Source: Candidatus Kerfeldbacteria bacterium
Lineage (GTDB): Bacteria > Patescibacteriota > Patescibacteriia > UBA9570 > XYC2-FULL-38-9
DNA: 64,000 nucleotides
Reading direction: 5' to 3'
Assembly: GCA_043813585.1 (NCBI GenBank)
Contig: JBDRKW010000020.1
Coordinates: forward strand, 193,185-257,184
Part shown: piece after piece, positions 1 through 64,000 of the stretch
How the letters are laid out: every line of letters starts with the position of its first letter
Position numbering within the stretch: the first letter of the stretch is position 1
Notes under the pieces: model-generated
What the model was told of the DNA's origin: nothing
The model's input: only the letters and a program-made list of their open reading frames with translations
Databases searched by the model: none
Program-made: the position numbers and the translations under genes

Positions 1-312
1 TCGGAGAACCGGTCTGGGACGAAGAAGTGCAGAAGTAGCAGACCGCATATCCTAGGCAGCGGTTACGGCGCGGGGACCGCGATCAGTATCGTGCCCCGAT
101 GGGACCGATGCAAGCGGCGCTTCGGCGCTAAACCCCGCGATGCTAAACGGGCGCTAGCCACTGGCTGGGTCAAAGACCCGGGCGATGCGCATACTGCACG
201 ACGTACGCTCGATTCGTCGAGCACCCGCCGCCTTCGCACTCCGGTAGGTCGAACAACTTGGCTCCACGACCTACCTACTAAAGAAGAGCATCCATGCGAT
301 GGTCTTTTTTAG

Positions 313-876
313 TTACCAGGGAGAATCCTTCAGTTTGAGCCAATAGCCGATATGATTTACGAGAATATGAAACACCGGTCCCACAAGAATAATAATCACC
401 CACATCACCCATGTCAGGTCAAAAAAGAGCATCGCAACCAACGCAGCACCGATCGCGAAATCCAGCTGATCGAACGGAAACCAGGACTGGCCCGGCTTGA
501 CGCTCACACGCCGTTTAAAGAAGGATTTAATCAAGTCGCCGATAATCGCGCCCGCTCCAAATACAAACCCAAACCATATTGGGGCTGTTGTAATATCAAA
601 GGGAGCCCAGCCTCTCATTGATGGGAAGTAATACGTCAACACATACTGCAGGATAAAAATCACGCCGCCAAATAGAACTGCAACAAGCATGCCCCGCCAT
701 GTCTTATGGTTGCCAAACAGCGGCCTTCCTCTGAACGTGCGCCCGCCGTCAATGGGTATTGCCAACGATTTGAATTTATCCTTAAACAATACCGGCGCCA
801 TATTTGCCACGCCTGCAGGCAAAAACAGCCAAAACATCTTGGCAATAAGCGTAAGGAACTCGAGTAACGTTGTCAT
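313..876 (-). CDS. CarS-like (CDP-archaeol synthase / DUF46 family) integral membrane cytidylyltransferase
   Basis: 187 aa, ~5 TM helices, motif 'PIDGGRTFRGRPLFGNHKTWRGM' resembling the CarS/CdsA-like signature; size matches CarS (~170-190 aa). Confidence 0.5.
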   Translation of the reverse strand: MTTLLEFLTLIAKMFWLFLPAGVANMAPVLFKDKFKSLAIPIDGGRTFRGRPLFGNHKTWRGMLVAVLFGGVIFILQYVLTYYFPSMRGWAPFDITTAPIWFGFVFGAGAIIGDLIKSFFKRRVSVKPGQSWFPFDQLDFAIGAALVAMLFFDLTWVMWVIIILVGPVFHILVNHIGYWLKLKDSPW

Positions 877-882
877 GACCGT

Positions 883-2997
<2,115 letters not shown>

Positions 2998-3048
2998 TTA
3001 TCGGATCTCTGCAAGTGCTAAAAAGTACTATTTTTTAGCTAACCTTAG

Positions 3049-5415
3049 CTACTTGTAACGCAGCTGTGCACCGATTTTTTTCTTCAAAATATCGAACAGT
3101 TGTTCGCGCCATTTTTCCACCTCTTCCATCTCGAGCGTACGTTCATCTGACTGCAAAATGACGTGGAACCCGATGCTCTTTTTTCCTTCCTGAATATTCT
3201 TCCCCTGGTAGATATCAAACACCTCAATGCCCGCAACCCAATTATTGCCATGCTTCTGGACCACTTCTTCAATTTCTTTCCATGGAACGGCCTCATCTAC
3301 GATCAACGACAAATCAAGCGTCACTGGTGGAAATTGAGGTATCGGCTGAATTGGCGATGCATCTTTCATGGCGCCCGCCATCACTTCAACGGATATCGAC
3401 ACAAACGCCGTTTCTTTATGTATGCCAAGCTGATCTGCAATAATGCTGTCTATTACACCCGCCGTGCCAATAACCTCTTTGCCCAGATCAAATCGCAGCG
3501 CCCGATTCCCCTCATACATATTCCAATACGGACATGGAGCGGTCTGATCAATGTAATGTTCAGAGTGAACAATATGCAATGATCGGAGCAATCGTTCTGC
3601 AATTGCTCTTGCTCGCCTGTACGGTAGTTCGCTGCCGGAGATGACAATACCCAGCTGTACAACCTCCTTATCCTTAAAATAGCAGTGTCCGATCTCAAAA
3701 AACTGAAGATCTGGTTTTAACGCCTGGTTCAAAACGACATTTTCCAGCATTCGGGGAATCAGTGTTGTGCGCAGGAACTGCTGATCCGCTGACAGCGGGT
3801 TGCTCAATTCAATATGCTCTATGTCCGTATCTAACTCGACCGCCGCAATTAGATCAGCGCCATAAAACGAATAATTTTGCACCTCAGAGCAACCTAGCGC
3901 CCGTAATTCATCCCTGATTCGCTGCCCCGCGCGAACTTCCGGCTGGATATCAGGGACCTTCAAAATTCCTTCAAGCACCTGCTCCTCGATATTATTCACC
4001 CCGTACAACCGAACGACTTCCTCAATGATATCTTCGGGCGTCTGCAAATCTTTCCGAAACCACGGCGGAGTGATTTTGAACAAACCTTCTTTCCCCTTCT
4101 TCAGCAATACTTTGCACTCTAACCGTTCCAGTAATTCCTTGACCTCTTTTTTTACAAAACCATGCCCTGTAAGCCGTTCGAGTTCTTTCAAAGAAAGATC
4201 GACGGTCCATTTCTTTTGAGGTGCGGGATAGAAATCCGTCATGCTCTTGACGTTCGCTCCTGCGTGCTCCTGCAGTAGCTCTATCGCACGCTGTACGGCA
4301 ACACCCGCCAACTCAGGTGAAACGCCTTTCTCCCAACGCAGGGCCGATTCCGTACGGACGCCGATAGATTGAGCCGCTTTTCGGATAAGGAGGGGCTCAA
4401 AATTTGCCGCCTCCAACACAATCCGTTTCGTTGCATCGCTTACGCCGCTTTCCTTCCCGCCTATGACGCCGGCAATTGCCATTGGCTGCTTGTTGTCGGC
4501 AATGACAAGAATGGAAGGATCAAGCTTCTTCTTTTCGTGGTCTAACGTGGTGATGGATTCGCCTTTCTTGGCGCGGCGCACATGAATCTGATTGCCTGCT
4601 ATCTTTTCTGCATCAAACACATGCGTTGGTTCGCCATATTCGAGCATGACATAGTTCGTAATGTCGACAACGTTGTTAATCGATTTTACGCCGCAGGCCT
4701 GGAGACGGTTTGCAATGAATTCCGGGCTTTTCCCGACGGTTACATCCATTTCTACCGCAATGTAGCGCGGACAATCAGACGCATCGTCAATCTTGACTGG
4801 ATATTTCTTTTTTACCGTTGGACCTTTCTTTAACTTTGGAAATACCTTCTTGCCGTCAAACACCGCGGCAATTTCGCGCGCCATTCCAATATGTGAAAAA
4901 AGGTCTGAACGGTGCGTCATTGACTTATTATCAATATCAACCAGCGTTTCACCAGATGGAATCAAGGAGATAATGCTCGTGCCGTTATTTTCTGAAGGAT
5001 TAAAGAGGTGTATGCGGTCTTTCCGGTCCAAAATACCAATCTCTGAATTCAAACAGCACATGCCTTGAGAAACTTCACCGCGCATTTTGCGCTCCTTGAT
5101 CTTAAAATTGCCGGGCAGGACAGTCGGCGCCAGCGCCACCGGGATTTTATCTCCAACATGCAACTCCGCCACTCCTCCAAATATGATCTGTCGGGGTTGT
5201 TTCTCACCCACATTAAATATTCCAATGTTCAAAGAATCTGCATTGGGATGCTTTTTGACCTCCAGTACCTCTCCAACAACAATATTTCCAAGGTCATCAC
5301 TGCTCTCAATCACCTCTTCAACCTCAACAGCATGCAGCGTTAATTCATCCTTCAACTTCTCCGGCTCCGGTATTGAGGGGACATATTCTTTTAACCACTC
5401 GTAGGAAAATATCAT
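3049..5415 (-). CDS. pheT: phenylalanine--tRNA ligase beta subunit
   Basis: 788 aa bacterial-type PheT; N-terminal tRNA-binding fold, B3/4 and B5 domains; lies directly after pheS. Confidence 0.93.
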   Translation of the reverse strand: MIFSYEWLKEYVPSIPEPEKLKDELTLHAVEVEEVIESSDDLGNIVVGEVLEVKKHPNADSLNIGIFNVGEKQPRQIIFGGVAELHVGDKIPVALAPTVLPGNFKIKERKMRGEVSQGMCCLNSEIGILDRKDRIHLFNPSENNGTSIISLIPSGETLVDIDNKSMTHRSDLFSHIGMAREIAAVFDGKKVFPKLKKGPTVKKKYPVKIDDASDCPRYIAVEMDVTVGKSPEFIANRLQACGVKSINNVVDITNYVMLEYGEPTHVFDAEKIAGNQIHVRRAKKGESITTLDHEKKKLDPSILVIADNKQPMAIAGVIGGKESGVSDATKRIVLEAANFEPLLIRKAAQSIGVRTESALRWEKGVSPELAGVAVQRAIELLQEHAGANVKSMTDFYPAPQKKWTVDLSLKELERLTGHGFVKKEVKELLERLECKVLLKKGKEGLFKITPPWFRKDLQTPEDIIEEVVRLYGVNNIEEQVLEGILKVPDIQPEVRAGQRIRDELRALGCSEVQNYSFYGADLIAAVELDTDIEHIELSNPLSADQQFLRTTLIPRMLENVVLNQALKPDLQFFEIGHCYFKDKEVVQLGIVISGSELPYRRARAIAERLLRSLHIVHSEHYIDQTAPCPYWNMYEGNRALRFDLGKEVIGTAGVIDSIIADQLGIHKETAFVSISVEVMAGAMKDASPIQPIPQFPPVTLDLSLIVDEAVPWKEIEEVVQKHGNNWVAGIEVFDIYQGKNIQEGKKSIGFHVILQSDERTLEMEEVEKWREQLFDILKKKIGAQLRYK

Positions 5416-5417
5416 AG

Positions 5418-6461
5418 CTAAAACTGTTCAAGAAATCTGATGTCATTCTGCATGAACATGCGAATGTCAGGAATACCGTACAGAAGCATGGCAAGCCGCG
5501 TTAATCCAAACCCGAACGCAAACCCGGTGTATTTGCGCTCTTCATACCCTGCGGCCTTAAATACATTCTGATTGATCATTCCCGAACCGGCAACTTCTAT
5601 CCAGCCGGTATGTTTGCAGACGCTGCAGCCCTTCTGGCCGCAAAACGGGCACGAGACCTCCGGTTCATAACTTGGTTCCGTAAATGGAAAATAACCCGGA
5701 CGCAACCGCACCTTAATATCGGAACCAAACAACTGGCGGAACAGTTCCTGCATCGTCCATTTCAGATGCCCGATCGTAATATTCTCATCAACGACAAACC
5801 CCTCTAGCTGGTAAAACGTATGTTCGTGCGAAGCGTCGGTTGCTTCGTTCCTAAACGTTCGCCCGGGGATGATGCAGCGCAGCGGCGGTTCATTCTGCTC
5901 CATGATCCGTACTTGCATATTGGACGTATGCGTCCGCATGAGCCACTTTGTATTATCGAGTTGCCGTCGCTCCTTCCGTGTGATTGCATCTTTCACGAAA
6001 AACGTATCCTGGATATCGCGCGCAGGATGTCCTGGCGGAAAATTCAGCGCCTCAAAGTTGTAATAATCGCTTTCCAGTTCAGGCCCTTCATAAATCATGT
6101 ATCCCATGGACCTGAAAATATCCATCAACAATGTATTGATCTGTGAAATCGGATGAATATGCCCTTGTTCAAGCGGTAGTCCAGGCAGAGTAATATCCGT
6201 TTCAGTAACAACAGCTCCTTTGCTGGCTTTTTCTGCCGAATCAAGCTCCTGCTCCATCTTCTTCTTGGCATTGTTTGCAAGAGGGCTAATCTCGCGCTTA
6301 TCCTCTATCGGAAGGTCCTTCAACATGCGAAGAATCGCGTTCAGTTTCCCCGCTTTGCGTCCCAAATATTCAACACGCACCTTTTCAACTTCTTCCGGCG
6401 AAGAGGCACGTTTAATATCTTTTGTGAACTCCTCCAACAGATGCTCAATCTTTTTCTTCAT
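5418..6461 (-). CDS. pheS: phenylalanine--tRNA ligase alpha subunit
   Basis: class II motifs 'FRNEATDASHEHTFYQLEGF'; start chosen at internal Met (MKKKIEHLLEEF), since PheS normally begins with the coiled-coil; the ORF-track start at 6554 would overlap the upstream gene. Confidence 0.88.
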   Translation of the reverse strand: MKKKIEHLLEEFTKDIKRASSPEEVEKVRVEYLGRKAGKLNAILRMLKDLPIEDKREISPLANNAKKKMEQELDSAEKASKGAVVTETDITLPGLPLEQGHIHPISQINTLLMDIFRSMGYMIYEGPELESDYYNFEALNFPPGHPARDIQDTFFVKDAITRKERRQLDNTKWLMRTHTSNMQVRIMEQNEPPLRCIIPGRTFRNEATDASHEHTFYQLEGFVVDENITIGHLKWTMQELFRQLFGSDIKVRLRPGYFPFTEPSYEPEVSCPFCGQKGCSVCKHTGWIEVAGSGMINQNVFKAAGYEERKYTGFAFGFGLTRLAMLLYGIPDIRMFMQNDIRFLEQF

Positions 6462-6897
6462 CGATCCGTCTATGTTGCTTAGTGCGTCGTTTTGTTGATG
6501 CTTGTTTTTTCTGAACACGGGCTTCGAGCGATCGTGCAAGGAAAAATCCTTCAAAAATAGTCAGGCCAATCACCAATAGCAGCGTCATCCACCATGCCAG
6601 AAGCTCCTGACTGACTAAAAAAAGCGTTAAACAGAGCAACACGGCAAACCACAGAGCCTGTCGAAGCGAGGTGCCGATATATTTAAACGGAACAACGTTG
6701 CGTAAAAATATATATCGAACGGTAAATCCAAGTAAACTCAGCGTCCCCCATAGGGAAAAGAACAATGACACAAAAAACAACAGTAGGCCAATAATTCCGC
6801 CTGAATACGGATCAATCTGGAAAAGAACGATAATAAACGCCGCCCAGCAAATGAGCGTCGTTATCGCCATCGTGATCAAATATCTGCGTAATGTCAT
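6445..6897 (-). CDS. hypothetical small membrane protein with basic C-terminal tail
   Basis: 150 aa, 4 predicted TM helices, C-terminal 'KKQASTKRRTKQHRRIDEEKD'; no recognisable family. Confidence 0.4.
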   Translation of the reverse strand: MTLRRYLITMAITTLICWAAFIIVLFQIDPYSGGIIGLLLFFVSLFFSLWGTLSLLGFTVRYIFLRNVVPFKYIGTSLRQALWFAVLLCLTLFLVSQELLAWWMTLLLVIGLTIFEGFFLARSLEARVQKKQASTKRRTKQHRRIDEEKD

Positions 6898-6939
6898 AAT
6901 CTGCGCATACTATAACATTTTTTTCGCGATGTTGCGACT

Positions 6940-9900
6940 TTATGACGAACGATATTCACAGATATCGCTATAATCGCAGTACTTGCAGTTGAATCCGGGG
7001 TTTGGCTTGAAGTCTCCCTTTAAAATGAGTTTGGCATTTTTATCAATCCAGTCCTCGACCTTAGACAGCTTCTTTTCATCAAACTCCTCTGAAATTGTTT
7101 TATTCTCTTCAATGTAATAATACGTGAGCTTCACGGGTTCAAGTTCAAACACGTCCTTTAGCGCTGCAGCATACACATACAACTGCTCGAGATCACGCTT
7201 TCCGGATTTTGGAAACGGCCCGGTCTTATAATCAATAATCTCAACGCCACCATCGACGTTATCAACACGATCAATAACGCCCTTTACTGTATATTTGCCG
7301 ATCTCGACGGTAAACCCCTGTTCCAGATGTGTCACCTCGGGCCAGTCCTCTACATGCAATCCGTAAAACTGCGTGAGGGCATCCTTGCCTTTTTTGTAAT
7401 AGTCATACCGGTTGTCGTTGCTTAAATACCATTCATCAATCCATTTCTCGTCATATATTTCGATCAAATCCTCCAATGAAGGTATTGATGGTGCCTGGAT
7501 TGTATCATTATCTTCAAACAATCCTGTTTGCTGTATCTCACTGCTTTCCTTCATGCGGCGGAAAAATTCATAGAGCGTGCTATGCATCGACTTCCCGAAC
7601 GAAAAACTTGGCTTGCCGGGCGTGGGTAAATGAAGGACGAAGCCAAAACGATACTGCCATGGGCACGTTTCGAAGGCCTTCAGCTGGGAAAAACTGTACT
7701 TCTTCGGACAATGCATCACATTATTTTTTGATTTCTTTGTCGGCCGCTTATCTTTTTCGAAAATCACATCTCCGGTCGGTTCTGGCTTTGTATCCGCAAA
7801 ACCTGCTTCCACAAGAAAACGTGACAGCTTCTTCCGGCGAGCGCCGCCGTAATCTTCACCGCTCGTCAGGTACAGGCCGCTTTTTGCGCGCGTCATTCCA
7901 ACGTAGAAAAGCCGGCGTTCCTCCTCAAGATGCCAATCCCCTTCCGGCACCATATCTTTCACAAGTTCATCCGGAATAAGGATCGGTTCCTTGCGCTGGG
8001 TTGTCGGGAAGCGCTTATCCACAAGGTTCGCTATAAACACATATTCAAATTCCAGGCCTTTTGCCGAATGAACGGTCATGAGTTTCACGGACTCCGGACC
8101 ATCATCCATGTCCGGCTTTAACCGGCCTTCCTCCCCTGACTCAATCATCGCGACCAGTTCATTCACAAACAGATGAACGGTCTTTTCCGTATGCGACCGT
8201 TCAAACGCCTCAATATATTTGAAGAATTGGTTAATATACAGTACCTGCTCTGTTGCCAGCGGCTCCTCGAGTTCTGCCATATACTGCAAATAGCCTGAAT
8301 CACGGAGCATAGACAGCGAGATTTCACCGACCGTTTTATAGCTTGCTTCATGCGACGAAGAACTGATAAGCGCCATGAGCTTTTCTACTGACTCGTACGT
8401 TTTGTCATCAAGTTCCTTCACAGCACGTATTGAACCGCAAATGTCATAGAGCGACCGCGTCCGCTTCTTTGCCTTTTTTGTGATTGTTGCAATATCCTTT
8501 TGCGGCATTTTCCATACCGGCGAAGATAACAACCGATACATCGTATTCGCGTCATGCACATCATCGATGATTCTCAAAAAAGCAATCGTATCCAGCACGA
8601 CCGGTTTTGCAAACAGGCCACGGGAGGCAAGAAATTGGTACGGGATATTTGCCCGCTCCAAATACGGGATAAACGTGTCCGCATGGTCATTGGCGCGCAC
8701 TAAAATGGCAAAGTCGCTCCATGACAATTCAGGGTAGGCGTTTTTCAGTTCCAGAATTTTATCCTTAACCAGCACCGCCTCTCCTTCAAGCGATGTGCTG
8801 TGAAGGTGCTCAACCACGCCTGTGCCTTTGACGTTGCTCTCCAGTTTCTTTTTTATCTTCATCGTCTGTTCCAGGCGGTTCGGGTTGTTATGCTGGATAA
8901 AATCGTACGCGACATCCAAAATTTCCTGCCGCGAACGATAATTTGTAAGCAATGATACCTTCTTCGCCTTTGGAAAGTCTTTCTGGAATATCAAAATATT
9001 GCTCATGGACGCGCCGCGGAAATGGTAAATGGACTGGTCGTCATCGGCAACAACAGTGAGGTTGTTTTTCGGTGCGGCAAGCATCTTTATCAGATCATAC
9101 TGCGCAAAATTCGTATCCTGGAACTCGTCAACGAGAATATATTTGAATTTGTTCCGATACAACTCTAATAATGCAGGACGTTCATTAAATAAATGGATAG
9201 TTTCAACAATGAGATCGCCAAAATCCATTGCATTGTTTTCATACAGCAAGTCCTGGTACCTCTTGTATGCTTTTGCAACTTCCATGATCCGCTGTGCTTC
9301 CGCAGCCGCTTTCTTCTGCTCATCGTCCATGCCCTTCTTTGATTTCTTATGGGTCGAATCAGAATCCAGCTGCAGCTTCTCCGCATATTCAAGGTACTGC
9401 GCCGGCGTGATGTCCTCGTCCTTCAATCGAGAAAAATGACTAATAAGAGCCTGCACGAACTTTGTCGGGTTTCCCTTCGGCTTATAATAGTCCAGTTCAA
9501 ATGAATCCAGGTTGTCGCGGACTAAAAGCCACTGCTGCGTATCCGTCAATAGAAGCGATTCATTGGACAGACCGGCATCCAGTGCATGGTCGCGCAGGAT
9601 CCGTTCGCCAAAAGCGTGGAAGGTTGAAATCCAAAAATCAAAATACCCCATTGGAAGCAGCGCGCCGACTCGTTCTTCCATCTCGCCGGCTGCTTTTTCC
9701 GTAAACGTCAGCGCGAGAATTTCGTCAGCTGTAGCCTTTTCCTGTTCAATGAGATACGCAATGTGGCGGGTAATCACCGTTGTTTTTCCCGTGCCGGCGC
9801 CGGCAATTATAAGCTGCGGACCCGCATTATGGGTTACCGCTTTTTTTTGCTCGGGGTTCAGCCCGTCCAGGATGTCGAGGTCGTGTTTGAATATTGACAT
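6940..9900 (-). CDS. UvrD/PcrA-family helicase fused to C-terminal Cas4/AddB-like Fe-S PD-(D/E)XK nuclease
   Basis: Walker A 'AGAGTGKT' and UvrD motifs in the N-terminal 650 aa; C-terminal 'FETCPWQYRF ... IIDYKTG ... EQLYVYAAAL ... CKYCDYSDIC' gives a RecB-type nuclease core with a 4-Cys cluster; start set at MSIFKHDL, making a TAATG stop/start overlap with the upstream gene. Confidence 0.85.
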   Translation of the reverse strand: MSIFKHDLDILDGLNPEQKKAVTHNAGPQLIIAGAGTGKTTVITRHIAYLIEQEKATADEILALTFTEKAAGEMEERVGALLPMGYFDFWISTFHAFGERILRDHALDAGLSNESLLLTDTQQWLLVRDNLDSFELDYYKPKGNPTKFVQALISHFSRLKDEDITPAQYLEYAEKLQLDSDSTHKKSKKGMDDEQKKAAAEAQRIMEVAKAYKRYQDLLYENNAMDFGDLIVETIHLFNERPALLELYRNKFKYILVDEFQDTNFAQYDLIKMLAAPKNNLTVVADDDQSIYHFRGASMSNILIFQKDFPKAKKVSLLTNYRSRQEILDVAYDFIQHNNPNRLEQTMKIKKKLESNVKGTGVVEHLHSTSLEGEAVLVKDKILELKNAYPELSWSDFAILVRANDHADTFIPYLERANIPYQFLASRGLFAKPVVLDTIAFLRIIDDVHDANTMYRLLSSPVWKMPQKDIATITKKAKKRTRSLYDICGSIRAVKELDDKTYESVEKLMALISSSSHEASYKTVGEISLSMLRDSGYLQYMAELEEPLATEQVLYINQFFKYIEAFERSHTEKTVHLFVNELVAMIESGEEGRLKPDMDDGPESVKLMTVHSAKGLEFEYVFIANLVDKRFPTTQRKEPILIPDELVKDMVPEGDWHLEEERRLFYVGMTRAKSGLYLTSGEDYGGARRKKLSRFLVEAGFADTKPEPTGDVIFEKDKRPTKKSKNNVMHCPKKYSFSQLKAFETCPWQYRFGFVLHLPTPGKPSFSFGKSMHSTLYEFFRRMKESSEIQQTGLFEDNDTIQAPSIPSLEDLIEIYDEKWIDEWYLSNDNRYDYYKKGKDALTQFYGLHVEDWPEVTHLEQGFTVEIGKYTVKGVIDRVDNVDGGVEIIDYKTGPFPKSGKRDLEQLYVYAAALKDVFELEPVKLTYYYIEENKTISEEFDEKKLSKVEDWIDKNAKLILKGDFKPNPGFNCKYCDYSDICEYRSS

Positions 9901-11381
9901 TATTGTACTATTTGAATTTTTCTTACCCAACCATGGTTTGCGTTTACCTCGATCTGGTCGCCGTCTTTAAACACGGAGGTCGCAATTTTTGTTCCAATTA
10001 TGCACGGGATGCCCAGTTCCCGGCTGACAATCGCTGCATGGCTTGTGACGCCGCCCTCGTCAGTAACAATCGCCGCCGCTTTTTTCATCGCAGGCACATA
10101 ATCCGGTCGCGTCATTACCGCAATTAATATATCCCCATGTTCCACTTTGCCCATCTCTGTCGCCGAACTCACGATTCTAGCCGTGCCAGTTGCCTTTCCT
10201 GTTGATGCTGACAGACCACGGATATCCTGGATTTCATCTTTTGTATCCTCGCCAAACATCATCTCATGGACCCGTTTTGCTTCATCTCCGGTCTTGATAA
10301 TTGTATTATCCCGCGTCCAAATGAAAACACAAAACTCGCGACGAGCTTTAAGTTCATTAACAGAAGGCTTCTTTTCCTTTACCAATGAATCAATCTCAGG
10401 CCAAAAAGCATACTTCATCGGCTCAACCGGAAAACCAATACGTCTGCTAATCTCCTCGAGTAGCTTAGAACCCATGTGAATATTTAAATAAGTGGCCTTT
10501 TTGCGCTCATCCTGCCACCATGTGAAGTCTTCAGAAATTTTAAGTAGCGTCAGAAGATGTTGGGACAGGTCCAGCTCATTAAGTAAATCCTGCTTCTGTT
10601 GCTTATTTTTATCAGGAGTGGATTCTATCCGACGCATCTCTTCATTAAGATCTTTTCCGCTCTCATTCCATGAATCAATTTCTTCTTGAAAATGGTCAAC
10701 TGATAGCTCTTGTGCGAGAACGTAATTATTGTTCGTCCAAAAATACTGCTTCTGATAATCTTCGAGGCTCTGGTCAGATTTTCCGGTTGCTATCTTTAAC
10801 AAATCAATTTCGGCCTGATTTATAAAGGATAGGTGCACTGGAGCGGTTGCTGTAGAGAAAATCCTAGTAAAGTCGGACTTGCGTTCCGGCGCGCCGACTT
10901 CCTCTTGCAACATATCGCTGATAAGCAGGTCTGTTCCTAGAGCAAAATGATCAATAATTGATGATGATGTTGCTCGGTTACTAAATAACGTTGCAATACG
11001 GCTCCACAACCCAGCTAATTCGTCATTTGACAACTCGACAAGTTGAATCAAGGAAAACTCCTTTTGATAAAAACGTTTAAATTCATCTTCATCCTCTTTC
11101 CAATTCGCAAGAAGCTTGGTCGAAATGTCGGTATTATCCTTGGCAAGATCGCTAAGTACCTGGGCACCCCTATTAATATCTGCCATATCCAAATACCAAT
11201 CAGCCTTCCCGTCACTAAAAAAACAGACGCGGATATCTGCTTCTGTTCCCGCTGGCTTTCGATCTTCTTGTTTCAACTCTGCCTCTGCAATGGAATAAAT
11301 AAACAGCGGCGACCCATCAAACCGCTGGCGATACCATTTTTTGTTTGAAATCGCTGATGTGACGTCAGGAGGCAATTCCAT
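9900..11381 (-). CDS. PEP-utilising enzyme mobile (swivel His) domain protein
   Basis: 493 aa; C-terminal 'GGVTSHAAIVSRELGIPCIIG' is the phosphohistidine swivel domain of PEP synthase/PPDK/rifampin phosphotransferase-type enzymes; no canonical ATP-grasp recognised in the N-terminal part. Confidence 0.6.
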   Translation of the reverse strand: MELPPDVTSAISNKKWYRQRFDGSPLFIYSIAEAELKQEDRKPAGTEADIRVCFFSDGKADWYLDMADINRGAQVLSDLAKDNTDISTKLLANWKEDEDEFKRFYQKEFSLIQLVELSNDELAGLWSRIATLFSNRATSSSIIDHFALGTDLLISDMLQEEVGAPERKSDFTRIFSTATAPVHLSFINQAEIDLLKIATGKSDQSLEDYQKQYFWTNNNYVLAQELSVDHFQEEIDSWNESGKDLNEEMRRIESTPDKNKQQKQDLLNELDLSQHLLTLLKISEDFTWWQDERKKATYLNIHMGSKLLEEISRRIGFPVEPMKYAFWPEIDSLVKEKKPSVNELKARREFCVFIWTRDNTIIKTGDEAKRVHEMMFGEDTKDEIQDIRGLSASTGKATGTARIVSSATEMGKVEHGDILIAVMTRPDYVPAMKKAAAIVTDEGGVTSHAAIVSRELGIPCIIGTKIATSVFKDGDQIEVNANHGWVRKIQIVQ

Positions 11382-11384
11382 TGC

Positions 11385-12647
11385 TTAAAATAAATAACGA
11401 ATCCAAATGTATGCTGATGACAGCACCATTGTTATTATCATGACAGAAAAACCGATTTTAAAGAAGTCTCTGAATGTGAGCTTGTACCCTGCCTTTTCCG
11501 CAATGCCCGCACCGACAAGGTTGGCAGAAGCTCCCACCAAAGTGCCGTTGCCGCCCATGTCCGCACCGATTGCCAGTACCCACCATAACAATTGCGTGTT
11601 AACTCCGGACTCGCCCAGCTCATGGACAAGCGGAATCATGGTTGCGACAAACGGAATATTATCAATAAACGCGGAAAAAATTGCAGATCCCCACAGAATG
11701 GAAAAAATCATTGCATTCGGAGACCCTTGCGTGACATTGAGCAACTGTTGTGCAAGCACATCGATAAATCCGACATGCTCGATCCCGGCAACCAATACAA
11801 AAAGACCGGCAAAAAATAATATAGTCGTCCATTCAAGCTCTTTAAGGATTTCTTCCGGGTGGATATCAGAAATCACCAGCAGAAGCGCAGCGCCAAACAA
11901 CGCAACAGTGGCAGGTTCAAGATGAAGAAACCCATGCACCAAGAAACCCACGATCGTAAGCCCAAGCGCAATGAGCGACTTTATCAGTAATTTTTTATCC
12001 TTGATAGACGTCGAGGTATCAAACGCCATAATGCTTTGCTGCCGTTCTTTGGTGGTATGAAGATGCTTTCTATATATTAGGTATAAAAAGAAAAGTACAA
12101 ACGGCGTGAGAATAAGAATAAGCGGCCCTAAATTGATTACAAAATCCAAAAAGGTCAATCCGGCTGCAGATCCTATGAGGATATTCGGAGGGTCGCCGAT
12201 CAACGTAGCCGTACCGCCGATGTTGGACATAATGATCTCTGTAATCAGCAGCGGAAGCGGATTCATTCTTAAGTTGTTCGCAATAACAAACGTAACCGGT
12301 GCAATCAATAAAATAGTCGTCACATTATCGAGAAGCGCAGAAAAAACCGCCGTGATAACCGCGAAAAAAATAAAAATAAGCACCGGCTCGCCTTTTGCCA
12401 GCTTTGCAGAACGAATCGCAACATATTCAAAAAGCCCGGTCTTTTTCGTAATCAGCACAATAATCATCATGCCGATCAGCAAACCGATGGTATTGAAGTC
12501 GATCGCCTCAAATGCCTCTTCCTGGTTCAGGATGCCGAGCAGCACCATCAGCACACCACCGGCAAGCGCAACAGCTGTACGATGGATCCGCTCGGATACA
12601 ATAATTGCGTACGCAACGAGAAAAAGGATAACTGCAAGATAGAACAT
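11385..12647 (-). CDS. ArsB/NhaD-superfamily (SLC13/CitMHS-like) anion permease
   Basis: 420 aa, ~12 TM, duplicated halves with hairpin-like 'GGTATLIGDPPN' / 'GGNGTLVGASAN' motifs typical of the ArsB_NhaD permease fold. Confidence 0.7.
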   Translation of the reverse strand: MFYLAVILFLVAYAIIVSERIHRTAVALAGGVLMVLLGILNQEEAFEAIDFNTIGLLIGMMIIVLITKKTGLFEYVAIRSAKLAKGEPVLIFIFFAVITAVFSALLDNVTTILLIAPVTFVIANNLRMNPLPLLITEIIMSNIGGTATLIGDPPNILIGSAAGLTFLDFVINLGPLILILTPFVLFFLYLIYRKHLHTTKERQQSIMAFDTSTSIKDKKLLIKSLIALGLTIVGFLVHGFLHLEPATVALFGAALLLVISDIHPEEILKELEWTTILFFAGLFVLVAGIEHVGFIDVLAQQLLNVTQGSPNAMIFSILWGSAIFSAFIDNIPFVATMIPLVHELGESGVNTQLLWWVLAIGADMGGNGTLVGASANLVGAGIAEKAGYKLTFRDFFKIGFSVMIITMVLSSAYIWIRYLF

Positions 12648-12650
12648 AGT

Positions 12651-13124
12651 TTACTTTGATTCCGGATCGTCCTTAATACTCACAAGCGATGCCATTGCCC
12701 GTTTTATGTCAGTCCGCGATACAAGCCCGGCCAGCTCGCCTTTTTCATCAACAACCGGGATATACCGAAAATCATGTTTCGATGCCAAGGCCGCAGCAAT
12801 TATCATCCGGTCATCTTCCTTTACGGAAATCCCGTTCAAGTCCACCATCATATCCTTCACCTTCTTATGCAGCGATTTTGACAACGCTTTATAAAATACG
12901 CCATCCGGCTCAAAGCGCGCCAGGTCAGGATTTTCCAGCAGATACGATGGCACCATGTTTTTTATCAACATAAACGAATCGATCGCTCCAAGCGGTTTGT
13001 TATCCTTGTCGACAACAATCAAACCGTTCGTTTTATGCTCGATCATCGCTTCCAGAGCCTCACGAAAATCAGCTGAAGGGCTGATGGTGTAGACATTTCG
13101 TCGAATATGTTCGCTAACTAGCAT
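12651..13124 (-). CDS. CBS domain pair protein
   Basis: 157 aa, two CBS motifs (GLIVVDKDNKPLGAID..., IPVVDEKGELAGLVSRTDI). Confidence 0.8.
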   Translation of the reverse strand: MLVSEHIRRNVYTISPSADFREALEAMIEHKTNGLIVVDKDNKPLGAIDSFMLIKNMVPSYLLENPDLARFEPDGVFYKALSKSLHKKVKDMMVDLNGISVKEDDRMIIAAALASKHDFRYIPVVDEKGELAGLVSRTDIKRAMASLVSIKDDPESK

Positions 13125-13235
13125 ACTTTTTCTTTATTTAGTATTCTTCTCATGATAGTGCGAAGAACTAAGAATGTAAAGCGGGAAACCCCCAAAAAAT
13201 GGGGTTTTTGTTATCCACACGATAATAAAAAAAGC

Positions 13236-13264
13236 ACTATTGACGTCTGCCGGGCAACTCTGTA
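13236..13264 (+). promoter_or_regulatory. sigma70-like promoter of V/A-ATPase operon (TTGACG-N17-TAGAAT)
   Basis: near-consensus -35/-10 with 17-nt spacer ~70 nt upstream of the atpH start. Confidence 0.45.
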
Positions 13265-13334
13265 GAATAGACGCGGTTTGTCGCTAAAAACCAAAGCGCA
13301 GACAACTCTTGATAGTTGACTAATAATAAAAAAT

Positions 13335-13658
13335 ATGGCTGAAAATACATCGATTGTCGACCAAATTCGCGGGCAGGAACAGAAGAGTGAGGAAGCTATT
13401 GAAAAAGCAAAAGATGGCATCGAATTGGAGTTGCAGGATATGAGAATGGAGCATGAAAAAAGCCTTGGACAACTTGAAGAAGCAATAAAAAATGAAAAGG
13501 TTGCGATCCTGGAAACAGCAAAAGGATCTATTCAAAAGAAAAAGACGGCATCTGAAAAGAATCAAAAAACGCTGCTTGAAACGATCAATAATATATCTGC
13601 TAAAGATATAGATGCAGCAGCTGATATTGTTACTGCATCAATCCTTGAGCAGGCATAA
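13335..13658 (+). CDS. atpH: V/A-type ATP synthase subunit H (peripheral stalk, coiled coil)
   Basis: 107 aa, all-helical E/K/Q-rich protein, first gene of the H-I-K-E-C-F-A-B-D operon as in Enterococcus/Thermus-type operons. Confidence 0.6.
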   Translation: MAENTSIVDQIRGQEQKSEEAIEKAKDGIELELQDMRMEHEKSLGQLEEAIKNEKVAILETAKGSIQKKKTASEKNQKTLLETINNISAKDIDAAADIVTASILEQA

Positions 13659-13669
13659 CTACTGTTACT

Positions 13670-15622
13670 ATGGCCGTCAGTGAAGTCCAAAAAATACAGC
13701 TCGTCGCCCTCTCTAAATACAGAGACGGTATTATTGAGTTGCTCCAGGATATGGAGACTGTCGAGCTTATCGGTGAAACCGGCCATGAGGCGCTTATTCA
13801 GTCGCTTGAATATGATATTGCCCAGATTGACTTTGCAGTCCAGTTGATCGGCGAACACTACGAGGAAAAAATACCTTTTTTACAGAAACTCCGCGGTAAT
13901 AAGATTGAGATTACCAAGGAAGAGATGAAGAACGTGGTTGAAACTTTTGATTATAAAAAAATTACTGACGAGCTGACAGAAATCGATGCGAAATTGACTG
14001 AAGCCCGCAATATTATTTCAAAGGCCGGGGAGGAAATTGAGCTGCTGACCCCCTGGATCGCCTTACAAGTTTCACCGGTAGAATTTGAAAAAACTTCGTT
14101 AACCGGTGTTGTTCTCGGCATTTTTAAAACGGAGCAGTTCGACGAATTCAAGCAGAAAATCGCTGCGGTTTCATCGGAAATCGAAATCAATGTCGTATCG
14201 AAAAACGAAAAGTCGCTCTATGTGATGATTGTATTTTCAAATTCAGTCGGAGAAAAAATTACGCAACTTCTTGATGAAACAGATTTTGAAATGACCGACC
14301 TGCCGTATATTGAAGATCTTCCGAAAAACATCCTGGCAGAACTGAAAGAAAATATTGAAACAGCAAAAAAATCAGCTAAGGAATTTGAGGAAAAAATAAA
14401 GCACTACGGTTCGGAACTGTACCAGCTGCGCGTTGTTCGTGATTTCCTTTCATGGCAAAAGACCCAGAAGGAAACAGAACGATATATTGAAACTACAAAA
14501 AAATCATTCATCCTCCGGTTCTGGGTAGAAAAACGAAACCTCAAGATTCTTGAAAAGCACCTGACGAAAATCACGAATAATTACGTGCTAACCGAACTTG
14601 AACTGGACGAAGAAGAAGACATTCCAGTTCCGCTGCGAAACAGCGCACTATTCTCGCCATTTGAATCTGTCACCAACATCTACGGCGTACCGCGCAACAA
14701 TGAACCGGACCCTACGCCGTTTCTGGCCCCGTTTTTTGTGGTGTACTTCGGCCTGGCGCTTACGGACGCCGCATACGGTATTATGCTGGCACTTGGCGCA
14801 TTCCTTGCAATCAAAATACTAAAAATTCCAAAGCAGAATCAAAAACTCTTCAAAGTACTGATCTGGGGCGGTATTTCAACGTTCATTCTTGGCGCGTTAT
14901 TCGGGGGCTGGTTCGGAATTGATATTAATGTTGACAACCCTGTAGCAGACGCGCTCCGTTCAATCCGCATCCTTGATCCGCTCGCAAATCCAATTACTGT
15001 TCTCTTACTCACGCTTGTGCTTGGTATTTTCCAGGTCATGGTTGGCATCGGAATTAAAGGATGGTGGCTGATCAAGCAAAAAAATGTAAAGGACGCCATA
15101 ATGGATTCCGGCGTCTGGCTCTTCTTCCTCGGCAGCGCCTGCCTCTGGATTTTGGCAAACCAGGGAATCCTTCCTGACAGCACGCAACAAATCTTTCTCT
15201 ACATGATTTTGGCCGGCGTACTCGCACTCGTGGCAACGCAGGGCCGCAATAACAAGAATCCGTTCATGAAAATCCTCATGGGAATCGGCAGCCTGTACGG
15301 CCTGGTCGGTTATTTTTCCGATGTCCTCTCCTACTCCCGTCTGCTGGCGCTTGGCCTTTCAACGGCAATTATCGCTTCTGTCGTAAACCTTGTCGCGTTT
15401 TTGTTTAAGGATATGATTCCATGGGCCCCTCTGGGATGGGTCATCGCCATAGTCATTCTGATCGGCGGACATATTTTCAACCTGGCGATTAACGTCCTCG
15501 GCGCATACATCCATTCCGGACGTCTGCAGTTTGTTGAATTCTTCCCAAAATTTATGGAGGGCGGCGGCCGCCGTTTCAGGCCGTTGGCAAAAGAAAGCAA
15601 ATACGTCAGGCTGGTGGACTAA
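13670..15622 (+). CDS. atpI: V/A-type ATP synthase subunit I (a-subunit)
   Basis: 650 aa; soluble N-terminal half and C-terminal membrane domain with the conserved Arg helix 'LSYSRLLALGLS'. Confidence 0.9.
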   Translation: MAVSEVQKIQLVALSKYRDGIIELLQDMETVELIGETGHEALIQSLEYDIAQIDFAVQLIGEHYEEKIPFLQKLRGNKIEITKEEMKNVVETFDYKKITDELTEIDAKLTEARNIISKAGEEIELLTPWIALQVSPVEFEKTSLTGVVLGIFKTEQFDEFKQKIAAVSSEIEINVVSKNEKSLYVMIVFSNSVGEKITQLLDETDFEMTDLPYIEDLPKNILAELKENIETAKKSAKEFEEKIKHYGSELYQLRVVRDFLSWQKTQKETERYIETTKKSFILRFWVEKRNLKILEKHLTKITNNYVLTELELDEEEDIPVPLRNSALFSPFESVTNIYGVPRNNEPDPTPFLAPFFVVYFGLALTDAAYGIMLALGAFLAIKILKIPKQNQKLFKVLIWGGISTFILGALFGGWFGIDINVDNPVADALRSIRILDPLANPITVLLLTLVLGIFQVMVGIGIKGWWLIKQKNVKDAIMDSGVWLFFLGSACLWILANQGILPDSTQQIFLYMILAGVLALVATQGRNNKNPFMKILMGIGSLYGLVGYFSDVLSYSRLLALGLSTAIIASVVNLVAFLFKDMIPWAPLGWVIAIVILIGGHIFNLAINVLGAYIHSGRLQFVEFFPKFMEGGGRRFRPLAKESKYVRLVD

Positions 15623-15711
15623 CACCGGCACCTGATTTCTGTCTGTGACGCTGTCGCTGCCAGAAACCAGGTTTGACGCCTGGAAACGATCTAAATAACA
15701 AGATTAATTAA

Positions 15712-16197
<486 letters not shown>

Positions 16198-16201
16198 CCC
16201 G

Positions 16202-16771
16202 ATGGCTCTCAGCAACATTCTTCAGACAATTGAAGAAGACACGCAGAAGCAGATCGAGGAATTGAAAAAGGAAGGCGAACAGCGCAAAACAGAACTCCGC
16301 AAGGAACTGAACGCTGAAACGGAAAAGAAGAAGAAAGAACTGCTCGCCAAATTCGACCAGCGCGCGTCAAAAAAAATCGCCCAGGCATCGTGGGAATTTT
16401 CTTCACGCACCCAGACAGCGGTGCTGAAGAAGAAACAGGCGGTCCTGGATTCGGTATTCGACAAAGCGCTGAAGAATCTGGCTGACCTTCCCGAGAAACA
16501 ATACGTTGATGTGGTTGCATCGATGTTCAAGTCGCTCCCGAAAATGGAAAAGGGCGCAGAAGTGCTTTCAGCCAAGGGGAAGGAAAGCGCAACAAAAAAC
16601 TCTGCCGAAAAAGCGGGCGTATCAATCACCTTCTCCAAGGACACACTCGACAGTACCGGCGGCTTCATCGTCAAAGGCAAGGAAGTCAACATCGATATGA
16701 CCTTCGAAGCGCTGTTGCGCGCGTACCGTTCAGACCACGAGACCGATATTGCTTCTAAGCTGTTCGCATAA
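16202..16771 (+). CDS. atpE: V/A-type ATP synthase subunit E
   Basis: 189 aa starting MALSNILQTIEED..., long N-terminal charged helix plus C-terminal globular part; the ORF-track start at 16079 overlaps atpK out of frame and was rejected. Confidence 0.8.
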   Translation: MALSNILQTIEEDTQKQIEELKKEGEQRKTELRKELNAETEKKKKELLAKFDQRASKKIAQASWEFSSRTQTAVLKKKQAVLDSVFDKALKNLADLPEKQYVDVVASMFKSLPKMEKGAEVLSAKGKESATKNSAEKAGVSITFSKDTLDSTGGFIVKGKEVNIDMTFEALLRAYRSDHETDIASKLFA

Positions 16772-16777
16772 CGACCT

Positions 16778-17749
16778 ATGTCTCTCTATTCATTTCTCAC
16801 GGGTAAAATCCGGGTTCTGGAAAAGGACCTTCTGAACCAGATGGACGTCGACCGCATGGTCGATGCCCCGGATTTTGACGCTGCGTTCAAGGCGCTGAAT
16901 GACACGGACTACGGCTCGCATCTTCTGAATGTTGACCCTACGCAGTTCAAACAGGCGCTGGATTCGGAAACGCGCAGCGTCCGCGACCTGATGCTCCAAT
17001 GGATTGAAGAGCCGGCGCTGCTTGAATTCATGTTCATTAAGTTTGATGCGCATAACATCAAGCTTTACCTTAAGGCAAAAACAACCGGACAGGATGCCGC
17101 GATAACCGACGAATATGCCTCTCCTTCCGGCCTGACAGATCCTTCGCTCATTAAGAAGATTATTCTCGATGACGATTCTGAAACGGTGATCCATCCGACA
17201 ACCGATCAGATGTGGAAAGAAGTGCGCGACCGTCTCGGCAGCGAACCTACCGGATTCCAAATCGACTCTGTTGTGGACCTGGTCATGTTCGAAATCATGA
17301 ACGAGCGGGTGAACAAGGTTCCCGGTCCAATTGTCCGCCACCTCTACCAGATCCAGCGCGAAACTGCACTGGTGAAAACATTTGTCCGCGGCAAACTCCT
17401 GGGCACGCCGGCTGCAGAACTGAAACTCGTATTGCCGGATGAGTACCTGAAGCACTATGACCTCGATCTTGAACAGGCTGCGGAAATTCTGCCGATTGAA
17501 GTAAAGGTAAAAAAGGCGCTCGTGAACTACATCGAGAACAAGAGGCTCTGGGAATTTGAAAAGGAGCTGGAAGAAGCAGAACTCGCGGTTATCCGCGAGG
17601 CAAAATATGCGACATCCGGCCCGATGCCGGCGGTTGGCTACTTCTATGCCAAGCAAAGCGCCGTGCGCAACCTCCGCATGATTCTGACCGCCAAGATGAA
17701 CGGCATTCCGGCTGAAGAAATTAAACCGCGGGTCCGCCAACTCTACTAA
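16778..17749 (+). CDS. atpC: V/A-type ATP synthase subunit C (d-subunit homologue)
   Basis: 323 aa helical protein, position between E and F conserved. Confidence 0.85.
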   Translation: MSLYSFLTGKIRVLEKDLLNQMDVDRMVDAPDFDAAFKALNDTDYGSHLLNVDPTQFKQALDSETRSVRDLMLQWIEEPALLEFMFIKFDAHNIKLYLKAKTTGQDAAITDEYASPSGLTDPSLIKKIILDDDSETVIHPTTDQMWKEVRDRLGSEPTGFQIDSVVDLVMFEIMNERVNKVPGPIVRHLYQIQRETALVKTFVRGKLLGTPAAELKLVLPDEYLKHYDLDLEQAAEILPIEVKVKKALVNYIENKRLWEFEKELEEAELAVIREAKYATSGPMPAVGYFYAKQSAVRNLRMILTAKMNGIPAEEIKPRVRQLY

Positions 17750-17750
17750 T

Positions 17751-18071
17751 ATGAAAGACTATAAAATCGCCATTATCGGAACGCACGACTCCGTCCTTGG
17801 GTTCAAAGGGCTTGGGTTGGATGTGTTTGGCATTTCGTCAGAAGAAGAAGGCGAGCAGACGCTGAAACAGCTGGAACAATCAAACGACTATGCGGTCCTC
17901 TTCATTACGGAAGACTGGGTGCCGCGTCTTGAAAAATCATTAAGCAAATTCGAAGGCCGGGCGCTGCCCGCAATCCTCCCGATCCCGTCCCAAAAAGGCG
18001 CGACCGGAGAAGGCATTAAAAACCTTTCGCGGATTGTGGAGCAAGCAGTCGGTTCGGATATTATTGGATAG
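17751..18071 (+). CDS. atpF: V/A-type ATP synthase subunit F
   Basis: 106 aa 'MKDYKIAIIGTHDSVLGFKGLG' typical of subunit F; TAATATG junction with atpC. Confidence 0.8.
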   Translation: MKDYKIAIIGTHDSVLGFKGLGLDVFGISSEEEGEQTLKQLEQSNDYAVLFITEDWVPRLEKSLSKFEGRALPAILPIPSQKGATGEGIKNLSRIVEQAVGSDIIG

Positions 18072-18155
18072 GATGTATGGACTCGGAGTGAGTCCAATGA
18101 TGTACATCGAGTCGATACATTCTCTAAAATATCCCAAATAACGATAACTACACAT

Positions 18156-19904
18156 ATGAAGCAAGGAACAATTACAAAAGTAGCAGGAGCGCTCATACTC
18201 GCCGAAGGCATGGCTGATGCGAAGCTGTTCGAGGTGGTAAAAGTATCGGAGGAAAAACTTGTCGGCGAAGTCATTGAGCTTCACGGCGACACCGCATCTA
18301 TCCAGGTATATGAAGAAACAGCAGGCATTGGTCCCGGCGAACCGGTCTACCTCACCGGCCAGTCCCTTTCCGTGGAACTTGGCCCCGGCTTGCTGGAATC
18401 CATCTATGACGGCATTCAGCGGCCGCTCGCCGCTATTGAAGCGCAGGCAGGTCCGTTTATCACACGTGGCATTGAAGCTCCCGGTTTGGACCGCAATCGG
18501 AAATGGAAATTCGTGCCGGTAGTGAAAAAAGGCGATGAGGTCGTCGGCGGCGATGTTCTTGGCACGGTTGATGAAACCACGCTGATTCAGCACAAAGTCA
18601 TGGTACCGCCAACACTGTCCGGCAAAATCAAAGATATTAAGGAAGGTGAATTCACGGTTGAAGATGTGGTTGCCGTTCTGGAATCCGGCGAAGAAATCCA
18701 GATGATGCAGCGGTGGTCAATTCGCGAAGCACGCCCTGTTAAGGAAAAACTGCTGGCAACCGAACCGCTGGTCACCGGCACACGCGTTATCGACACTTTT
18801 TTCCCGATTTTGAAAGGAAGCGCCGGCTGCTCCCCTGGCCCGTTCGGTTCAGGCAAGACCGTGACGCAGCATCAGATCGCAAAATGGTCTGACGCGGACG
18901 TCATTCTGTTTATCGGTTGCGGCGAACGCGGAAATGAAATGACCGACGTGCTGATTGAGTTCCCGGAACTGAAGGACCCGAAATCAGGCGAGCCGCTCAT
19001 GAAGCGCACGATCCTGATCGCTAACACCTCAAACATGCCGGTGGCTGCCCGCGAAGCTTCAGTCTACACCGGTATCACCATCGCCGAATACTACCGCGAT
19101 ATGGGCTATAAAGTCGCCCTCATGGCTGACTCCACATCGCGCTGGGCAGAAGCAATGCGCGAAATGTCCGGACGCCTCGGAGAAATGCCCGGTGAAGAGG
19201 GCTATCCGGCGTATCTTGGCTCGCGCACGGCAGCGTTCTACGAACGTTCCGGTTATGTAAAAACCATCGGTGGCGACGACCGTGAAGGTTCGCTGACTGT
19301 TATTGGAACAGTCTCCCCTCCAGGCGGCGACCTGTCCGAGCCGGTGACGCAGAATACATTGCGCGTTGTCAAAGTTTTCTGGGCGCTTGATGCAACGCTT
19401 GCATACGCACGCCACTATCCGGCAATTAACTGGCTGAACAGCTATTCACTGAACATCGACCAGACAAACGAATATATGGATAAAGAAGGCGGCGACGGTT
19501 TTGTCGCTTACCGGACCGAAGCAATGAAAATCCTGCAGGAAGAAGCGGGGCTTCAGGAAATCGTCCGATTGGTCGGACTTGACTCACTTTCTTACCGGGA
19601 ACAGCTTCTTCTCGAAACCGCGAAACAGATTCGCGAGGACTTCCTGCAACAGAATGCATTTGACGATACAGACGCATTTTCATCCATTAAGAAAATGTAT
19701 CTGATGCTAAAGGCAATCCTGACCTTCTACAGCCACGGCAAGGACGCAGTCGAACGCGGCGTGAGCATCAGCCAGCTGCGCGAACTGCCGGTGACCAAGG
19801 ATATTGCACGAGCAAAGAGCATCCCTGAAGACAAGCTTGGCGACCTGGAGAAGCTGATTGACACCATCAGCTCGTCAGTCGACGCCCTTCAAGCCCAAGA
19901 ATAA
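18156..19904 (+). CDS. atpA: V/A-type ATP synthase catalytic subunit A
   Basis: 582 aa; P-loop 'GPFGSGKTV', non-homologous region insert, 'PPGGD' motif. Confidence 0.97.
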   Translation: MKQGTITKVAGALILAEGMADAKLFEVVKVSEEKLVGEVIELHGDTASIQVYEETAGIGPGEPVYLTGQSLSVELGPGLLESIYDGIQRPLAAIEAQAGPFITRGIEAPGLDRNRKWKFVPVVKKGDEVVGGDVLGTVDETTLIQHKVMVPPTLSGKIKDIKEGEFTVEDVVAVLESGEEIQMMQRWSIREARPVKEKLLATEPLVTGTRVIDTFFPILKGSAGCSPGPFGSGKTVTQHQIAKWSDADVILFIGCGERGNEMTDVLIEFPELKDPKSGEPLMKRTILIANTSNMPVAAREASVYTGITIAEYYRDMGYKVALMADSTSRWAEAMREMSGRLGEMPGEEGYPAYLGSRTAAFYERSGYVKTIGGDDREGSLTVIGTVSPPGGDLSEPVTQNTLRVVKVFWALDATLAYARHYPAINWLNSYSLNIDQTNEYMDKEGGDGFVAYRTEAMKILQEEAGLQEIVRLVGLDSLSYREQLLLETAKQIREDFLQQNAFDDTDAFSSIKKMYLMLKAILTFYSHGKDAVERGVSISQLRELPVTKDIARAKSIPEDKLGDLEKLIDTISSSVDALQAQE

Positions 19905-19922
19905 GTAAACAGATTCACATAT

Positions 19923-21323
19923 ATGGAAAAACAGTACAAAACAATCAGAGATGCGGCCGGCCCGCTCGTTGTGGTGGACAAAGTCGCAGATGTGAAATAC
20001 GAGGAGCTTGTCGACATTGAAATGCAGGACGGCAGCATGAAGCGCGGCCGCGTGCTTGAAATCGATAAGGATCGCGCCGTCGTGCAGATGTTTGAAGACA
20101 CGCGCGATATCAACCTTGAAGGTTCAACAGCAACCTTCCTGGGAAAAACCATGGACATCGGCGTTTCGCCGGACATGCTTGGCCGTGTATTCAACGGTTC
20201 CGGCAACCCGAAAGACGGCGGACCGGCTATTATTCCGGAAAAGAAGCTCGACATTAACGGCGCTCCGATCAATCCGTATTCCCGCAACTTCCCGAGCGAC
20301 TTTATCCAAACCGGCGTATCTGCCATTGACGGCATGACTACGCTCGTGCGCGGACAGAAGCTGCCGGTATTCTCCGGCGCCGGCCTACCGCATAACGAAC
20401 TAACAGCGCAAATCGCCAGGCAGGCAAAAGTCGTTTCATTCAACGACAAAGGCGAACAGACGGACAGCGACCAGAAATTCGCCGTGGTATTCGGCGCCAT
20501 GGGCGTGACGTTTGAAGAGGCGCAATTCTTCATCAACGAATTCAAGGAGACAGGCGCTATTGAACGCGCAGTGGTCTACATCAACCTGGCAGATGATCCT
20601 GTGGTTGAGCGCATTACCCTGCCCCGCATTGCCCTGACAACGGCAGAATACCTTGCTTACGAAAAAGACATGCACGTATTGGTCATTTTGACCGACCTTA
20701 CCAACTATTGCGAGGCGCTGCGTGAAATTTCCGCCGCTCGCAAGGAAATCCCTGGCCGCCGCGGTTATCCGGGCTACCTCTACACCGACCTTGCAACACT
20801 GTATGAACGTGCAGGACGCATTAAAGGCAAAGAAGGCTCGGTAACCCAGATTCCTATCCTGACGATGCCTGAAGACGATAAAACGCATCCGATCCCTGAC
20901 CTTACCGGGTATATTACCGAAGGACAGGTCATGATTTCGCGCGAATTGCATAAGAAGGACCTCTATCCGGCCATTGACGTACTGCCGTCGCTGTCCCGCC
21001 TGATGCAGGGCGTGGCCGGCAAGGTAACGCGCGAAGACCACGCAAACGTCAAAGACCAGCTGTTTGCGGCATACGCCCGCGGCAAGGAAGCGCGCGAACT
21101 CGCCATCATTCTCGGTGAAGCCGCATTATCGGACGCTGACAAGAAATATGTTGAATTTGCCGAACGGTTCGAGAAGGAATATATGGCGCAGGACCGCGAC
21201 ACCGACCGGTCGCTGACTGAAACGCTGAATATCTCGTGGGATCTCCTGTCGATCCTTCCAAAGTCAGAACTGAAGCGCGTGAAGGAAGAATTCATCGAAA
21301 AATACGGCAAGGCTAGCAAATAA
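19923..21323 (+). CDS. atpB: V/A-type ATP synthase subunit B
   Basis: 466 aa regulatory subunit, degenerate P-loop 'SGAGLPHNE'. Confidence 0.97.
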
Positions 21324-21325
21324 CA

Positions 21326-21985
21326 ATGGCTCAATTATTGAACGTTAATCCAACCCGCCAGGAGCTCCTGAAGCTGAAGCGCAAACGGAAAATGGCCGTG
21401 CGCGGCCACAAGCTGCTTAAGGAAAAACGCGACGGCCTGATGAAGCAGTTCATGGCGATTATCCGCGAGGCGAAGGAGCTGCGCGGAAACATGGAAGAAA
21501 CGCTCGGCGAGGCGTTCAAGAGCTTTGTATTTGCCTCTGCTGTCATGCGTTCAGACGCAATGGAAGAGGCGCTGTCCATGCCTGCAAAAAAGGTGACGCT
21601 GCAGTCGGAGACCAAGAATGTCATGAGCGTCAACATCCCGCAGTTCGAGTATAAGGAAGAAGGCGGATTCCTATCATACTCGCTTGGAACCACCGCTTCC
21701 GACCTTGATGATTCCCTGAATACGTTCAATGATGCGCTGAAAGGCATGGTGAAGCTCGCGGAGATTGAACATTCGGCAAAATTGCTGGCAGAAGAGATCG
21801 AAAAAACGCGCCGACGTGTGAACGCCCTTGAATACGTTTTTATACCGCAAATCGTGGATACGATTAAATATATCCAGGCCAAGCTGAACGAACAGGAGCG
21901 CGGCACGATTGTCACCATGATGAAAGTTAAAGACATTCTCAACCAACAGGAACAGAAAGAAAAAGAGGCAAAGCAAGCCGCGTAA
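21326..21985 (+). CDS. atpD: V/A-type ATP synthase subunit D (central stalk)
   Basis: 219 aa coiled-coil 'LLKLKRKRKMAVRGHKLLKEKRD'. Confidence 0.9.
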   Translation: MAQLLNVNPTRQELLKLKRKRKMAVRGHKLLKEKRDGLMKQFMAIIREAKELRGNMEETLGEAFKSFVFASAVMRSDAMEEALSMPAKKVTLQSETKNVMSVNIPQFEYKEEGGFLSYSLGTTASDLDDSLNTFNDALKGMVKLAEIEHSAKLLAEEIEKTRRRVNALEYVFIPQIVDTIKYIQAKLNEQERGTIVTMMKVKDILNQQEQKEKEAKQAA

Positions 21986-22005
21986 AAGAGCGCCAGACGC
22001 AATTC

Positions 22006-22030
22006 AAAAACCGCCTTGTGGGCGGTTTTC
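22006..22030. terminator. rho-independent (bidirectional) terminator after V/A-ATPase operon
   Basis: AAAACCGCC-ttgtg-GGCGGTTTT perfect 9-bp stem flanked by A- and T-runs. Confidence 0.65.
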
Positions 22031-22036
22031 TAGTAC

Positions 22037-22390
22037 CTATTGGTCAGATATGACCGAGCCGACCGGATATGAGCTAACGACTTTCCTGTCCCTGGAAACG
22101 AGACAACGAAACTTCTCTTCGCCCTCAAGCTGTACAACCAGAACTGGTTGCGTTACTTTGCTTAAATCCTTGTCTGGATCAGTACGAAACTCGACTGGTA
22201 TCTGACCACTCTTATCATACCTCGCCGCATAATCTGCCTCTGCATACCCGATAACTTCACCCTTCCTTCCAGCATAATCGCCTGTCAGCTGTATCTGTGA
22301 ACCGACTGGGTATTCACGCCGAAGTGCCATCGCCTTTGATTCGGTGAAGGTATCGCTCTCTGGCCCTCGCTTCTTTTTGTACATAATCAT
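22037..22390 (-). CDS. hypothetical protein (possible Hva1/tudor- or KOW-like small beta domain)
   Basis: 117 aa; 'GSQIQLTGDYAGRKGEVIGY...YDKSGQ' loosely resembles DUF2945/Hva1_TUDOR; weak. Confidence 0.35.
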   Translation of the reverse strand: MIMYKKKRGPESDTFTESKAMALRREYPVGSQIQLTGDYAGRKGEVIGYAEADYAARYDKSGQIPVEFRTDPDKDLSKVTQPVLVVQLEGEEKFRCLVSRDRKVVSSYPVGSVISDQ

Positions 22391-22392
22391 AT

Positions 22393-23085
22393 CTATAAAT
22401 TAATCCCCCGTTTTGAAACAACCTGCTGCTTCTGCCGAACCTTCACGATCGCATCGGAGTTTACCACGCCGCGTATCATTGCCGTCGGATAAACGACAGC
22501 CCGCTTTCCAATCATAGTTCCCGGGTTAAGAACGGCATTCGCTCCTATTTCTGCCTCATCTCCGACAATAGCGCCGAATTTCAGCAGGCCCGTGTCGTAA
22601 TTCTGTTCAATCGTGGTTACTTTTATCTCGGACGGTTCTGCCTTGACGTTTGAAATAACTGCACCGGCTCCCAAATGCGACTTATATCCCAGCACGCTGT
22701 CGCCGACATAATTGAAATGCGCCACGACCGCGCCGTTGAACAGAAGACAGTTCTTCAACTCGGAACAATGTCCGATTGTGCAGCCGTCGCCGACAATGAC
22801 ATTTTCACGTATATACGCCCCGCTTCGAATCTGGCAGTTCTCCCCGATAATGGCCGGTCCTTTTATTACAACGCCCGGTTCAATAACCGTCCCCTTGCCG
22901 ACGATCACCGACTTGCCGACATATGCCGTCTGTTCAACATCGCCGTGCATCTCGCTTCCGTCTTTTAACGCATACTCTATGTATTCATGGAGAATCGGCA
23001 GCACATCCCACGGGAACTGCGCCTCGTCAAACAGCTCTTCGTGGTCTGTTTGCGATAGGTCGAGATATTGTTCTGTTTTTATCAT
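22393..23085 (-). CDS. left-handed beta-helix (hexapeptide-repeat) transferase
   Basis: 230 aa, many [LIV]-G-x-x-x-x hexapeptides (IVGKGTVIEPGVVIKGPAIIGENCQI...). Confidence 0.6.
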   Translation of the reverse strand: MIKTEQYLDLSQTDHEELFDEAQFPWDVLPILHEYIEYALKDGSEMHGDVEQTAYVGKSVIVGKGTVIEPGVVIKGPAIIGENCQIRSGAYIRENVIVGDGCTIGHCSELKNCLLFNGAVVAHFNYVGDSVLGYKSHLGAGAVISNVKAEPSEIKVTTIEQNYDTGLLKFGAIVGDEAEIGANAVLNPGTMIGKRAVVYPTAMIRGVVNSDAIVKVRQKQQVVSKRGINL

Positions 23086-23090
23086 AATTT

Positions 23091-24056
23091 CTATTTGAGT
23101 AATTTTGTTTCACCTATCTGATCGACATTTTCGATCTTGCCGGACAGTTTTGTAAATTCCGCCGTTGTGCGGTCAAACGCTGTTTTTGCGTTGGATATGT
23201 GCGTATTCAGCACCCCTAACGTCTCGCCAAACCGCTCTGCGTCTTTCTGGATGCCGCGAATCGCCCCGATAATGTCGCGCGCCGCCTCTGCAATCTGTTT
23301 TTCCTGGATGCCCATCATAAGGATGCGCATGAAATAGTAAAACGAATTCGGCGACGCAAACAGCACCTTTCGGTCCAGCCCGTGCTGGTTAATGTCGATA
23401 TCGCTGCGAATAATCTCATAGTACACCGCTTCCGACGGAACGTACATGACCGCAAAATCAACCGTGCCTTCATCGGGCAAAATATATTTCTTGCTGATGT
23501 CGTTGACGTGCTTCTTCACGTCCTTGATAAAATCGCGCTGGGCAGCGTCCCTCTGTTCGTCGGTCTCCACCTTCACCATCTTTTGGTAGTTCTCCATCGG
23601 AAACTTCGAATCGATGGGAATAATGCCGTTGTCTGTCTTGATTATCGCATCAACCATCTGCCCGTTATTGAACTTGTACTGGAGCGCAAAAAGATGGGTT
23701 GGAAAATACTGGTTTAGCATCTGCTTTAACACCTGCTCGCCGATATTGCCGCGCAGCTTCGGGCTTTTCAAAAAATCCTGCAGTGCCTGCATATTCCTGC
23801 CGATCTCCTGCATCGCGCCCAGCTCTTTGCCGACAGCGCCGATCACCCTCGCAGCGTTGTCCAGCCGCTCATTCAGGCCCCCTGCCACTTTATCCAGCCG
23901 CTCCTGCATTCCCTGAACATTCTGGTTCAACATCTGCATTGATTGCCCGTCATCGCCTGTTTTTTGCCTTCTCATCAATAAAACAAGCGTAATGCTGCTG
24001 ATAATCATCAGCGCGACAACGGCAACGGCCAGGACAATAAGGATAGTATCATTCAT
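23091..24056 (-). CDS. rmuC: DNA recombination protein RmuC
   Basis: 321 aa: N-terminal TM, coiled coil, C-terminal 'IPIDSKFPMENY ... DFAVMYVPSEAVYY' RmuC nuclease-like core. Confidence 0.75.
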   Translation of the reverse strand: MNDTILIVLAVAVVALMIISSITLVLLMRRQKTGDDGQSMQMLNQNVQGMQERLDKVAGGLNERLDNAARVIGAVGKELGAMQEIGRNMQALQDFLKSPKLRGNIGEQVLKQMLNQYFPTHLFALQYKFNNGQMVDAIIKTDNGIIPIDSKFPMENYQKMVKVETDEQRDAAQRDFIKDVKKHVNDISKKYILPDEGTVDFAVMYVPSEAVYYEIIRSDIDINQHGLDRKVLFASPNSFYYFMRILMMGIQEKQIAEAARDIIGAIRGIQKDAERFGETLGVLNTHISNAKTAFDRTTAEFTKLSGKIENVDQIGETKLLK

Positions 24057-24076
24057 ATGGGGATAATATCAGATTT

Positions 24077-24937
24077 CTAAGCAACGTGGAATAAATCCTG
24101 AACATTTTTCATTGTCACTGCCGAAACCTCGTCTGTGGTCGTTTTGTGCAGGCGGGCAATCGCATCAGCCACAAAACGGACATACTGCGGTTCATTCCGC
24201 TTACCTCGCACCGGCTGCGACGCCAAATACGGCGCATCTGTTTCAATTAGTATCCTTTCCAGCGGTACGGACCGGACAACATCCTGCACATCCTTGGCAT
24301 TCGGAAACGTTACAATGCCCGTGAATCCAATATAGAGACCGAGCTCTAAAACTGCACTCGCCTCCTCTATTGAACCAGAGAAGCAATGGACAACGCCACG
24401 AATGGCATTCCCTCCGCCATTAATCTCTTTGATGATTCGAATTAAATCAATGTACGCATCTCTGCAGTGAAAAATAACCGGCATGTCATTCAATTGGGCA
24501 AACCGTAAAATCTGCCTAAGTGTATCTTGTTGCAGAGTCTTAAACTCATCAGGCGACATCTCATCAGTCTTATAGTCTTCAAGATGATAATAATCCAGCC
24601 CTGCCTCGCCGATTGCGACAACGCGGTCGTCTTCGATAAACTGCCGAAAAACCGCTTCGTCAAACTTCTCTGCTTTGGTCATGAAATTATATGGCACCCC
24701 GTCAAATTCTTCCTCTTCCTTAATATCCTTGGCCAAATGAATGGGATGGAGCCCGACAGCCGCATACACGCCGTCATCAAACTCATGAGCGAGTTCTATG
24801 GCCCGGCGGCTTGTCGCTGCATTCGTGCCGACGTTAATAATGCCAATATCCCGGCTCAATGACGAATTTGCGACCTCTTTCCAGTCGTTATCGTACGCCC
24901 TAAAATTCAGGTGGCAATGCGCGTCAAACAGCTTCAT
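24077..24937 (-). CDS. tatD: TatD-family metal-dependent DNase/hydrolase
   Basis: 'MKLFDAHCHLN', 'GLHP', 'GEAGLDY', 'HCFSG', 'ETDAPYL' TatD motifs. Confidence 0.85.
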   Translation of the reverse strand: MKLFDAHCHLNFRAYDNDWKEVANSSLSRDIGIINVGTNAATSRRAIELAHEFDDGVYAAVGLHPIHLAKDIKEEEEFDGVPYNFMTKAEKFDEAVFRQFIEDDRVVAIGEAGLDYYHLEDYKTDEMSPDEFKTLQQDTLRQILRFAQLNDMPVIFHCRDAYIDLIRIIKEINGGGNAIRGVVHCFSGSIEEASAVLELGLYIGFTGIVTFPNAKDVQDVVRSVPLERILIETDAPYLASQPVRGKRNEPQYVRFVADAIARLHKTTTDEVSAVTMKNVQDLFHVA

Positions 24938-25452
24938 CGTTGAATGTAATCCTCCAGCGAGTCGGATAAAAATGGAACATAAAACACAGACAGCGTCAGC
25001 AGGCTGCGTGAAGCGCCCGACTCCAGAATATATTCTGATGCGCGTCCGCCGTCAGAATGCGCATCCACGACAAACAATCCGGCACTGATGATAAAGCAGC
25101 TGATAATAACACTCAAGATGCCGCCCAGCAGCCTGTTAAACGTCTTCAGAAACGGAATAATCGCGATAATCTTGAACATTTTATTTGCTATCCATCCCAC
25201 AAGCCCGAACAGGTTTGCAATAAACATCAGAATGGCGATAAACACAATCGCCGTTTGGATCGGGCTCCCCCCAAACCATTCAGCCACTGTCGGCGTCCAT
25301 GTGCTCGCAAACCACAAACCCACAAAAAAACCAATCAGCGTTGCGACTTCATACACGAAACCCGCCTTTACTCCGGAAATGAGCGACGTCGCGAGCCAGA
25401 CAATGATAATGATATCGAGCCAATTCATGTTATTGGTTCTCCCCTTCTTCAA
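24934..25452 (-). CDS. cvpA: CvpA-family membrane protein
   Basis: 172 aa 4-TM protein 'MNWLDIIIIVWLATSLISG'; true start may be the Met at MNWLD. Confidence 0.7.
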   Translation of the reverse strand: MKKGRTNNMNWLDIIIIVWLATSLISGVKAGFVYEVATLIGFFVGLWFASTWTPTVAEWFGGSPIQTAIVFIAILMFIANLFGLVGWIANKMFKIIAIIPFLKTFNRLLGGILSVIISCFIISAGLFVVDAHSDGGRASEYILESGASRSLLTLSVFYVPFLSDSLEDYIQR

Positions 25453-26890
25453 GCCGCGGAAACAGCGGCTGAGACTTTACGATCTTATCTTCACCAAGGA
25501 TAGAGCTCATGGTTTCTGCCGTTTCCGGCATGAACGGGATGAGCCATTCAGAAATAAGATTCAAGCTGTACAACAAATGCTGCAGTACGGTTCGCAGATG
25601 CTCTGTGTCGCTTTTCACCAATTCCCATGGCTTATTCTGTTCAATGTATTCGTTTGACTCATCAACAACGCTCCACACGGCGTCTAATGCGTGATGGAAT
25701 TGGTACGATGTCATTGCCTTATGATACTGCTCTGACTGCGCATCGCCATATCCTTCCTCCCGCGGCAACGCTTCCAGCGTACCATCAAAATATTTCTCTA
25801 CCATGTTCGTTACACGTGACAACAGATTGCCCAGTCCGTTTGCCAGGTCGGCCGAATACCGTTCTTTCAGCCGGGTATACGAAAAATCACCGTCATGCGC
25901 GTATGAAATTTCGCGCATGAAAAAATAACGGGTCTGATCTGCGCCGTAGGCATCGACTATCTCCACCGGATTAACAACATTTCCGATCGTTTTGCTCATT
26001 TTCTCGCCGCTGATGGTGATAAAGCCGTGCACCGCGCATTGCTGCGGCGGTTCAATGCCTGCCGCCATGCACATTGCGGGCCAAATCACGGAATGGAACC
26101 GATTCACATCCTTGCCGAGCATATGCACATCTGCGGGCCACCATTTTTCAAACGTCTGCTCGTCGTCCGGAAACCCCAGTGCGGTAATATAGTTTATCAG
26201 CGCTTCAAACCAGACATACATCACCTGCGTATCGTCCCCGGGAACGGCAACGCCCCAGGATAATTTCTCCTTTTCGCGCGAGATGGAAATATCATCCAGC
26301 CCGTCCTTCACCAGGTTTACAATCTCATTCTTTTTTGACGAGGGCACGATAAATTCCGGATGCTTTTCATAATACTCCAGCAGGCGGTTCTGATACCGCG
26401 ATAACCGGAAAAAATAGTTCTCTTCGCGAATGCGCTCCGGTTCCTTTTTGTGCGCCTGACACCTGCCGTCAACAAGCTCTTTCTCGGTTTTGAACGCCTC
26501 GCAGCCGACGCAATACAGCCCTTCATAGCTGTCCTTCTCAATATCTCCGGAATCCATGGCCTGTTCCCAGAACGCCTGCGCCGCTTTCATGTGCCGCTCT
26601 TCGGTCGTACGCACGAAATCGTCATACGAACAATTCAGCTTTGACAGCAGCAACTTAAACGTATCTACCATCTCATCCACGTGTTCCTGCGGAGTGACTC
26701 CCTTTTCGGCGGCCACGCGGACATTTTTCTGCCCATGTTCATCCGTTCCGGTGACAAATTTCGTCTCCACTCCTTTTTGCCTCCAATACCGAGCCAGCAC
26801 ATCAGCGCAAATATATTCATACGCATGCCCGATATGCGGCTCTGCGTTGACATACGGGATGGTTGTCGTGATATAAAACTGTTCTTTCAT
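25430..26890 (-). CDS. metG: methionine--tRNA ligase (minimal form without C-terminal tRNA-binding domain)
   Basis: 'HIGHAYEY' and 'KMSKT' class I motifs, Cys knuckle 'CVGCEAF...CQAH'. Confidence 0.93.
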   Translation of the reverse strand: MKEQFYITTTIPYVNAEPHIGHAYEYICADVLARYWRQKGVETKFVTGTDEHGQKNVRVAAEKGVTPQEHVDEMVDTFKLLLSKLNCSYDDFVRTTEERHMKAAQAFWEQAMDSGDIEKDSYEGLYCVGCEAFKTEKELVDGRCQAHKKEPERIREENYFFRLSRYQNRLLEYYEKHPEFIVPSSKKNEIVNLVKDGLDDISISREKEKLSWGVAVPGDDTQVMYVWFEALINYITALGFPDDEQTFEKWWPADVHMLGKDVNRFHSVIWPAMCMAAGIEPPQQCAVHGFITISGEKMSKTIGNVVNPVEIVDAYGADQTRYFFMREISYAHDGDFSYTRLKERYSADLANGLGNLLSRVTNMVEKYFDGTLEALPREEGYGDAQSEQYHKAMTSYQFHHALDAVWSVVDESNEYIEQNKPWELVKSDTEHLRTVLQHLLYSLNLISEWLIPFMPETAETMSSILGEDKIVKSQPLFPRLEEGENQ

Positions 26891-26899
26891 TGCAGTCAG

Positions 26900-27991
26900 T
26901 TACTGGTTTATCTCCCCGGTTGTCGGCTCCAGCGACACATCCCGTTTTTTCTTCTCCAGGAAGATATCCTCAATAAAGATCCATGCAATCGTGGCTGCAG
27001 GAACAGCCAGCAATACGCCGACAATGCCGGCAATGCTTGCGCCTACCAGCATGACGGAAAGGACAACGATCGGGTTCAGTCCGACAACACGCTGCATGAT
27101 CTTCGGAACGATGACCTGGTTTTCCAGCTGCTGCAGGACCGTGTAGAAAATAATCACACCAAGCGCCTTCCAAGGCGAATCGGTATAAGCAAAGAATACA
27201 GCAGGTACTGCCGCAATAATCGGACCGAGGAACGGAACAAATTCCGCCAACCCGGCAACGCAGGCAAGAACAAGCGCATACGGTACCTGAAGAATAAACA
27301 GCCCAATAAAACTCAAAACGCCGATGATCAGCATGAGGATGAGCTGCCCGCGCAGCCATGATCCCATCTTCTTCTGAATGCGGTTCACCTTTTGCACAAG
27401 ATAGGGTTGGTATTCAACCGGAGCAACAGAGCGGATGAATTTTTTCACGCCTTCTTCATCGATTGTCATGTAAAACGTGATCACCAGGACAATAAACAGC
27501 GTTGCGATCCCGCCGAAAATATTTGCCACCGCTGAAAAGACTCCGCTGGTCAGATTGGTCAGTGATGACGAGAACGAAGTAATGCTTCGCTGGATTTCAT
27601 TCAACACAGAGGCATCTGGGGTCTGCGTAATGCTTTGGTAAAACGCATCAAGTTCCGGCGCGTAATCGCGCAACGATGCTGCCAAGTCGGTAATTTGGTT
27701 GATAAACGGCGGGATAAGGATATAAACGACAGCTCCGACCACTACTAATATAAGCGTGTACATCAGTAAAATGCTCAGTCCGCGCGGTATGCGGTACCGC
27801 TGCAGCCAATCCACCCACGGATCCAGCGCAGAAGCCAGTACAAGAGCGACAAAGAGAATGCCGACGATATCCCTGATAAACCAGATGAATGCCAGCCCTG
27901 CCAATATAGCCACAATTTTTATAACCGTGGAAGCAGATATAGTAACCCGTAATACCTCTTCATTATTCTTTTTTTCTTTGCGTAGAGCCAT
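26900..27991 (-). CDS. AI-2E family (PerM/UPF0118) transporter
   Basis: 363 aa, 8 TM, characteristic topology and conserved Pro/Gly pattern. Confidence 0.8.
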   Translation of the reverse strand: MALRKEKKNNEEVLRVTISASTVIKIVAILAGLAFIWFIRDIVGILFVALVLASALDPWVDWLQRYRIPRGLSILLMYTLILVVVGAVVYILIPPFINQITDLAASLRDYAPELDAFYQSITQTPDASVLNEIQRSITSFSSSLTNLTSGVFSAVANIFGGIATLFIVLVITFYMTIDEEGVKKFIRSVAPVEYQPYLVQKVNRIQKKMGSWLRGQLILMLIIGVLSFIGLFILQVPYALVLACVAGLAEFVPFLGPIIAAVPAVFFAYTDSPWKALGVIIFYTVLQQLENQVIVPKIMQRVVGLNPIVVLSVMLVGASIAGIVGVLLAVPAATIAWIFIEDIFLEKKKRDVSLEPTTGEINQ

Positions 27992-27992
27992 A

Positions 27993-29267
27993 TTAGAATT
28001 GCAAATGATTTTTAAACGATTGCTCCTGACGCTTTGTATACGGCCCGATCACGGCCATATTTGCGTTGGACGGAACGAATAGTTGTTTTGCATAGCGCTG
28101 CAGCTGTGCAACAGTGACTGCCTGCACCTCTTTCATGTATTCACGCGGCGACTGCAGCTCCGGGTAAAACAGCGACTGCCTTCCCCACCACGCCGCTACG
28201 TTCTCGGAATCTTCCAAACGTAGGCTCATCTTCCCGCGGATGAACTCTTTTGCCTGTTTCAGCTCCTCTTCAGTGGCGCCATTCTCCGCAAGATCCTTCA
28301 GCTCGCTTACAATTGCGCTGATGGCCTGGTGGATTCGCCGGGTATCAAAACCCGCCTGGATGGTAAACGCACCGCATTGCTCATACGGCGATATGGACGA
28401 ACGGATGTAATAACACAATCCTTTTCGCTCGCGTACGTTGATAAACAGGCGCGAACTCATGTTGCCGCCGAGAATGGTCGAAAGCATATCGGCCACAGAC
28501 CGATTTTTTGCGACATACGAAGGTCCCGGGAATGACAACGCCAGATGCGACTGCGCAGTTTGCTTCTTCTGCAAATGCAGGCGCGGGCTTCGCTGCGTAT
28601 GTCTGAATATCTTCGCCTTTGGAGTGCGCCCACCGGATTGCAAAGGCTGCGCAAACATCGTTTTAATCACATAGTAGCTGTCTTTGGGGACATTTCCGGT
28701 CAGCACAATGATCATATTATCTGTTCGATAATGCGTCTCCCGATACGCAAGAATGGTATTGCGGGTAACTGTTTCGATATTTTTTTTGGTCCCGATAATC
28801 CTGTATCCCAGCGGATGGCTTGCGCTGAACAGCAGCTGCTCGGACAGCTCTTCGGAAATTGCCATTGGGCTGTCCTCATACATGTTCATCTCCTCAATGA
28901 TCACGCCCCGCTCGCGGTCAATCTCCGTCTGCTCAAACAGCGGATGGAACAGAATATCCTCAAGAATATCAAGCGCCAGCAGCGTATGGCGTTTCGCAAC
29001 CTTCACATAGTAGCCGGTGAAATCCTTGCTCGTGAACGCATTAAAATCCGCGCCCACGCCGTCAAGCTCCTTTGAAATATCCAGCGTTGTAGGACGCTTA
29101 TCCGTTCCCTTGAAAAAGAGATGCTCAAGAAAATGAGAGATGCCGTTGATGGTTTTTGTCTCGTAGCGTGAACCAACCTTGAATAACACCAACGCGGTGA
29201 CCACGTCCGTTCCTTCCAGCCGGTCGACAATGACCGGTATTCCGTTCGGCAATGTGTATTGTTTCAT
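27993..29267 (-). CDS. M16 family zinc peptidase (pitrilysin/insulinase-like)
   Basis: inverted zinc motif 'HFLEHLFFKGT', 424 aa two-lobe architecture. Confidence 0.85.
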   Translation of the reverse strand: MKQYTLPNGIPVIVDRLEGTDVVTALVLFKVGSRYETKTINGISHFLEHLFFKGTDKRPTTLDISKELDGVGADFNAFTSKDFTGYYVKVAKRHTLLALDILEDILFHPLFEQTEIDRERGVIIEEMNMYEDSPMAISEELSEQLLFSASHPLGYRIIGTKKNIETVTRNTILAYRETHYRTDNMIIVLTGNVPKDSYYVIKTMFAQPLQSGGRTPKAKIFRHTQRSPRLHLQKKQTAQSHLALSFPGPSYVAKNRSVADMLSTILGGNMSSRLFINVRERKGLCYYIRSSISPYEQCGAFTIQAGFDTRRIHQAISAIVSELKDLAENGATEEELKQAKEFIRGKMSLRLEDSENVAAWWGRQSLFYPELQSPREYMKEVQAVTVAQLQRYAKQLFVPSNANMAVIGPYTKRQEQSFKNHLQF

Positions 29268-30664
29268 TATTGTGTGAACTGTTCCCTGAAAAAATCCTGC
29301 AGCTTGTCGATGGCGATCCGTTCCTGCTTCATCGTGTCCCTGTCGCGCACAGTTACCGCTCCGTCCTCAAGCGTTTCAAAATCAACAGTAGCGCAAAACG
29401 GGGTGCCGATTTCATCCTGGCGGCGGTAGCGCTTGCCGATATTCCCGTTATCATCAAACTCGCACATGTAGTCCCCCTTTAAGCCATCGAATACCTCCTG
29501 CGCTTTCGCCACCAGCTCCGGCTTATTGCGCAGCAGCGGGAACACGGCAATCTTCACCGGCGCCAATGCCCGCGGCAGCTTTAACACCATGCGGGAACCT
29601 TCGTCCACTTTCTCTTCCGTATACGCATCTGAAAGCACCGACAATAAAACCCGTCCTACACCCGACGAGGCCTCTACAATATGCGGAACATAGGTTTCAT
29701 TCGTCTTCGGGTCCGTATAGTCAAGCTTTTCACCGCTGTGCTTGCTGTGCTGCGTCAGGTCATAATCTCCGCGCGCATGGAGGCCTTCCAGCTCGCTCCA
29801 GCCGAACGGAAACTTGTATTCAATGTCATAGGCCTCTTTCGCGTAAAACACCAGGTTCTCATGCTTCTTCCACTGCAAATTTTCCCTTTTGATTCCCAGG
29901 TTCTCATACCATTTCATCCGATACTCGCGCAGCTTCTCATATTCATCCATTTCCGCGTCCGGAGACACAAAATACTGCATCTCCATCTGCTCAAACTCGC
30001 GCGTCCTGAAAATAAACTGCCGCGCGGTGATCTCGTTTCTGAACGCTTTGCCGATTTGGGCGATACCAAACGGTATTCGCACCCGCGTTGAATCAACGAC
30101 ATTCTTGTAATTAACGTAAATGCCCTGGCATGTCTCGCCGCGCAAATAGACCGGGTCCTTGCTCCAGTCGCCGGTGAAGTTGCCGAGGTTCGTCTGCACA
30201 AGCAGGTTGAACTTGCGAACATCCGTAAAATTCGAATTTCCGCATTTCGGGCACTTGACCTTCTCTTTCTGCTCCTGAAAAATCTTGTTTATCTCTCCCT
30301 GGCTCATCTTTTCATCCGCCTGCACGCCGATCTCGTCCAATAAATGATCCACGCGATGCCGCGTATGGCACTCTTTGCACTCAACTAGAGGATCGGAAAA
30401 ACCGGCTACATGTCCGCTCGCTTCCCATATTTTCGGATGCATAATAATGCTTGAATCAAGCCCGACAATATTTTCGCGCAATTGCACCATGGATTTCCAC
30501 CATTCGCGCTTAATCGCGTTTGCCAGCTCAACCCCGTACGGTCCGTAGTCATAAATTGCGGCAAAACCGCCGTATATTTCTGATGAAGGGAAGATAAAAC
30601 CACGCCTCTTCGCAAGCGAAATGATTTCCTCCATGGATACTTCTGTTTGTTTGGCCATAATCAA
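29267..30664 (-). CDS. glyQS: glycine--tRNA ligase (dimeric alpha2 type)
   Basis: 465 aa 'FPSSEIYGGFAAIYDYGPYG', class II motifs, Zn-binding 'CKECHTRH', anticodon-binding C-terminal domain. Confidence 0.93.
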   Translation of the reverse strand: MIMAKQTEVSMEEIISLAKRRGFIFPSSEIYGGFAAIYDYGPYGVELANAIKREWWKSMVQLRENIVGLDSSIIMHPKIWEASGHVAGFSDPLVECKECHTRHRVDHLLDEIGVQADEKMSQGEINKIFQEQKEKVKCPKCGNSNFTDVRKFNLLVQTNLGNFTGDWSKDPVYLRGETCQGIYVNYKNVVDSTRVRIPFGIAQIGKAFRNEITARQFIFRTREFEQMEMQYFVSPDAEMDEYEKLREYRMKWYENLGIKRENLQWKKHENLVFYAKEAYDIEYKFPFGWSELEGLHARGDYDLTQHSKHSGEKLDYTDPKTNETYVPHIVEASSGVGRVLLSVLSDAYTEEKVDEGSRMVLKLPRALAPVKIAVFPLLRNKPELVAKAQEVFDGLKGDYMCEFDDNGNIGKRYRRQDEIGTPFCATVDFETLEDGAVTVRDRDTMKQERIAIDKLQDFFREQFTQ

Positions 30665-30717
30665 AAAAGGGGTAATAACCCCGAGAATATACCACTTTTT
30701 GCGGATATTGCCAAGAG

Positions 30718-31392
30718 CTACCGGACGGCCAATCCCAGCGATAAACCGCGTAAATTTTCAGAAAAACCGCAGACTTTCCATGGTGATTGTTCAGACGCAC
30801 GCACCATGCGGACACGCACCATTCCCGGAACCCTAATAAATGGGTCCTCTCGATGGTAAAGATGCGGCGACAGCCGCTTGTCCCCGCTCCGTTCGAAATA
30901 GTAGTCGAACAAACCGTCAATCTGCACCACAATCTCGTTTGAACTGATAATATGCACAATTTGCGCGTGATAGGCCTCGTTATGGTGAAATGCGAAGACA
31001 AATGCATATCCCCGGTCAATGAACACCTGGTACTGCATCATCTCCGCTTCCAGCGCTTTGCGCAGAGTCGGTTCATACATTGAATTCTCCGCAATCATTC
31101 CCCGTGAAAGGTCTTGGAGCACGCCGATAAGCAAACCCACCGAATTGTGCAGAATAGGGTCGTCCTCCTCTTCAGACGGAGACATTGGCGAATACCGGTA
31201 CGCCTTTGGATGCACCGCTACTATAAAAAGCCCGACAATGGCAACAATGACCGGAAAAATAAATAACGCCGGTACGATATAAAGAGAGACATCATTCGTA
31301 ACATCTTCAAACTGCAGCTGATGATAAAACAAAATCACTGCAATAGCAGCCAACGATACAATCGAAACGATGATGACGAATAATGACTTCAT
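30718..31392 (-). CDS. hypothetical membrane protein
   Basis: 224 aa, 2 N-terminal TM helices then a soluble domain; no family recognised. Confidence 0.4.
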   Translation of the reverse strand: MKSLFVIIVSIVSLAAIAVILFYHQLQFEDVTNDVSLYIVPALFIFPVIVAIVGLFIVAVHPKAYRYSPMSPSEEEDDPILHNSVGLLIGVLQDLSRGMIAENSMYEPTLRKALEAEMMQYQVFIDRGYAFVFAFHHNEAYHAQIVHIISSNEIVVQIDGLFDYYFERSGDKRLSPHLYHREDPFIRVPGMVRVRMVRASEQSPWKVCGFSENLRGLSLGLAVR

Positions 31393-32111
31393 ATGTTGAA
31401 AATCAATGCTGCAATGCGTCCGACTGCATAGCCAATAGCGGCGGCGAATGTGGAAATAACAAGCATTTCAAGACCGCTGCGCAATCGGTTGACATTGACG
31501 ATCTTGCCTTTCGTATACCCGATAACAAATAACACCGCTACGGAAAAAATCACCGATACCGCAATCGCATACTGTATGGGCAGGAAAAAATAGGCAGAGA
31601 GCGGAACAAGCCCTCCAATGACATAGGACAATAGCATGAATAACGATTTTCCAAGCTCCATTTTATCCGCTTTTGGTATTGCCTGTATCTCATTGTCGGT
31701 CAATTCATTCACCCAAAGGTCAACATTCTGCGTTACCCGGGCTACCAGAATGTCAATTTCATTTTCTGTAAATCCCCTGCTCTTATATACTGCCGCCAAC
31801 TCCTTTGTCGCCGCTTCGGGATTCTGCTTGATCTCTTGCCGTTCTTCTTCAAAAATTCTTTTTACTCCTTCGCGTTCCGCTTTGGACGATAAAAAGGTCC
31901 CAGCCGCCATGGAAAGGGATTCAACAAAAATGATTACGATGCCCGACAAGATGACGATCTTATCATCCAGCACGCCGCCCGCAATGCCGGTAATGGCGCC
32001 GAGCGTTGAGACAACCCCGTCTTCCAACCCGAATACAATCTCTCGCATTGATGAAAACATCTTTCCGACAATGCTACCCTGCTTTTTGATCTCATGATGC
32101 AAATATTTCAT
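31389..32111 (-). CDS. VIT1/CCC1-family iron/manganese transporter
   Basis: 240 aa 'EIVFGLEDGVVSTLGAITGIAGG' plus C-terminal TM bundle. Confidence 0.75.
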   Translation of the reverse strand: MKYLHHEIKKQGSIVGKMFSSMREIVFGLEDGVVSTLGAITGIAGGVLDDKIVILSGIVIIFVESLSMAAGTFLSSKAEREGVKRIFEEERQEIKQNPEAATKELAAVYKSRGFTENEIDILVARVTQNVDLWVNELTDNEIQAIPKADKMELGKSLFMLLSYVIGGLVPLSAYFFLPIQYAIAVSVIFSVAVLFVIGYTKGKIVNVNRLRSGLEMLVISTFAAAIGYAVGRIAALIFNI

Positions 32112-32114
32112 ATC

Positions 32115-33806
32115 CTACACTGTGCCGTATTGAACCGTTCGAAGTTTTTCCAATTCCTTTATATGCGTCGATCGCTTCCTCTTAATGCTCCCTTTTAAAA
32201 TATTGATCAGGTAGTCCGCGCCGATCAGCGTGGGATAGATGACAAAACTTGCTCCATGCTCATAAAACTCCAGCGCATCATCAATATCGTACGCAGTCAC
32301 AATAACCTGCGTATCAATCTTATTCTTTTTTACATAGTCGAGAAACTCCAATATGACTCTGGGGTTATGGACTGTTGAAACCACATATTCGGCCGATGCA
32401 ATACCTGCTTTTTCTACAACCTCTTCATCATTCATGCTTCCATACAAATGCGGGATGTCGCTTTCTCCCAGCTTTTCTATAACGTCAGGGTTGTAATCAA
32501 CAATAACGAGCGGCTTTTTGAGCGCTCTAATGATCTGCTCCGCTTTATAACCCATGGTGTGATGGCCGAACAGAATAACATGGTTCTGCAGGCCCTTTGG
32601 GAGCGACTCAGACCCGATGCCGCTTGAATCGCGCTCAAACTTGCGCAATAACGGACGAAAAATTGCATAGAGAGGCTCTCCATACTCAATCATATACGCA
32701 GAGAGCGTCATCGTAACCAAACCAATCAGCGCAACTAGGGAAACGATATCCTCACTGATAATTCCAGCTGTAAAACCTGCGCTCACCAATATAAAGGAAA
32801 ATTCGCTCACCTGTCCGATTGATATGCCAGCCATAAAGCTGGTACGCGTTCTGTACCGTAAGAGTAACAGCACGCCTATCACGACAATCGGCGAAACAAT
32901 TAACACAAGAATAGATAGCAATACTGTTGGCACTGCTATATTGCTGCCGCCCCCAAACATCAGCTGCCCTCCGAGAATTGCGAAAAAGATCGGCAGGAAG
33001 AAATCCCGCAACGATTTCACGCGATGAGCGATCTCAATACTGTATGGAAGGAATGATAAGCTGACTCCGGCGAGCAGTGCGCCGACTTCAATGGAAAAAC
33101 CCAGAAAAATAGAAAGTATCACGAATATCAAACACCAGCAGATTGAGCCTAAAAACAACAATTCAGTCGAACGCGCAAAAAATTTAAACACATGAACAAG
33201 CAGATACTTGGACGTGATAAATGCGAGTGCGAACAGTAATAATCCTTTAACCACTGTTAAGCCAATTTCAGAGACAAGCGCGGATCCGCTTGTATCGCCT
33301 GTAAAAACATTGAAAAAAATCAGGAACAGTACTGCGATGAAGTCCTGCGTCAGCATTATGCCGATGACAATCTGGCCAAACAGAGTATCAAGCTCTTTCC
33401 GCTCGCTCAACAGCTTCATCACCACAATCGTACTGGAGAACCCAAGCGCTGTTGCCAGGAAAAACGCCGCAGCGCTGTCAAAGCCGAGCATCCGTATAAT
33501 GAAAAATCCGATTCCGATTGATGCGGCCATCTGCACGACGCCAAGCAGGATCGCCACCTTGCCAGACTTCAGCAATTTGCGCAGATCAAGCTCAATGCCC
33601 ACAAGAAACAAGAGAAAAGCTATACCAAACGTTGATAGTGTTTCCAAAAACTCCCCCCGCTCGATAACGTGGAGTACAGGAGGTCCCAATAAAACGCCTG
33701 CCAGAATATACGCCGGTATCATCGGTTGGCGAAGCAGTTTTGCTACCGCAGCACAAACCGTGCCTACAATCAGTATCAGGCTTATCTCAAAAAAGATGGA
33801 CTCCAT
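32115..33806 (-). CDS. CPA2-family cation:proton antiporter with C-terminal RCK/TrkA-N domain
   Basis: 563 aa; 12-13 TM Kef-type core followed by 'ILFGHHTMGYKAEQIIRALKKPLVIVDYN' Rossmann RCK domain. Confidence 0.8.
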   Translation of the reverse strand: MESIFFEISLILIVGTVCAAVAKLLRQPMIPAYILAGVLLGPPVLHVIERGEFLETLSTFGIAFLLFLVGIELDLRKLLKSGKVAILLGVVQMAASIGIGFFIIRMLGFDSAAAFFLATALGFSSTIVVMKLLSERKELDTLFGQIVIGIMLTQDFIAVLFLIFFNVFTGDTSGSALVSEIGLTVVKGLLLFALAFITSKYLLVHVFKFFARSTELLFLGSICWCLIFVILSIFLGFSIEVGALLAGVSLSFLPYSIEIAHRVKSLRDFFLPIFFAILGGQLMFGGGSNIAVPTVLLSILVLIVSPIVVIGVLLLLRYRTRTSFMAGISIGQVSEFSFILVSAGFTAGIISEDIVSLVALIGLVTMTLSAYMIEYGEPLYAIFRPLLRKFERDSSGIGSESLPKGLQNHVILFGHHTMGYKAEQIIRALKKPLVIVDYNPDVIEKLGESDIPHLYGSMNDEEVVEKAGIASAEYVVSTVHNPRVILEFLDYVKKNKIDTQVIVTAYDIDDALEFYEHGASFVIYPTLIGADYLINILKGSIKRKRSTHIKELEKLRTVQYGTV

Positions 33807-33828
33807 ATTGCAGTATTATACCACTTTT

Positions 33829-34848
33829 TCATGATTCATTAAAGGAGAAGACCTCTTTGCCCGTTTCCCACATAGTCGGATCATCGTATTTCAATTTTAA
33901 CCAGTACCACCACTCAACGCCCCATAAATAAACTTCGGAAAAACCGGTGCGTCTGACATAATCCACATTGCTCAGGAGGCGTTCGCTGTCCATTGACCGG
34001 TACTGTTCTTCCAGGGTTGCAGTAAGTATTGATGACGGCACCCACGGTTCAACCTGCAGCTCGGACACGATAGTGTCTTTCACCAGCGGTGCGATTACTC
34101 CTGCTTTGGCCGTATACATTGTCGGCGGTACCGGATAATAGAAATACCCCCAAAACGAATTCCACGTCACGCGGTACATGCTGATTCCCAGGATATCCGC
34201 CAGCTGCGCCGTTTCCGTCCACGTACTCAATTCACCACTATCGGTAATGATAATGTCTCGTGCAGGATCGATTTCTCTCACTAAATCGACGCTTTCGGCC
34301 ACAAACTCCGGATCCGGTTCCGGGCACTCGCCAAAGACTCCGAACAGCGGCTCATTCTGAACCTGCCAGCGCATGATTGCTGGATGATCCTTCAGCTCCG
34401 TGGTCACGGTGCGAATCATGGCAAGTTCCGCATCCTGTATCTCATCTTCAAACAGGTAGCGCGTCCACTTGGGCGGATGGCACTCCGGCCATCGGGGCAC
34501 GCGCCGGCCGACCGCGGGCGTCACGCGCGCTCCGCGCTTCTGTGCTTCGTCCAGCATCCAGCGCACGTCATCCAGATTCACCTGGCCCTGTTTTTTTTCT
34601 ATCTCATCCCAGTATATCGGAATTCTAAGAACACGGATCTCCATATCATCCAGCAATGCAATGTAGACCTTCTTCCAGTCCAGTCCGAGCTCTTTACAAT
34701 ATTTTGTGCTGAACGTCGCACCCATAATCGGCTCTGCTTTGTACGGCTGCTTCGCATACACGCTCCATAACATAATTCCAATACCGATACAGACGGCAAC
34801 AAGCGGAAACAGAATAAATATTGCGATATGTCGTTTTGTATGTCTCAT
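33829..34848 (-). CDS. membrane-anchored glycoside hydrolase, clan GH-A (GH5-like TIM barrel)
   Basis: N-terminal TM anchor; 'RWQVQNEPL' acid/base NEP motif, second Glu candidate 'VSELQVEPW'. Confidence 0.5.
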   Translation of the reverse strand: MRHTKRHIAIFILFPLVAVCIGIGIMLWSVYAKQPYKAEPIMGATFSTKYCKELGLDWKKVYIALLDDMEIRVLRIPIYWDEIEKKQGQVNLDDVRWMLDEAQKRGARVTPAVGRRVPRWPECHPPKWTRYLFEDEIQDAELAMIRTVTTELKDHPAIMRWQVQNEPLFGVFGECPEPDPEFVAESVDLVREIDPARDIIITDSGELSTWTETAQLADILGISMYRVTWNSFWGYFYYPVPPTMYTAKAGVIAPLVKDTIVSELQVEPWVPSSILTATLEEQYRSMDSERLLSNVDYVRRTGFSEVYLWGVEWWYWLKLKYDDPTMWETGKEVFSFNES

Positions 34849-36188
34849 GAACGTTTTTCTTTATGTACGCCATGCCCGATAAACCGCAGCAAATCGTGCG
34901 AGATCGCGTTGTCCTTGCAGATGTTCGCATAGACGTATGCACTGGGGCGCGGCGTCCGTTTAAATGTATTGTAGTTCACATCAACCAGGCCGAACCGCGG
35001 CGTGAAACCTTTATCCCATTCAAAATTATCCAGCAGGGACCAGTGGAAATAGCCGCGCACATCCACACCCGCTTTTATCGCATGGTACATCTCCTTCAGG
35101 TGAGAAACGATAAAGCGCGACCGCTTGTCATCATTGTCTGCTGCAATGCCGTTTTCGGTTATAAAAATCGGCTTCTTGTACCTGCTCATATCCATCAATG
35201 CATCAAAAAAGCCCGGCGCATAGACTTCCCAGCCAAGAGAAGACGTTTCTCTCTGTTCATCTTTGCGCACATCTACTAAATGAAAGCGCGTATTGCCGTC
35301 TCGCCGCACGCGCTGATGCAGGTAATAATTCACTCCGATAAAATCGTGGTACCGGCGCGTTTTTGAAAAAAACAGGTGGTTCCAGACGTACTCGGAAAAA
35401 CGAATAAACAAATAATCGGCAAATGAATCATGGTACGACTCCATTGAGATTACGTTCTTCGCTATGCCCACGCTCGCTTCGCGCTTCTGTTTGCCCAACT
35501 CCGCATGAATCTCCCTGTACGCCATCTTATGGCCGCGAACCATGTTGCGGAACGCCTTCACCATGCGCCATCTGTTTTTATCCTGCGGCGGCCAGACAGC
35601 CTGGCGATAGCACTGCGTGATATAGATCATCGGTTCGTTGATCGTAATCCAGTGGTCGACATACTCGCCAAGATGCTCTGCCAAAAACTCGGCATAACGG
35701 GCAAACAGCAGCGGAGTTTCATCGTTCGCCCATCCGCCTTTTAATGCAATCCATTGCGGGCTTGTGAAGTGATGCAGCGTTACTGCAGGGCTCATGCCGC
35801 GTTCTTTTAACGATTGAAGCACGTCGCGATAATGCTCGACCTCGTCCCAGTCCCACTGCCCTTCTTCCGGTTCGATTCTGCTCCATTCTACAGACAGACG
35901 GTGCGCGTTATGGTGCAGTTTTTGCGCCAATTCAAAATCCTCCTCATACCGGTTGTAATGGTCGGTCGCTCTGCCCGAAACCTCGCCCGTTTCAATGCTC
36001 CCTTTTCTCTGTTCCCACGCCCACCAATCGTTATGGATATTGTTACCCTCCACCTGATGGGCTGAAGTGGCAGCGCCCCATAAAAAACCCTTCGGGAATT
36101 CCAGCGGGTCGTGATGATGGCCGACCTTCTTTGAGCGCGCAACGCGCTTTGACCGTTTCGGCGGCTGTTTTGCCTTCGATTTAGCCAT
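34845..36188 (-). CDS. GH1 family beta-glucosidase with basic N-terminal tail
   Basis: 'FLWGAATSAHQVEG', 'TINEP' acid/base, 'ITENG' nucleophile; 30-aa Lys/Arg-rich N-terminal extension. Confidence 0.9.
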   Translation of the reverse strand: MAKSKAKQPPKRSKRVARSKKVGHHHDPLEFPKGFLWGAATSAHQVEGNNIHNDWWAWEQRKGSIETGEVSGRATDHYNRYEEDFELAQKLHHNAHRLSVEWSRIEPEEGQWDWDEVEHYRDVLQSLKERGMSPAVTLHHFTSPQWIALKGGWANDETPLLFARYAEFLAEHLGEYVDHWITINEPMIYITQCYRQAVWPPQDKNRWRMVKAFRNMVRGHKMAYREIHAELGKQKREASVGIAKNVISMESYHDSFADYLFIRFSEYVWNHLFFSKTRRYHDFIGVNYYLHQRVRRDGNTRFHLVDVRKDEQRETSSLGWEVYAPGFFDALMDMSRYKKPIFITENGIAADNDDKRSRFIVSHLKEMYHAIKAGVDVRGYFHWSLLDNFEWDKGFTPRFGLVDVNYNTFKRTPRPSAYVYANICKDNAISHDLLRFIGHGVHKEKRS

Positions 36189-37101
36189 TGAGCGCAGATT
36201 GGGAAACGAGATATAATCCGATGCTGATGATAATTACTCCAATAATCTTGACCACGAGAGATTTGTGCGTCATTGCCTCCTGCAATAATTTCGGCCACTT
36301 TACTGAAGCGACAACTGCCATCACAAGCAGGAAGGCGTACTGCACGCCCTGAAGCGCGTTCACAAGGGAAACCGATGCCAATGAAATGGCATAGTTCACA
36401 AATATAAAACCGCCGGCGCCAAACGCCTGGGCAATAATGTAGTACAGCCCGGCCTTTTCCTTGAAGATCGACATAGATTCCTTAATCGCCTTGCGATGGC
36501 TCGCCCACAGAAGAAACACCAGCGCAATTGCAAACGAACCGAACCGCTGCCATACAAACGCGCTGAAAAACGGCTGGGCGTCATACGCAATTTTCGTCAG
36601 CCCAAATGAGATAGCAAATAATACGGCAGCGCCCGATCCGAACAGCCACGCTTTCACCCCCTGCTTTTCCTTTTTCTCGCTGTCGCCTCCGACCTCAATG
36701 GCAATGACAATCGTACCGACAACCAGTATGCCAAATGCCAATAATGTACCTCCGGTTAAACGCTCGTCCAGGAACAGCAATTCAAATATCCATGTAAACA
36801 ACGGAATGCCGCCGCCAATAAAAGGGACGATTCGGGATGCTTCTGCGCCTTTTAGTGCGAGGAAAAAAAACAACAGCGCTCCGATATAGAGCGCGCCGGT
36901 GATCAGGTTAAGCGCAATGAGCTTGCCCTCGGGAATTTCAAATCCAAACGGGATCAAGACGATGCCCAGCAACCCCAGAATGCCGATAAAAAATGTAAAA
37001 GCATAGGGGTTCGTGATCGATTTTGTGAGCAGAACCTTGTCCAGAACGTACGAAATAGCGTTCAGGAAGTGTCCAATTAAAACCGCAAGTAGCCAATGCA
37101 T
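36181..37101 (-). CDS. EamA/DMT-superfamily transporter
   Basis: 306 aa, 10 TM, two EamA-like repeats. Confidence 0.7.
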   Translation of the reverse strand: MHWLLAVLIGHFLNAISYVLDKVLLTKSITNPYAFTFFIGILGLLGIVLIPFGFEIPEGKLIALNLITGALYIGALLFFFLALKGAEASRIVPFIGGGIPLFTWIFELLFLDERLTGGTLLAFGILVVGTIVIAIEVGGDSEKKEKQGVKAWLFGSGAAVLFAISFGLTKIAYDAQPFFSAFVWQRFGSFAIALVFLLWASHRKAIKESMSIFKEKAGLYYIIAQAFGAGGFIFVNYAISLASVSLVNALQGVQYAFLLVMAVVASVKWPKLLQEAMTHKSLVVKIIGVIIISIGLYLVSQSALNG

Positions 37102-37125
37102 AAAAATATTATACCATATTATTAA

Positions 37126-38439
37126 CTAATAATTGTGGAATACCCAGTTCGCAAACGTCCAGTCTGCCAGCGCATACGCCTCCTGAAATATGGTGTTGTA
37201 TTCAGGATTTCCAAGCAGCACCACGATAATGGTATGGCCTGTTTCTTTCTCAATTATTTTTGTAACAAGCGTCCTATCCGCAGAACCCGGCAGATACCCG
37301 GTTTTAAACGCAAGAAGTTCGTACTTGCCGTTTCCTTCAAACTTGTTAGTTGTGTAAAGTGAAATTTCACGGTCTGAATTTGCCAGATCGAACGTATACA
37401 CACCCGTAGATGCGGCCTCACTAAATAAATCCGGGTACGCATCAAACACGGTTCGTGCAAGTTGTGCGACATTTCCCGCCGAAGAAACATTATGAGAATT
37501 TAATCCGCTCGGTTCAACGAACGACGTCTTCTTCAGGTTCATCTCTGCCATCCTGTTGTTCATCTGCGTCACAAATAGGTCCTGTTCCGGCCATGAAGCT
37601 TCTGCAGAAAGCATAATCGCCATATTATTTGCCGACTTCATGAGAACACCCATCAACACCTGCTTGAGCGTTAAGACATCGCCGCCATGTAGTGGAACCG
37701 TCGCGCCAATGCGGTCGCAAGCTGAACGGTACTGAACTTCTTTATTTAAGTCCGGCTTTGACTCCAAAAACACAAGTGTCGTAGCCAGTTTTGTCAGTGA
37801 TGCGATCGAACGCTGCTTCTTGGCGTCTTTGCGGAAAAGAAATTTTCCGCTCTTCTCATCAATGACCGCTGCCGTATCAGAATGCGGGGGCAGGTAGTAC
37901 GGGTTATAGGCAACGCTTCGTACCGGTACCTCTTTCTTCCACTTATGCGTCACAGCTATAATTTTTCCGGACTGCGCCGGAAGTACTGCATTCAACAGTA
38001 GTACATTTTTATCGACGATGGTGTGAAGCTTCACCCATTTGTCCGTGTCCGCTTTCAGGTACATCACCCGGTGTCTGCGGTCTTTGTCGCCACTCCGATA
38101 TTTCAGAGCAACGGGAATCGGCTGGTTTGGCTGATTGCTGAACCAATAGGAATAGACAATGCGTTTTGACCGCCATCGCTTTGGAATCGATGGCATTTCA
38201 GGACGCGAGCCGTACGGTCCCCTGTCGCGCAAACGCACGCGCGTATCGGCATTCAACGATCCTGCTGGTATCGTCAACTGTACATCCTTCCACTTCACCG
38301 ATACATCGTGATTCTCTAAAACATGTTTGGGAATTTTTGTGCTGTACCAATCCCGCTCTGCATGAACTGCCGAAGGCAGACAAACAAAGAAAACCAGCGC
38401 AATGCCAACGATCCACCTATTCATAACGCAGCGCTTCAA
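37126..38439 (-). CDS. D-alanyl-D-alanine carboxypeptidase (peptidase S11, PBP5-like) with extra N-terminal domain
   Basis: SxxK 'SIASLTKLAT', SxN 'KSANNMA', KTG 'FKTGYLPGS'; ~190-aa N-terminal extension with signal peptide. Confidence 0.8.
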   Translation of the reverse strand: MKRCVMNRWIVGIALVFFVCLPSAVHAERDWYSTKIPKHVLENHDVSVKWKDVQLTIPAGSLNADTRVRLRDRGPYGSRPEMPSIPKRWRSKRIVYSYWFSNQPNQPIPVALKYRSGDKDRRHRVMYLKADTDKWVKLHTIVDKNVLLLNAVLPAQSGKIIAVTHKWKKEVPVRSVAYNPYYLPPHSDTAAVIDEKSGKFLFRKDAKKQRSIASLTKLATTLVFLESKPDLNKEVQYRSACDRIGATVPLHGGDVLTLKQVLMGVLMKSANNMAIMLSAEASWPEQDLFVTQMNNRMAEMNLKKTSFVEPSGLNSHNVSSAGNVAQLARTVFDAYPDLFSEAASTGVYTFDLANSDREISLYTTNKFEGNGKYELLAFKTGYLPGSADRTLVTKIIEKETGHTIIVVLLGNPEYNTIFQEAYALADWTFANWVFHNY

Positions 38440-39661
38440 TCGGATTGAGCCGCGAAGCTTTTATCGCGGGATACAGTCCAAAAATAATACCCACAGTTAC
38501 GGATACGCCGCAGGAAATAAGAATTGCAGTCGGAACCAGTACATATTCCACGCCCCACCCAGGCTGAAGAAGATTAATAATATACGCACTCGTAAAACTC
38601 AGGCCAAGCCCAACCCCTATTCCAAGCAGTCCGCCGACTGTGGTCAGCACTACCGCTTCAATCAGGAATTGGCTTAGGATAGAGCCGTTCTTCGCACCTA
38701 TTGCCTTGCGGAGACCAATCTCCTTCGTGCGTTCCTTTACGGTTACAAGCATGATATTCATGATGCCGATACCGCCTACCACCAGTGAGATGGCCGCGAC
38801 AGCGCTGATAAACAGCTGGACCCCGAGCAATATGGTGCTGAACGTATCGAGCGCAGCTTCTCTGCTCGCGATCAAAAACGGCTCTTCATCTTTCCCTAAA
38901 ATATCATGCTGTTGCCGTAATACATAATCCAGCCTATTTTCAAACGACTCCACGTTCGTGCCTGCTTCAAATTCAATAAGGAAAAAAGAAATCATATCCG
39001 CATCAACAGGATCAATGAAGAGCTCGCGCATTGAAGTAAGCGGTATAAACACGATGTGCGGTATAAACTCGCCGATCGGACCGGATGCCATGTCTTCACT
39101 TACGCCAATGACGGTAAATGACGATCCGCCCAGTTTGATACGCTCGCCTATTGCACTGCCGCTAAACATCTCTTCTGCCAGCCGTTCGCCGATAACAATT
39201 ACGCGCGATGCGCTTTGGTAATCCGCGTCGTTAAATAGCCGTCCCTCGATTTGATGAAGATTATTCGCCGTAAATACAGCAGGCCGGTCGCCATAGACTG
39301 ATACCGACTCGGTTAATCCCTGGTATACCAAATTATCAATCCGCATCACGCCTGCAGAAATTGCGCTCACTTCAGGCAGCAACGTTGACTCGCTAACAGC
39401 AGTTACGTCATCTTCCGTAAAGACGATCTGTTCAGACGATTCAAAAGGGCCAAAACTACCGGTGGGCGCCACCTCAATAACATTCGTCCCGAACTGCTTT
39501 AGCTGGAACAGCAGAAAATTCTTCGCAATTTCGCCCGCGGTCATAATATAGATAACAGACCCGATGCCGATAATAATGCCAAGCATTGTCAGCAGTGAAC
39601 GTGCCTTGTTCTTGGTCAGCTGCCGGAGCGCTGTTGTGAGGTATGCGATAAAATATTTCAT
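38417..39661 (-). CDS. ABC transporter permease, FtsX/MacB-type
   Basis: 414 aa: N-terminal TM, large periplasmic domain, C-terminal FtsX 3-TM bundle. Confidence 0.85.
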   Translation of the reverse strand: MKYFIAYLTTALRQLTKNKARSLLTMLGIIIGIGSVIYIMTAGEIAKNFLLFQLKQFGTNVIEVAPTGSFGPFESSEQIVFTEDDVTAVSESTLLPEVSAISAGVMRIDNLVYQGLTESVSVYGDRPAVFTANNLHQIEGRLFNDADYQSASRVIVIGERLAEEMFSGSAIGERIKLGGSSFTVIGVSEDMASGPIGEFIPHIVFIPLTSMRELFIDPVDADMISFFLIEFEAGTNVESFENRLDYVLRQQHDILGKDEEPFLIASREAALDTFSTILLGVQLFISAVAAISLVVGGIGIMNIMLVTVKERTKEIGLRKAIGAKNGSILSQFLIEAVVLTTVGGLLGIGVGLGLSFTSAYIINLLQPGWGVEYVLVPTAILISCGVSVTVGIIFGLYPAIKASRLNPIEALRYE

Positions 39662-40347
39662 ACAAGCATCCCATCCCGCATGCGCAGGTTGCGTCGCGCA
39701 TAGGCGGCGATATTCGCCTCGTGCGTAACCATTATTATTGTTTTACCCTCTCCATTGAGGTCTTCAAAAATTTCCATAACCTCTTTGGCGGTTACTGTGT
39801 CAAGGTTGCCCGTGGGCTCGTCACAAAAAATCATTTTCGGATTATTTACCAATGCGCGCGCAATAGACACCCGTTGCTGCTGCCCACCGGATAATTCGTT
39901 CGGGCGATGGTAGATGCGGCTCTCCAGCCCCACCCGCACCAGGGCATCATAAGCGCGCTGCTTCTGTTCTGCCGTATTCACGCCGGCATACAGAAGCGGC
40001 AGACGTACGTTATCCAGTGCGGTTGTCCGCGGCAACAGATGAAACTGCTGAAACACGAACCCGATAAAAAAATTCCTTAATTGAGCGCGATAATCTTCTG
40101 TGAACGATTCTATATCCTCTCCTGAAAATAAATATGAGCCCGACGATGGCTCATCTAAAAACGCCAGAAGGTTCATCAGCGTTGACTTGCCAGAACCGGA
40201 CGGTCCCATTAATGAGATAAATTCACCTTCTTTTACCTTAAGATCAACCCCACGAACTGCCGGGATGGGAACATCGCCGTTCCAATACGTCTTCTTGAGG
40301 TTTTTGACCTCAATAAGCAGCTCCTTTTTTTTCTTCTTTTCAGGCAT
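39658..40347 (-). CDS. ABC transporter ATP-binding protein (MacB/LolD-like)
   Basis: Walker A 'GPSGSGKST', signature 'LSGGQQQRVSIARAL', Walker B 'IFCDEPTGNLD'. Confidence 0.9.
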   Translation of the reverse strand: MPEKKKKKELLIEVKNLKKTYWNGDVPIPAVRGVDLKVKEGEFISLMGPSGSGKSTLMNLLAFLDEPSSGSYLFSGEDIESFTEDYRAQLRNFFIGFVFQQFHLLPRTTALDNVRLPLLYAGVNTAEQKQRAYDALVRVGLESRIYHRPNELSGGQQQRVSIARALVNNPKMIFCDEPTGNLDTVTAKEVMEIFEDLNGEGKTIIMVTHEANIAAYARRNLRMRDGMLV

Positions 40348-40359
40348 TCATCCTATCGG

Positions 40360-41346
40360 TTAGAAAATTGATCTTGCTGTCGTGGGCACGTACAGCATGA
40401 CCTCGTCTCCTGCGCGGAGACCGTCAATAATTTCGATGTATTCATCGCCCTGAAAGCCCGTTTCAATATATCTCTTCTCAAGAATCACCGTCACATCTTC
40501 TACGCCAGCGGCACGGCTGACAAAGTCCGCATCGATGATAGGCACCAAAAACACGTATGTCTGATCGTCCGTATCATATTGAATTGCGCCGGTAACGACA
40601 GAAACCGTGTCACTCCGCTCCTCAACGACAATTTCCAGGTCAACGGAAAGCCCCAGCGTTTTTGTCAGCTGTTCCGGCAAATCGCCTGATGATACTTTGA
40701 CCAGATAGCCGACATCTGTTGTCTGTGCAGCTTCCGCAGGGCTCGGAACAAACTTTTTGACATCAACAAATTCAACCTCTCCGGTGTACACCTCTTTTCC
40801 GTTTTCGTACGTTGGGACCGTTATCATAACTTCCTGTCCTACCGACAAATTCAGTATTTCGGAATCCGACGCCAAGAATTGAATATGGCTGGACCGGTAT
40901 GCGACTAGCACAAGCTGTTCTGCCGGGGACACAACGTCATTTGGAAAACTGTTCATTGCAATCACCCGTCCGTCATACGGCGCTTCGAGCTCCTGCGTAA
41001 ATGTCGGTCCGCCGGCGCTCACATCGATCGTTGCCAGCACATCCCCTTCCGTTACATCATCGCCTACCTCAACATTAACTTCGTTTACCGTACCCGCTCC
41101 GGCCGGATAGAGCGCTGTCACTTCATCAGGTACAATGGTTCCGTTTGTTGAGATTGTCTTCTTGATCGTCCTGTTTTGCACGTCTACGGATTCTTCCAGG
41201 TAAGAATAGGAATCAAGAAGCGCCTGCCGGTATGCTCCAACTCCTATTGTCGAACCGATAATAAGTACAATCGCCAATACTATCAGAAACCAGAACCACC
41301 ATCTTTTATAAATCGGCTTCTTCTTTGGCTTTGGAATGTCGGCCAT
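40360..41346 (-). CDS. periplasmic adaptor (membrane fusion, HlyD/MacA-like) subunit
   Basis: 328 aa; N-terminal TM, beta-barrel/lipoyl-like segments; operonic with the ABC ATPase and FtsX permease. Confidence 0.6.
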   Translation of the reverse strand: MADIPKPKKKPIYKRWWFWFLIVLAIVLIIGSTIGVGAYRQALLDSYSYLEESVDVQNRTIKKTISTNGTIVPDEVTALYPAGAGTVNEVNVEVGDDVTEGDVLATIDVSAGGPTFTQELEAPYDGRVIAMNSFPNDVVSPAEQLVLVAYRSSHIQFLASDSEILNLSVGQEVMITVPTYENGKEVYTGEVEFVDVKKFVPSPAEAAQTTDVGYLVKVSSGDLPEQLTKTLGLSVDLEIVVEERSDTVSVVTGAIQYDTDDQTYVFLVPIIDADFVSRAAGVEDVTVILEKRYIETGFQGDEYIEIIDGLRAGDEVMLYVPTTARSIF

Positions 41347-41477
41347 ACATAAAAATTTATAGATAATATCTAAATTATTATACCAAAAAACAAGCTCTGG
41401 GTAAACTGCGCATAACGTCGTATAACTAACTCATCACGGTCTGTAATCGACGTATTTTTCTACCTTAACTCTTTAGT

Positions 41478-42575
41478 TTAATTTTTTGTTCGGAAATACT
41501 TAAAGTCCCCGTACATCGTCTTCTCCCCTGTGACATACTGAACGCGCATGCGTACTTTATAGCGGTGATCTTTGTTCAAATATTCTTTAGTAATGATTTT
41601 GGATGTATAAGCAGCGCTAATATTTCTGAATGTCTTTATTTTAGTGCCGTTTCTGGTCTGTAGCTGCATGATATACTTCACAACAAACCGCCGCGCAACG
41701 GGGCGGTCCCAGCGAACGAGTGCCAGCCGTTTTCCCAGATGCTTTTTGGGGACACGGGGTTGATTAAAACGGGTGCGGTTTACTTTGATAGAGGTCAGGG
41801 TGTTCTTGATCTCACTTGAGAACACCGGCTCGTCGCTTCCATGAACCGGCGATACCTTTACATAATACGTCGTTTCTTTGTCGAGATCCTGCACAAGCAA
41901 CTGGTTGCTGCTGGTCGTTTTCGTTATTGACTGGGCGCTCCATGACGCGGCGTTCAAACCTGCTTCTGATTTTCCGTACGTTACCCTATAGGAAGTGGCG
42001 TTCGGGTACGGCTTCCATTTGACGCCGATGCTCCGTCCAAACGCTTCCGCATAAAAATTCTGTATTATGCACCCCACCCCCAGGCCAAACGTATCTGATA
42101 AATGATAATCATCTTCATTCGCGTATGACGGGTCAGTGGTGGTGGTCGCAAAGCGGAAACAACCGGCAGATGAAGGGTTCACGACATTTTCTAGTTTCAC
42201 CCTGTAGGTGTTACTGCGCTCCATCTGAGACGACAGCTGTATACGGTACATTTCATTTTCAGAACCATAGGCATCCCCTGTGCCGGTAAAACCGGTATGA
42301 GCAGACGATGTGCTGGCAAAATCAAATCCGGAATCCGCAAAGTCAGACCCCGTAGTTCCAACTACGCCAATATACAGATATTCACCCGGCTCAACATCTG
42401 AATTATCGGCAATAGTAATGTCCAGCACATAATCAGTGCTGGATTCGGTCTGATGCGATCCCTGGTACACAACATCAACCGTGTCGATTGAAGTGTCGGA
42501 AGCGTATGCGCCGACAGGTAAAAATACAGCCGCGCATAATGCTGCGCCGATTGAAGTTTGCCATTTCATTTTCAT
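41478..42575 (-). CDS. secreted protein with fibronectin type III-like domains
   Basis: signal peptide 'MKMKWQTSIGAALCAAVFLPVGAYA'; FN3-like 'SYRVTYGKSE...TYYVKVSPV'. Confidence 0.45.
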   Translation of the reverse strand: MKMKWQTSIGAALCAAVFLPVGAYASDTSIDTVDVVYQGSHQTESSTDYVLDITIADNSDVEPGEYLYIGVVGTTGSDFADSGFDFASTSSAHTGFTGTGDAYGSENEMYRIQLSSQMERSNTYRVKLENVVNPSSAGCFRFATTTTDPSYANEDDYHLSDTFGLGVGCIIQNFYAEAFGRSIGVKWKPYPNATSYRVTYGKSEAGLNAASWSAQSITKTTSSNQLLVQDLDKETTYYVKVSPVHGSDEPVFSSEIKNTLTSIKVNRTRFNQPRVPKKHLGKRLALVRWDRPVARRFVVKYIMQLQTRNGTKIKTFRNISAAYTSKIITKEYLNKDHRYKVRMRVQYVTGEKTMYGDFKYFRTKN

Positions 42576-42611
42576 AAGCGAAGTATTATCTATTTAAAGT
42601 AACTATAACAA

Positions 42612-44054
42612 TTATCCCTTAATAACCGCAAGCGGCCGCAAGCGGGCAACCCTGCGCGCAAGCCGGGCGCTATCAACCACTAAAACAACTTCATCAACGT
42701 CCTTATATGCCAGCGGCGCCTCTTCGGCAATGCCTGGTACGGATGCTGACCGCACAATAATACCCCGCTCCTGAAGTTCGCTCTTAATCGCCTTTCCGTG
42801 GAATTTCTTCTTGGCAGCATGGCGTGACATTGTACGGCCAGCTCCATGGCAGCACGATCCGAAAGACTCCAACATTCCCTCGTTTGTACCGGCCAGAACA
42901 TACGAGGCAGTACCCATAGTCCCGGGTATCAAGACTGGCTGCCCGACAGCCCTGTATGCTTCAGGGATTTCCGGATGACCCGGACCAAATGCACGCGTGG
43001 CACCTTTTCTGTGAACAATGACCTTTTTCCTGCTGCCATCCAACTCATGCTCTTCTATTTTTGCAATATTGTGCGCAACATCATATACAATGGACAATGT
43101 ACCTTTGCTCCCGAATAACCGCTCCCATCCTTCGCGAACGCGATGCGTAATCATCTGCCGGTTTGTCCAGGCAAAATTCGCTGCCGCCGCCATTGCCGCA
43201 TAATACTGCTTCCCCTCTTCCGATGAAAACGGAGCACACGCCAGTTCCCGGTCCGGCAACTCAATGCCGTAGCGCGCCATCGCGCCGACCATGAGGCGAA
43301 TGTAGTCGGTTGCCACCTGGTGGCCCAGGCCCCGGGAACCGGTATGAATCATTACTGTTACCTGGCCTTTTTTCAAACCATACGCTTCTGCAGCGTCTTT
43401 ATCGAAGATTTCATCAACAACGCCAGCTTCTGCAAAATGATTTCCGGCACCGAGCGTACCCAGCTGGTCCCGTCCGCGCTGCTTGGCCCGCTCAGAAACT
43501 GCACCTGCTTCAGCATGTTCCAACCTGCCGTTAGACTCAATATGAGCCAAATCATCCTCTTCGCCCAGGCCATTCTTAACCGCCCACTCAACGCCGTTCT
43601 CAAGAACATTATCCATATCCGCATCGCTTAGCTTCCACTCACCGCCCCGGCCGACACCGGAAGGGATAACCCCAAACATTTCGCGGGCAACCGATTCTTC
43701 CTCCCCTGAAACGTCTTGTTCTATCAGTTCCGAACGCAACAACCGTACCCCGCAATTGATGTCATATCCGATTCCTCCGGGTGAAATAATCCCATCCGGA
43801 TATTCAATAGCCGCAACGCCTCCAACAGGAAATCCATATCCCTCGTGCATATCCGGCATCCCAATAGCGAATTTCTGTATACCCGGCAGCATTGATACAT
43901 TTATTAATTGGTCCAGCGAGCGGTCTTCACGGATGTCTTCCAGCATTTTTTTTGATGCATACACGCGCACCGGCACGTTCATGCCGTCGCGAACTCCGAC
44001 CGGCAGCTCCCAGATGACATCGCTGATCTTTTTAAAAAGATGCTGTTCAAACAT
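42612..44054 (-). CDS. rtcB: RNA-splicing ligase RtcB (3'-phosphate/5'-OH RNA ligase)
   Basis: 480 aa; metal and GMP-His motifs 'DMHEGYGFPVGG', 'GYDINCGVR', 'AGNHFAE', 'SCCHGAGR'. Confidence 0.93.
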   Translation of the reverse strand: MFEQHLFKKISDVIWELPVGVRDGMNVPVRVYASKKMLEDIREDRSLDQLINVSMLPGIQKFAIGMPDMHEGYGFPVGGVAAIEYPDGIISPGGIGYDINCGVRLLRSELIEQDVSGEEESVAREMFGVIPSGVGRGGEWKLSDADMDNVLENGVEWAVKNGLGEEDDLAHIESNGRLEHAEAGAVSERAKQRGRDQLGTLGAGNHFAEAGVVDEIFDKDAAEAYGLKKGQVTVMIHTGSRGLGHQVATDYIRLMVGAMARYGIELPDRELACAPFSSEEGKQYYAAMAAAANFAWTNRQMITHRVREGWERLFGSKGTLSIVYDVAHNIAKIEEHELDGSRKKVIVHRKGATRAFGPGHPEIPEAYRAVGQPVLIPGTMGTASYVLAGTNEGMLESFGSCCHGAGRTMSRHAAKKKFHGKAIKSELQERGIIVRSASVPGIAEEAPLAYKDVDEVVLVVDSARLARRVARLRPLAVIKG

Positions 44055-44057
44055 ACG

Positions 44058-44495
44058 TCATATGTCAAAAACAATTATTGTTTCATATTCGCCATCAGCA
44101 TTTTTCACAATATCAGCCTCATGGTAGGTTACCGCTTTAACATCATCGTCAAATCCATCAATACTACTGCCCTTCAGCGTGGCAGTTAAAGCCGTTTCTG
44201 TAATGGATGAAAAGTCGACAGTGCAAAAAACAGCTTTTTGTTCATGGGAATTCAACAGGACTTCAGAAAGAAAATCGACCAACAACGCGGTCATATCGGG
44301 CGAGTCTATGGCAATCCCCACCTCAACCGCCTCCGCATCCTTCCTCTCTGCAGAACTATCTTTACAAAATGACTTTGATAATAATTCACTCAACCCCTCA
44401 AAAGCAGAAGCAAACAATTCTTCCTGAGTGGCTCCTGCCACCTTCATCCTGATGTCGGCCGTATGGCCGATGAATTCAAATTTTTTCATGTTCAC
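44058..44495 (-). CDS. archease (RtcB activator)
   Basis: 145 aa 'FEFIGHTADIRMKV ... VKAVTYHEADI' archease fold signature. Confidence 0.8.
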   Translation of the reverse strand: MNMKKFEFIGHTADIRMKVAGATQEELFASAFEGLSELLSKSFCKDSSAERKDAEAVEVGIAIDSPDMTALLVDFLSEVLLNSHEQKAVFCTVDFSSITETALTATLKGSSIDGFDDDVKAVTYHEADIVKNADGEYETIIVFDI

Positions 44496-45085
44496 CCCTT
44501 TAGCGCATAATGCTTGATCGTCTCATAGACAGGTGTATCACCGGCATAGATTGATTCCATCAGGTCAACCACATCAACCTGAATGCCCATCTTTCCTTCC
44601 GGTGTATCCGGGATACGCAATACGTCGGCAATGGATGCATTATCAAAGCGCGCAAGCGTCACGTGCGGTATCGGCTGGTGGTTGCTTTCCTTCATGCATA
44701 TCTGCTCTCCGACAACTGAATCGATATCTTCCACTAATTGCCTGTAAACAGGATTCAGATTAAATAGCGCCCAAACCATCCGCGGACGCCTGCCCGGCGG
44801 CCCCAACTGAAAGGCATTAAACGCCAATTCAAACGGAGGAATACTGTCTGTAACCTGCTGCAATGCATCAATAAGATTTGGGATATCTTCATTCTGTACC
44901 GCACCAAAAAAACGCACCGTTATATGCATATTTGCCTTTCGTGTCCAGCGAATACCGCCGATCTTGCCGTTCATTTTCTGAATCCCGGCTAGCACAGATG
45001 ACACTTCCTGTGGAAGCGGAATAGAGCAAAATAAACGAAGTTTCTGCTTACCCATACGAGCATTATTATACTGATTGTATCCCAC
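44492..45085 (-). CDS. thpR: RNA 2',3'-cyclic phosphodiesterase (ThpR/LigT, 2H family)
   Basis: two H-x-T/S-x motifs 'HITVRFFG' and 'HVTLARF'; 197 aa. Confidence 0.8.
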   Translation of the reverse strand: MGYNQYNNARMGKQKLRLFCSIPLPQEVSSVLAGIQKMNGKIGGIRWTRKANMHITVRFFGAVQNEDIPNLIDALQQVTDSIPPFELAFNAFQLGPPGRRPRMVWALFNLNPVYRQLVEDIDSVVGEQICMKESNHQPIPHVTLARFDNASIADVLRIPDTPEGKMGIQVDVVDLMESIYAGDTPVYETIKHYALKG

Positions 45086-45143
45086 GACCTATGGACTGAC
45101 AAGCGCCCTTTTCAAATATCATAATTCATGGTATTGCAACTAC

Positions 45144-45923
45144 ATGAAAAAGATCCTTGCCCTCCTTCTTGCGATGGTTGTCGTCGGCGTCGCGGCATAT
45201 GTTGCGGCCGATTATTTTTTAGCAACGGATATCATTACTGAAACTGACCAGTCGGCAATTATGCAAGAACCAGGCGCGCCTGAACAACAGGGGCAGCCGG
45301 CCGTGCAGCCGCAGGAAGAATTACCCGAGGATACGGTTCTGGAACCGCAGACACCGCTGCCCAACGAGGCAAACCTGGACATCCCGTTCACTCCTCAGGC
45401 TCCACACGCAAACTGGGACCTGCCGTATCAGGAAGCATGCGAAGAAGCGAGCATGATGATGGCTGCGCGATTTCTGCAGGGACGAACCATTGAAGATGCA
45501 GATGACGCTGACCGCGCAATCCTCCAGTTGGTTGAATACGGCAAATCTCTTGGCTACCCGGTTGACACGACTGCGGAAGAAACAGCAACAATACTGACCA
45601 GCTTTTACGGCTTACGCACGGAAGTCCTCCGTGATTTTTCCTGGGACGAAATCAAAGAGGCAATTGCTGACGGCTATCCGGTCATTATCCCTGCTGCCGG
45701 ACAACAACTTCAGAACCCAAATTTTACCGAACCCGGTCCGCGCTACCATATGCTCGTTATCAAAGGATATTCGCCTGAAAAAATTATCACGAATGATCCG
45801 GGTACAAAAAACGGCTTCAATTACGAATATGACTACAATACTCTCTTCAGCGCAATACATGACTGGAACGGCGGGGATGTGGACAACGGCGCCAAAGCGG
45901 CGATCATTGTGATGCCGGAATAA
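45144..45923 (+). CDS. peptidase C39-like domain protein (secreted/membrane-anchored)
   Basis: N-terminal signal/TM 'MKKILALLLAMVVVGVAAYV'; Q..C..H arrangement 'YQEACEEASMMMA' ... 'YHMLVIKGY'; start moved from 45075 to the Met preceding the signal peptide. Confidence 0.5.
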   Translation: MKKILALLLAMVVVGVAAYVAADYFLATDIITETDQSAIMQEPGAPEQQGQPAVQPQEELPEDTVLEPQTPLPNEANLDIPFTPQAPHANWDLPYQEACEEASMMMAARFLQGRTIEDADDADRAILQLVEYGKSLGYPVDTTAEETATILTSFYGLRTEVLRDFSWDEIKEAIADGYPVIIPAAGQQLQNPNFTEPGPRYHMLVIKGYSPEKIITNDPGTKNGFNYEYDYNTLFSAIHDWNGGDVDNGAKAAIIVMPE

Positions 45924-45955
45924 GGGGGGGGTGGTATTTATCAGAAAAAAGGTTT

Positions 45956-46597
45956 GTGATACACTTTTGCTATATGGGCATCTCATTCAACCGGCTCGGA
46001 TTTGGATTCTCGATCGCATCGTTTATCGGCTTTGTGGTATTTTCTGTTTATCTTCTATTTACGTCTGATGAATCATTCCGCGCGATTGTAGGCCTGATCT
46101 GCGCAGCCTCTGTTCTTGCTCCGCGAATAATCTACAAAAAAACTCGCTTGTTCAACTTTCTCTCTGCAGAACTTCTTGGCGTACTCGAACTGATGCTTGA
46201 CCTGCTGCTTATCTTTAACGGCATCGGCGCACTCGGGTTCTATCTTGAGATGCAATACTATGACATGGCGCTGCACCTTTTTAGCCCTCTTGCCGTTGGC
46301 ATTATGCTCGCGCTTATGCTGGAGTCCTACCTGCACCGATACACTATTCAAAGTATACGCATTATTCAGTGGTTTACGATCACAGGAACCATCACGCTTG
46401 TACTGTTCTGGGAATTCTGGGAATCAGTCGGCGATATGATCTTTCATACGCAGATGTCAGGCCAGCCAGGCGAACCGTTTGATACGCTCTACGATGTTCT
46501 CGGCGGCATCGCAATAATGGCTGTGCTCTATCTGTTTAATCGTTACCTCCTCGCGCCTTCTATCCGAATCTTGGCAGTATCTAAAATACAAAAATAA
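45956..46597 (+). CDS. hypothetical polytopic membrane protein
   Basis: 213 aa, 5-6 TM, no family recognised. Confidence 0.4.
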   Translation: MIHFCYMGISFNRLGFGFSIASFIGFVVFSVYLLFTSDESFRAIVGLICAASVLAPRIIYKKTRLFNFLSAELLGVLELMLDLLLIFNGIGALGFYLEMQYYDMALHLFSPLAVGIMLALMLESYLHRYTIQSIRIIQWFTITGTITLVLFWEFWESVGDMIFHTQMSGQPGEPFDTLYDVLGGIAIMAVLYLFNRYLLAPSIRILAVSKIQK

Positions 46598-46625
46598 GCC
46601 GGCACGAAGCCGGCCTTATTTTTTT
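46598..46625. terminator. bidirectional rho-independent terminator
   Basis: AAAATAA-GCCGGC-acgaa-GCCGGC-CTTATTTTTTT between convergent genes. Confidence 0.7.
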
Positions 46626-46627
46626 AT

Positions 46628-47119
46628 CTATTTTGTATCTTTTGTTGCTGTCCAAGATCCGCCAATATCACCGTTCAGGTCTACCCAAATCCCTTTCATG
46701 ATAAGATTACTGCCATACACGCCTTCAAACAACTCCGTTCTGTCAGTTGACTGCAACTTTACATTCACTCCGTCAAAGGCGTACGAACCCCACGCCTTAG
46801 TAACACTTCCTACTGGCCGAGACAGTGAACCGTCAGAATTGAAAAGTAATGTTAACGAAGTTTCTTCCTTTCCGTCGGTCTGGAGAATTGTCCATTGTCC
46901 AACCACCTCTTCGGCAAGCTTCTGATCAAAATCAATTTGAATATCCTGTGCATTTGCGCAATCGCGCGGACAAAACTGATCTTTCTCCTCCTCCACGCTG
47001 CAAATGCCATCGCCGCAAAAAAAGGTCACCTGGCGCGAGGGTGTCTGCTCCCGGAACGGACATTGCCATCCGGTAACGGCGATAGACAGTAGTATGACAC
47101 CAAGCATGCTCTTTTTCAT
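46628..47119 (-). CDS. secreted Cys-rich hypothetical protein
   Basis: signal peptide, 'CPFREQ..FFCGDGICSVEEEKDQFCPRDC' 6-Cys module followed by a beta-rich domain. Confidence 0.4.
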   Translation of the reverse strand: MKKSMLGVILLSIAVTGWQCPFREQTPSRQVTFFCGDGICSVEEEKDQFCPRDCANAQDIQIDFDQKLAEEVVGQWTILQTDGKEETSLTLLFNSDGSLSRPVGSVTKAWGSYAFDGVNVKLQSTDRTELFEGVYGSNLIMKGIWVDLNGDIGGSWTATKDTK

Positions 47120-47122
47120 ATC

Positions 47123-47524
47123 CTATTTGGTTATTGATTGTGATCGTAGCTCTTTCACCCTGTCAGTCGCCCACTGCGCTATAAATAAACCACCGATAAC
47201 AAACAATGCTATTGCTATGATGAGAGCGCCCCATTCAAAATTATTCCAAATCATCACGATATATCCGATTCCCAACGCTATATGCAATCCTCCGCCAATC
47301 ATAGGCCACTTCGACGATATCACCAGTAGAATGATCAGGATATAATTGGGTATAAGATGAACAAACAACGCAATAATCGTTTCCGAAAAAGTAGAGTCTT
47401 CCGAAAACACATCGAGTGCAAATATCGCGATAAATCCAATAAAAAGAACAGCTAAAATACGCGGTGTCCAAAAAATAAAACCACGCTTATTGCCTCTGGC
47501 AGTAGTTGTAACCATATGTTTCAT
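47123..47524 (-). CDS. hypothetical small membrane protein
   Basis: 133 aa, 4 TM. Confidence 0.4.
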   Translation of the reverse strand: MKHMVTTTARGNKRGFIFWTPRILAVLFIGFIAIFALDVFSEDSTFSETIIALFVHLIPNYILIILLVISSKWPMIGGGLHIALGIGYIVMIWNNFEWGALIIAIALFVIGGLFIAQWATDRVKELRSQSITK

Positions 47525-47547
47525 ATAGCGTTAGTATATCAAAAAAC

Positions 47548-48237
47548 CTATATTTTGTAGATGACATCCTTGCGTTCGACCACTATCTTCCATGCCCGTC
47601 GCCTCGCCGCCTGCAACAGTTGGCGGTTCGGATTAAAGCAAATCGGATTGTCTACCATGGACAAAAATCCGATATCCGATTCGGTATCCCCGACTCCGAT
47701 CGACCCGATAAGCGAAAAATTGCCTTTTTCCAGCGCCCGCGACAGAATTACGCCTTTATCTTTTATCAATTCCTGGAACTCCACCTTGCCCGTATACCTC
47801 CCGTTCGCCCCCACTTCAAATAGCTGGCCATACACTTTATGGAAACCAAGATGCCGGCAAAATTGTTCAACGGCTTCTTTTGGTGAATGGGATATTGCGA
47901 GCAGAGAATAATTTCGCTTCCGAAGGTCTTTTACAAGATCGCGCGTGTAGCGGTATGTTCTGTCTTTATGTTCCGCAACGACCCTGATTGCGATCTTCCT
48001 GAATGTTGTCTGCGGCAGCCCTTTAATATTTTTATGGAACGCCTCAATTACATCCTGTATATAATCGTCATACGAACCTTTGCGGTCCATCCAGCGGCCG
48101 CGCGCCGCGCTATACTGCGCAATCACGCTCGATTTCCAGATCCCTTCTTTTACCAGCGCTTCGGTAATTTCAATCAGCAGGCTCGACCGAAAGATCGTCC
48201 CGTCAATATCGAAAATGGCTACGCGTTGCTTAGCCAT
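47548..48237 (-). CDS. HAD-IB family hydrolase (phosphoserine phosphatase-like)
   Basis: 'VAIFDIDGTIF' motif I, 'GDTESD' motif IV-like; 229 aa. Confidence 0.75.
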   Translation of the reverse strand: MAKQRVAIFDIDGTIFRSSLLIEITEALVKEGIWKSSVIAQYSAARGRWMDRKGSYDDYIQDVIEAFHKNIKGLPQTTFRKIAIRVVAEHKDRTYRYTRDLVKDLRKRNYSLLAISHSPKEAVEQFCRHLGFHKVYGQLFEVGANGRYTGKVEFQELIKDKGVILSRALEKGNFSLIGSIGVGDTESDIGFLSMVDNPICFNPNRQLLQAARRRAWKIVVERKDVIYKI

Positions 48238-49622
48238 TAGAGTAAATGCATATCTTCAATCTCGCTGCGCACGCCGCGCAATACGACCTCTTCAATATGG
48301 TATGCGCCGTTTCGGGGCGCGTCCAGAAAACCCTCCACCGCAGCCTGCGCCAGCCACCCGGACGACAGCCAATCCTGCAACCACTCCTGCGTATACCTGG
48401 GATCTTCCTGCTCAACGCCGGAACCAACGGCATGGAGCCAGGCCTTATTAAACTCTTCCTGGCTGCCGATGGACGGCGCCATGATGATCGGTAGTCCCAG
48501 ACCGGCATAAAATGACATTTCACTCGGCTTGGTCCAGAGAATATCCGTGGTTAGCAACGCCTGGTTCATCTTAGCAAAGTAATCCATTTTATTTTCATCA
48601 TAAATGATGGATACCCCGCCTTTGTGCTTCAATTTCATGTGCAGCCGCTTCACTTCATTATCGTAATAGCTGAACACGTCGCTGCGTGAGCCGGCCACCA
48701 GGTTCAAATTGATCTTTCCCTTATCGATAGAATCATGAAGGCTGTCCAGTATCTGGATTCCAAGTTCTCGCTGCGCACCGGCACCGCCCACGGCAAATGT
48801 AATCGTCAGCGGACGCTTGGGCTTCATGGCGCAATATTTCGCCCCAAAATAATATTCTACCGTTCGTCGGTATTTATTGCGGTAACGAAATTCCGGGTCC
48901 AGGTTGCACAAACGTTCGCCGATACTTTTTTTCAGGATGCTCAATGATGCCCCTCCGATATTCTCTTTTGGCAATGGAAACCCGGTGATATTAATATTCT
49001 TTTCCTGCACCCCATACAGCATCAGGCGCTCTTTCACGCGGCGGTTCGGCGCGAGGTAGTTAATCCGGCTCTTCTTCGGATCCATCGCCGCCCAGGCACG
49101 GCTTACATCCGTGTCCGTGCAGATGCAGTAGATATCACCCTTATATCCATGCTCCTCTGCAAAAAATGCCGTCGTAAAAAAGGATGTTACATACGGCAGC
49201 GGATCCTTATTCAATATTTCAATGAGATCCCTGCCCCACCCGCCTTTGATAGATGCGTAGATCTGCCGCAGCTGCAGGCTCGGCTTGGACAAATCGCGTT
49301 CCGGATAAAACGGTTTTATCCGCTGCATATAATCCATTACGCCAAATATCCACTCACCAATAAGCGGCAGGTTCTTCATTCTCGAAATCTTCTCATAAAT
49401 GGAACGTCCGCCTTCCCACAGGCGCCTGTCGCTCGCCGGAATACCCGGGTAGCGGTTTGCGGTGATGATCTCGCCGTTTTTATCGCCCCATCCCACCGGG
49501 CTAGCCGCAATTTCCTTTAACGGATAAACCGCCCGCTGGTGTCCGTAACCCATGTCCACAGTCACGATATATGCCCTTTTAAATGTCTTTTTCTGCGTTT
49601 CCATAACGATTGAAGTATACAA
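48237..49622 (-). CDS. GT-B glycosyltransferase, MGDG-synthase/UgtP-like (GT28-like)
   Basis: 461 aa; N-terminal 'VTVDMGYGHQRA' and mid 'TITFAVGGAGAQ' resemble the two Gly-rich loops of GT28 diacylglycerol glycosyltransferases; weak. Confidence 0.45.
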   Translation of the reverse strand: MYTSIVMETQKKTFKRAYIVTVDMGYGHQRAVYPLKEIAASPVGWGDKNGEIITANRYPGIPASDRRLWEGGRSIYEKISRMKNLPLIGEWIFGVMDYMQRIKPFYPERDLSKPSLQLRQIYASIKGGWGRDLIEILNKDPLPYVTSFFTTAFFAEEHGYKGDIYCICTDTDVSRAWAAMDPKKSRINYLAPNRRVKERLMLYGVQEKNINITGFPLPKENIGGASLSILKKSIGERLCNLDPEFRYRNKYRRTVEYYFGAKYCAMKPKRPLTITFAVGGAGAQRELGIQILDSLHDSIDKGKINLNLVAGSRSDVFSYYDNEVKRLHMKLKHKGGVSIIYDENKMDYFAKMNQALLTTDILWTKPSEMSFYAGLGLPIIMAPSIGSQEEFNKAWLHAVGSGVEQEDPRYTQEWLQDWLSSGWLAQAAVEGFLDAPRNGAYHIEEVVLRGVRSEIEDMHLL

Positions 49623-49657
49623 GAAAACAGCCTTACAGTGAAATCATTTATACTTAT

Positions 49658-50473
49658 CTATAATCCAACGACTTTCCGCGTTGCCCAGTCAACGAAACGG
49701 TCAGGTAAAAACTGTGCCAGCCATATCATCGGCGCGTTGCTGCGCGGTGCGACATATCGTGTTCTCGGCTTCTTTGCTTCAACAGCATGGACGATAGCTT
49801 TTACTACTGACTTTGTGGAATAGCCGCCATCCCAAAATGTATTTTCCGCTTGTTTCATCTTCGGGATCTCAAATGCGTATGCCGATTCCTCTGTTAACCA
49901 TTCATGCTTCGTAGCCTGCATTTCTTGGTTAAATCCGGTGTTGATCTTTCCGGGTTCGATCAACGAAACAAACACACCAAACTGTTCAAGTTCAGTACGC
50001 AGGTTATCCGCAACAGCTTCCAACGCAAATTTTGTCATATGGTACGCGCCCATATATGGAACAACCAGCCGACCGGCAGTAGAGCCGACAATGATGATTC
50101 GTCCTTCGCCTTTGCGGATCAAACGCTGTCCGACTAATTGCGCGAGATGAAGATTCGCAAACACGTTGGTCTCAAAATTACTGCGCACCCGTTCCATGGG
50201 GATTTCAATAAGAGGTCCGGATTCGCCCACACCGGCATTATTAATCAACACATCCGGTTTTCTTTTTGCAGCCTGCTTGCGGTCCTGCTCATCCAAAACA
50301 TCCAGCTTGATAAAGGTCATTTTCAACCCATGCTCCTTCACATGCTGCTGCAACTCATTCAAGTCCTCGAGCGACGCCGCTGATGCAATGACGTCGTGTC
50401 CGCGTTCCGCAAGAGCAATTGCGGTATCGCGTCCAATCCCAGTCGCTGCCCCAGTTACTAAAACTTTGCTCAT
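49658..50473 (-). CDS. SDR-family oxidoreductase
   Basis: 'VLVTGAATGIGRD' cofactor motif, 'NNAG', YxxxK 'YHMTK'. Confidence 0.85.
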   Translation of the reverse strand: MSKVLVTGAATGIGRDTAIALAERGHDVIASAASLEDLNELQQHVKEHGLKMTFIKLDVLDEQDRKQAAKRKPDVLINNAGVGESGPLIEIPMERVRSNFETNVFANLHLAQLVGQRLIRKGEGRIIIVGSTAGRLVVPYMGAYHMTKFALEAVADNLRTELEQFGVFVSLIEPGKINTGFNQEMQATKHEWLTEESAYAFEIPKMKQAENTFWDGGYSTKSVVKAIVHAVEAKKPRTRYVAPRSNAPMIWLAQFLPDRFVDWATRKVVGL

Positions 50474-50475
50474 TA

Positions 50476-50994
50476 CTATCGGATCACTTTCGCGGGAACT
50501 CCTCCTACAACGCTTTTAACCGCAACATCCTTTACTACAACCGCGTTCGCTCCGATTGTTGCACCGTCTCCGACTTTTACCGGACCGAGAATCTTTGCAC
50601 CTGCAGCAATGGTAACATCATCACCAATGGTCGGTGCTCCGCTGTAAGCATCACCCTTCACTCCAACTGTAACACCCTGTGATAGAATCACGTTCTTGCC
50701 AATAACGGCGTCTTTATGAACAAAGATTCCGCTGAAATGATTGATAAACACTCCGGGACCGATAGTTGCGTGGCGCGAAATTGAAATCCCCCAACTCATC
50801 TCGACCCAGAGCTTCAAGAAAAAATAAATTAGAAGACCCAGCTGTTTTACTATAGGTACTCGCATTCGTGTGAAGAAACTCCCAAATCGATAGACCGCCA
50901 TCGCATGAACGCTCGGCAAGAATAGCAGCATTACAAAACTTAACCCGTGTAGCTCCTGTAATTCCTTAATTCGTTTTATGTCTTTGTATAGCAT
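50476..50994 (-). CDS. hexapeptide-repeat O-acetyltransferase (serine acetyltransferase/WcaB-like)
   Basis: 172 aa; C-terminal LbH repeats 'IGDDVTIAAGAKILGPVKVGDGATIGANAVV'. Confidence 0.7.
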   Translation of the reverse strand: MLYKDIKRIKELQELHGLSFVMLLFLPSVHAMAVYRFGSFFTRMRVPIVKQLGLLIYFFLKLWVEMSWGISISRHATIGPGVFINHFSGIFVHKDAVIGKNVILSQGVTVGVKGDAYSGAPTIGDDVTIAAGAKILGPVKVGDGATIGANAVVVKDVAVKSVVGGVPAKVIR

Positions 50995-51045
50995 ATTTCA
51001 TGTTCACTGCCCTAAGTATAGCACTCAATTCAAATAAAAAAAGAG

Positions 51046-51074
51046 AGCGCTATCCTTGACGTTTTCAATTATTT
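51046..51074 (+). promoter_or_regulatory. sigma70-like promoter (TTGACG ... TATACA/TACAAA) for orphan GC-rich ORF
   Basis: TTGACG at 51046-51051 followed 15-17 nt later by TATACA/TACAAA; AT-rich context. Confidence 0.4.
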
Positions 51075-51124
51075 TGTATACAAAACAGCAAACGCAACGG
51101 CTGAAGCAAACACCAGGGGGTCAC

Positions 51125-51418
51125 ATGTCCAAGCTTCTCTCTCCAGCAGATCAAGTTGTATCGGCCCTGACCGGGAAATTCGAGCTCCGCCATCCGGAGC
51201 GGCTTCGGGCCCAAGTGGACGACAGCGAACGCTTTATCATCGTGCGCATTCGGCACAGTCCGCATGACGCCGTGGTGAAGCACACGCTGCACAACTCGAC
51301 GCATCCGACCACGCAGGCACTCGCCGACGAACTCAGTAAGGCGCTGAAGGCCGGTGACCGCAGGGTCTCGTTCTTCGTGGCTTCGGACCTGAACCCGTTC
51401 CCCAAGATCGACGGCTGA
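51125..51418 (+). CDS. orphan small protein (~97 aa) in GC-rich island, own strong RBS
   Basis: GGGGG Shine-Dalgarno 4-5 nt before ATG (MSKLLSPADQ...); ~60% GC versus ~48% host; no family recognised; alternative upstream ATG at 51056 lies in the promoter and was rejected. Confidence 0.5.
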   Translation: MSKLLSPADQVVSALTGKFELRHPERLRAQVDDSERFIIVRIRHSPHDAVVKHTLHNSTHPTTQALADELSKALKAGDRRVSFFVASDLNPFPKIDG

Positions 51419-51427
51419 CGTCGATCC

Positions 51428-51468
51428 GCCCGTAATAGCACTCCAACGCTGTTCCGGGCTCTTTTTTT
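51428..51468 (+). terminator. putative intrinsic terminator (GCCCG...CGGGC + T7)
   Basis: imperfect stem-loop followed by TCTTTTTTT immediately after the orphan ORF stop; abuts the copA stop. Confidence 0.4.
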
Positions 51469-53746
51469 AAAACTTCGCTTTCCTTAGGCGCAAAGAATTT
51501 GATAGCACAGAAACAGAACTGAACGCCATCGCCATTCCGGCAAAAACCGGATTCAACATGATTCCGAAAAATGGGTAAAACAGGCCTGCAGCCAGCGGAA
51601 TACCGATCACATTATAGATGAACGCCCAGAATAAATTCTGCTTGATAATGCGCAGTGTTCGCTTTGACAATTGCAGCGCCTGCACGACTTTGCGGATATC
51701 CCCATGAAGAATCGTTATATCAGCGCTCTCTATGGCTACATCAGTGCCCGTACTCATAGCTATTCCGACATCTGCCTGGGCCAACGCCGGCGCATCGTTA
51801 ATGCCGTCACCGACCATTGCAACGACACGTCCCTCCTTTTGAAGATCCTGAATATTCTTTGCTTTGTCTTCCGGCCGCACCTCGGCAAGCACTTTTTCAA
51901 TACCCAGCTGGCTTGCTATTGCCTTGGCCGTCGCTTCGTTGTCGCCCGTTATCATGACGACGTCAATACTGTATTTCTTCAGACGTTCTACTCCTTCCAC
52001 AGATTCTTCCTTTACAACATCCGCTAAAGCTAATATCCCAACATGACTTTTCCCGCGAGCAACATGGATGACGGTCTTGCCATCATTTTGGAGCGGCCCG
52101 ACGCGCTCCAATAACGCATTATTCAATTCAATAGATTCTTGCTCGAGCAATGACGCGCTGCCAACAAACCATTGTTCGTTACTGATGGTTGCTTTTATGC
52201 CAGCTCCCGCAACTTCTACCGCATCTGTGACTTCGAGGATGGGACAACTGTTGTCATACGCGCTTCGGACAACTGCCGCGCCGAGCGGATGCAAAGACAA
52301 CTGCTCCACGCTTGCAGCATATTGCAGCAGGCTGGTATCGTCCAAATCGGCTCCTTCGGCAACAATCCGGTCGGTGACTTTCGGCTTACCCTGTGTAAGC
52401 GTCCCTGTTTTATCGAACACGACAGTGTTGACCGCGTGCGCCCGTTCCAGACTTTCAGCATTTTTTATCAACAATCCATTGCGGGCAGCCGTACCGGTAG
52501 AAACGATAATCGCCGTCGGCGTAGCCAGGCCAAGCGCGCATGGACATGCAATTACGAGCACGCCAACAAGCGCCGACACTGCGAACGGCAGCGCGCTTTC
52601 AAAACCCAAATAATGGCTTCCAACCGTCAACCACAAAACAACAGAAACGACGGCAATGATAAGAACTGCAGGAACAAAATACGCCGCTATTAAATCCGCA
52701 AACCTCTGAATGGGTGCTTTCGATCCCTGCGCATCCTGCACCATACGAATGATCTGGGCCAACACTGTATCCGCTCCCACTGCCGTGGTCTTCACGCTAA
52801 TTACGGCTTCAGTGTTTACGGTGGCGCCAATAACAACGTCCCCGACAGCGCGCTTCACCGGAAGGCTTTCGCCGGTTACCATCGACTCATCAATGTGCGA
52901 CGTCCCTTCAACAACTTCGCCGTCTACCGGCACCTTCTCCCCAACCTTCACAACACACACATCGCCCGGCTTCACCTCGTCAATAGGTATATCAACCAGC
53001 TCATCGCCGCGCTTCACATGCGCAACACGCGCCTGCAGCTTCATCAGCGCTTCAATGGCCTCGCCGGTTTTCAATTTGGAACGAACTTCCAAATACTTGC
53101 CGAACAGCACGAATCCAATGACCACAATGACGGCATCAAAGTAAACGGCTTCCGATAGTCCGTATTGTTCGTGCAATTCCGGGAAGAGCAGCACTGCCGT
53201 ACTGTAGAGATAGGCAACCGTCATGCCGATTCCAACCAACGAATTCATATCCGCACTTCCATGCCTGATAAACCGCCAGGCTCCCGCGAAGAACCTCCAG
53301 CCCGAATACGCAAGCACGCCTGTAGCGACAACAAACTGTACGCCATTCAAAATGCGTTCAGGAATGAAAAATTCCAGCCCAAACGCGCGGAACAGTATTT
53401 GCGCAATCATCAGGATAAAAACAATCACTGCCGCAACAAATGCAGGAACTGCTTTTGACCGTAGTTTCGACGCTTCCTGCTCGCGCTCTGTTTTAAGCGA
53501 TGGCACTGCACCCTCCTCCTTCTTTTCCTCTAATTCATGGAACACATATCCATGCGCGGCCAACGCGTTGTTCACCTGTCCAACGCTCACCTGCTCCGGG
53601 TCGTACGCCATTGACGCCGTTTCAGTGGCAACATTCACCGCAATCGAATCGATGCCGTCAATTTTACCGAGGATACGTTCGATAATCGCAGCACAAGAAG
53701 CGCAGGTAATGCCTGTGACGCGAAATTGTTGTTTTGTTGAACTCAT
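51467..53746 (-). CDS. copA: copper-translocating P1B-type ATPase
   Basis: N-terminal HMA 'GITCASCAA', 'CPC' in TM6 '[12 protein letters not shown]', 'DKTGTLT', 'GDGINDAP'. Confidence 0.93.
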
Positions 53747-53961
53747 ATAACTTCGGTTGACTCGACCGCGTACTTCCCACTCTTCTCAACAACGGCTCTC
53801 ACCGCATCCACCTGGTCTTCTTCCAGCTTGATCTTCATCTTTCCATCTTTAAATGACAACGATTCGGGTGCAGGCAACTTTGCCTCTTCCAAATCCATCG
53901 TAATCAGGCTTGCACAGGAATGACAATCCATCCCTGTAATTGTAAAGAGATACGTTTTCAT
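53743..53961 (-). CDS. copZ: copper chaperone CopZ (HMA domain)
   Basis: 72 aa '[20 protein letters not shown]'; the ORF-track N-terminal extension lacks homology and overlaps, so it was trimmed. Confidence 0.8.
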
Positions 53962-54016
53962 AATTGTACTGTTAATTAATGATATTAGAGCATGTTTAAG
54001 AACGATTGTCACACTA

Positions 54017-55366
54017 TTATTCAACAACCGTGAATTCGCCATACGCCATACCCATGCCGCAGGTAAATGACAGCGTTCCTTTTTTCTCCGCCGTGAATTC
54101 GATGATCGTATCGCCGGATCGGGACAATGACTTCGTGATTCCAAGCGATGGAATCGTCAGCACGGACGTACAGCCGTTTGCGTTGGAGCCGTCAACTACC
54201 CATTGCACCGGTACACCTTTTTTAATGGTGATAGCATCCGGCACATAGTACAGGCCATCAACAGCCATATTTACCACCTGCGCGCTGTCTTGAACCTCCG
54301 AAGCCACTGCTGAGCCCGTCTCGCTGCCAGATGTAAACAGCCGCACCGGATTCACTCCCAGTAAATTCATGGCATTCTTCACGTTGTACAACCCAAGCAG
54401 CAACACAATAGAACCTGCGATCAGCATAAACCACCGGTACACGGCACCGCGCGTCGAAGTAAAGCTGGCGATCGCCCCTATGCCAATCAGCGCCGGGATT
54501 GTTCCAAGCGCGAACACCATCATCGTCATCGCTCCTTGGAAGAAGTTTCCGGTCGTGAGCGCGTACAGCTGCATGGATTGTGTAAATCCGCAAGGAAGGA
54601 AGAACGTCATTGCGCCGAGTGCAAACGGTATCCACCACTCCTGTCGCTCTGCCATGTCATGAATCCAATGGCTCACTCGCTTTGGCATCTTTGGAATCCA
54701 CTTCTTCGATCCAGATAAGCCAAGAAGATCCAACGCCAGAACGATCATCACCAGCGCCGCACCCAGCGAAATCAAACCCATGATTCGCGGAGACGGTGCA
54801 AGAACCGATCCAATCACTGCCACTAATCCACCGAGAAAGAAGTACGAAATGATTCGTCCGCCGTTAAAGAACAGATGCGCCCGCAACAGCTGCAATTTGG
54901 ACGCGCCAGGGTTGGACCGCTTCACTGTCGCTGTAAAAGTCAAAACCAGTCCGCCGACAACGGCAATGCAGGAAGAAACCGATGCAATCAAACCAACTAC
55001 AAAGATCGCAGGGTACGTGAGCGTTTCATCAACTGCTGCATTTAAGTCAAACAACCCAAATGCCGATACCAATACATACAGCACAATAAGCGTTATAACG
55101 ATCTTCACAAGGTGCCGCCAGTTGAACGGGCGCCGATTTGCATCCTCTTCGTCAATTACGCAATAATCTGTATCCTGCAGAAGCTCTTCTACGTCTTTAC
55201 GCTGCAACCGCGTTCCGGATGTCGTTGTTACCGTGCACGTACCGTCTCTATTACATACTTCTACGCGTTCCAATCCTTCAACCGGCTTGAACTTGCGTTC
55301 GATGACGGTTTCGCAACTGGTACATGTCATTCCATCGATATGGAATATTTGCGTCTTATTTGCCAT
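54017..55366 (-). CDS. HMA domain - DsbD_2/TauE-like permease - cupredoxin-like fusion membrane protein
   Basis: N-terminal 'HIDGMTCTSCE' HMA; 6-8 TM core with conserved Cys 'SVSSCIAVVGG' and 'FFLPCGFTQS'; C-terminal beta-sandwich 'GVPVQWVVDGSNANGCTSV...FTCGMGMAYGEF' with Cys/Met/His candidate Cu ligands. Confidence 0.6.
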   Translation of the reverse strand: MANKTQIFHIDGMTCTSCETVIERKFKPVEGLERVEVCNRDGTCTVTTTSGTRLQRKDVEELLQDTDYCVIDEEDANRRPFNWRHLVKIVITLIVLYVLVSAFGLFDLNAAVDETLTYPAIFVVGLIASVSSCIAVVGGLVLTFTATVKRSNPGASKLQLLRAHLFFNGGRIISYFFLGGLVAVIGSVLAPSPRIMGLISLGAALVMIVLALDLLGLSGSKKWIPKMPKRVSHWIHDMAERQEWWIPFALGAMTFFLPCGFTQSMQLYALTTGNFFQGAMTMMVFALGTIPALIGIGAIASFTSTRGAVYRWFMLIAGSIVLLLGLYNVKNAMNLLGVNPVRLFTSGSETGSAVASEVQDSAQVVNMAVDGLYYVPDAITIKKGVPVQWVVDGSNANGCTSVLTIPSLGITKSLSRSGDTIIEFTAEKKGTLSFTCGMGMAYGEFTVVE

Positions 55367-55415
55367 AGATTAAAAAACGTTATTTGTTAAATGCGCCTAA
55401 AAAACAAACAACGCC

Positions 55416-55796
55416 TTACTCGATCAGACGTACGGTTTCAAAATGATAGAGCGGCGGATACCACTCCTTTTGATGTATGTACAACTCAAGTTTCCGGAAC
55501 TCGAAAACAACTATAATGCTTGCCGCAACAGCAAGCAGAAACGTAACAAGATTGAGGATCATTTCCTGGCCACCAGGAACAGTCGCAGACGCAAGGCAGT
55601 GCTCCAGGCAATCAAAATCAATGCCCATAATGCACGTAACTCCTTCGCAGCCATCCATCTGTATGGCCGGCATCATCTGCATATTTCCATGATGAAACCC
55701 AGGAACCAGCTGAAAAAAGCCGGAAACCGTGACAAAAATGATAAACAGCAGTGCTGCAACATATTTCATATCCGCCAGTGTATCACAATCACTCAT
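55416..55796 (-). CDS. small Cys/His-rich membrane protein (possible metal-binding)
   Basis: 126 aa, 2-3 TM, 'MDGCEGVTCIMGIDFDCLEHCLAS'. Confidence 0.35.
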   Translation of the reverse strand: MSDCDTLADMKYVAALLFIIFVTVSGFFQLVPGFHHGNMQMMPAIQMDGCEGVTCIMGIDFDCLEHCLASATVPGGQEMILNLVTFLLAVAASIIVVFEFRKLELYIHQKEWYPPLYHFETVRLIE

Positions 55797-55850
55797 TTAA
55801 TCCACTCTATCATTGACAGCAGGCCGTTCTTCCGTTATACTCCGCCGGTT

Positions 55851-57650
55851 ATGGATTTCAGAAATATAGCTATAATCGCCCACGTTGACCACGGCAAAAC
55901 GACGCTCGTTGATGCCATGTTTGCGCAATCTCAAACCTTTTCCGCACGCGAAGCGGTAGTGGAACGGGTCATGGACAGCAACGACCTGGAAAAAGAACGC
56001 GGCATCACCATTTACGCAAAGAATGCCGCTATTACGATTGGCGACGCTAAGGTCAATATTGTCGACACGCCCGGGCATGCTGATTTCGGTTCGGAAGTGG
56101 AACGCGTGCTGCGGATGGTGGATTCGGTGCTACTGCTGGTTGACGCCTACGAAGGGCCGATGCCGCAAACGCGGTTTGTCCTGCGCAAGTCACTGGAATT
56201 GGGCTTAAAACCCATTGTGGTAATCAATAAAATTGACAAACCGTCCGCGCGTCCCGATTCGGTGGTTAACATGATATTTGACCTGTTCGTCGAGCTCGGC
56301 GCGAGCGATGAACAGCTGGATTTTACATACATCTTTACGAATGCAAAAAAAGGCATTGCAAAAAACAGCCTAAAGGATGAGAACACGGATTTGAAGCCGT
56401 TGTTTGACGTCATTATGAACAAAGTCGCGCCTTCGAAAAGCGATGTCAATGCGCCAATGCGCATGCAGTCGGTCAACCTGGAATACGATGCTTTTGTCGG
56501 CCGCATGGCATCGGGCCGCATCTATGAAGGAACGGTAAAAGTTGGCATGCCCGTCACGGTTGTGAAGTTGGACGGCACGCGCGAAAAACATAAAATCACC
56601 AAGCTGCTGACGACCCGCGGGTTAACAAAAGTAGATGTGGATGAAGCGGTCGCCGGCGACATCGTATCCGTTGCAGGCATTGCAGATATTAATGTTGGTG
56701 AAACGATTGCCGAGGAGGAAAACGCTGAAGCGCTTCCCGCAATTTCGATCGACCCGCCGACGCTGACCATGAACTTCCTCGTGAACAATTCACCGTTTGC
56801 GGGCACGGAAGGAACGCTGGTGACCACGCGCCAAATCCGAGAACGCCTGGAGCGGGAGCTTGAGACAAATGTCGGGCTCCACATAGAATTTTTGGAAAAC
56901 GCCGATACGTTCAAGGTCAGCGGCCGCGGCGAAATGCACTTGTCCATTTTAATCGAAACCATGCGCCGCGAAGGATATGAACTGCAGGTAAGCCAGCCGC
57001 AGGTCATAGTAATAGAGAAAGACGGCAAGAAACAGGAGCCGTATGAAAATGTCATTATTGACGTGCCGGACGGTTTTTCCGGAGCTGTTATCGAATCGCT
57101 CGGCAAACGGCAGGGAGAACTAAAGGCAATCAGCAGCGAGAATGGTTCAACGCGCCTGGAATATGTGATTCCGACACGCGGCCTGCTCGGGTATAAGCAG
57201 GAATTCACCACCGCAACAAAAGGCGAAGGGACCATGTCGCATGTGTTTGCAGAATACGGACCGTGCAAAGGCGATATTGAAAGCCGTGTCACCGGGTCGC
57301 TTATTTGCGGCAACGCCGGCACCACAACGGGTTTTTCATTGAGCAACATCCAAAAACGCGGCGCGCTGTTTGTTGGACCGGGCGAAAAGGTTTACGAAGG
57401 TATGGTCCTGGGCATCAGCGCAAAAGAATCAATGGTCGTTAATCCGACGAAGGGAAAACAACTCTCCAACATGCGTTCTTCCGGAGCCGACGAAGCGATC
57501 ATCCTTACTCCCCCGCTTGATATGGATCTGGAAAAAGCGCTGGAATACATCGACGATGATGAATACGTTGAAGTGACGCCGAAAAACATCCGCATCCGCA
57601 AACAACATCTGACCAAGCTCGAACGAAAAAGGCACGGCGACAGAGCGTAA
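55851..57650 (+). CDS. typA: translational GTPase TypA/BipA
   Basis: '[16 protein letters not shown]', 'DTPGHADF', 'NKIDK' G-motifs, EF-G-like domains; start at MDFRNIAII, since the 136-aa upstream ORF-track extension is antisense overlap. Confidence 0.93.
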
Positions 57651-57787
57651 GCAGCTGAGGACAACCGAATTCACGGTATTTCGGAAGTATTGATGCATTT
57701 GAAATGCTTCTGCATATTTGATAGAAATTATGCTATAGTATGAGTCGGCGATTCAAATGTTAGCCCTGTAATCCGAAAATCCTGTAA

Positions 57788-58804
57788 ATGAAAATCAGCC
57801 GCTTCAATAAATTCTCACTCTTTTTTCTGGCGACACTTATCGTCATTTTGATACTGGTAAAATTTTCAGAGCTTGAAGAAATAATCAAACTAGTCAGGCA
57901 AACCAACTGGCTGTTCATAGGAATCGCCATTTTTTTCCAGTCGCTGACCTACTTCGCCCTGGCGGGCCTGTACAAGGCCGTGCTAAAAATCCTGCAACAC
58001 AGCATTTCTTTCAAAAAACTCAGCAAGCTTGCCGTTGCATCCACGTTCCTGAACCAGATGCTGCCATCAGCCGGTTTGGTCAGCCTGACGCTGATCACAA
58101 GCAGCCTGAAAAAAGAAAAAATCGACAAAAGCGAAAGCACGCTGACGGCCGTGGTGGGTTTTATTCTGATAGGTTCGATTTATCTCTGCTGCCTGATCGT
58201 CAGTATAACCTACCTTCTTCTTTACATCGAAATAAATAAAACGGAAGCTCTTGTGCTGGCAGCCATACTGGTGCTCACGATCGTAATCATTTTCTGCCTG
58301 GTGTACCTGCTGCGGCACAAAAAAACATTCTATGCGCTCGCCGGGCTCCTATCCCGGATTGTAAACAGGGTTGCTCGGATCTTCAATAACGGTGAGTATA
58401 TACGGGAACAGGAAATTATTTTTTTTGTTGATGGATTTTTCCTCGGCATTCAGACAATCACGAAAAATAAGAAGCGCCTGATAGTCCCCTGTATTCTGGC
58501 GGCCCTATTTTTCTTCAGCGATATATTTACCATTTTCTTCATCTTCCTGTCCTTTGGTCTGCAGCTCAATCTGGGAATCATCATAATCGGTTCCGTTCTT
58601 GCTGACGCGCTCGGCTTTGCAGTCGCTGTTCCCACCAGCCTTGGAGTTTTCGAGGTCTCGATGGCGGGTATTTACAGCACCCTTGGCGTTCCGCTTGCAT
58701 CTGCCGTGTTCGCGACCCTGATGTATCGAGCCGTCTCTTTCTGGCTCCCAATCCCGATCGGGTTTCTGTTTTATCGCAATCTGATCAAGGAAAAAAAGAA
58801 ATAA
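57788..58804 (+). CDS. flippase-like / lysylphosphatidylglycerol-synthase TM-region (UPF0104) protein
   Basis: 338 aa, 8 TM, family typically paired with glycolipid glycosyltransferases. Confidence 0.7.
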   Translation: MKISRFNKFSLFFLATLIVILILVKFSELEEIIKLVRQTNWLFIGIAIFFQSLTYFALAGLYKAVLKILQHSISFKKLSKLAVASTFLNQMLPSAGLVSLTLITSSLKKEKIDKSESTLTAVVGFILIGSIYLCCLIVSITYLLLYIEINKTEALVLAAILVLTIVIIFCLVYLLRHKKTFYALAGLLSRIVNRVARIFNNGEYIREQEIIFFVDGFFLGIQTITKNKKRLIVPCILAALFFFSDIFTIFFIFLSFGLQLNLGIIIIGSVLADALGFAVAVPTSLGVFEVSMAGIYSTLGVPLASAVFATLMYRAVSFWLPIPIGFLFYRNLIKEKKK

Positions 58805-59995
58805 TCATGAAACGTCTTCGGCCGCGTCGCCGGACTGTTTTTTATTGCGCATTGCCTCTTCATACAGCCCCGCCAGTTTTTTGGCCTGACGGTCTATTCC
58901 TGATTCTACAGCCACGCTCCTGGATCTGAGAGAAAAATCATTGTAACGGTCCTGGTCAGCCAGAAGTTCGTTCACTCGTTCCGCAAACAACTGCGGGTCT
59001 TCCTGATGAACGATGAACCCATTCCTGCCGTCCTCAACCGCATCGGTCAGGCCGTCGTCAGAAAGCATCACGACCGGCAGACCGCTCGCACATGCTTCCA
59101 GCAGCACTAGGCCCTGCGTGTCAGTCCGGGAAGCAAATACGAAGCAATCAGCGTCAGTATAAGCATGTTGCAGCCGCTTCCCACGAAGGAAACCGGTAAA
59201 TAAGACCTGGCGATGCAATTTCAATTGGCGTGTCAGCGATATTAACTGTTTCTTATATTTTCCCTCACCGACAATAGCCAGGACGGCGTCAGGCTGCAAC
59301 TGACGCAACTCCTGCATCATGCGTATGAGGAATTGGACATTTTTTTCACTTCCCAGCCGCCCCACAAAAAGGAGAATTTTTTTATTGCCGAGAAAATAGC
59401 GTCGTCGGAAATAGCCCGACTTCATCCCATCATAATCCTGCAACTTTACTCCGGTGGGCAATACGACAATCCTTTTTCTCACGCCTTCCTGCTCAATAAT
59501 GGTCTGGAATTTCTGCGAAGGAGAAATCACCAGGTCAGCCTGGTTGGCTATGAAGCTGCAATACCGCTTGGTCGCTTTCGGCGTGATAATTCTTCCCTTC
59601 AGCGTATAATGGCGTATGTATTCCGAATAATAGGTATGGTACGTCATGATGACCGGTTTGTTTTCTATCCGCCCCGTCATCGCACCGAGCGCGCCAAGTG
59701 AAAACGGCGTATGCGAATGAATGACATCGAGTTGGAGCTTAGAAATATGGTAATAATTCCGGAAAGAAAACGGAATTGCCAGCGGATACCCCGGCACAAG
59801 CAGTGACCGGACAGAATGGAACTGGTAAACCCTGTCGGCAACATCCGCAGCCAGCTTGGTCAGGAAAAAAGCCGACGGCGCGAAGATAAACACTTCATGC
59901 CCTCGTTTTTCCAGCGCTTCCTTATACAAATCAATGGAGCGCACGACGCCGTTGATATTTGGCTTGTAGGTGTCTGTGAAAAAACCGATTTTCAT
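58805..59995 (-). CDS. GT4 family glycosyltransferase (GT-B)
   Basis: 'MKIGFFTDTYKPNINGV' N-terminal, C-terminal 'E..G.P..' donor-binding region. Confidence 0.85.
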   Translation of the reverse strand: MKIGFFTDTYKPNINGVVRSIDLYKEALEKRGHEVFIFAPSAFFLTKLAADVADRVYQFHSVRSLLVPGYPLAIPFSFRNYYHISKLQLDVIHSHTPFSLGALGAMTGRIENKPVIMTYHTYYSEYIRHYTLKGRIITPKATKRYCSFIANQADLVISPSQKFQTIIEQEGVRKRIVVLPTGVKLQDYDGMKSGYFRRRYFLGNKKILLFVGRLGSEKNVQFLIRMMQELRQLQPDAVLAIVGEGKYKKQLISLTRQLKLHRQVLFTGFLRGKRLQHAYTDADCFVFASRTDTQGLVLLEACASGLPVVMLSDDGLTDAVEDGRNGFIVHQEDPQLFAERVNELLADQDRYNDFSLRSRSVAVESGIDRQAKKLAGLYEEAMRNKKQSGDAAEDVS

Positions 59996-59997
59996 AT

Positions 59998-60711
59998 TCA
60001 GCGGATATCATCAAAAGATAAGGGGGGTTTATGCAGGATGAAAAATCGAACATAATTCTTTATCGTATAGCAGAGTAACTTCAACGAACCGCTTTGCAGC
60101 CGGCGTGCAGACACCTCGACGAAAATATCAGGGCAGTACGCAACCGACCCCTGCTCCTTCATCTTGCAAACCAAGTCAATATCCTCGCACGAATGAAGTG
60201 ACCTATCATATCCGCCACTGCGCCGAAACGCCTCTGACCTGAATGCCAGGTTATTGCCTGCTGCGTTGTCATTCCCAAACAGCCTACTGACACGGAGGAA
60301 CGCCGGGTATACTATGCGGCTCGAAACTCGGGCAGCCCACCCGCCATCAAAAAAATATACCGGCCCATACACGGCCGCAGCATCGGGGCGAGCAATAAAA
60401 AAATCGTTAATTTGTTCCAGCCAGTCGGGCGGCACAATGGCATCGGCGTCTGTTGAGGCGATAATTTCATGCGTAGCGGCATCGGAACCCTCCTGCCGCG
60501 CGCGCGTCACCCCTTTTTCGCCCGGAAAAATAAATTGATATGCCAGCCCTTCCCGATCCAGCAGCTGTTGAGCGACCGCCTTTGTATTGTCGTCCCCTGT
60601 TATGGCCAGGACAACTTCAAAATCTCGATACGTCTGCCGTGCAAGGGACTGCAGCGTTCTTTCTATATACTTCTCCTCATTATATGACGGAATAACAACA
60701 GAGATCTGCAT
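59998..60711 (-). CDS. GT2 family glycosyltransferase (GT-A)
   Basis: 'ISVVIPSYNEEKYI', 'DADA' DxD motif. Confidence 0.85.
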   Translation of the reverse strand: MQISVVIPSYNEEKYIERTLQSLARQTYRDFEVVLAITGDDNTKAVAQQLLDREGLAYQFIFPGEKGVTRARQEGSDAATHEIIASTDADAIVPPDWLEQINDFFIARPDAAAVYGPVYFFDGGWAARVSSRIVYPAFLRVSRLFGNDNAAGNNLAFRSEAFRRSGGYDRSLHSCEDIDLVCKMKEQGSVAYCPDIFVEVSARRLQSGSLKLLCYTIKNYVRFFILHKPPLSFDDIR

Positions 60712-61277
60712 TAGAATCGTGCAAACTTATCAAGGCGGTACAGGTAGTAGCCGCTCGCTGCTGCCGCAAAACAGACGGCCACGATAATGGCGGCATACTT
60801 GTACGGCAAATCAACCAGGTAAAAAAATCCGGCCGTATACGTTATGAGCGCTGAAATTTTCGAGGGCCACAGGCTTTCGCTGAACCATTTCTTCCACTTT
60901 GAATAGACCCACATCTGCGCAACCAGCCCCAGAATAAAAAGCCCGACAAACAGGCCTATGATCGGCAGCGGCATTCCCAACGTGCTCACGCCAAACAAAA
61001 TGATCGACAGCGTGAAAAAAGTATCCGCAACTGTTTCAATACGCTCGCCAAACTTAGATTCCATATGCCAACGTCGTGCCAGGAACCCGTCCAGCCGGTC
61101 ACTGACCAGGACAGATAGGTAAACAGCCACTAACAGCGGCAGGGAGAAACTACGAAAAATCGCTGCAATAAACAACAAACCCGCGAGAATTCGCGTGTAC
61201 GTCAGGATATTTGGAATGCTAAGATAATTTGTTTTTGATCTGTCGGCCTGCATAAACTCTATATCATCATCAGCCAA
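60711..61277 (-). CDS. CDP-alcohol phosphatidyltransferase family protein
   Basis: 'DRLDGFLARRWHMESKFGERIETVAD' = D-x2-DG-x2-AR-x8-G-x7-D signature; 188 aa, 5-6 TM. Confidence 0.7.
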   Translation of the reverse strand: MADDDIEFMQADRSKTNYLSIPNILTYTRILAGLLFIAAIFRSFSLPLLVAVYLSVLVSDRLDGFLARRWHMESKFGERIETVADTFFTLSIILFGVSTLGMPLPIIGLFVGLFILGLVAQMWVYSKWKKWFSESLWPSKISALITYTAGFFYLVDLPYKYAAIIVAVCFAAAASGYYLYRLDKFARF

Positions 61278-61345
61278 CTATAACACATCTACAAGCCTAA
61301 TATGCAACAATGAACTGAGTTCACACAGAGATCGCGAACAATCCA

Positions 61346-61669
61346 TTAATGGGGTGATGTTATCTCCGCAACTAGGAATAAAATCAACAAGGCACCAACA
61401 ATCGTTGAAAGAAAAACCAGCACCGCCCGTTCTTTCCCTTTTGTCAGCGCGACAAGTCCGGTGACAAAAGCAGCAATACCCGATCCGAAACCAGCCAGCA
61501 TGGGTAACGCTACACCAGGTCTAGCAACTATGTCCTTCAAGATCGTTTCGCCTGACGATACGCCTTCATACACGTTTACGAGCAAACTGCCGATAACAAA
61601 AAGCATCGGCATGGTAACAATAAGGCCGATTGACCATTTCCCCAGTTTTGTTATTGGAACAATGTTCAT
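61346..61669 (-). CDS. hypothetical small membrane protein
   Basis: 107 aa, 3 TM. Confidence 0.4.
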   Translation of the reverse strand: MNIVPITKLGKWSIGLIVTMPMLFVIGSLLVNVYEGVSSGETILKDIVARPGVALPMLAGFGSGIAAFVTGLVALTKGKERAVLVFLSTIVGALLILFLVAEITSPH

Positions 61670-61745
61670 AGATGTTTGTTAATTAAAGTATCTCAAATAT
61701 AACATATTCGCTGGCAGCTTGGAAAGATATTCAGTTTGTACTGAT

Positions 61746-61820
61746 TGGCAGGGGCGGCAGGATTCGAACCCGCAGTCACCGCTTTGGAGGCGGTTGGTTT
61801 AGCCGTTAACCGACGCCCCT
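61746..61820 (-). tRNA. tRNA-Trp (CCA)
   Basis: manual fold: acceptor AGGGGCG/CGCCCCT, anticodon stem ACCGC/GCGGT with loop CUCCAAA, T-loop TTCGAAT, encoded CCA. Confidence 0.85.
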
Positions 61821-62268
61821 ATACGTTGTCTTGTGGAAGTTGCATTAATCCTTTCATGTCGCCGACCGCTTTCGCAATCTGTTCATCGGTCAGCTGCCCG
61901 GTTACCAATGAAATCTGCTGTACAATCTGCGTAAACTTCGCGTCCGCAAACTGTCGCGGGACAATATGGATCATCAGGTGGCTGTCCTGAGACACCTCAA
62001 CCGTACCGTCATTCATCAAGATCGTAAACCCGTGCGTGCGCGTATAGCGCATGGCCCAAAACGACACCTTCTTGATCAGGTAGCCGAACTCTTCCATCTG
62101 CTCGTCATTGAAACTGTAAAAATGCGGATCGTGGTGCTTTGGCACGATGATCACCTGCCCGGCCGCAATCGCATTGCGCGAAACAAGAACGCGGAACAAC
62201 TTTGTTTCGTAGAACTGTTCCGGAGGCGTTGGCGCTCCGTCGCAATATTGACACGATGTGGTTGGCAT
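61819..62268 (-). CDS. HIT-family (histidine triad-like) hydrolase, degenerate triad
   Basis: 149 aa; 'CQYCDG' Zn-like N-terminus, 'VIIVPKHH', 'DSHLMIHIVPR' where the central His of HxHxH is Met. Confidence 0.55.
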   Translation of the reverse strand: MPTTSCQYCDGAPTPPEQFYETKLFRVLVSRNAIAAGQVIIVPKHHDPHFYSFNDEQMEEFGYLIKKVSFWAMRYTRTHGFTILMNDGTVEVSQDSHLMIHIVPRQFADAKFTQIVQQISLVTGQLTDEQIAKAVGDMKGLMQLPQDNV

Positions 62269-62285
62269 ACCTCCTGGCCGTTAGC

Positions 62286-62444
62286 TTACTTGGATTCCTT
62301 AAAAGCCGTGTGCTTCTTACAATGCTTGCAATGCTTTTTGAGTTCCAGACGGTGTCCGCGCAGCTTTCGCATGTTCTTATAGGTATAATACCCGATGCGC
62401 TTGCATTCTGTACACTCCATTTTGATGAGATTGTCCTGTGACAT
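62286..62444 (-). CDS. rpmG: 50S ribosomal protein L33
   Basis: manual translation MSQDNLIKMECTECKRIGYYTYKNMRKLRGHRLELKKHCKHCKKHTAFKESK (52 aa, CxxC...CxxC zinc ribbon); below the ORF-track size cutoff. Confidence 0.85.
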   Translation of the reverse strand: MSQDNLIKMECTECKRIGYYTYKNMRKLRGHRLELKKHCKHCKKHTAFKESK

Positions 62445-62465
62445 ACGTATTTATTACTTAATTTG

Positions 62466-62537
62466 AGCCGAAGAGAGGAATCGAACCCCCAACCAATCGC
62501 TTACAAAGCGACTGCTCTACCGTTGAGCTACTTCGGC
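62466..62537 (-). tRNA. tRNA-Thr (UGU)
   Basis: manual fold: acceptor GCCGAAG/CTTCGGC, anticodon loop UUUGUAA; CCA not encoded. Confidence 0.8.
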
Positions 62538-62565
62538 GCAGCTCCTTTAAGCAGAAACCGGGATG

Positions 62566-62648
62566 TGGGCCGGGAGGGATTTGAACCCCCGAAGGCGTAA
62601 GCCAACTGGTCTACAGCCAGTTCCATTTGACCACTTTGGTACCGACCC
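62566..62648 (-). tRNA. tRNA-Tyr (GUA), type II with long variable arm
   Basis: anticodon stem ACTGG/CCAGT with loop CUGUAGA; 14-nt variable arm typical of bacterial tRNA-Tyr. Confidence 0.85.
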
Positions 62649-62671
62649 GGATATTCTATTGAAGGTGCGTG

Positions 62672-62744
62672 AGCCGACACGCAGAATCGAACTGCGGACC
62701 TCATCCTTACCATGGATGCGCTCTACCAACTGAGCTATGTCGGC
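62672..62744 (-). tRNA. tRNA-Thr (GGU)
   Basis: perfect cloverleaf: acceptor GCCGACA/TGTCGGC, anticodon stem CATCC/GGATG with loop AUGGUAA, T-arm CGCAG-TTCGATT-CTGCG. Confidence 0.88.
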
Positions 62745-62762
62745 GGAAGTATAGCAGTTTTC

Positions 62763-63554
62763 TTACATATCTTCCACCATTTTCTCAAGTTCTTCAAGCT
62801 TCTGGTTCTCGGGATTGACTTCCTTTAATGTCCGCAACGCTTTACGGGCAACGAAGCCGTCCTTGAGCTCGATAGCAAGGTTCAGCAGGGAATCCAGATC
62901 ACGCGGATTTTTCGGCGACAAGTCAACACATTTCTTGTACATCTCCATGGCTTTTTCTTTTTCCCCAGTTGTCTCGTAGATCTTGCCCAGGTCATAATAG
63001 ATGCGATCGTCGTTCGGGTTAAGCGTCTTCGCGAAATTCAACGTTTCAATGGCATGGTCGTATTCCTTCTTTTCAAAGTAGATCTCGCCAAGGTATTCAT
63101 ATGCCTCTTCTTCCTTTGGATTAAGGCGGATAGCTTCCAAGAAGATCTGCTCGGCATCGCTATAATTCTCATCCTTGAACAATTGTGTGCCTTCTTCGAT
63201 CAATACGGCAATTTTCTGCCGTGAAATCTCTTTTTCTTCCTGTGTCTGCGGCTTCTTTGCTGCATTCTTGTATTTCTTCTCCATCTCGCTCAGCTTATTT
63301 CGCATGCCTTGGAATCCTCCGGCCAGTTTTAACCCTGCCGGCGCCATTACCTTCTTCGTTGCCTCACGAATGCCTCTGGTCTTTCGCTGCAGCCGCTCTT
63401 CAATCAGGCGGTATTTCTTCGACCGCAACTTGGCTTTCGGCATGGCATCAAGGTCCAACAACAACATTCGCTTCCACTTGCCCGCAAGCAAAACGATGAG
63501 CGTGATAAGCGCCGCTCCCAATATTCCGATTACGATCCAGTCAAATAGTTGCAT
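62763..63554 (-). CDS. membrane-anchored tetratricopeptide-repeat protein
   Basis: N-terminal TM 'WIVIGILGAALITLIVLL', TPR repeats (AEQIFLEAIRLNPKEEEAYEYLGEIYF...); start set at MQLFDW to avoid overlap with the upstream gene. Confidence 0.7.
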   Translation of the reverse strand: MQLFDWIVIGILGAALITLIVLLAGKWKRMLLLDLDAMPKAKLRSKKYRLIEERLQRKTRGIREATKKVMAPAGLKLAGGFQGMRNKLSEMEKKYKNAAKKPQTQEEKEISRQKIAVLIEEGTQLFKDENYSDAEQIFLEAIRLNPKEEEAYEYLGEIYFEKKEYDHAIETLNFAKTLNPNDDRIYYDLGKIYETTGEKEKAMEMYKKCVDLSPKNPRDLDSLLNLAIELKDGFVARKALRTLKEVNPENQKLEELEKMVEDM

Positions 63555-63561
63555 AGTATGG

Positions 63562-64000
63562 TTATGACTTTGTTTCTTCCAATGATCCTGCCGAGCATCC
63601 GCTGCAGCCGACTTTTTCACATCCCATCTTTATATCGACCCGCTTTCCTTCAGAATCCTTCAACGTGATCTCGTGCGTCAGCAAATTGCGCGCAACAACG
63701 ACCCCTTCGCCGTGCGTCCTCGTGCGGATATGCGCGCCAACCTCCGGCATGGCGTCTGCGCAAACGCGGTATCCTTCAGATTCATACGACAGGCAGCATT
63801 TCAGCCGTCCGCACAAGCCGCTCAAGCGGTCGCTCCCGCGGTGTTCCAGCTGCTGCAGCTGGATCAGATCGGAACTGACGCTGTCGAGCGTCGCCTTCCA
63901 GGTGGAGCAGCAGGTTGGACGCCCGCATGATCCCACGCCGCCCATCTCTGCTGTCACATCACGCGAGCCGATCTGCTGCAGCCTGATCTGGCGCTGGAAA
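63562..64000 (-). CDS. PSP1 C-terminal domain (RicT/YaaT-like) protein, 5' end truncated by window edge
   Basis: 'GRPTCC' and 'GRLKCCLSYE' motifs characteristic of the PSP1 domain; reading frame stays open to the window end. Confidence 0.5.
   Translation of the reverse strand, partial: FQRQIRLQQIGSRDVTAEMGGVGSCGRPTCCSTWKATLDSVSSDLIQLQQLEHRGSDRLSGLCGRLKCCLSYESEGYRVCADAMPEVGAHIRTRTHGEGVVVARNLLTHEITLKDSEGKRVDIKMGCEKVGCSGCSAGSLEETKS

Follow-up and report, generated by a model that had tools for sequence, protein, structure and literature searches.

The gene considered here lies on the minus strand at positions 313 to 876 (coordinates that include the stop codon) of a 64-kb stretch of DNA, referred to below as the window, and encodes a 187-aa CTP:lipid-phosphate cytidylyltransferase of the CarS family, of a CPR/DPANN-type subfamily. 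It starts with ATG. Directly upstream on the same strand is gyrB (883 to 2952), whose stop codon is separated from that ATG by 6 nt, so that the two genes are probably co-transcribed. Just past the CarS-like stop codon, at 283 to 310, sequence and RNAfold indicate an imperfect hairpin, then T6 on the plus strand; it was unflagged by a consensus terminator scan. The hairpin is likely to be the end of the transcription unit and may act bidirectionally. The DNA beyond the gene, from 1 to 310, has a GC content of 62%, against about 47% for the neighbouring genes, and contains no convincing ORF; Rfam yielded nothing at E<=1 for positions 1 to 400, and no DNA similar to 1 to 310 was found in the relatives. 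This segment is truncated at the start of the window and may represent the 3' portion of an RNA gene so far undescribed.

In the Kerfeldbacteria clade, the CarS gene has settled into the order pheS-pheT-gyrB-CarS-secE-nusG-L11-L1, as seen in full at locus L081. Many Kerfeldbacteria-type genomes have orthologues of 50-70% identity with the gyrB synteny preserved, and an intermediate order, gyrB-CDP-OH_P_transf-CarS, occurs at loci L007, L011 and L012.

The bacterial setting described in the first-pass annotation is borne out by the 58 ORFs of our scan of the window. These include PheT with B3_4, B5 and FDX-ACB domains, PheS, GyrB and an S11 DD-carboxypeptidase (37126-38439), accompanied by an 84-nt tRNA-Tyr; an AddA-type helicase-nuclease and a MacB-type ABC system are also encoded. 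An identical (100%) protein in NCBI comes from a Candidatus Kerfeldbacteria MAG, where it is named CDP-2,3-bis-(O-geranylgeranyl)-sn-glycerol synthase (CDP-archaeol synthase).

The CarS family assignment, made originally from the strings PIDGG and NHKTWRG in a 187-aa protein, proved correct: both strings are present, at residues 41-45 and 56-62 respectively, and the match to the family is well past chance. The CarS-like profile PF01864 matches with E=7e-31 and 108 bits (Pfam cut-off 22) and is aligned over its full length, residues 7-187 corresponding to profile positions 1-175 of 175. The CdsA profile PF01148 scores far lower, at 28.4 bits, and its match is partial, residues 57-127 corresponding to profile positions 169-231 of 264; a better score for CdsA, named in the first-pass annotation as counter-evidence, was thus not obtained. 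The NCBIfam equivalog model for CarS, NF003114, is also passed, narrowly, with 152.6 bits where 148 are required.

A sequence search of the PDB with the 187-aa protein gave a sole match, the A. pernix CarS structure 5GUF (E=3e-11), to which the GxxKT, GDxxxSFxKRR and DQLDF stretches align residue for residue (HMMER). K58, T59, G62, D114, S118, K121, R122, D136 and D139 are identical in 5GUF, while R61 is Glu there. Among 30 relatives, K58-T59-x-R61-G62, D114-x3-S118-x2-K121-R122 and D136-x2-D139 are invariant, and 15 columns of their alignment are invariant overall, the KRR and DxxD motifs among them; the roles of these conserved polar motifs in the CTP/Mg2+ cavity are taken from the CarS literature (PMC9385802). 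An AlphaFold2 model built on the 30 relatives has a pLDDT of 94.6, and Foldseek places it on 5GUF with TM scores of 0.68/0.79, an rmsd of 3.3 and a probability of 1.00. Of the 50 Foldseek matches listed, 5GUF is the only one with E <= 0.001, and no CdsA structure is among them. Hydropathy and the model agree with a multi-helix membrane protein, in keeping with the five transmembrane helices first proposed for it and with the five of 5GUF.

Relatives of the protein number about 2,300 among cluster representatives and occupy at least 576 loci of GTDB species genomes, of which the best 80 are all from Patescibacteria or DPANN (Woese-/Nanoarchaeota). The Patescibacteria in that set include Kerfeld-, Komeili-, Magasanik-, Andersen-, Peregrini- and Roizmanbacteria, Saccharibacteria and Microgenomates, and the archaeal loci are truly archaeal, with Dph2 and the RNase P protein Rpp21 present. 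Several GTDB/ENA records (L006, L007, L011, L014, L021, L022, L031, L037 and others) carry titles such as 'uncultured Gammaproteobacteria', 'Methanosarcinales' or 'Pirellulales'; they show Patescibacteria-type or DPANN-type synteny together with the CarS-like gene, and the submitters' taxonomy labels look wrong.

The window protein has a median identity of 43% to CPR members, 42% to DPANN members and 34% to a named set of 16 canonical CarS proteins from TACK, Methanobacteriota, Aenigmarchaeota and Micrarchaeota; its nearest non-CPR relatives are archaeal (DPANN), at 38-47% identity. A neighbour-joining tree (180 columns, 200 bootstraps, our own numpy implementation) separates the 16 canonical sequences from the CPR plus Woese-/Nanoarchaeota group in 99% of bootstraps. 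There is thus a distinct CPR/DPANN-type CarS subfamily, and the protein does not group with canonical archaeal CarS in this tree. Neighbour joining on 180 columns makes the tree exploratory. The CPR sequences of the CPR/DPANN group form at least five clades interleaved with archaeal ones, with weak internal support and an unresolved backbone; inter-domain exchange is likely, and because of those internal branches we claim no direction of transfer.

We took a census of genes lying within 1.5 kb of the CarS-like gene at 81 loci (36 bacterial-type and 45 archaeal). A CDP-alcohol phosphatidyltransferase is the neighbour at 52 of the 81 loci, 19 bacterial-type and 33 archaeal. Phosphatidylserine decarboxylase is found at 20 of the 45 archaeal loci and none of the bacterial-type ones, and gyrB has the opposite distribution, lying upstream at 18 of the 36 bacterial-type loci and at no archaeal one. 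PHP-domain phosphoesterases occur on both sides (6/36 and 14/45). Natural fusions of CDP-OH_P_transf with CarS and of PAP2/DUF212 with CarS exist among the relatives, and Saccharibacteria-type genomes contain a tight CDP-OH_P_transf-PHP-CarS operon with overlapping genes. Transferase adjacency, fusions and operons together indicate that a CDP-lipid product is needed, and argue against a kinase-type role.

The PHP-domain protein, of about 216-259 aa (L083:9354-10004, L084:9345-10001, L086:9301-10008, L028:1707-2486 and 22 other loci), often lies between the transferase and the CarS-like gene, with the genes overlapping, in Saccharibacteria-type CPR and DPANN archaea alike. It is a candidate for a lipid-phosphate phosphatase step (of PGP, PIP or AGP type).

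At three Patescibacteria loci (L022, which also contains a bacterial trigger factor, L052 and L067) the order is a PF01553 (PlsC-type) acyltransferase, an AMP-binding (acyl-activating) enzyme and the CarS-like gene. At L083 the CarS operon is flanked by a lipid kinase of DAGK_cat type and a PF01553 acyltransferase, and DAGK_cat is present at four Saccharibacteria loci. Such acyltransferase, AMP-binding and DAGK_cat enzymes make phosphatidic acid from lyso-phosphatidic acid, free fatty acid and diacylglycerol, and phosphatidic acid is the expected input of a CDP-diacylglycerol synthase. A PF01553 acyltransferase also directly adjoins the CarS-like gene in truly archaeal DPANN contigs, at L073:9327-9884 (minus strand) and L028:532-1164 (plus strand), the former also carrying Dph2 and Rpp21; this adjacency hints at the handling of ester lipids in some DPANN archaea.

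In the window genome itself, the membrane-lipid cluster is about 57 kb from the CarS-like gene. As first noted from the letters, it includes a CDP-alcohol phosphatidyltransferase and glycosyltransferases. The transferase (60711-61277, minus strand, 188 aa) matches PF01066 with 64.9 bits and carries the motif DxxDGxxAR...GxxxExxxD; its best NCBIfam match is pgsA, at 40.7 bits and under the model's cut-off. It is homologous to the transferases that adjoin CarS elsewhere (jackhmmer 3.6e-15; 30-35% identity to those of L014 and L029), is the predicted consumer of the CDP-lipid, and in this genome has been relocated to the glycolipid cluster. A GT2 glycosyltransferase gene (59998-60711, minus strand) overlaps the transferase gene by 1 nt, so that the two share an operon. 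Next to it is a GT4 glycosyltransferase (58805-59995, minus strand) whose best match is alpha-monoglucosyl-diacylglycerol synthase (Mgs), full-length at 172.9 bits, under that model's cut-off of 400, and a flippase-like membrane protein with an LPG_synthase_TM (MprF-type) domain (57788-58804, plus strand) adjoins these lipid/glycolipid genes.

None of the 58 ORFs of the window encodes a GGGPS/PcrB, a UbiA-type DGGGPS, a G1P dehydrogenase, a GGR or a polyprenyl synthase, and the annotated related loci likewise contain no GGGPS/PcrB, UbiA-type DGGGPS, G1P dehydrogenase or GGR gene. When six-frame translations of the window and of 87 related loci were searched by jackhmmer from E. coli CdsA, CarS-like ORFs alone were reached. 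A cdsA gene is thus missing from the window, while the window and 87 loci are too little DNA to speak for absence genome-wide.

These observations support, as the best and a moderately probable reading, the view that the CarS-like protein is a substitute for CdsA in lipid salvage. It would be a small, functional, multi-helix membrane cytidylyltransferase that uses CTP and Mg2+ to convert a membrane glycerolipid phosphate to its CDP-activated form, which the CDP-alcohol phosphatidyltransferase at 60711-61277 would then use in attaching polar head groups. The substrate would most likely be fatty-acyl phosphatidic acid, in a lipid-auxotrophic Patescibacteria cell that may rebuild it from scavenged host lipids: lysolipids, diacylglycerol and free fatty acids. 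The enzyme would then do CdsA's job, the synthesis of CDP-diacylglycerol, and CDP-archaeol would not be made. The subfamily is common to two symbiont radiations without lipid synthesis of their own, the Patescibacteria and the Woese-/Nanoarchaeota of the DPANN.

The family, the fold, the conservation of motifs, the split of the subfamily and the coupling to neighbouring genes are shown by the data. We infer both the acyl substrate and the replacement of CdsA, and favor the CdsA-like role because the bacterial neighbours are of acyl type and because independent lipidomics of CPR points the same way. In a <0.2 um fraction in which CPR made up 165 of 186 organisms, acylglycerols accounted for all 72 intact polar lipids, and complete lipid synthesis is missing from CPR genomes (PMC7242380). 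A genome study of Saccharibacteria inferred a route from phosphatidic acid through CDP-DAG to PG, CL and PI, starting from salvaged lipids (PMC6031116). The resemblance of the window's GT4 to a diacylglycerol glucosyltransferase is also on this side. The first-pass annotation had offered two readings, a divergent CdsA substitute and mixed or archaeal-type ether lipid chemistry. The former gains from the coupling to CDP-alcohol transferases, the acyl-lipid neighbours and the lack of cdsA in the window; the latter went unsupported, with the ether-lipid genes absent from the window and annotated loci and the CPR fractions acylglycerol-only.

Several points tell against an acyl substrate. The protein passes an equivalog model for CDP-archaeol synthase, and its nearest relatives outside CPR are archaeal. 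Characterized CarS is selective for DGGGP; purified AfCarS prefers DGGGP to phosphatidic acid, and it does not complement an E. coli cdsA mutant (PMC9385802), so that family membership taken alone argues for an isoprenoid ether substrate. The window gene is in a housekeeping (gyrB) context, and the acyl-lipid context belongs to relatives from CPR clades other than its own; the PF01553 and AMP-binding families are both broad; and the lack of cdsA and ether-lipid genes applies to 64 kb of a 351-kb contig of the genome.

A wider proposal, which is possible though we lean against it, is that the subfamily is the core of a portable lipid-salvage module used in both domains, in which a tail-promiscuous or acyl-specific CDP-lipid synthase is exchanged horizontally in disregard of the 'lipid divide'. 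Its parts would be the CarS-like enzyme, the CDP-alcohol transferase, the PHP-family phosphatase and, in some cases, a PlsC-type acyltransferase. If this were true, ultra-small symbionts would put new head groups on whatever host lipids they steal, some DPANN archaea would process ester-linked acyl lipids, and most Patescibacteria would have swapped CdsA for an enzyme of an archaeal family.

The closest rival to the acyl-specific reading is that the enzyme is indifferent to the lipid tail, accepting acyl-ester or isoprenoid-ether phosphatidates according to what the host provides. Such an enzyme would explain movement between bacterial and archaeal symbionts, and the interleaving of CPR and DPANN sequences, at 38-47% identity and with an unresolved backbone, is consistent with it, as are the PF01553 acyltransferases beside the CarS-like gene even in the archaeal contigs L073 and L028. 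In crude form the activity of M. thermautotrophicus was indifferent to ester or ether linkage and to glycerol stereochemistry, but it still needed geranylgeranyl chains (PMC9385802). The interleaving comes from a neighbour-joining tree of 180 columns with weak internal support; we regard such breadth as rather unlikely.

That the protein is a genuine CDP-archaeol synthase, in a bacterium that makes or takes up DGGGP or archaetidic acid and has a mixed or archaeal-type membrane, we consider improbable. Passing the CarS equivalog model, the ApCarS fold, the DPANN archaea as nearest non-CPR relatives and the preference of characterized CarS for DGGGP (PMC9385802) all agree with it, and GGGPS together with DGGGPS has been reported from one Parcubacteria genome (PMC7852524). 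Against these stand the lack of GGGPS, DGGGPS, G1PDH and polyprenyl synthase in the window and annotated related loci, the acyl-lipid enzymes that adjoin the gene in CPR relatives, the acylglycerol-only composition of CPR-dominated fractions (PMC7242380) and the 99% support for the split from canonical CarS.

The CTP-dependent lipid kinases belong to the same superfamily as CarS and CdsA, and a polyprenol or lipid kinase resembling dolichol kinase or phytol kinase, active for example in recycling undecaprenol for peptidoglycan, would not be a cytidylyltransferase at all. The PAP2/DUF212 fusions also fit polyprenyl-phosphate cycling, and the DD-carboxypeptidase indicates that the genome makes peptidoglycan. 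The best full-length matches are nonetheless to CarS models and a CarS structure, and the pervasive operons shared with CDP-alcohol phosphatidyltransferases, like the fusions to them, require a CDP-lipid product; this coupling makes a kinase very improbable. Least credible of all is a nonfunctional or decaying relic of a gene acquired horizontally from an archaeon, which would suit the isolation of the gene from other lipid genes in this genome but is already contradicted by conservation, the ORF being intact with all family-invariant residues present, orthologues at 50-70% identity retaining the gyrB synteny across many Kerfeldbacteria-type genomes, and the structure model highly confident.

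Returning to the CdsA-like reading, the protein is CarS by ancestry and fold, outside the canonical archaeal clade, and CdsA-like by proposed function only. It shares with archaeal CarS (AfCarS and ApCarS, 5GUF) the PF01864 family, the fold, the KT..G, D..S..KRR and DxxD motifs, a similar size (187 aa vs 174 for the A. pernix protein) and a CDP-alcohol phosphatidyltransferase as partner. It differs in its bacterial (Patescibacteria) host, in an identity of about 34% and a separate subfamily with 99% bootstrap support, in some 13 extra residues between TM2 and TM3 as compared with 5GUF, in a context, for itself and its relatives, of housekeeping (gyrB) or acyl-lipid genes rather than ether-lipid ones, and in a substrate that is likely acyl-phosphatidic acid, not DGGGP. 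With bacterial CdsA (PF01148; E. coli CdsA, TmCdsA) it has in common the superfamily and catalytic core, reflected in the partial PF01148 match at 57-127 and in the reach of the E. coli CdsA-seeded jackhmmer search to CarS-like ORFs, as well as the proposed reaction and pathway position. The E. coli enzyme, however, is 285 aa long, and the full-length match of the window protein is to CarS.

The nearest logic described to date is that of lipid-auxotrophic, genome-reduced archaea (DPANN; Panguiarchaeum), which have no lipid-core pathway, keep CarS, PgsA/PssA-type transferases and, in DPANN, phosphatidylserine decarboxylase, and re-headgroup the lipids they acquire (PMC12411855). Those archaea are presumed to work on ether lipids, whereas here the enzyme is in a bacterium from a radiation with acylglycerol membranes. 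Bacteria of the FCB group and Cloacimonadota are also known to carry archaeal-type lipid genes and likewise bear on the 'lipid divide'; they have GGGPS and DGGGPS, are without CarS, and have been proposed to use CdsA (PMC7852524). The window genome is their mirror image, with CarS present and no GGGPS or DGGGPS seen in the 64 kb.

The existence of the gene is not new, since it is already annotated in public records and common in Patescibacteria. Our search of the literature for CarS, CDP-archaeol or cdsA together with CPR, Patescibacteria, Saccharibacteria or DPANN found no paper on CarS in Patescibacteria in the library searched, and Coleman 2019, Méheust 2019, Tian 2020 and a Saccharibacteria genetics preprint contain no relevant mention. 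The novelty, all of it computational, lies in the separation of the subfamily, in the acyl-lipid neighbours of the bacterial genes and in a new reading of the substrate. CarS counts as a hallmark of membrane synthesis in archaea, and its family is nevertheless widespread in Patescibacteria, with at least 576 GTDB species loci shared with DPANN. Bacteria discussed to date as bridging the 'lipid divide' have GGGPS and DGGGPS without CarS (PMC7852524); the pattern here is the reverse, with CarS present, no ether-lipid genes seen in the 64 kb, and acyl-lipid salvage genes around it in relatives. The label 'CDP-archaeol synthase' on hundreds of bacterial MAGs probably names the wrong substrate. Should CDP-diacylglycerol be the product, an enzyme essential to bacteria would have undergone non-orthologous replacement by one of an archaeal family; the case would also provide a natural system for studying what determines lipid-tail specificity in CarS vs CdsA, and a concrete entry point to the way in which CPR cells auxotrophic for lipids rebuild their membranes with those of the host.

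Three other gene groups of the window deserve mention. A complete A/V-type (archaeal/vacuolar-type) ATPase operon at 13670-21985 (plus strand), with subunits I, c, E, C, A, B and D, adds to CarS another system of archaeal flavour in the window. At 42612-45085 (minus strand), an RtcB RNA ligase, an archease and a LigT-type 2',3'-cyclic phosphodiesterase/2'-5' ligase are clustered, forming a module for RNA repair and splicing of a type characteristic of archaea. Finally, a HAD-IB phosphatase, a 461-aa DUF6938 protein, a short-chain dehydrogenase and a hexapeptide acyltransferase are clustered at 47548-50994 (minus strand).

Follow-up and report, generated by a model that had tools for sequence, protein, structure and literature searches.

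Identification of a probable gene in the copA-acetyltransferase gap

The question raised by this locus is whether a short, GC-rich reading frame lying between an acetyltransferase gene and copA of a Candidatus Kerfeldbacteria genome is a genuine gene and, if so, whether it was acquired from outside. We analyzed a 64,000-nucleotide stretch of contig JBDRKW010000020.1, referred to as the window, in which these two genes are 472 bp apart, a long gap for this genome. The left neighbor (positions 50476 to 50994, minus strand) encodes a hexapeptide-repeat, serine O-acetyltransferase-like protein of 172 amino acids; the right neighbor (51467 to 53746, minus strand) encodes the copper-translocating P-type ATPase CopA and is the final gene of a conserved cop operon. 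The 97-amino-acid ORF that the original prediction had placed between them is present, and its protein sequence matches that quoted. This reading frame (ORF97; 51125 to 51418, plus strand) has 97 codons, runs from ATG to TGA and, as had also been stated, is opposite in strand to both neighbors, being divergent from the acetyltransferase gene and convergent with copA. The NCBI entry of the product is MFH1426769.1 ("hypothetical protein ABIG66_05070," Candidatus Kerfeldbacteria MAG). The protein has a predicted mass of 10.8 kDa and a pI of 9.3, contains 6 His and no Cys residues, and lacks a hydrophobic segment.

By its codon statistics, ORF97 is a genuine coding sequence in its frame. In the coding test, this frame scored +0.266 bits/codon, compared to 0.25 ± 0.14 for real genes, which is the median of true-gene windows and above 99.8% of wrong-frame windows; three-base periodicity and codon signal are strong. 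The six-frame profile (0.27, -0.72, -0.63, 0.08, -0.23, -0.87) follows the one obtained for real genes (0.25, -0.67, -0.62, -0.03, -0.33, -0.90). Coding on the opposite strand was rejected, since the two antisense ORFs (96 and 79 amino acids) score -0.23 and 0.08, like shadow frames; neither has a family match, and the segment from 50995 to 51466 contains only one coding-like ORF.

Translation, termination, and promoter signals

We defined a Shine-Dalgarno (SD) sequence as a purine-rich stretch that is complementary to the 3' end of the 16S rRNA and located 4 to 9 nt 5' of the start codon. ORF97 has an SD-led start: the sequence AGGGGGT (51115 to 51121, plus strand) is separated from the ATG by a 4-nt spacer (TCAC), in agreement with the strong and close SD proposed originally. 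It forms seven pairs, one of them G-U, with ACCUCCU, and its duplex with the canonical anti-SD CACCUCCUUUC has an energy of -10.6 kcal/mol, ranking second among 60 genes in the window; a canonical anti-SD was taken for this calculation, since the organism's own 16S 3' end lies outside the window. The absence of an SD, described originally for every host start codon inspected, holds for about 55 of these 60 genes. A comparable SD is found in only about 4 of the 60, with good ones in the genes encoding the HIT, TatD, and archease proteins. The host and its relatives are SD poor and often near-leaderless: relatives with 47%, 54%, and 58% GC have a strong SD in 0 to 1 of about 15 genes, and the promoters of the host usually have an extended -10 and are frequently near-leaderless, as in typA. 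A search of the literature on SD and leaderless usage in CPR bacteria and on Kerfeldbacteria returned nothing specific.

An intrinsic (Rho-independent) terminator, understood as a stable, G+C-rich hairpin with a U-run immediately after it on the transcribed strand, is found 3' of ORF97 (51428 to 51468, plus strand). The stem GCCCGTAATAGC/GCTGTTCCGGGC comprises 11 pairs with one mismatch, has an 8-nt loop, and is followed by TC plus T7. The hairpin (51428 to 51459) and the T7 run (51462 to 51468) yield -22.9 kcal/mol (z = -3.2), which corroborates the stem-loop and T-run reported earlier after the stop codon; a simple terminator scan missed this element because of its internal mismatch. The last two T's of the run are the complement of the copA TAA stop codon. 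On the minus strand no T-run follows the hairpin, and copA is therefore not terminated by it; since copA also has no terminator of its own, its transcripts would be expected to read through antisense across ORF97. A further hairpin, GATCGACG/CGTCGATC (51406 to 51426, plus strand), has a perfect 8-bp stem and holds the ORF97 stop codon in its 5-nt loop (GCTGA). Selenocysteine insertion or read-through at this UGA was considered and, on inspection of the sequence alone, dropped, because the downstream hairpin and then the T7 run follow, running into copA.

The earlier description of a self-contained cassette mostly holds; its SD, ORF, and terminator stand, but its promoter was overstated and could not be confirmed beyond chance. 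The hexamer TTGACG is present (51056 to 51061, plus strand), whereas both TA-rich -10 candidates, TATACA (51077 to 51082, 15-nt spacer) and TACAAA (51079 to 51084, 17-nt spacer), lack the essential final T. For a sigma-70 promoter, we looked for -35 and -10 hexamers 16 to 18 nt apart, the -10 having A as its second and T as its sixth base; none was found upstream of ORF97, where a consensus scan called nothing, and the host-type extended -10 (TGnTAnnnT) is absent from the candidate. The segment from 51056 to 51084 (plus strand) is thus best described as a putative weak promoter. Its putative -10 is overlapped by a perfect 14-bp palindrome, TTTTGTATACAAAA (51072 to 51085), which is unique in the window. 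According to an a posteriori estimate, about 4 palindromes of this length are expected per 64 kb and about 0.004 per 70-nt stretch; the palindrome could be an operator or a chance product of AT-rich DNA.

Composition, relatives, and origin

The GC excess that had drawn attention to the locus is real but modest. ORF97 has a GC content of 0.609, compared to 0.486 for the whole window (z = 2.9, top 0.3% of 293-nt windows). Its GC3 of 0.755, as opposed to 0.555 ± 0.069 in host genes, tops all 1,438 host 97-codon windows (maximum, 0.72), with a margin of about 3 SD. The GC1/GC2/GC3 values of ORF97 (0.653/0.418/0.755) can be compared with those of the training genes (0.646/0.462/0.765) and of the host (0.54/0.37/0.55), and its composition and codon usage resemble those of genes from genomes of about 62% GC. 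The GC-rich segment (51087 to 51460, plus strand) measures about 375 bp at 60.7% GC and spans the 5' untranslated region (UTR), ORF97, and the terminator stem; in a 30-nt profile, GC rises from values of 0.27 to 0.37 before the segment to values of 0.53 to 0.67 inside it and falls to about 0.40 to 0.47 past 51460. About 10 other GC peaks of at least 0.58 occur in the 64-kb window; one host gene segment has a GC of 0.62 and a GC3 of 0.72 to 0.74, and segments of several conserved host genes reach GC values of 0.58 to 0.63 and GC3 values of 0.70 to 0.74. The tetranucleotide comparison that had been proposed as a check gave a cross-entropy z of 2.4, and the dinucleotide delta* of ORF97 is unremarkable (z = 1.6). 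Under the host codon table, ORF97 is at the 6th percentile, inside the host range. The ORF at 63562 to 63957 (minus strand) may be another SD-led orphan with a GC3 above 0.7.

Related genomes were compared, and ORF97 was present in none of those examined: neither four copA relatives nor the acetyltransferase relative sharing the neighborhood carried it. The cop operon is kept in relatives, and the gene after copA is different in every one, including the nearest copA relatives (66 to 73% identity), so that a synteny break is located here; the copA C terminus is intact and ends exactly where that of the relatives ends. In the nearest acetyltransferase relative (69%), the upstream position is occupied by a DJ-1/PfpI gene, and a scan of genome contigs retrieved no acetyltransferase relatives above 48% identity. 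In the collections searched, this species has just one contig. The protein itself is a strict singleton, its own NCBI entry being the sole match in searches covering 5.8 billion clusters and 1.84 billion representatives.

Our preferred interpretation, held with a confidence somewhat above even, is that ORF97 is a genuine stand-alone, lineage-specific gene that most probably came by horizontal transfer, as one unit of about 375 bp, from an SD-using donor of higher GC content. The original prediction of recently acquired foreign DNA is in this respect the best-supported reading, because ORF97 has the top GC3 of the window, a codon usage typical of about 62% GC, an SD in an SD-poor clade, no counterpart in the relatives examined, and a location where synteny breaks. 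This reading is not proven: the compositional excess is only about 3 SD, about 4 of the 60 host genes likewise have an SD, and the wider clade includes higher-GC relatives. The donor would be a bacterium or phage, and the unit, consisting of the 5' UTR with its SD, the coding sequence, and the terminator, would have entered downstream of the cop operon, at a breakpoint prone to recombination. Neither a donor nor a homologue emerged from the searches run, although a recent transfer from a sampled lineage would usually leave one to be found. ORF97 resembles acquired ORFans in that it is short, confined to one genome, atypical in composition, located at a synteny breakpoint, and equipped with its own translation and termination signals, but it differs from them in having no phage or mobile-element gene nearby. 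Its GC content, higher than that of the host, also sets it apart, as classic ORFans are usually richer in AT than the genome they reside in, and so does its SD in a mostly SD-less clade.

A less probable but serious alternative is that ORF97 is a native lineage-specific orphan, either fast evolving or recently born, whose high GC3 and SD arose because strong expression was selected for. GC3 in the window is indeed highest in genes that are conserved or likely to be highly expressed, such as those for ATP synthase subunits (0.59 to 0.64), and the HIT-domain gene pairs a GC3 of 0.65 with the best SD of the window, but the GC3 of ORF97 exceeds every host window, and its GC shift takes in the UTR and terminator besides the codons. 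The codon usage within the host range and the normal dinucleotide signature also favor a native gene; however, the six-frame profile is that of an established gene of a genome of about 62% GC, not of newly coding DNA, and an orthologue was found neither in the relatives examined nor elsewhere.

We consider it improbable that ORF97 is a decaying relic or spurious ORF, namely, the GC-rich remnant of an old insertion that is open by chance and yields no functional protein. An ATG ORF of at least 97 codons arose in 4.3% of composition-matched simulated segments, and the two other long antisense ORFs overlapping ORF97 are what GC-rich DNA is expected to contain, yet the latter score as wrong frames and ORF97 as a median real gene. 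Likewise, the lack of a credible promoter and the likely antisense transcription from the convergent, terminator-less copA would suit a relic, but the gene is intact, its ATG is preceded by an SD at a suitable distance, its stop codon leads straight into a terminator, and the structure predicted from its single sequence is compact.

An assembly artefact, also raised originally, in which a short stretch from a GC-richer organism would have been joined into the Kerfeldbacteria contig, is very unlikely. In its favor, the segment belongs to a MAG, stands out by its composition, and occurs on one contig only in public collections; however, the insert is just about 375 bp long with host sequence on either side in a 351-kb contig, the GC content changes gradually across a functional 5' UTR, the T-run of the terminator shares bases with the stop codon of a copA whose end matches that of relatives, and the repeats at the edges are too short to bridge a de Bruijn graph.

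The repeats were inspected as possible insertion boundaries. An imperfect direct repeat of about 17 nt has its left copy (GCCC-TAAGTATAGCACTC) at 51009 to 51026 and its right copy (GCCCGTA-ATAGCACTC) at 51428 to 51443, both on the plus strand. Its local alignment score of 20 compares with 12.9 ± 2.4 in shuffles (P of about 0.015), and the left copy overlaps the extended -10 of the acetyltransferase gene (TGCTATACT, minus strand, 51015 to 51023); as a boundary mark, this repeat may provide a weak lead. A perfect 11-nt inverted repeat, TAAAAAAAGAG (51035 to 51045) and CTCTTTTTTTA (51459 to 51469), flanks the whole unit; it is of low complexity and may be due to chance. As signs of a mobile element, we considered terminal inverted repeats with a target-site duplication, an attC site, or a transposase or integrase nearby; no recombinase or other mobile-element or phage gene is located within about 7 kb of ORF97, and no second copy of the unit was detected in the window or in the loci of relatives compared.

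A structured noncoding RNA or cis-regulatory element on either strand, with the ORF being incidental, is scarcely credible and was rejected: islands of high GC in a genome of moderate GC often turn out to be RNAs and the gap is long, but Rfam gave no match at gathering thresholds and, at E values up to 10, only a spurious lncRNA model (16 bits), whole-segment folding was no better than that of shuffles (z = -0.63 and -0.88 for the two strands), and three-base periodicity and codon signal are strong.

If the acquisition is real, ORF97 represents a clean example of single-gene horizontal transfer into a reduced CPR genome, in which the incoming gene retained its donor-style signals, an SD and a terminator of the intrinsic type, while the recipient's own genes mostly initiate without SD. 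Such a gene would therefore constitute a small natural test of whether SD pairing is still used by Kerfeldbacteria ribosomes.

Family assignment and predicted function

The statement that the product belongs to no recognizable family was confirmed by profile and sequence searches alike. Searches of Pfam, PHROG, NCBIfam, PADLOC, PDB, and Rfam produced no match, and the protein retrieved nothing from metagenome or viral contigs. ORF97 consequently does not belong to a known defense or phage family by these criteria (best PHROG match, E = 0.095; PADLOC, none), and tblastn against phage and plasmid records gave E values of 3 or more. The suggestion of an addiction or immunity module gained no support. 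A type II toxin-antitoxin module consists of two adjacent, co-oriented small genes, at least one of them in a known family; ORF97 lacks a partner ORF, matches nothing in PADLOC, PHROG, or Pfam, and has no mobile-element gene in its surroundings. The idea that ORF97 is a missing small gene of the cop operon was also discarded, since that gene is present at 55419 to 55769 (minus strand) and is unrelated to ORF97.

A structure prediction, likewise among the checks proposed, was made with AF2 from the single sequence and reached a pTM of 0.50 with ordered alpha/beta elements. With low confidence, the product is predicted to be a basic soluble protein with an alpha-beta-beta-beta-alpha fold. Three functional guesses can be ordered. 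(i) Our best guess, itself doubtful, is a small RNA- or ribosome-binding module. The HPF/RaiA/pY family of ribosome hibernation factors (PF02482) is characterized by a two-layer beta-alpha-beta-beta-beta-alpha fold and by binding to the 30S decoding region. ORF97 gave no sequence match to this family: PF02482 was not listed by hmmscan at E values up to 10, where filters may hide very weak matches, and neither phmmer against the PDB nor blastp against Escherichia coli HPF and RaiA retrieved anything. The loci of relatives compared contained no HPF homologues. The predicted fold recalls dsRBD-like alpha-beta-beta-beta-alpha modules and HicA of HicAB, but ORF97 has no Pfam HicA or dsrm match, no adjacent antitoxin ORF, and no PADLOC match, and the fold scores are insignificant. 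(ii) Less likely is a putative dimeric DNA-binding autoregulator acting on the 14-bp palindrome. (iii) Even less likely is a putative His-rich metal-binding accessory to the cop locus. As for copper repressors, ORF97 shares with CsoR and CopY its small size (about 100 amino acids), its location beside a copper ATPase, and a perfect palindrome upstream. These repressors are recognized by Cys residues that ligate Cu(I) and by a match to the family profile, and the assignment was rejected, as ORF97 has neither; its predicted fold is alpha/beta and not all-helical or winged-helix, its position is at the operon's 3' end, on the other strand, and the cop box is TACAnnTGTA, which TTTTGTATACAAAA is not. 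Having neither relatives nor an assignable function, ORF97 is therefore an ordinary orphan gene; apart from its origin, it is an uncharacterized singleton protein that raises no long-standing question and suggests no new mechanism.

In a far more speculative scenario, which we regard as a long shot, ORF97 would be the first member of an as yet undescribed family, made up of small, basic proteins with an alpha/beta fold (HPF or dsRBD like), putatively ribosome or RNA binding and captured by a CPR bacterium from outside the clade. Because its start is SD led amid an SD-less, largely leaderless system, it would be translated under conditions unlike those of the bulk proteome, and antisense read-through from the copper-induced cop operon could couple its expression inversely to metal stress.

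Proposed expression of ORF97

Under the preferred interpretation, that of a horizontally acquired gene, ORF97 would be transcribed monocistronically, with a leader of about 30 to 35 nt, from a weak promoter in AT-rich, host-like upstream DNA. Its translation would depend on SD-directed initiation, unlike that of most host genes. The terminator would stop plus-strand transcription exactly at the copA stop codon, and copA read-through and ORF97 expression may interfere with each other.

Locus and coding status of ORF97

ORF97 is a plus-strand frame of 97 aa (ATG 51125 to TGA 51418) on a 351-kb contig of a Candidatus Kerfeldbacteria (CPR/Patescibacteria) MAG. It lies in the 472-bp gap between a hexapeptide acetyltransferase gene (50476-50994) and the copper P-type ATPase gene copA (51467-53746), both on the minus strand. 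The original prediction was largely correct in its observations on this sequence, including the orientation of ORF97 opposite to both neighbors, and the 97-aa product that it quoted matches our translation exactly. The protein is already in NCBI as hypothetical protein ABIG66_05070 (MFH1426769.1).

Codon usage in 66 long ORFs (28,208 codons) taken from loci of 57 to 66% GC served to train a model, with which we scored all six frames. Windows of 97 codons from true genes reached 0.25 ± 0.14 bits/codon, and the best of the six was the true frame in 94%. The ORF97 frame scored 0.266 bits/codon, equal to the median for real genes and higher than 99.8% of wrong-frame windows, and its six-frame profile (0.27, -0.72, -0.63, 0.08, -0.23, -0.87) matched that of real genes (0.25, -0.67, -0.62, -0.03, -0.33, -0.90). 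Composition-matched simulations yielded an ATG ORF of at least 97 codons in 4.3% of cases. On the opposite strand, two ORFs of 96 and 79 aa overlap ORF97; their codon scores were those of shadow frames, they matched no family, and they were rejected as coding. Neither strand of the segment folded better than shuffled sequences (z = -0.63 and -0.88), and Rfam gave no match to it. ORF97 is thus a protein-coding sequence in its annotated frame, now or until very recently.

Relatives and predicted product

The ORF97 protein is a strict singleton: neither 5.8 billion clusters, searched by word index, nor 1.84 billion representatives, searched exhaustively with HMMER, yielded any match other than the protein itself. 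Searches of plasmids and phages by tblastn returned chance-level matches only, and scanning metagenome and viral contigs with the peptide returned nothing. Pfam, PHROGs, NCBIfam, PADLOC, and PDB sequences gave no significant match, in agreement with the original view that the product belongs to no recognized family; nothing supported the addiction or immunity module proposed at the same time. The product (10.8 kDa, pI 9.3) is hydrophilic and devoid of Cys, and five of its His residues fall between positions 44 and 60. AF2 without an alignment (pLDDT 59, pTM 0.50) predicted the elements H7-19, E27-31, E37-44, E47-54, and H63-75, and Foldseek against PDB and BFVD found nothing below E = 0.02. 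The model lacks the first strand of the fold of the ribosome hibernation factor HPF/RaiA (PF02482), and sequence support for a similarity to HPF was absent. RNA or ribosome binding is the best functional guess, a doubtful one that does not amount to a classification.

Genomic neighborhood

The closest CopA proteins are 66 to 73% identical, and their contigs retain the cop operon, namely, a small transmembrane protein with a CLEHCL motif, DsbD_2-cupredoxin-HMA, a 72-aa HMA protein, and CopA. The CopA C terminus ends at the same place as in these relatives, and the gene downstream of copA differs in each (RibD_C, FGase, cytochrome b5, or the contig end). The closest acetyltransferase (69% identity; locus L089) lies in a neighborhood that has DUF6938, peptidase C39, LigT, archease, and RtcB in common with the window, and its upstream neighbor is DJ-1/PfpI across a 64-nt spacer. 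ORF97-like DNA or protein was absent from all these loci, so that ORF97 is a single-gene novelty at a synteny breakpoint. No recombinase or phage gene was found within ~7 kb. Two repeats jointly bracket the unit and are possible, weakly indicated insertion scars. One is direct and imperfect, GCCC..ATAGCACTC, at 51009-51026 and 51428-43 (shuffling gave p about 0.015); the other is inverted, 11 nt long, perfect, and of low complexity, at 51035-45 and 51459-69. The left copy of the direct repeat overlaps the extended -10 box of the acetyltransferase gene.

The L089 contig (Logan SRR17165147; 54% GC) is syntenic with 44000-51000 of the window over DUF6938/LigT/archease/RtcB/peptidase C39, and its SDR gene lies inverted on the opposite side of the acetyltransferase gene, which points to local rearrangement. 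The NCBI acetyltransferase annotation comprises only 129 aa, and the ORF from 50994 (minus strand) encodes 172 aa. Since relatives (55 to 69% identity, 181 to 206 aa) align over the full 172 aa, the start in the deposited record probably lies too far downstream.

Expression signals of ORF97 and its host

ORF97 has a Shine-Dalgarno (SD) sequence at working distance, an intact frame, and a unidirectional terminator. The predicted GGGGG motif is confirmed as AGGGGGT (51115-51121), 4 nt before the ATG, and its duplex with the canonical anti-SD (-10.6 kcal/mol) ranks second among 60 genes. The lack of an SD originally noted at the host starts inspected extends to ~55 of 60 genes, which show nothing SD-like; the exceptions are HIT, TatD, and archease. 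The stem-loop plus T7 run was also recovered, as an 11-pair hairpin (51428-51459; -22.9 kcal/mol, z = -3.2) followed by TC and T7, the final two T's being the complement of the copA TAA. The ORF97 stop codon itself falls in the loop of another hairpin (51406-51426), whose 8 bp are perfectly paired.

Among these signals, the promoter stands out as weak. The predicted TTGACG is present (51056-51061), but neither -10 candidate, TATACA or TACAAA, ends in the T that is invariant in -10 boxes. Promoters of the host follow the extended -10 pattern TGnTAnnnT, and a promoter scan upstream of ORF97 called nothing. We infer that ORF97 would be weakly transcribed from the AT-rich DNA upstream. Overlapping the putative -10 is a perfect 14-bp palindrome, TTTTGTATACAAAA (51072-51085), that occurs nowhere else in the window. 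It lies in the interval from which the acetyltransferase gene and ORF97 diverge and may serve as an operator. A further copy of its half-site TTTGTATA, at 50983-50990, spans the acetyltransferase start codon. The terminator would keep plus-strand transcription from running antisense into copA. On the strand of copA, no terminator follows that gene; read-through would cross ORF97 antisense toward the acetyltransferase promoter, with possible transcriptional interference.

Relatives at 47%, 54%, and 58% GC are all SD-poor (a strong SD in 0 or 1 of ~15 genes). Genes that lead operons in this genome often carry a -10 box that ends 4 to 12 nt before the start (7 of 59 genes; 3.9% in controls). Together, these data suggest that leaderless or very-short-leader mRNAs are widespread in this clade. 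The typA promoter (TTGACA-17-TATACT, 55813-55841) is near consensus, and the ATG at 55851 is only 9 nt past its -10, making this gene near-leaderless. The longest-ORF call of typA (55443-57650) is overlong, ATG 55851 being the real start, and the spurious extension masks a conserved cop-operon gene (55419-55769, minus strand) that encodes a 117-aa CLEHCL membrane protein without a Pfam family and in all relatives precedes the DsbD_2-cupredoxin gene. The host itself uses hairpin-plus-T-run terminators, as seen in a clean bidirectional one between convergent genes (46596-46616; GCCGGC-loop-GCCGGC, T-runs on both strands). Terminator-like sites are enriched in 44 to 64 kb (36 versus 21.9 ± 4.8 expected).

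Composition and origin of ORF97

Sliding-window analysis bore out the predicted GC-rich segment. ORF97 has 60.9% GC in a window of 48.6% (z = 2.9, top 0.3% of all 293-nt windows), with about ten other peaks of at least 58% in the 64 kb. GC by codon position was 0.653/0.418/0.755 (host-gene mean, 0.54/0.37/0.55). Among 1,438 host-gene windows of 97 codons, none matched this GC3 (maximum, 0.72) and one attained the total GC. The excess is thus real but, at ~3 SD, not dramatic. The composition-normalized dinucleotide signature was unremarkable (z = 1.6), tetranucleotide cross-entropy gave z = 2.4, and ORF97 fell at the 6th percentile under a flat host codon table. The shift extends beyond the codons over the UTR and terminator.

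An SD-led message with a ~30-nt leader and a GC3 of 0.755 departs from clade style on two independent axes. Together with the reach of the GC shift, this makes horizontal acquisition somewhat probable and favors an SD-using donor of roughly 60 to 65% GC. The original inference of foreign DNA is reasonable, given the SD, GC3, and synteny break, but unproven. The modest compositional signal, the SDs in a few native genes, and the lack of a donor homologue in the cluster, representative, plasmid/phage, metagenome, and viral searches count against it. A native, fast-evolving orphan is possible, though not likely. A relic or spurious ORF, as chance occasionally provides in the simulations, is unlikely beside the gene-like codon profile. 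That the segment is a chimera, as the original prediction allowed, is very improbable, with copA ending as in its relatives. An ncRNA is least credible of all given the folding and Rfam results. Overall, ORF97 is a lineage-specific orphan gene of a familiar kind, labeled "hypothetical protein," atypical in composition, and placed at a synteny break. Unusual are only its GC content, higher than that of the host, and its SD in a CPR clade poor in them.

Two more patches are GC-rich, namely, 63562-64000 (minus strand; up to 0.64) and 1-361 (up to 0.62). The former contains a Cys-rich ORF of at least 131 aa, open to the window end (GC3 about 0.67 to 0.78; no Pfam or Rfam match), perhaps a further orphan of the same GC-rich kind as ORF97. 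Tetranucleotide content is the most atypical of the whole window at 1-361.
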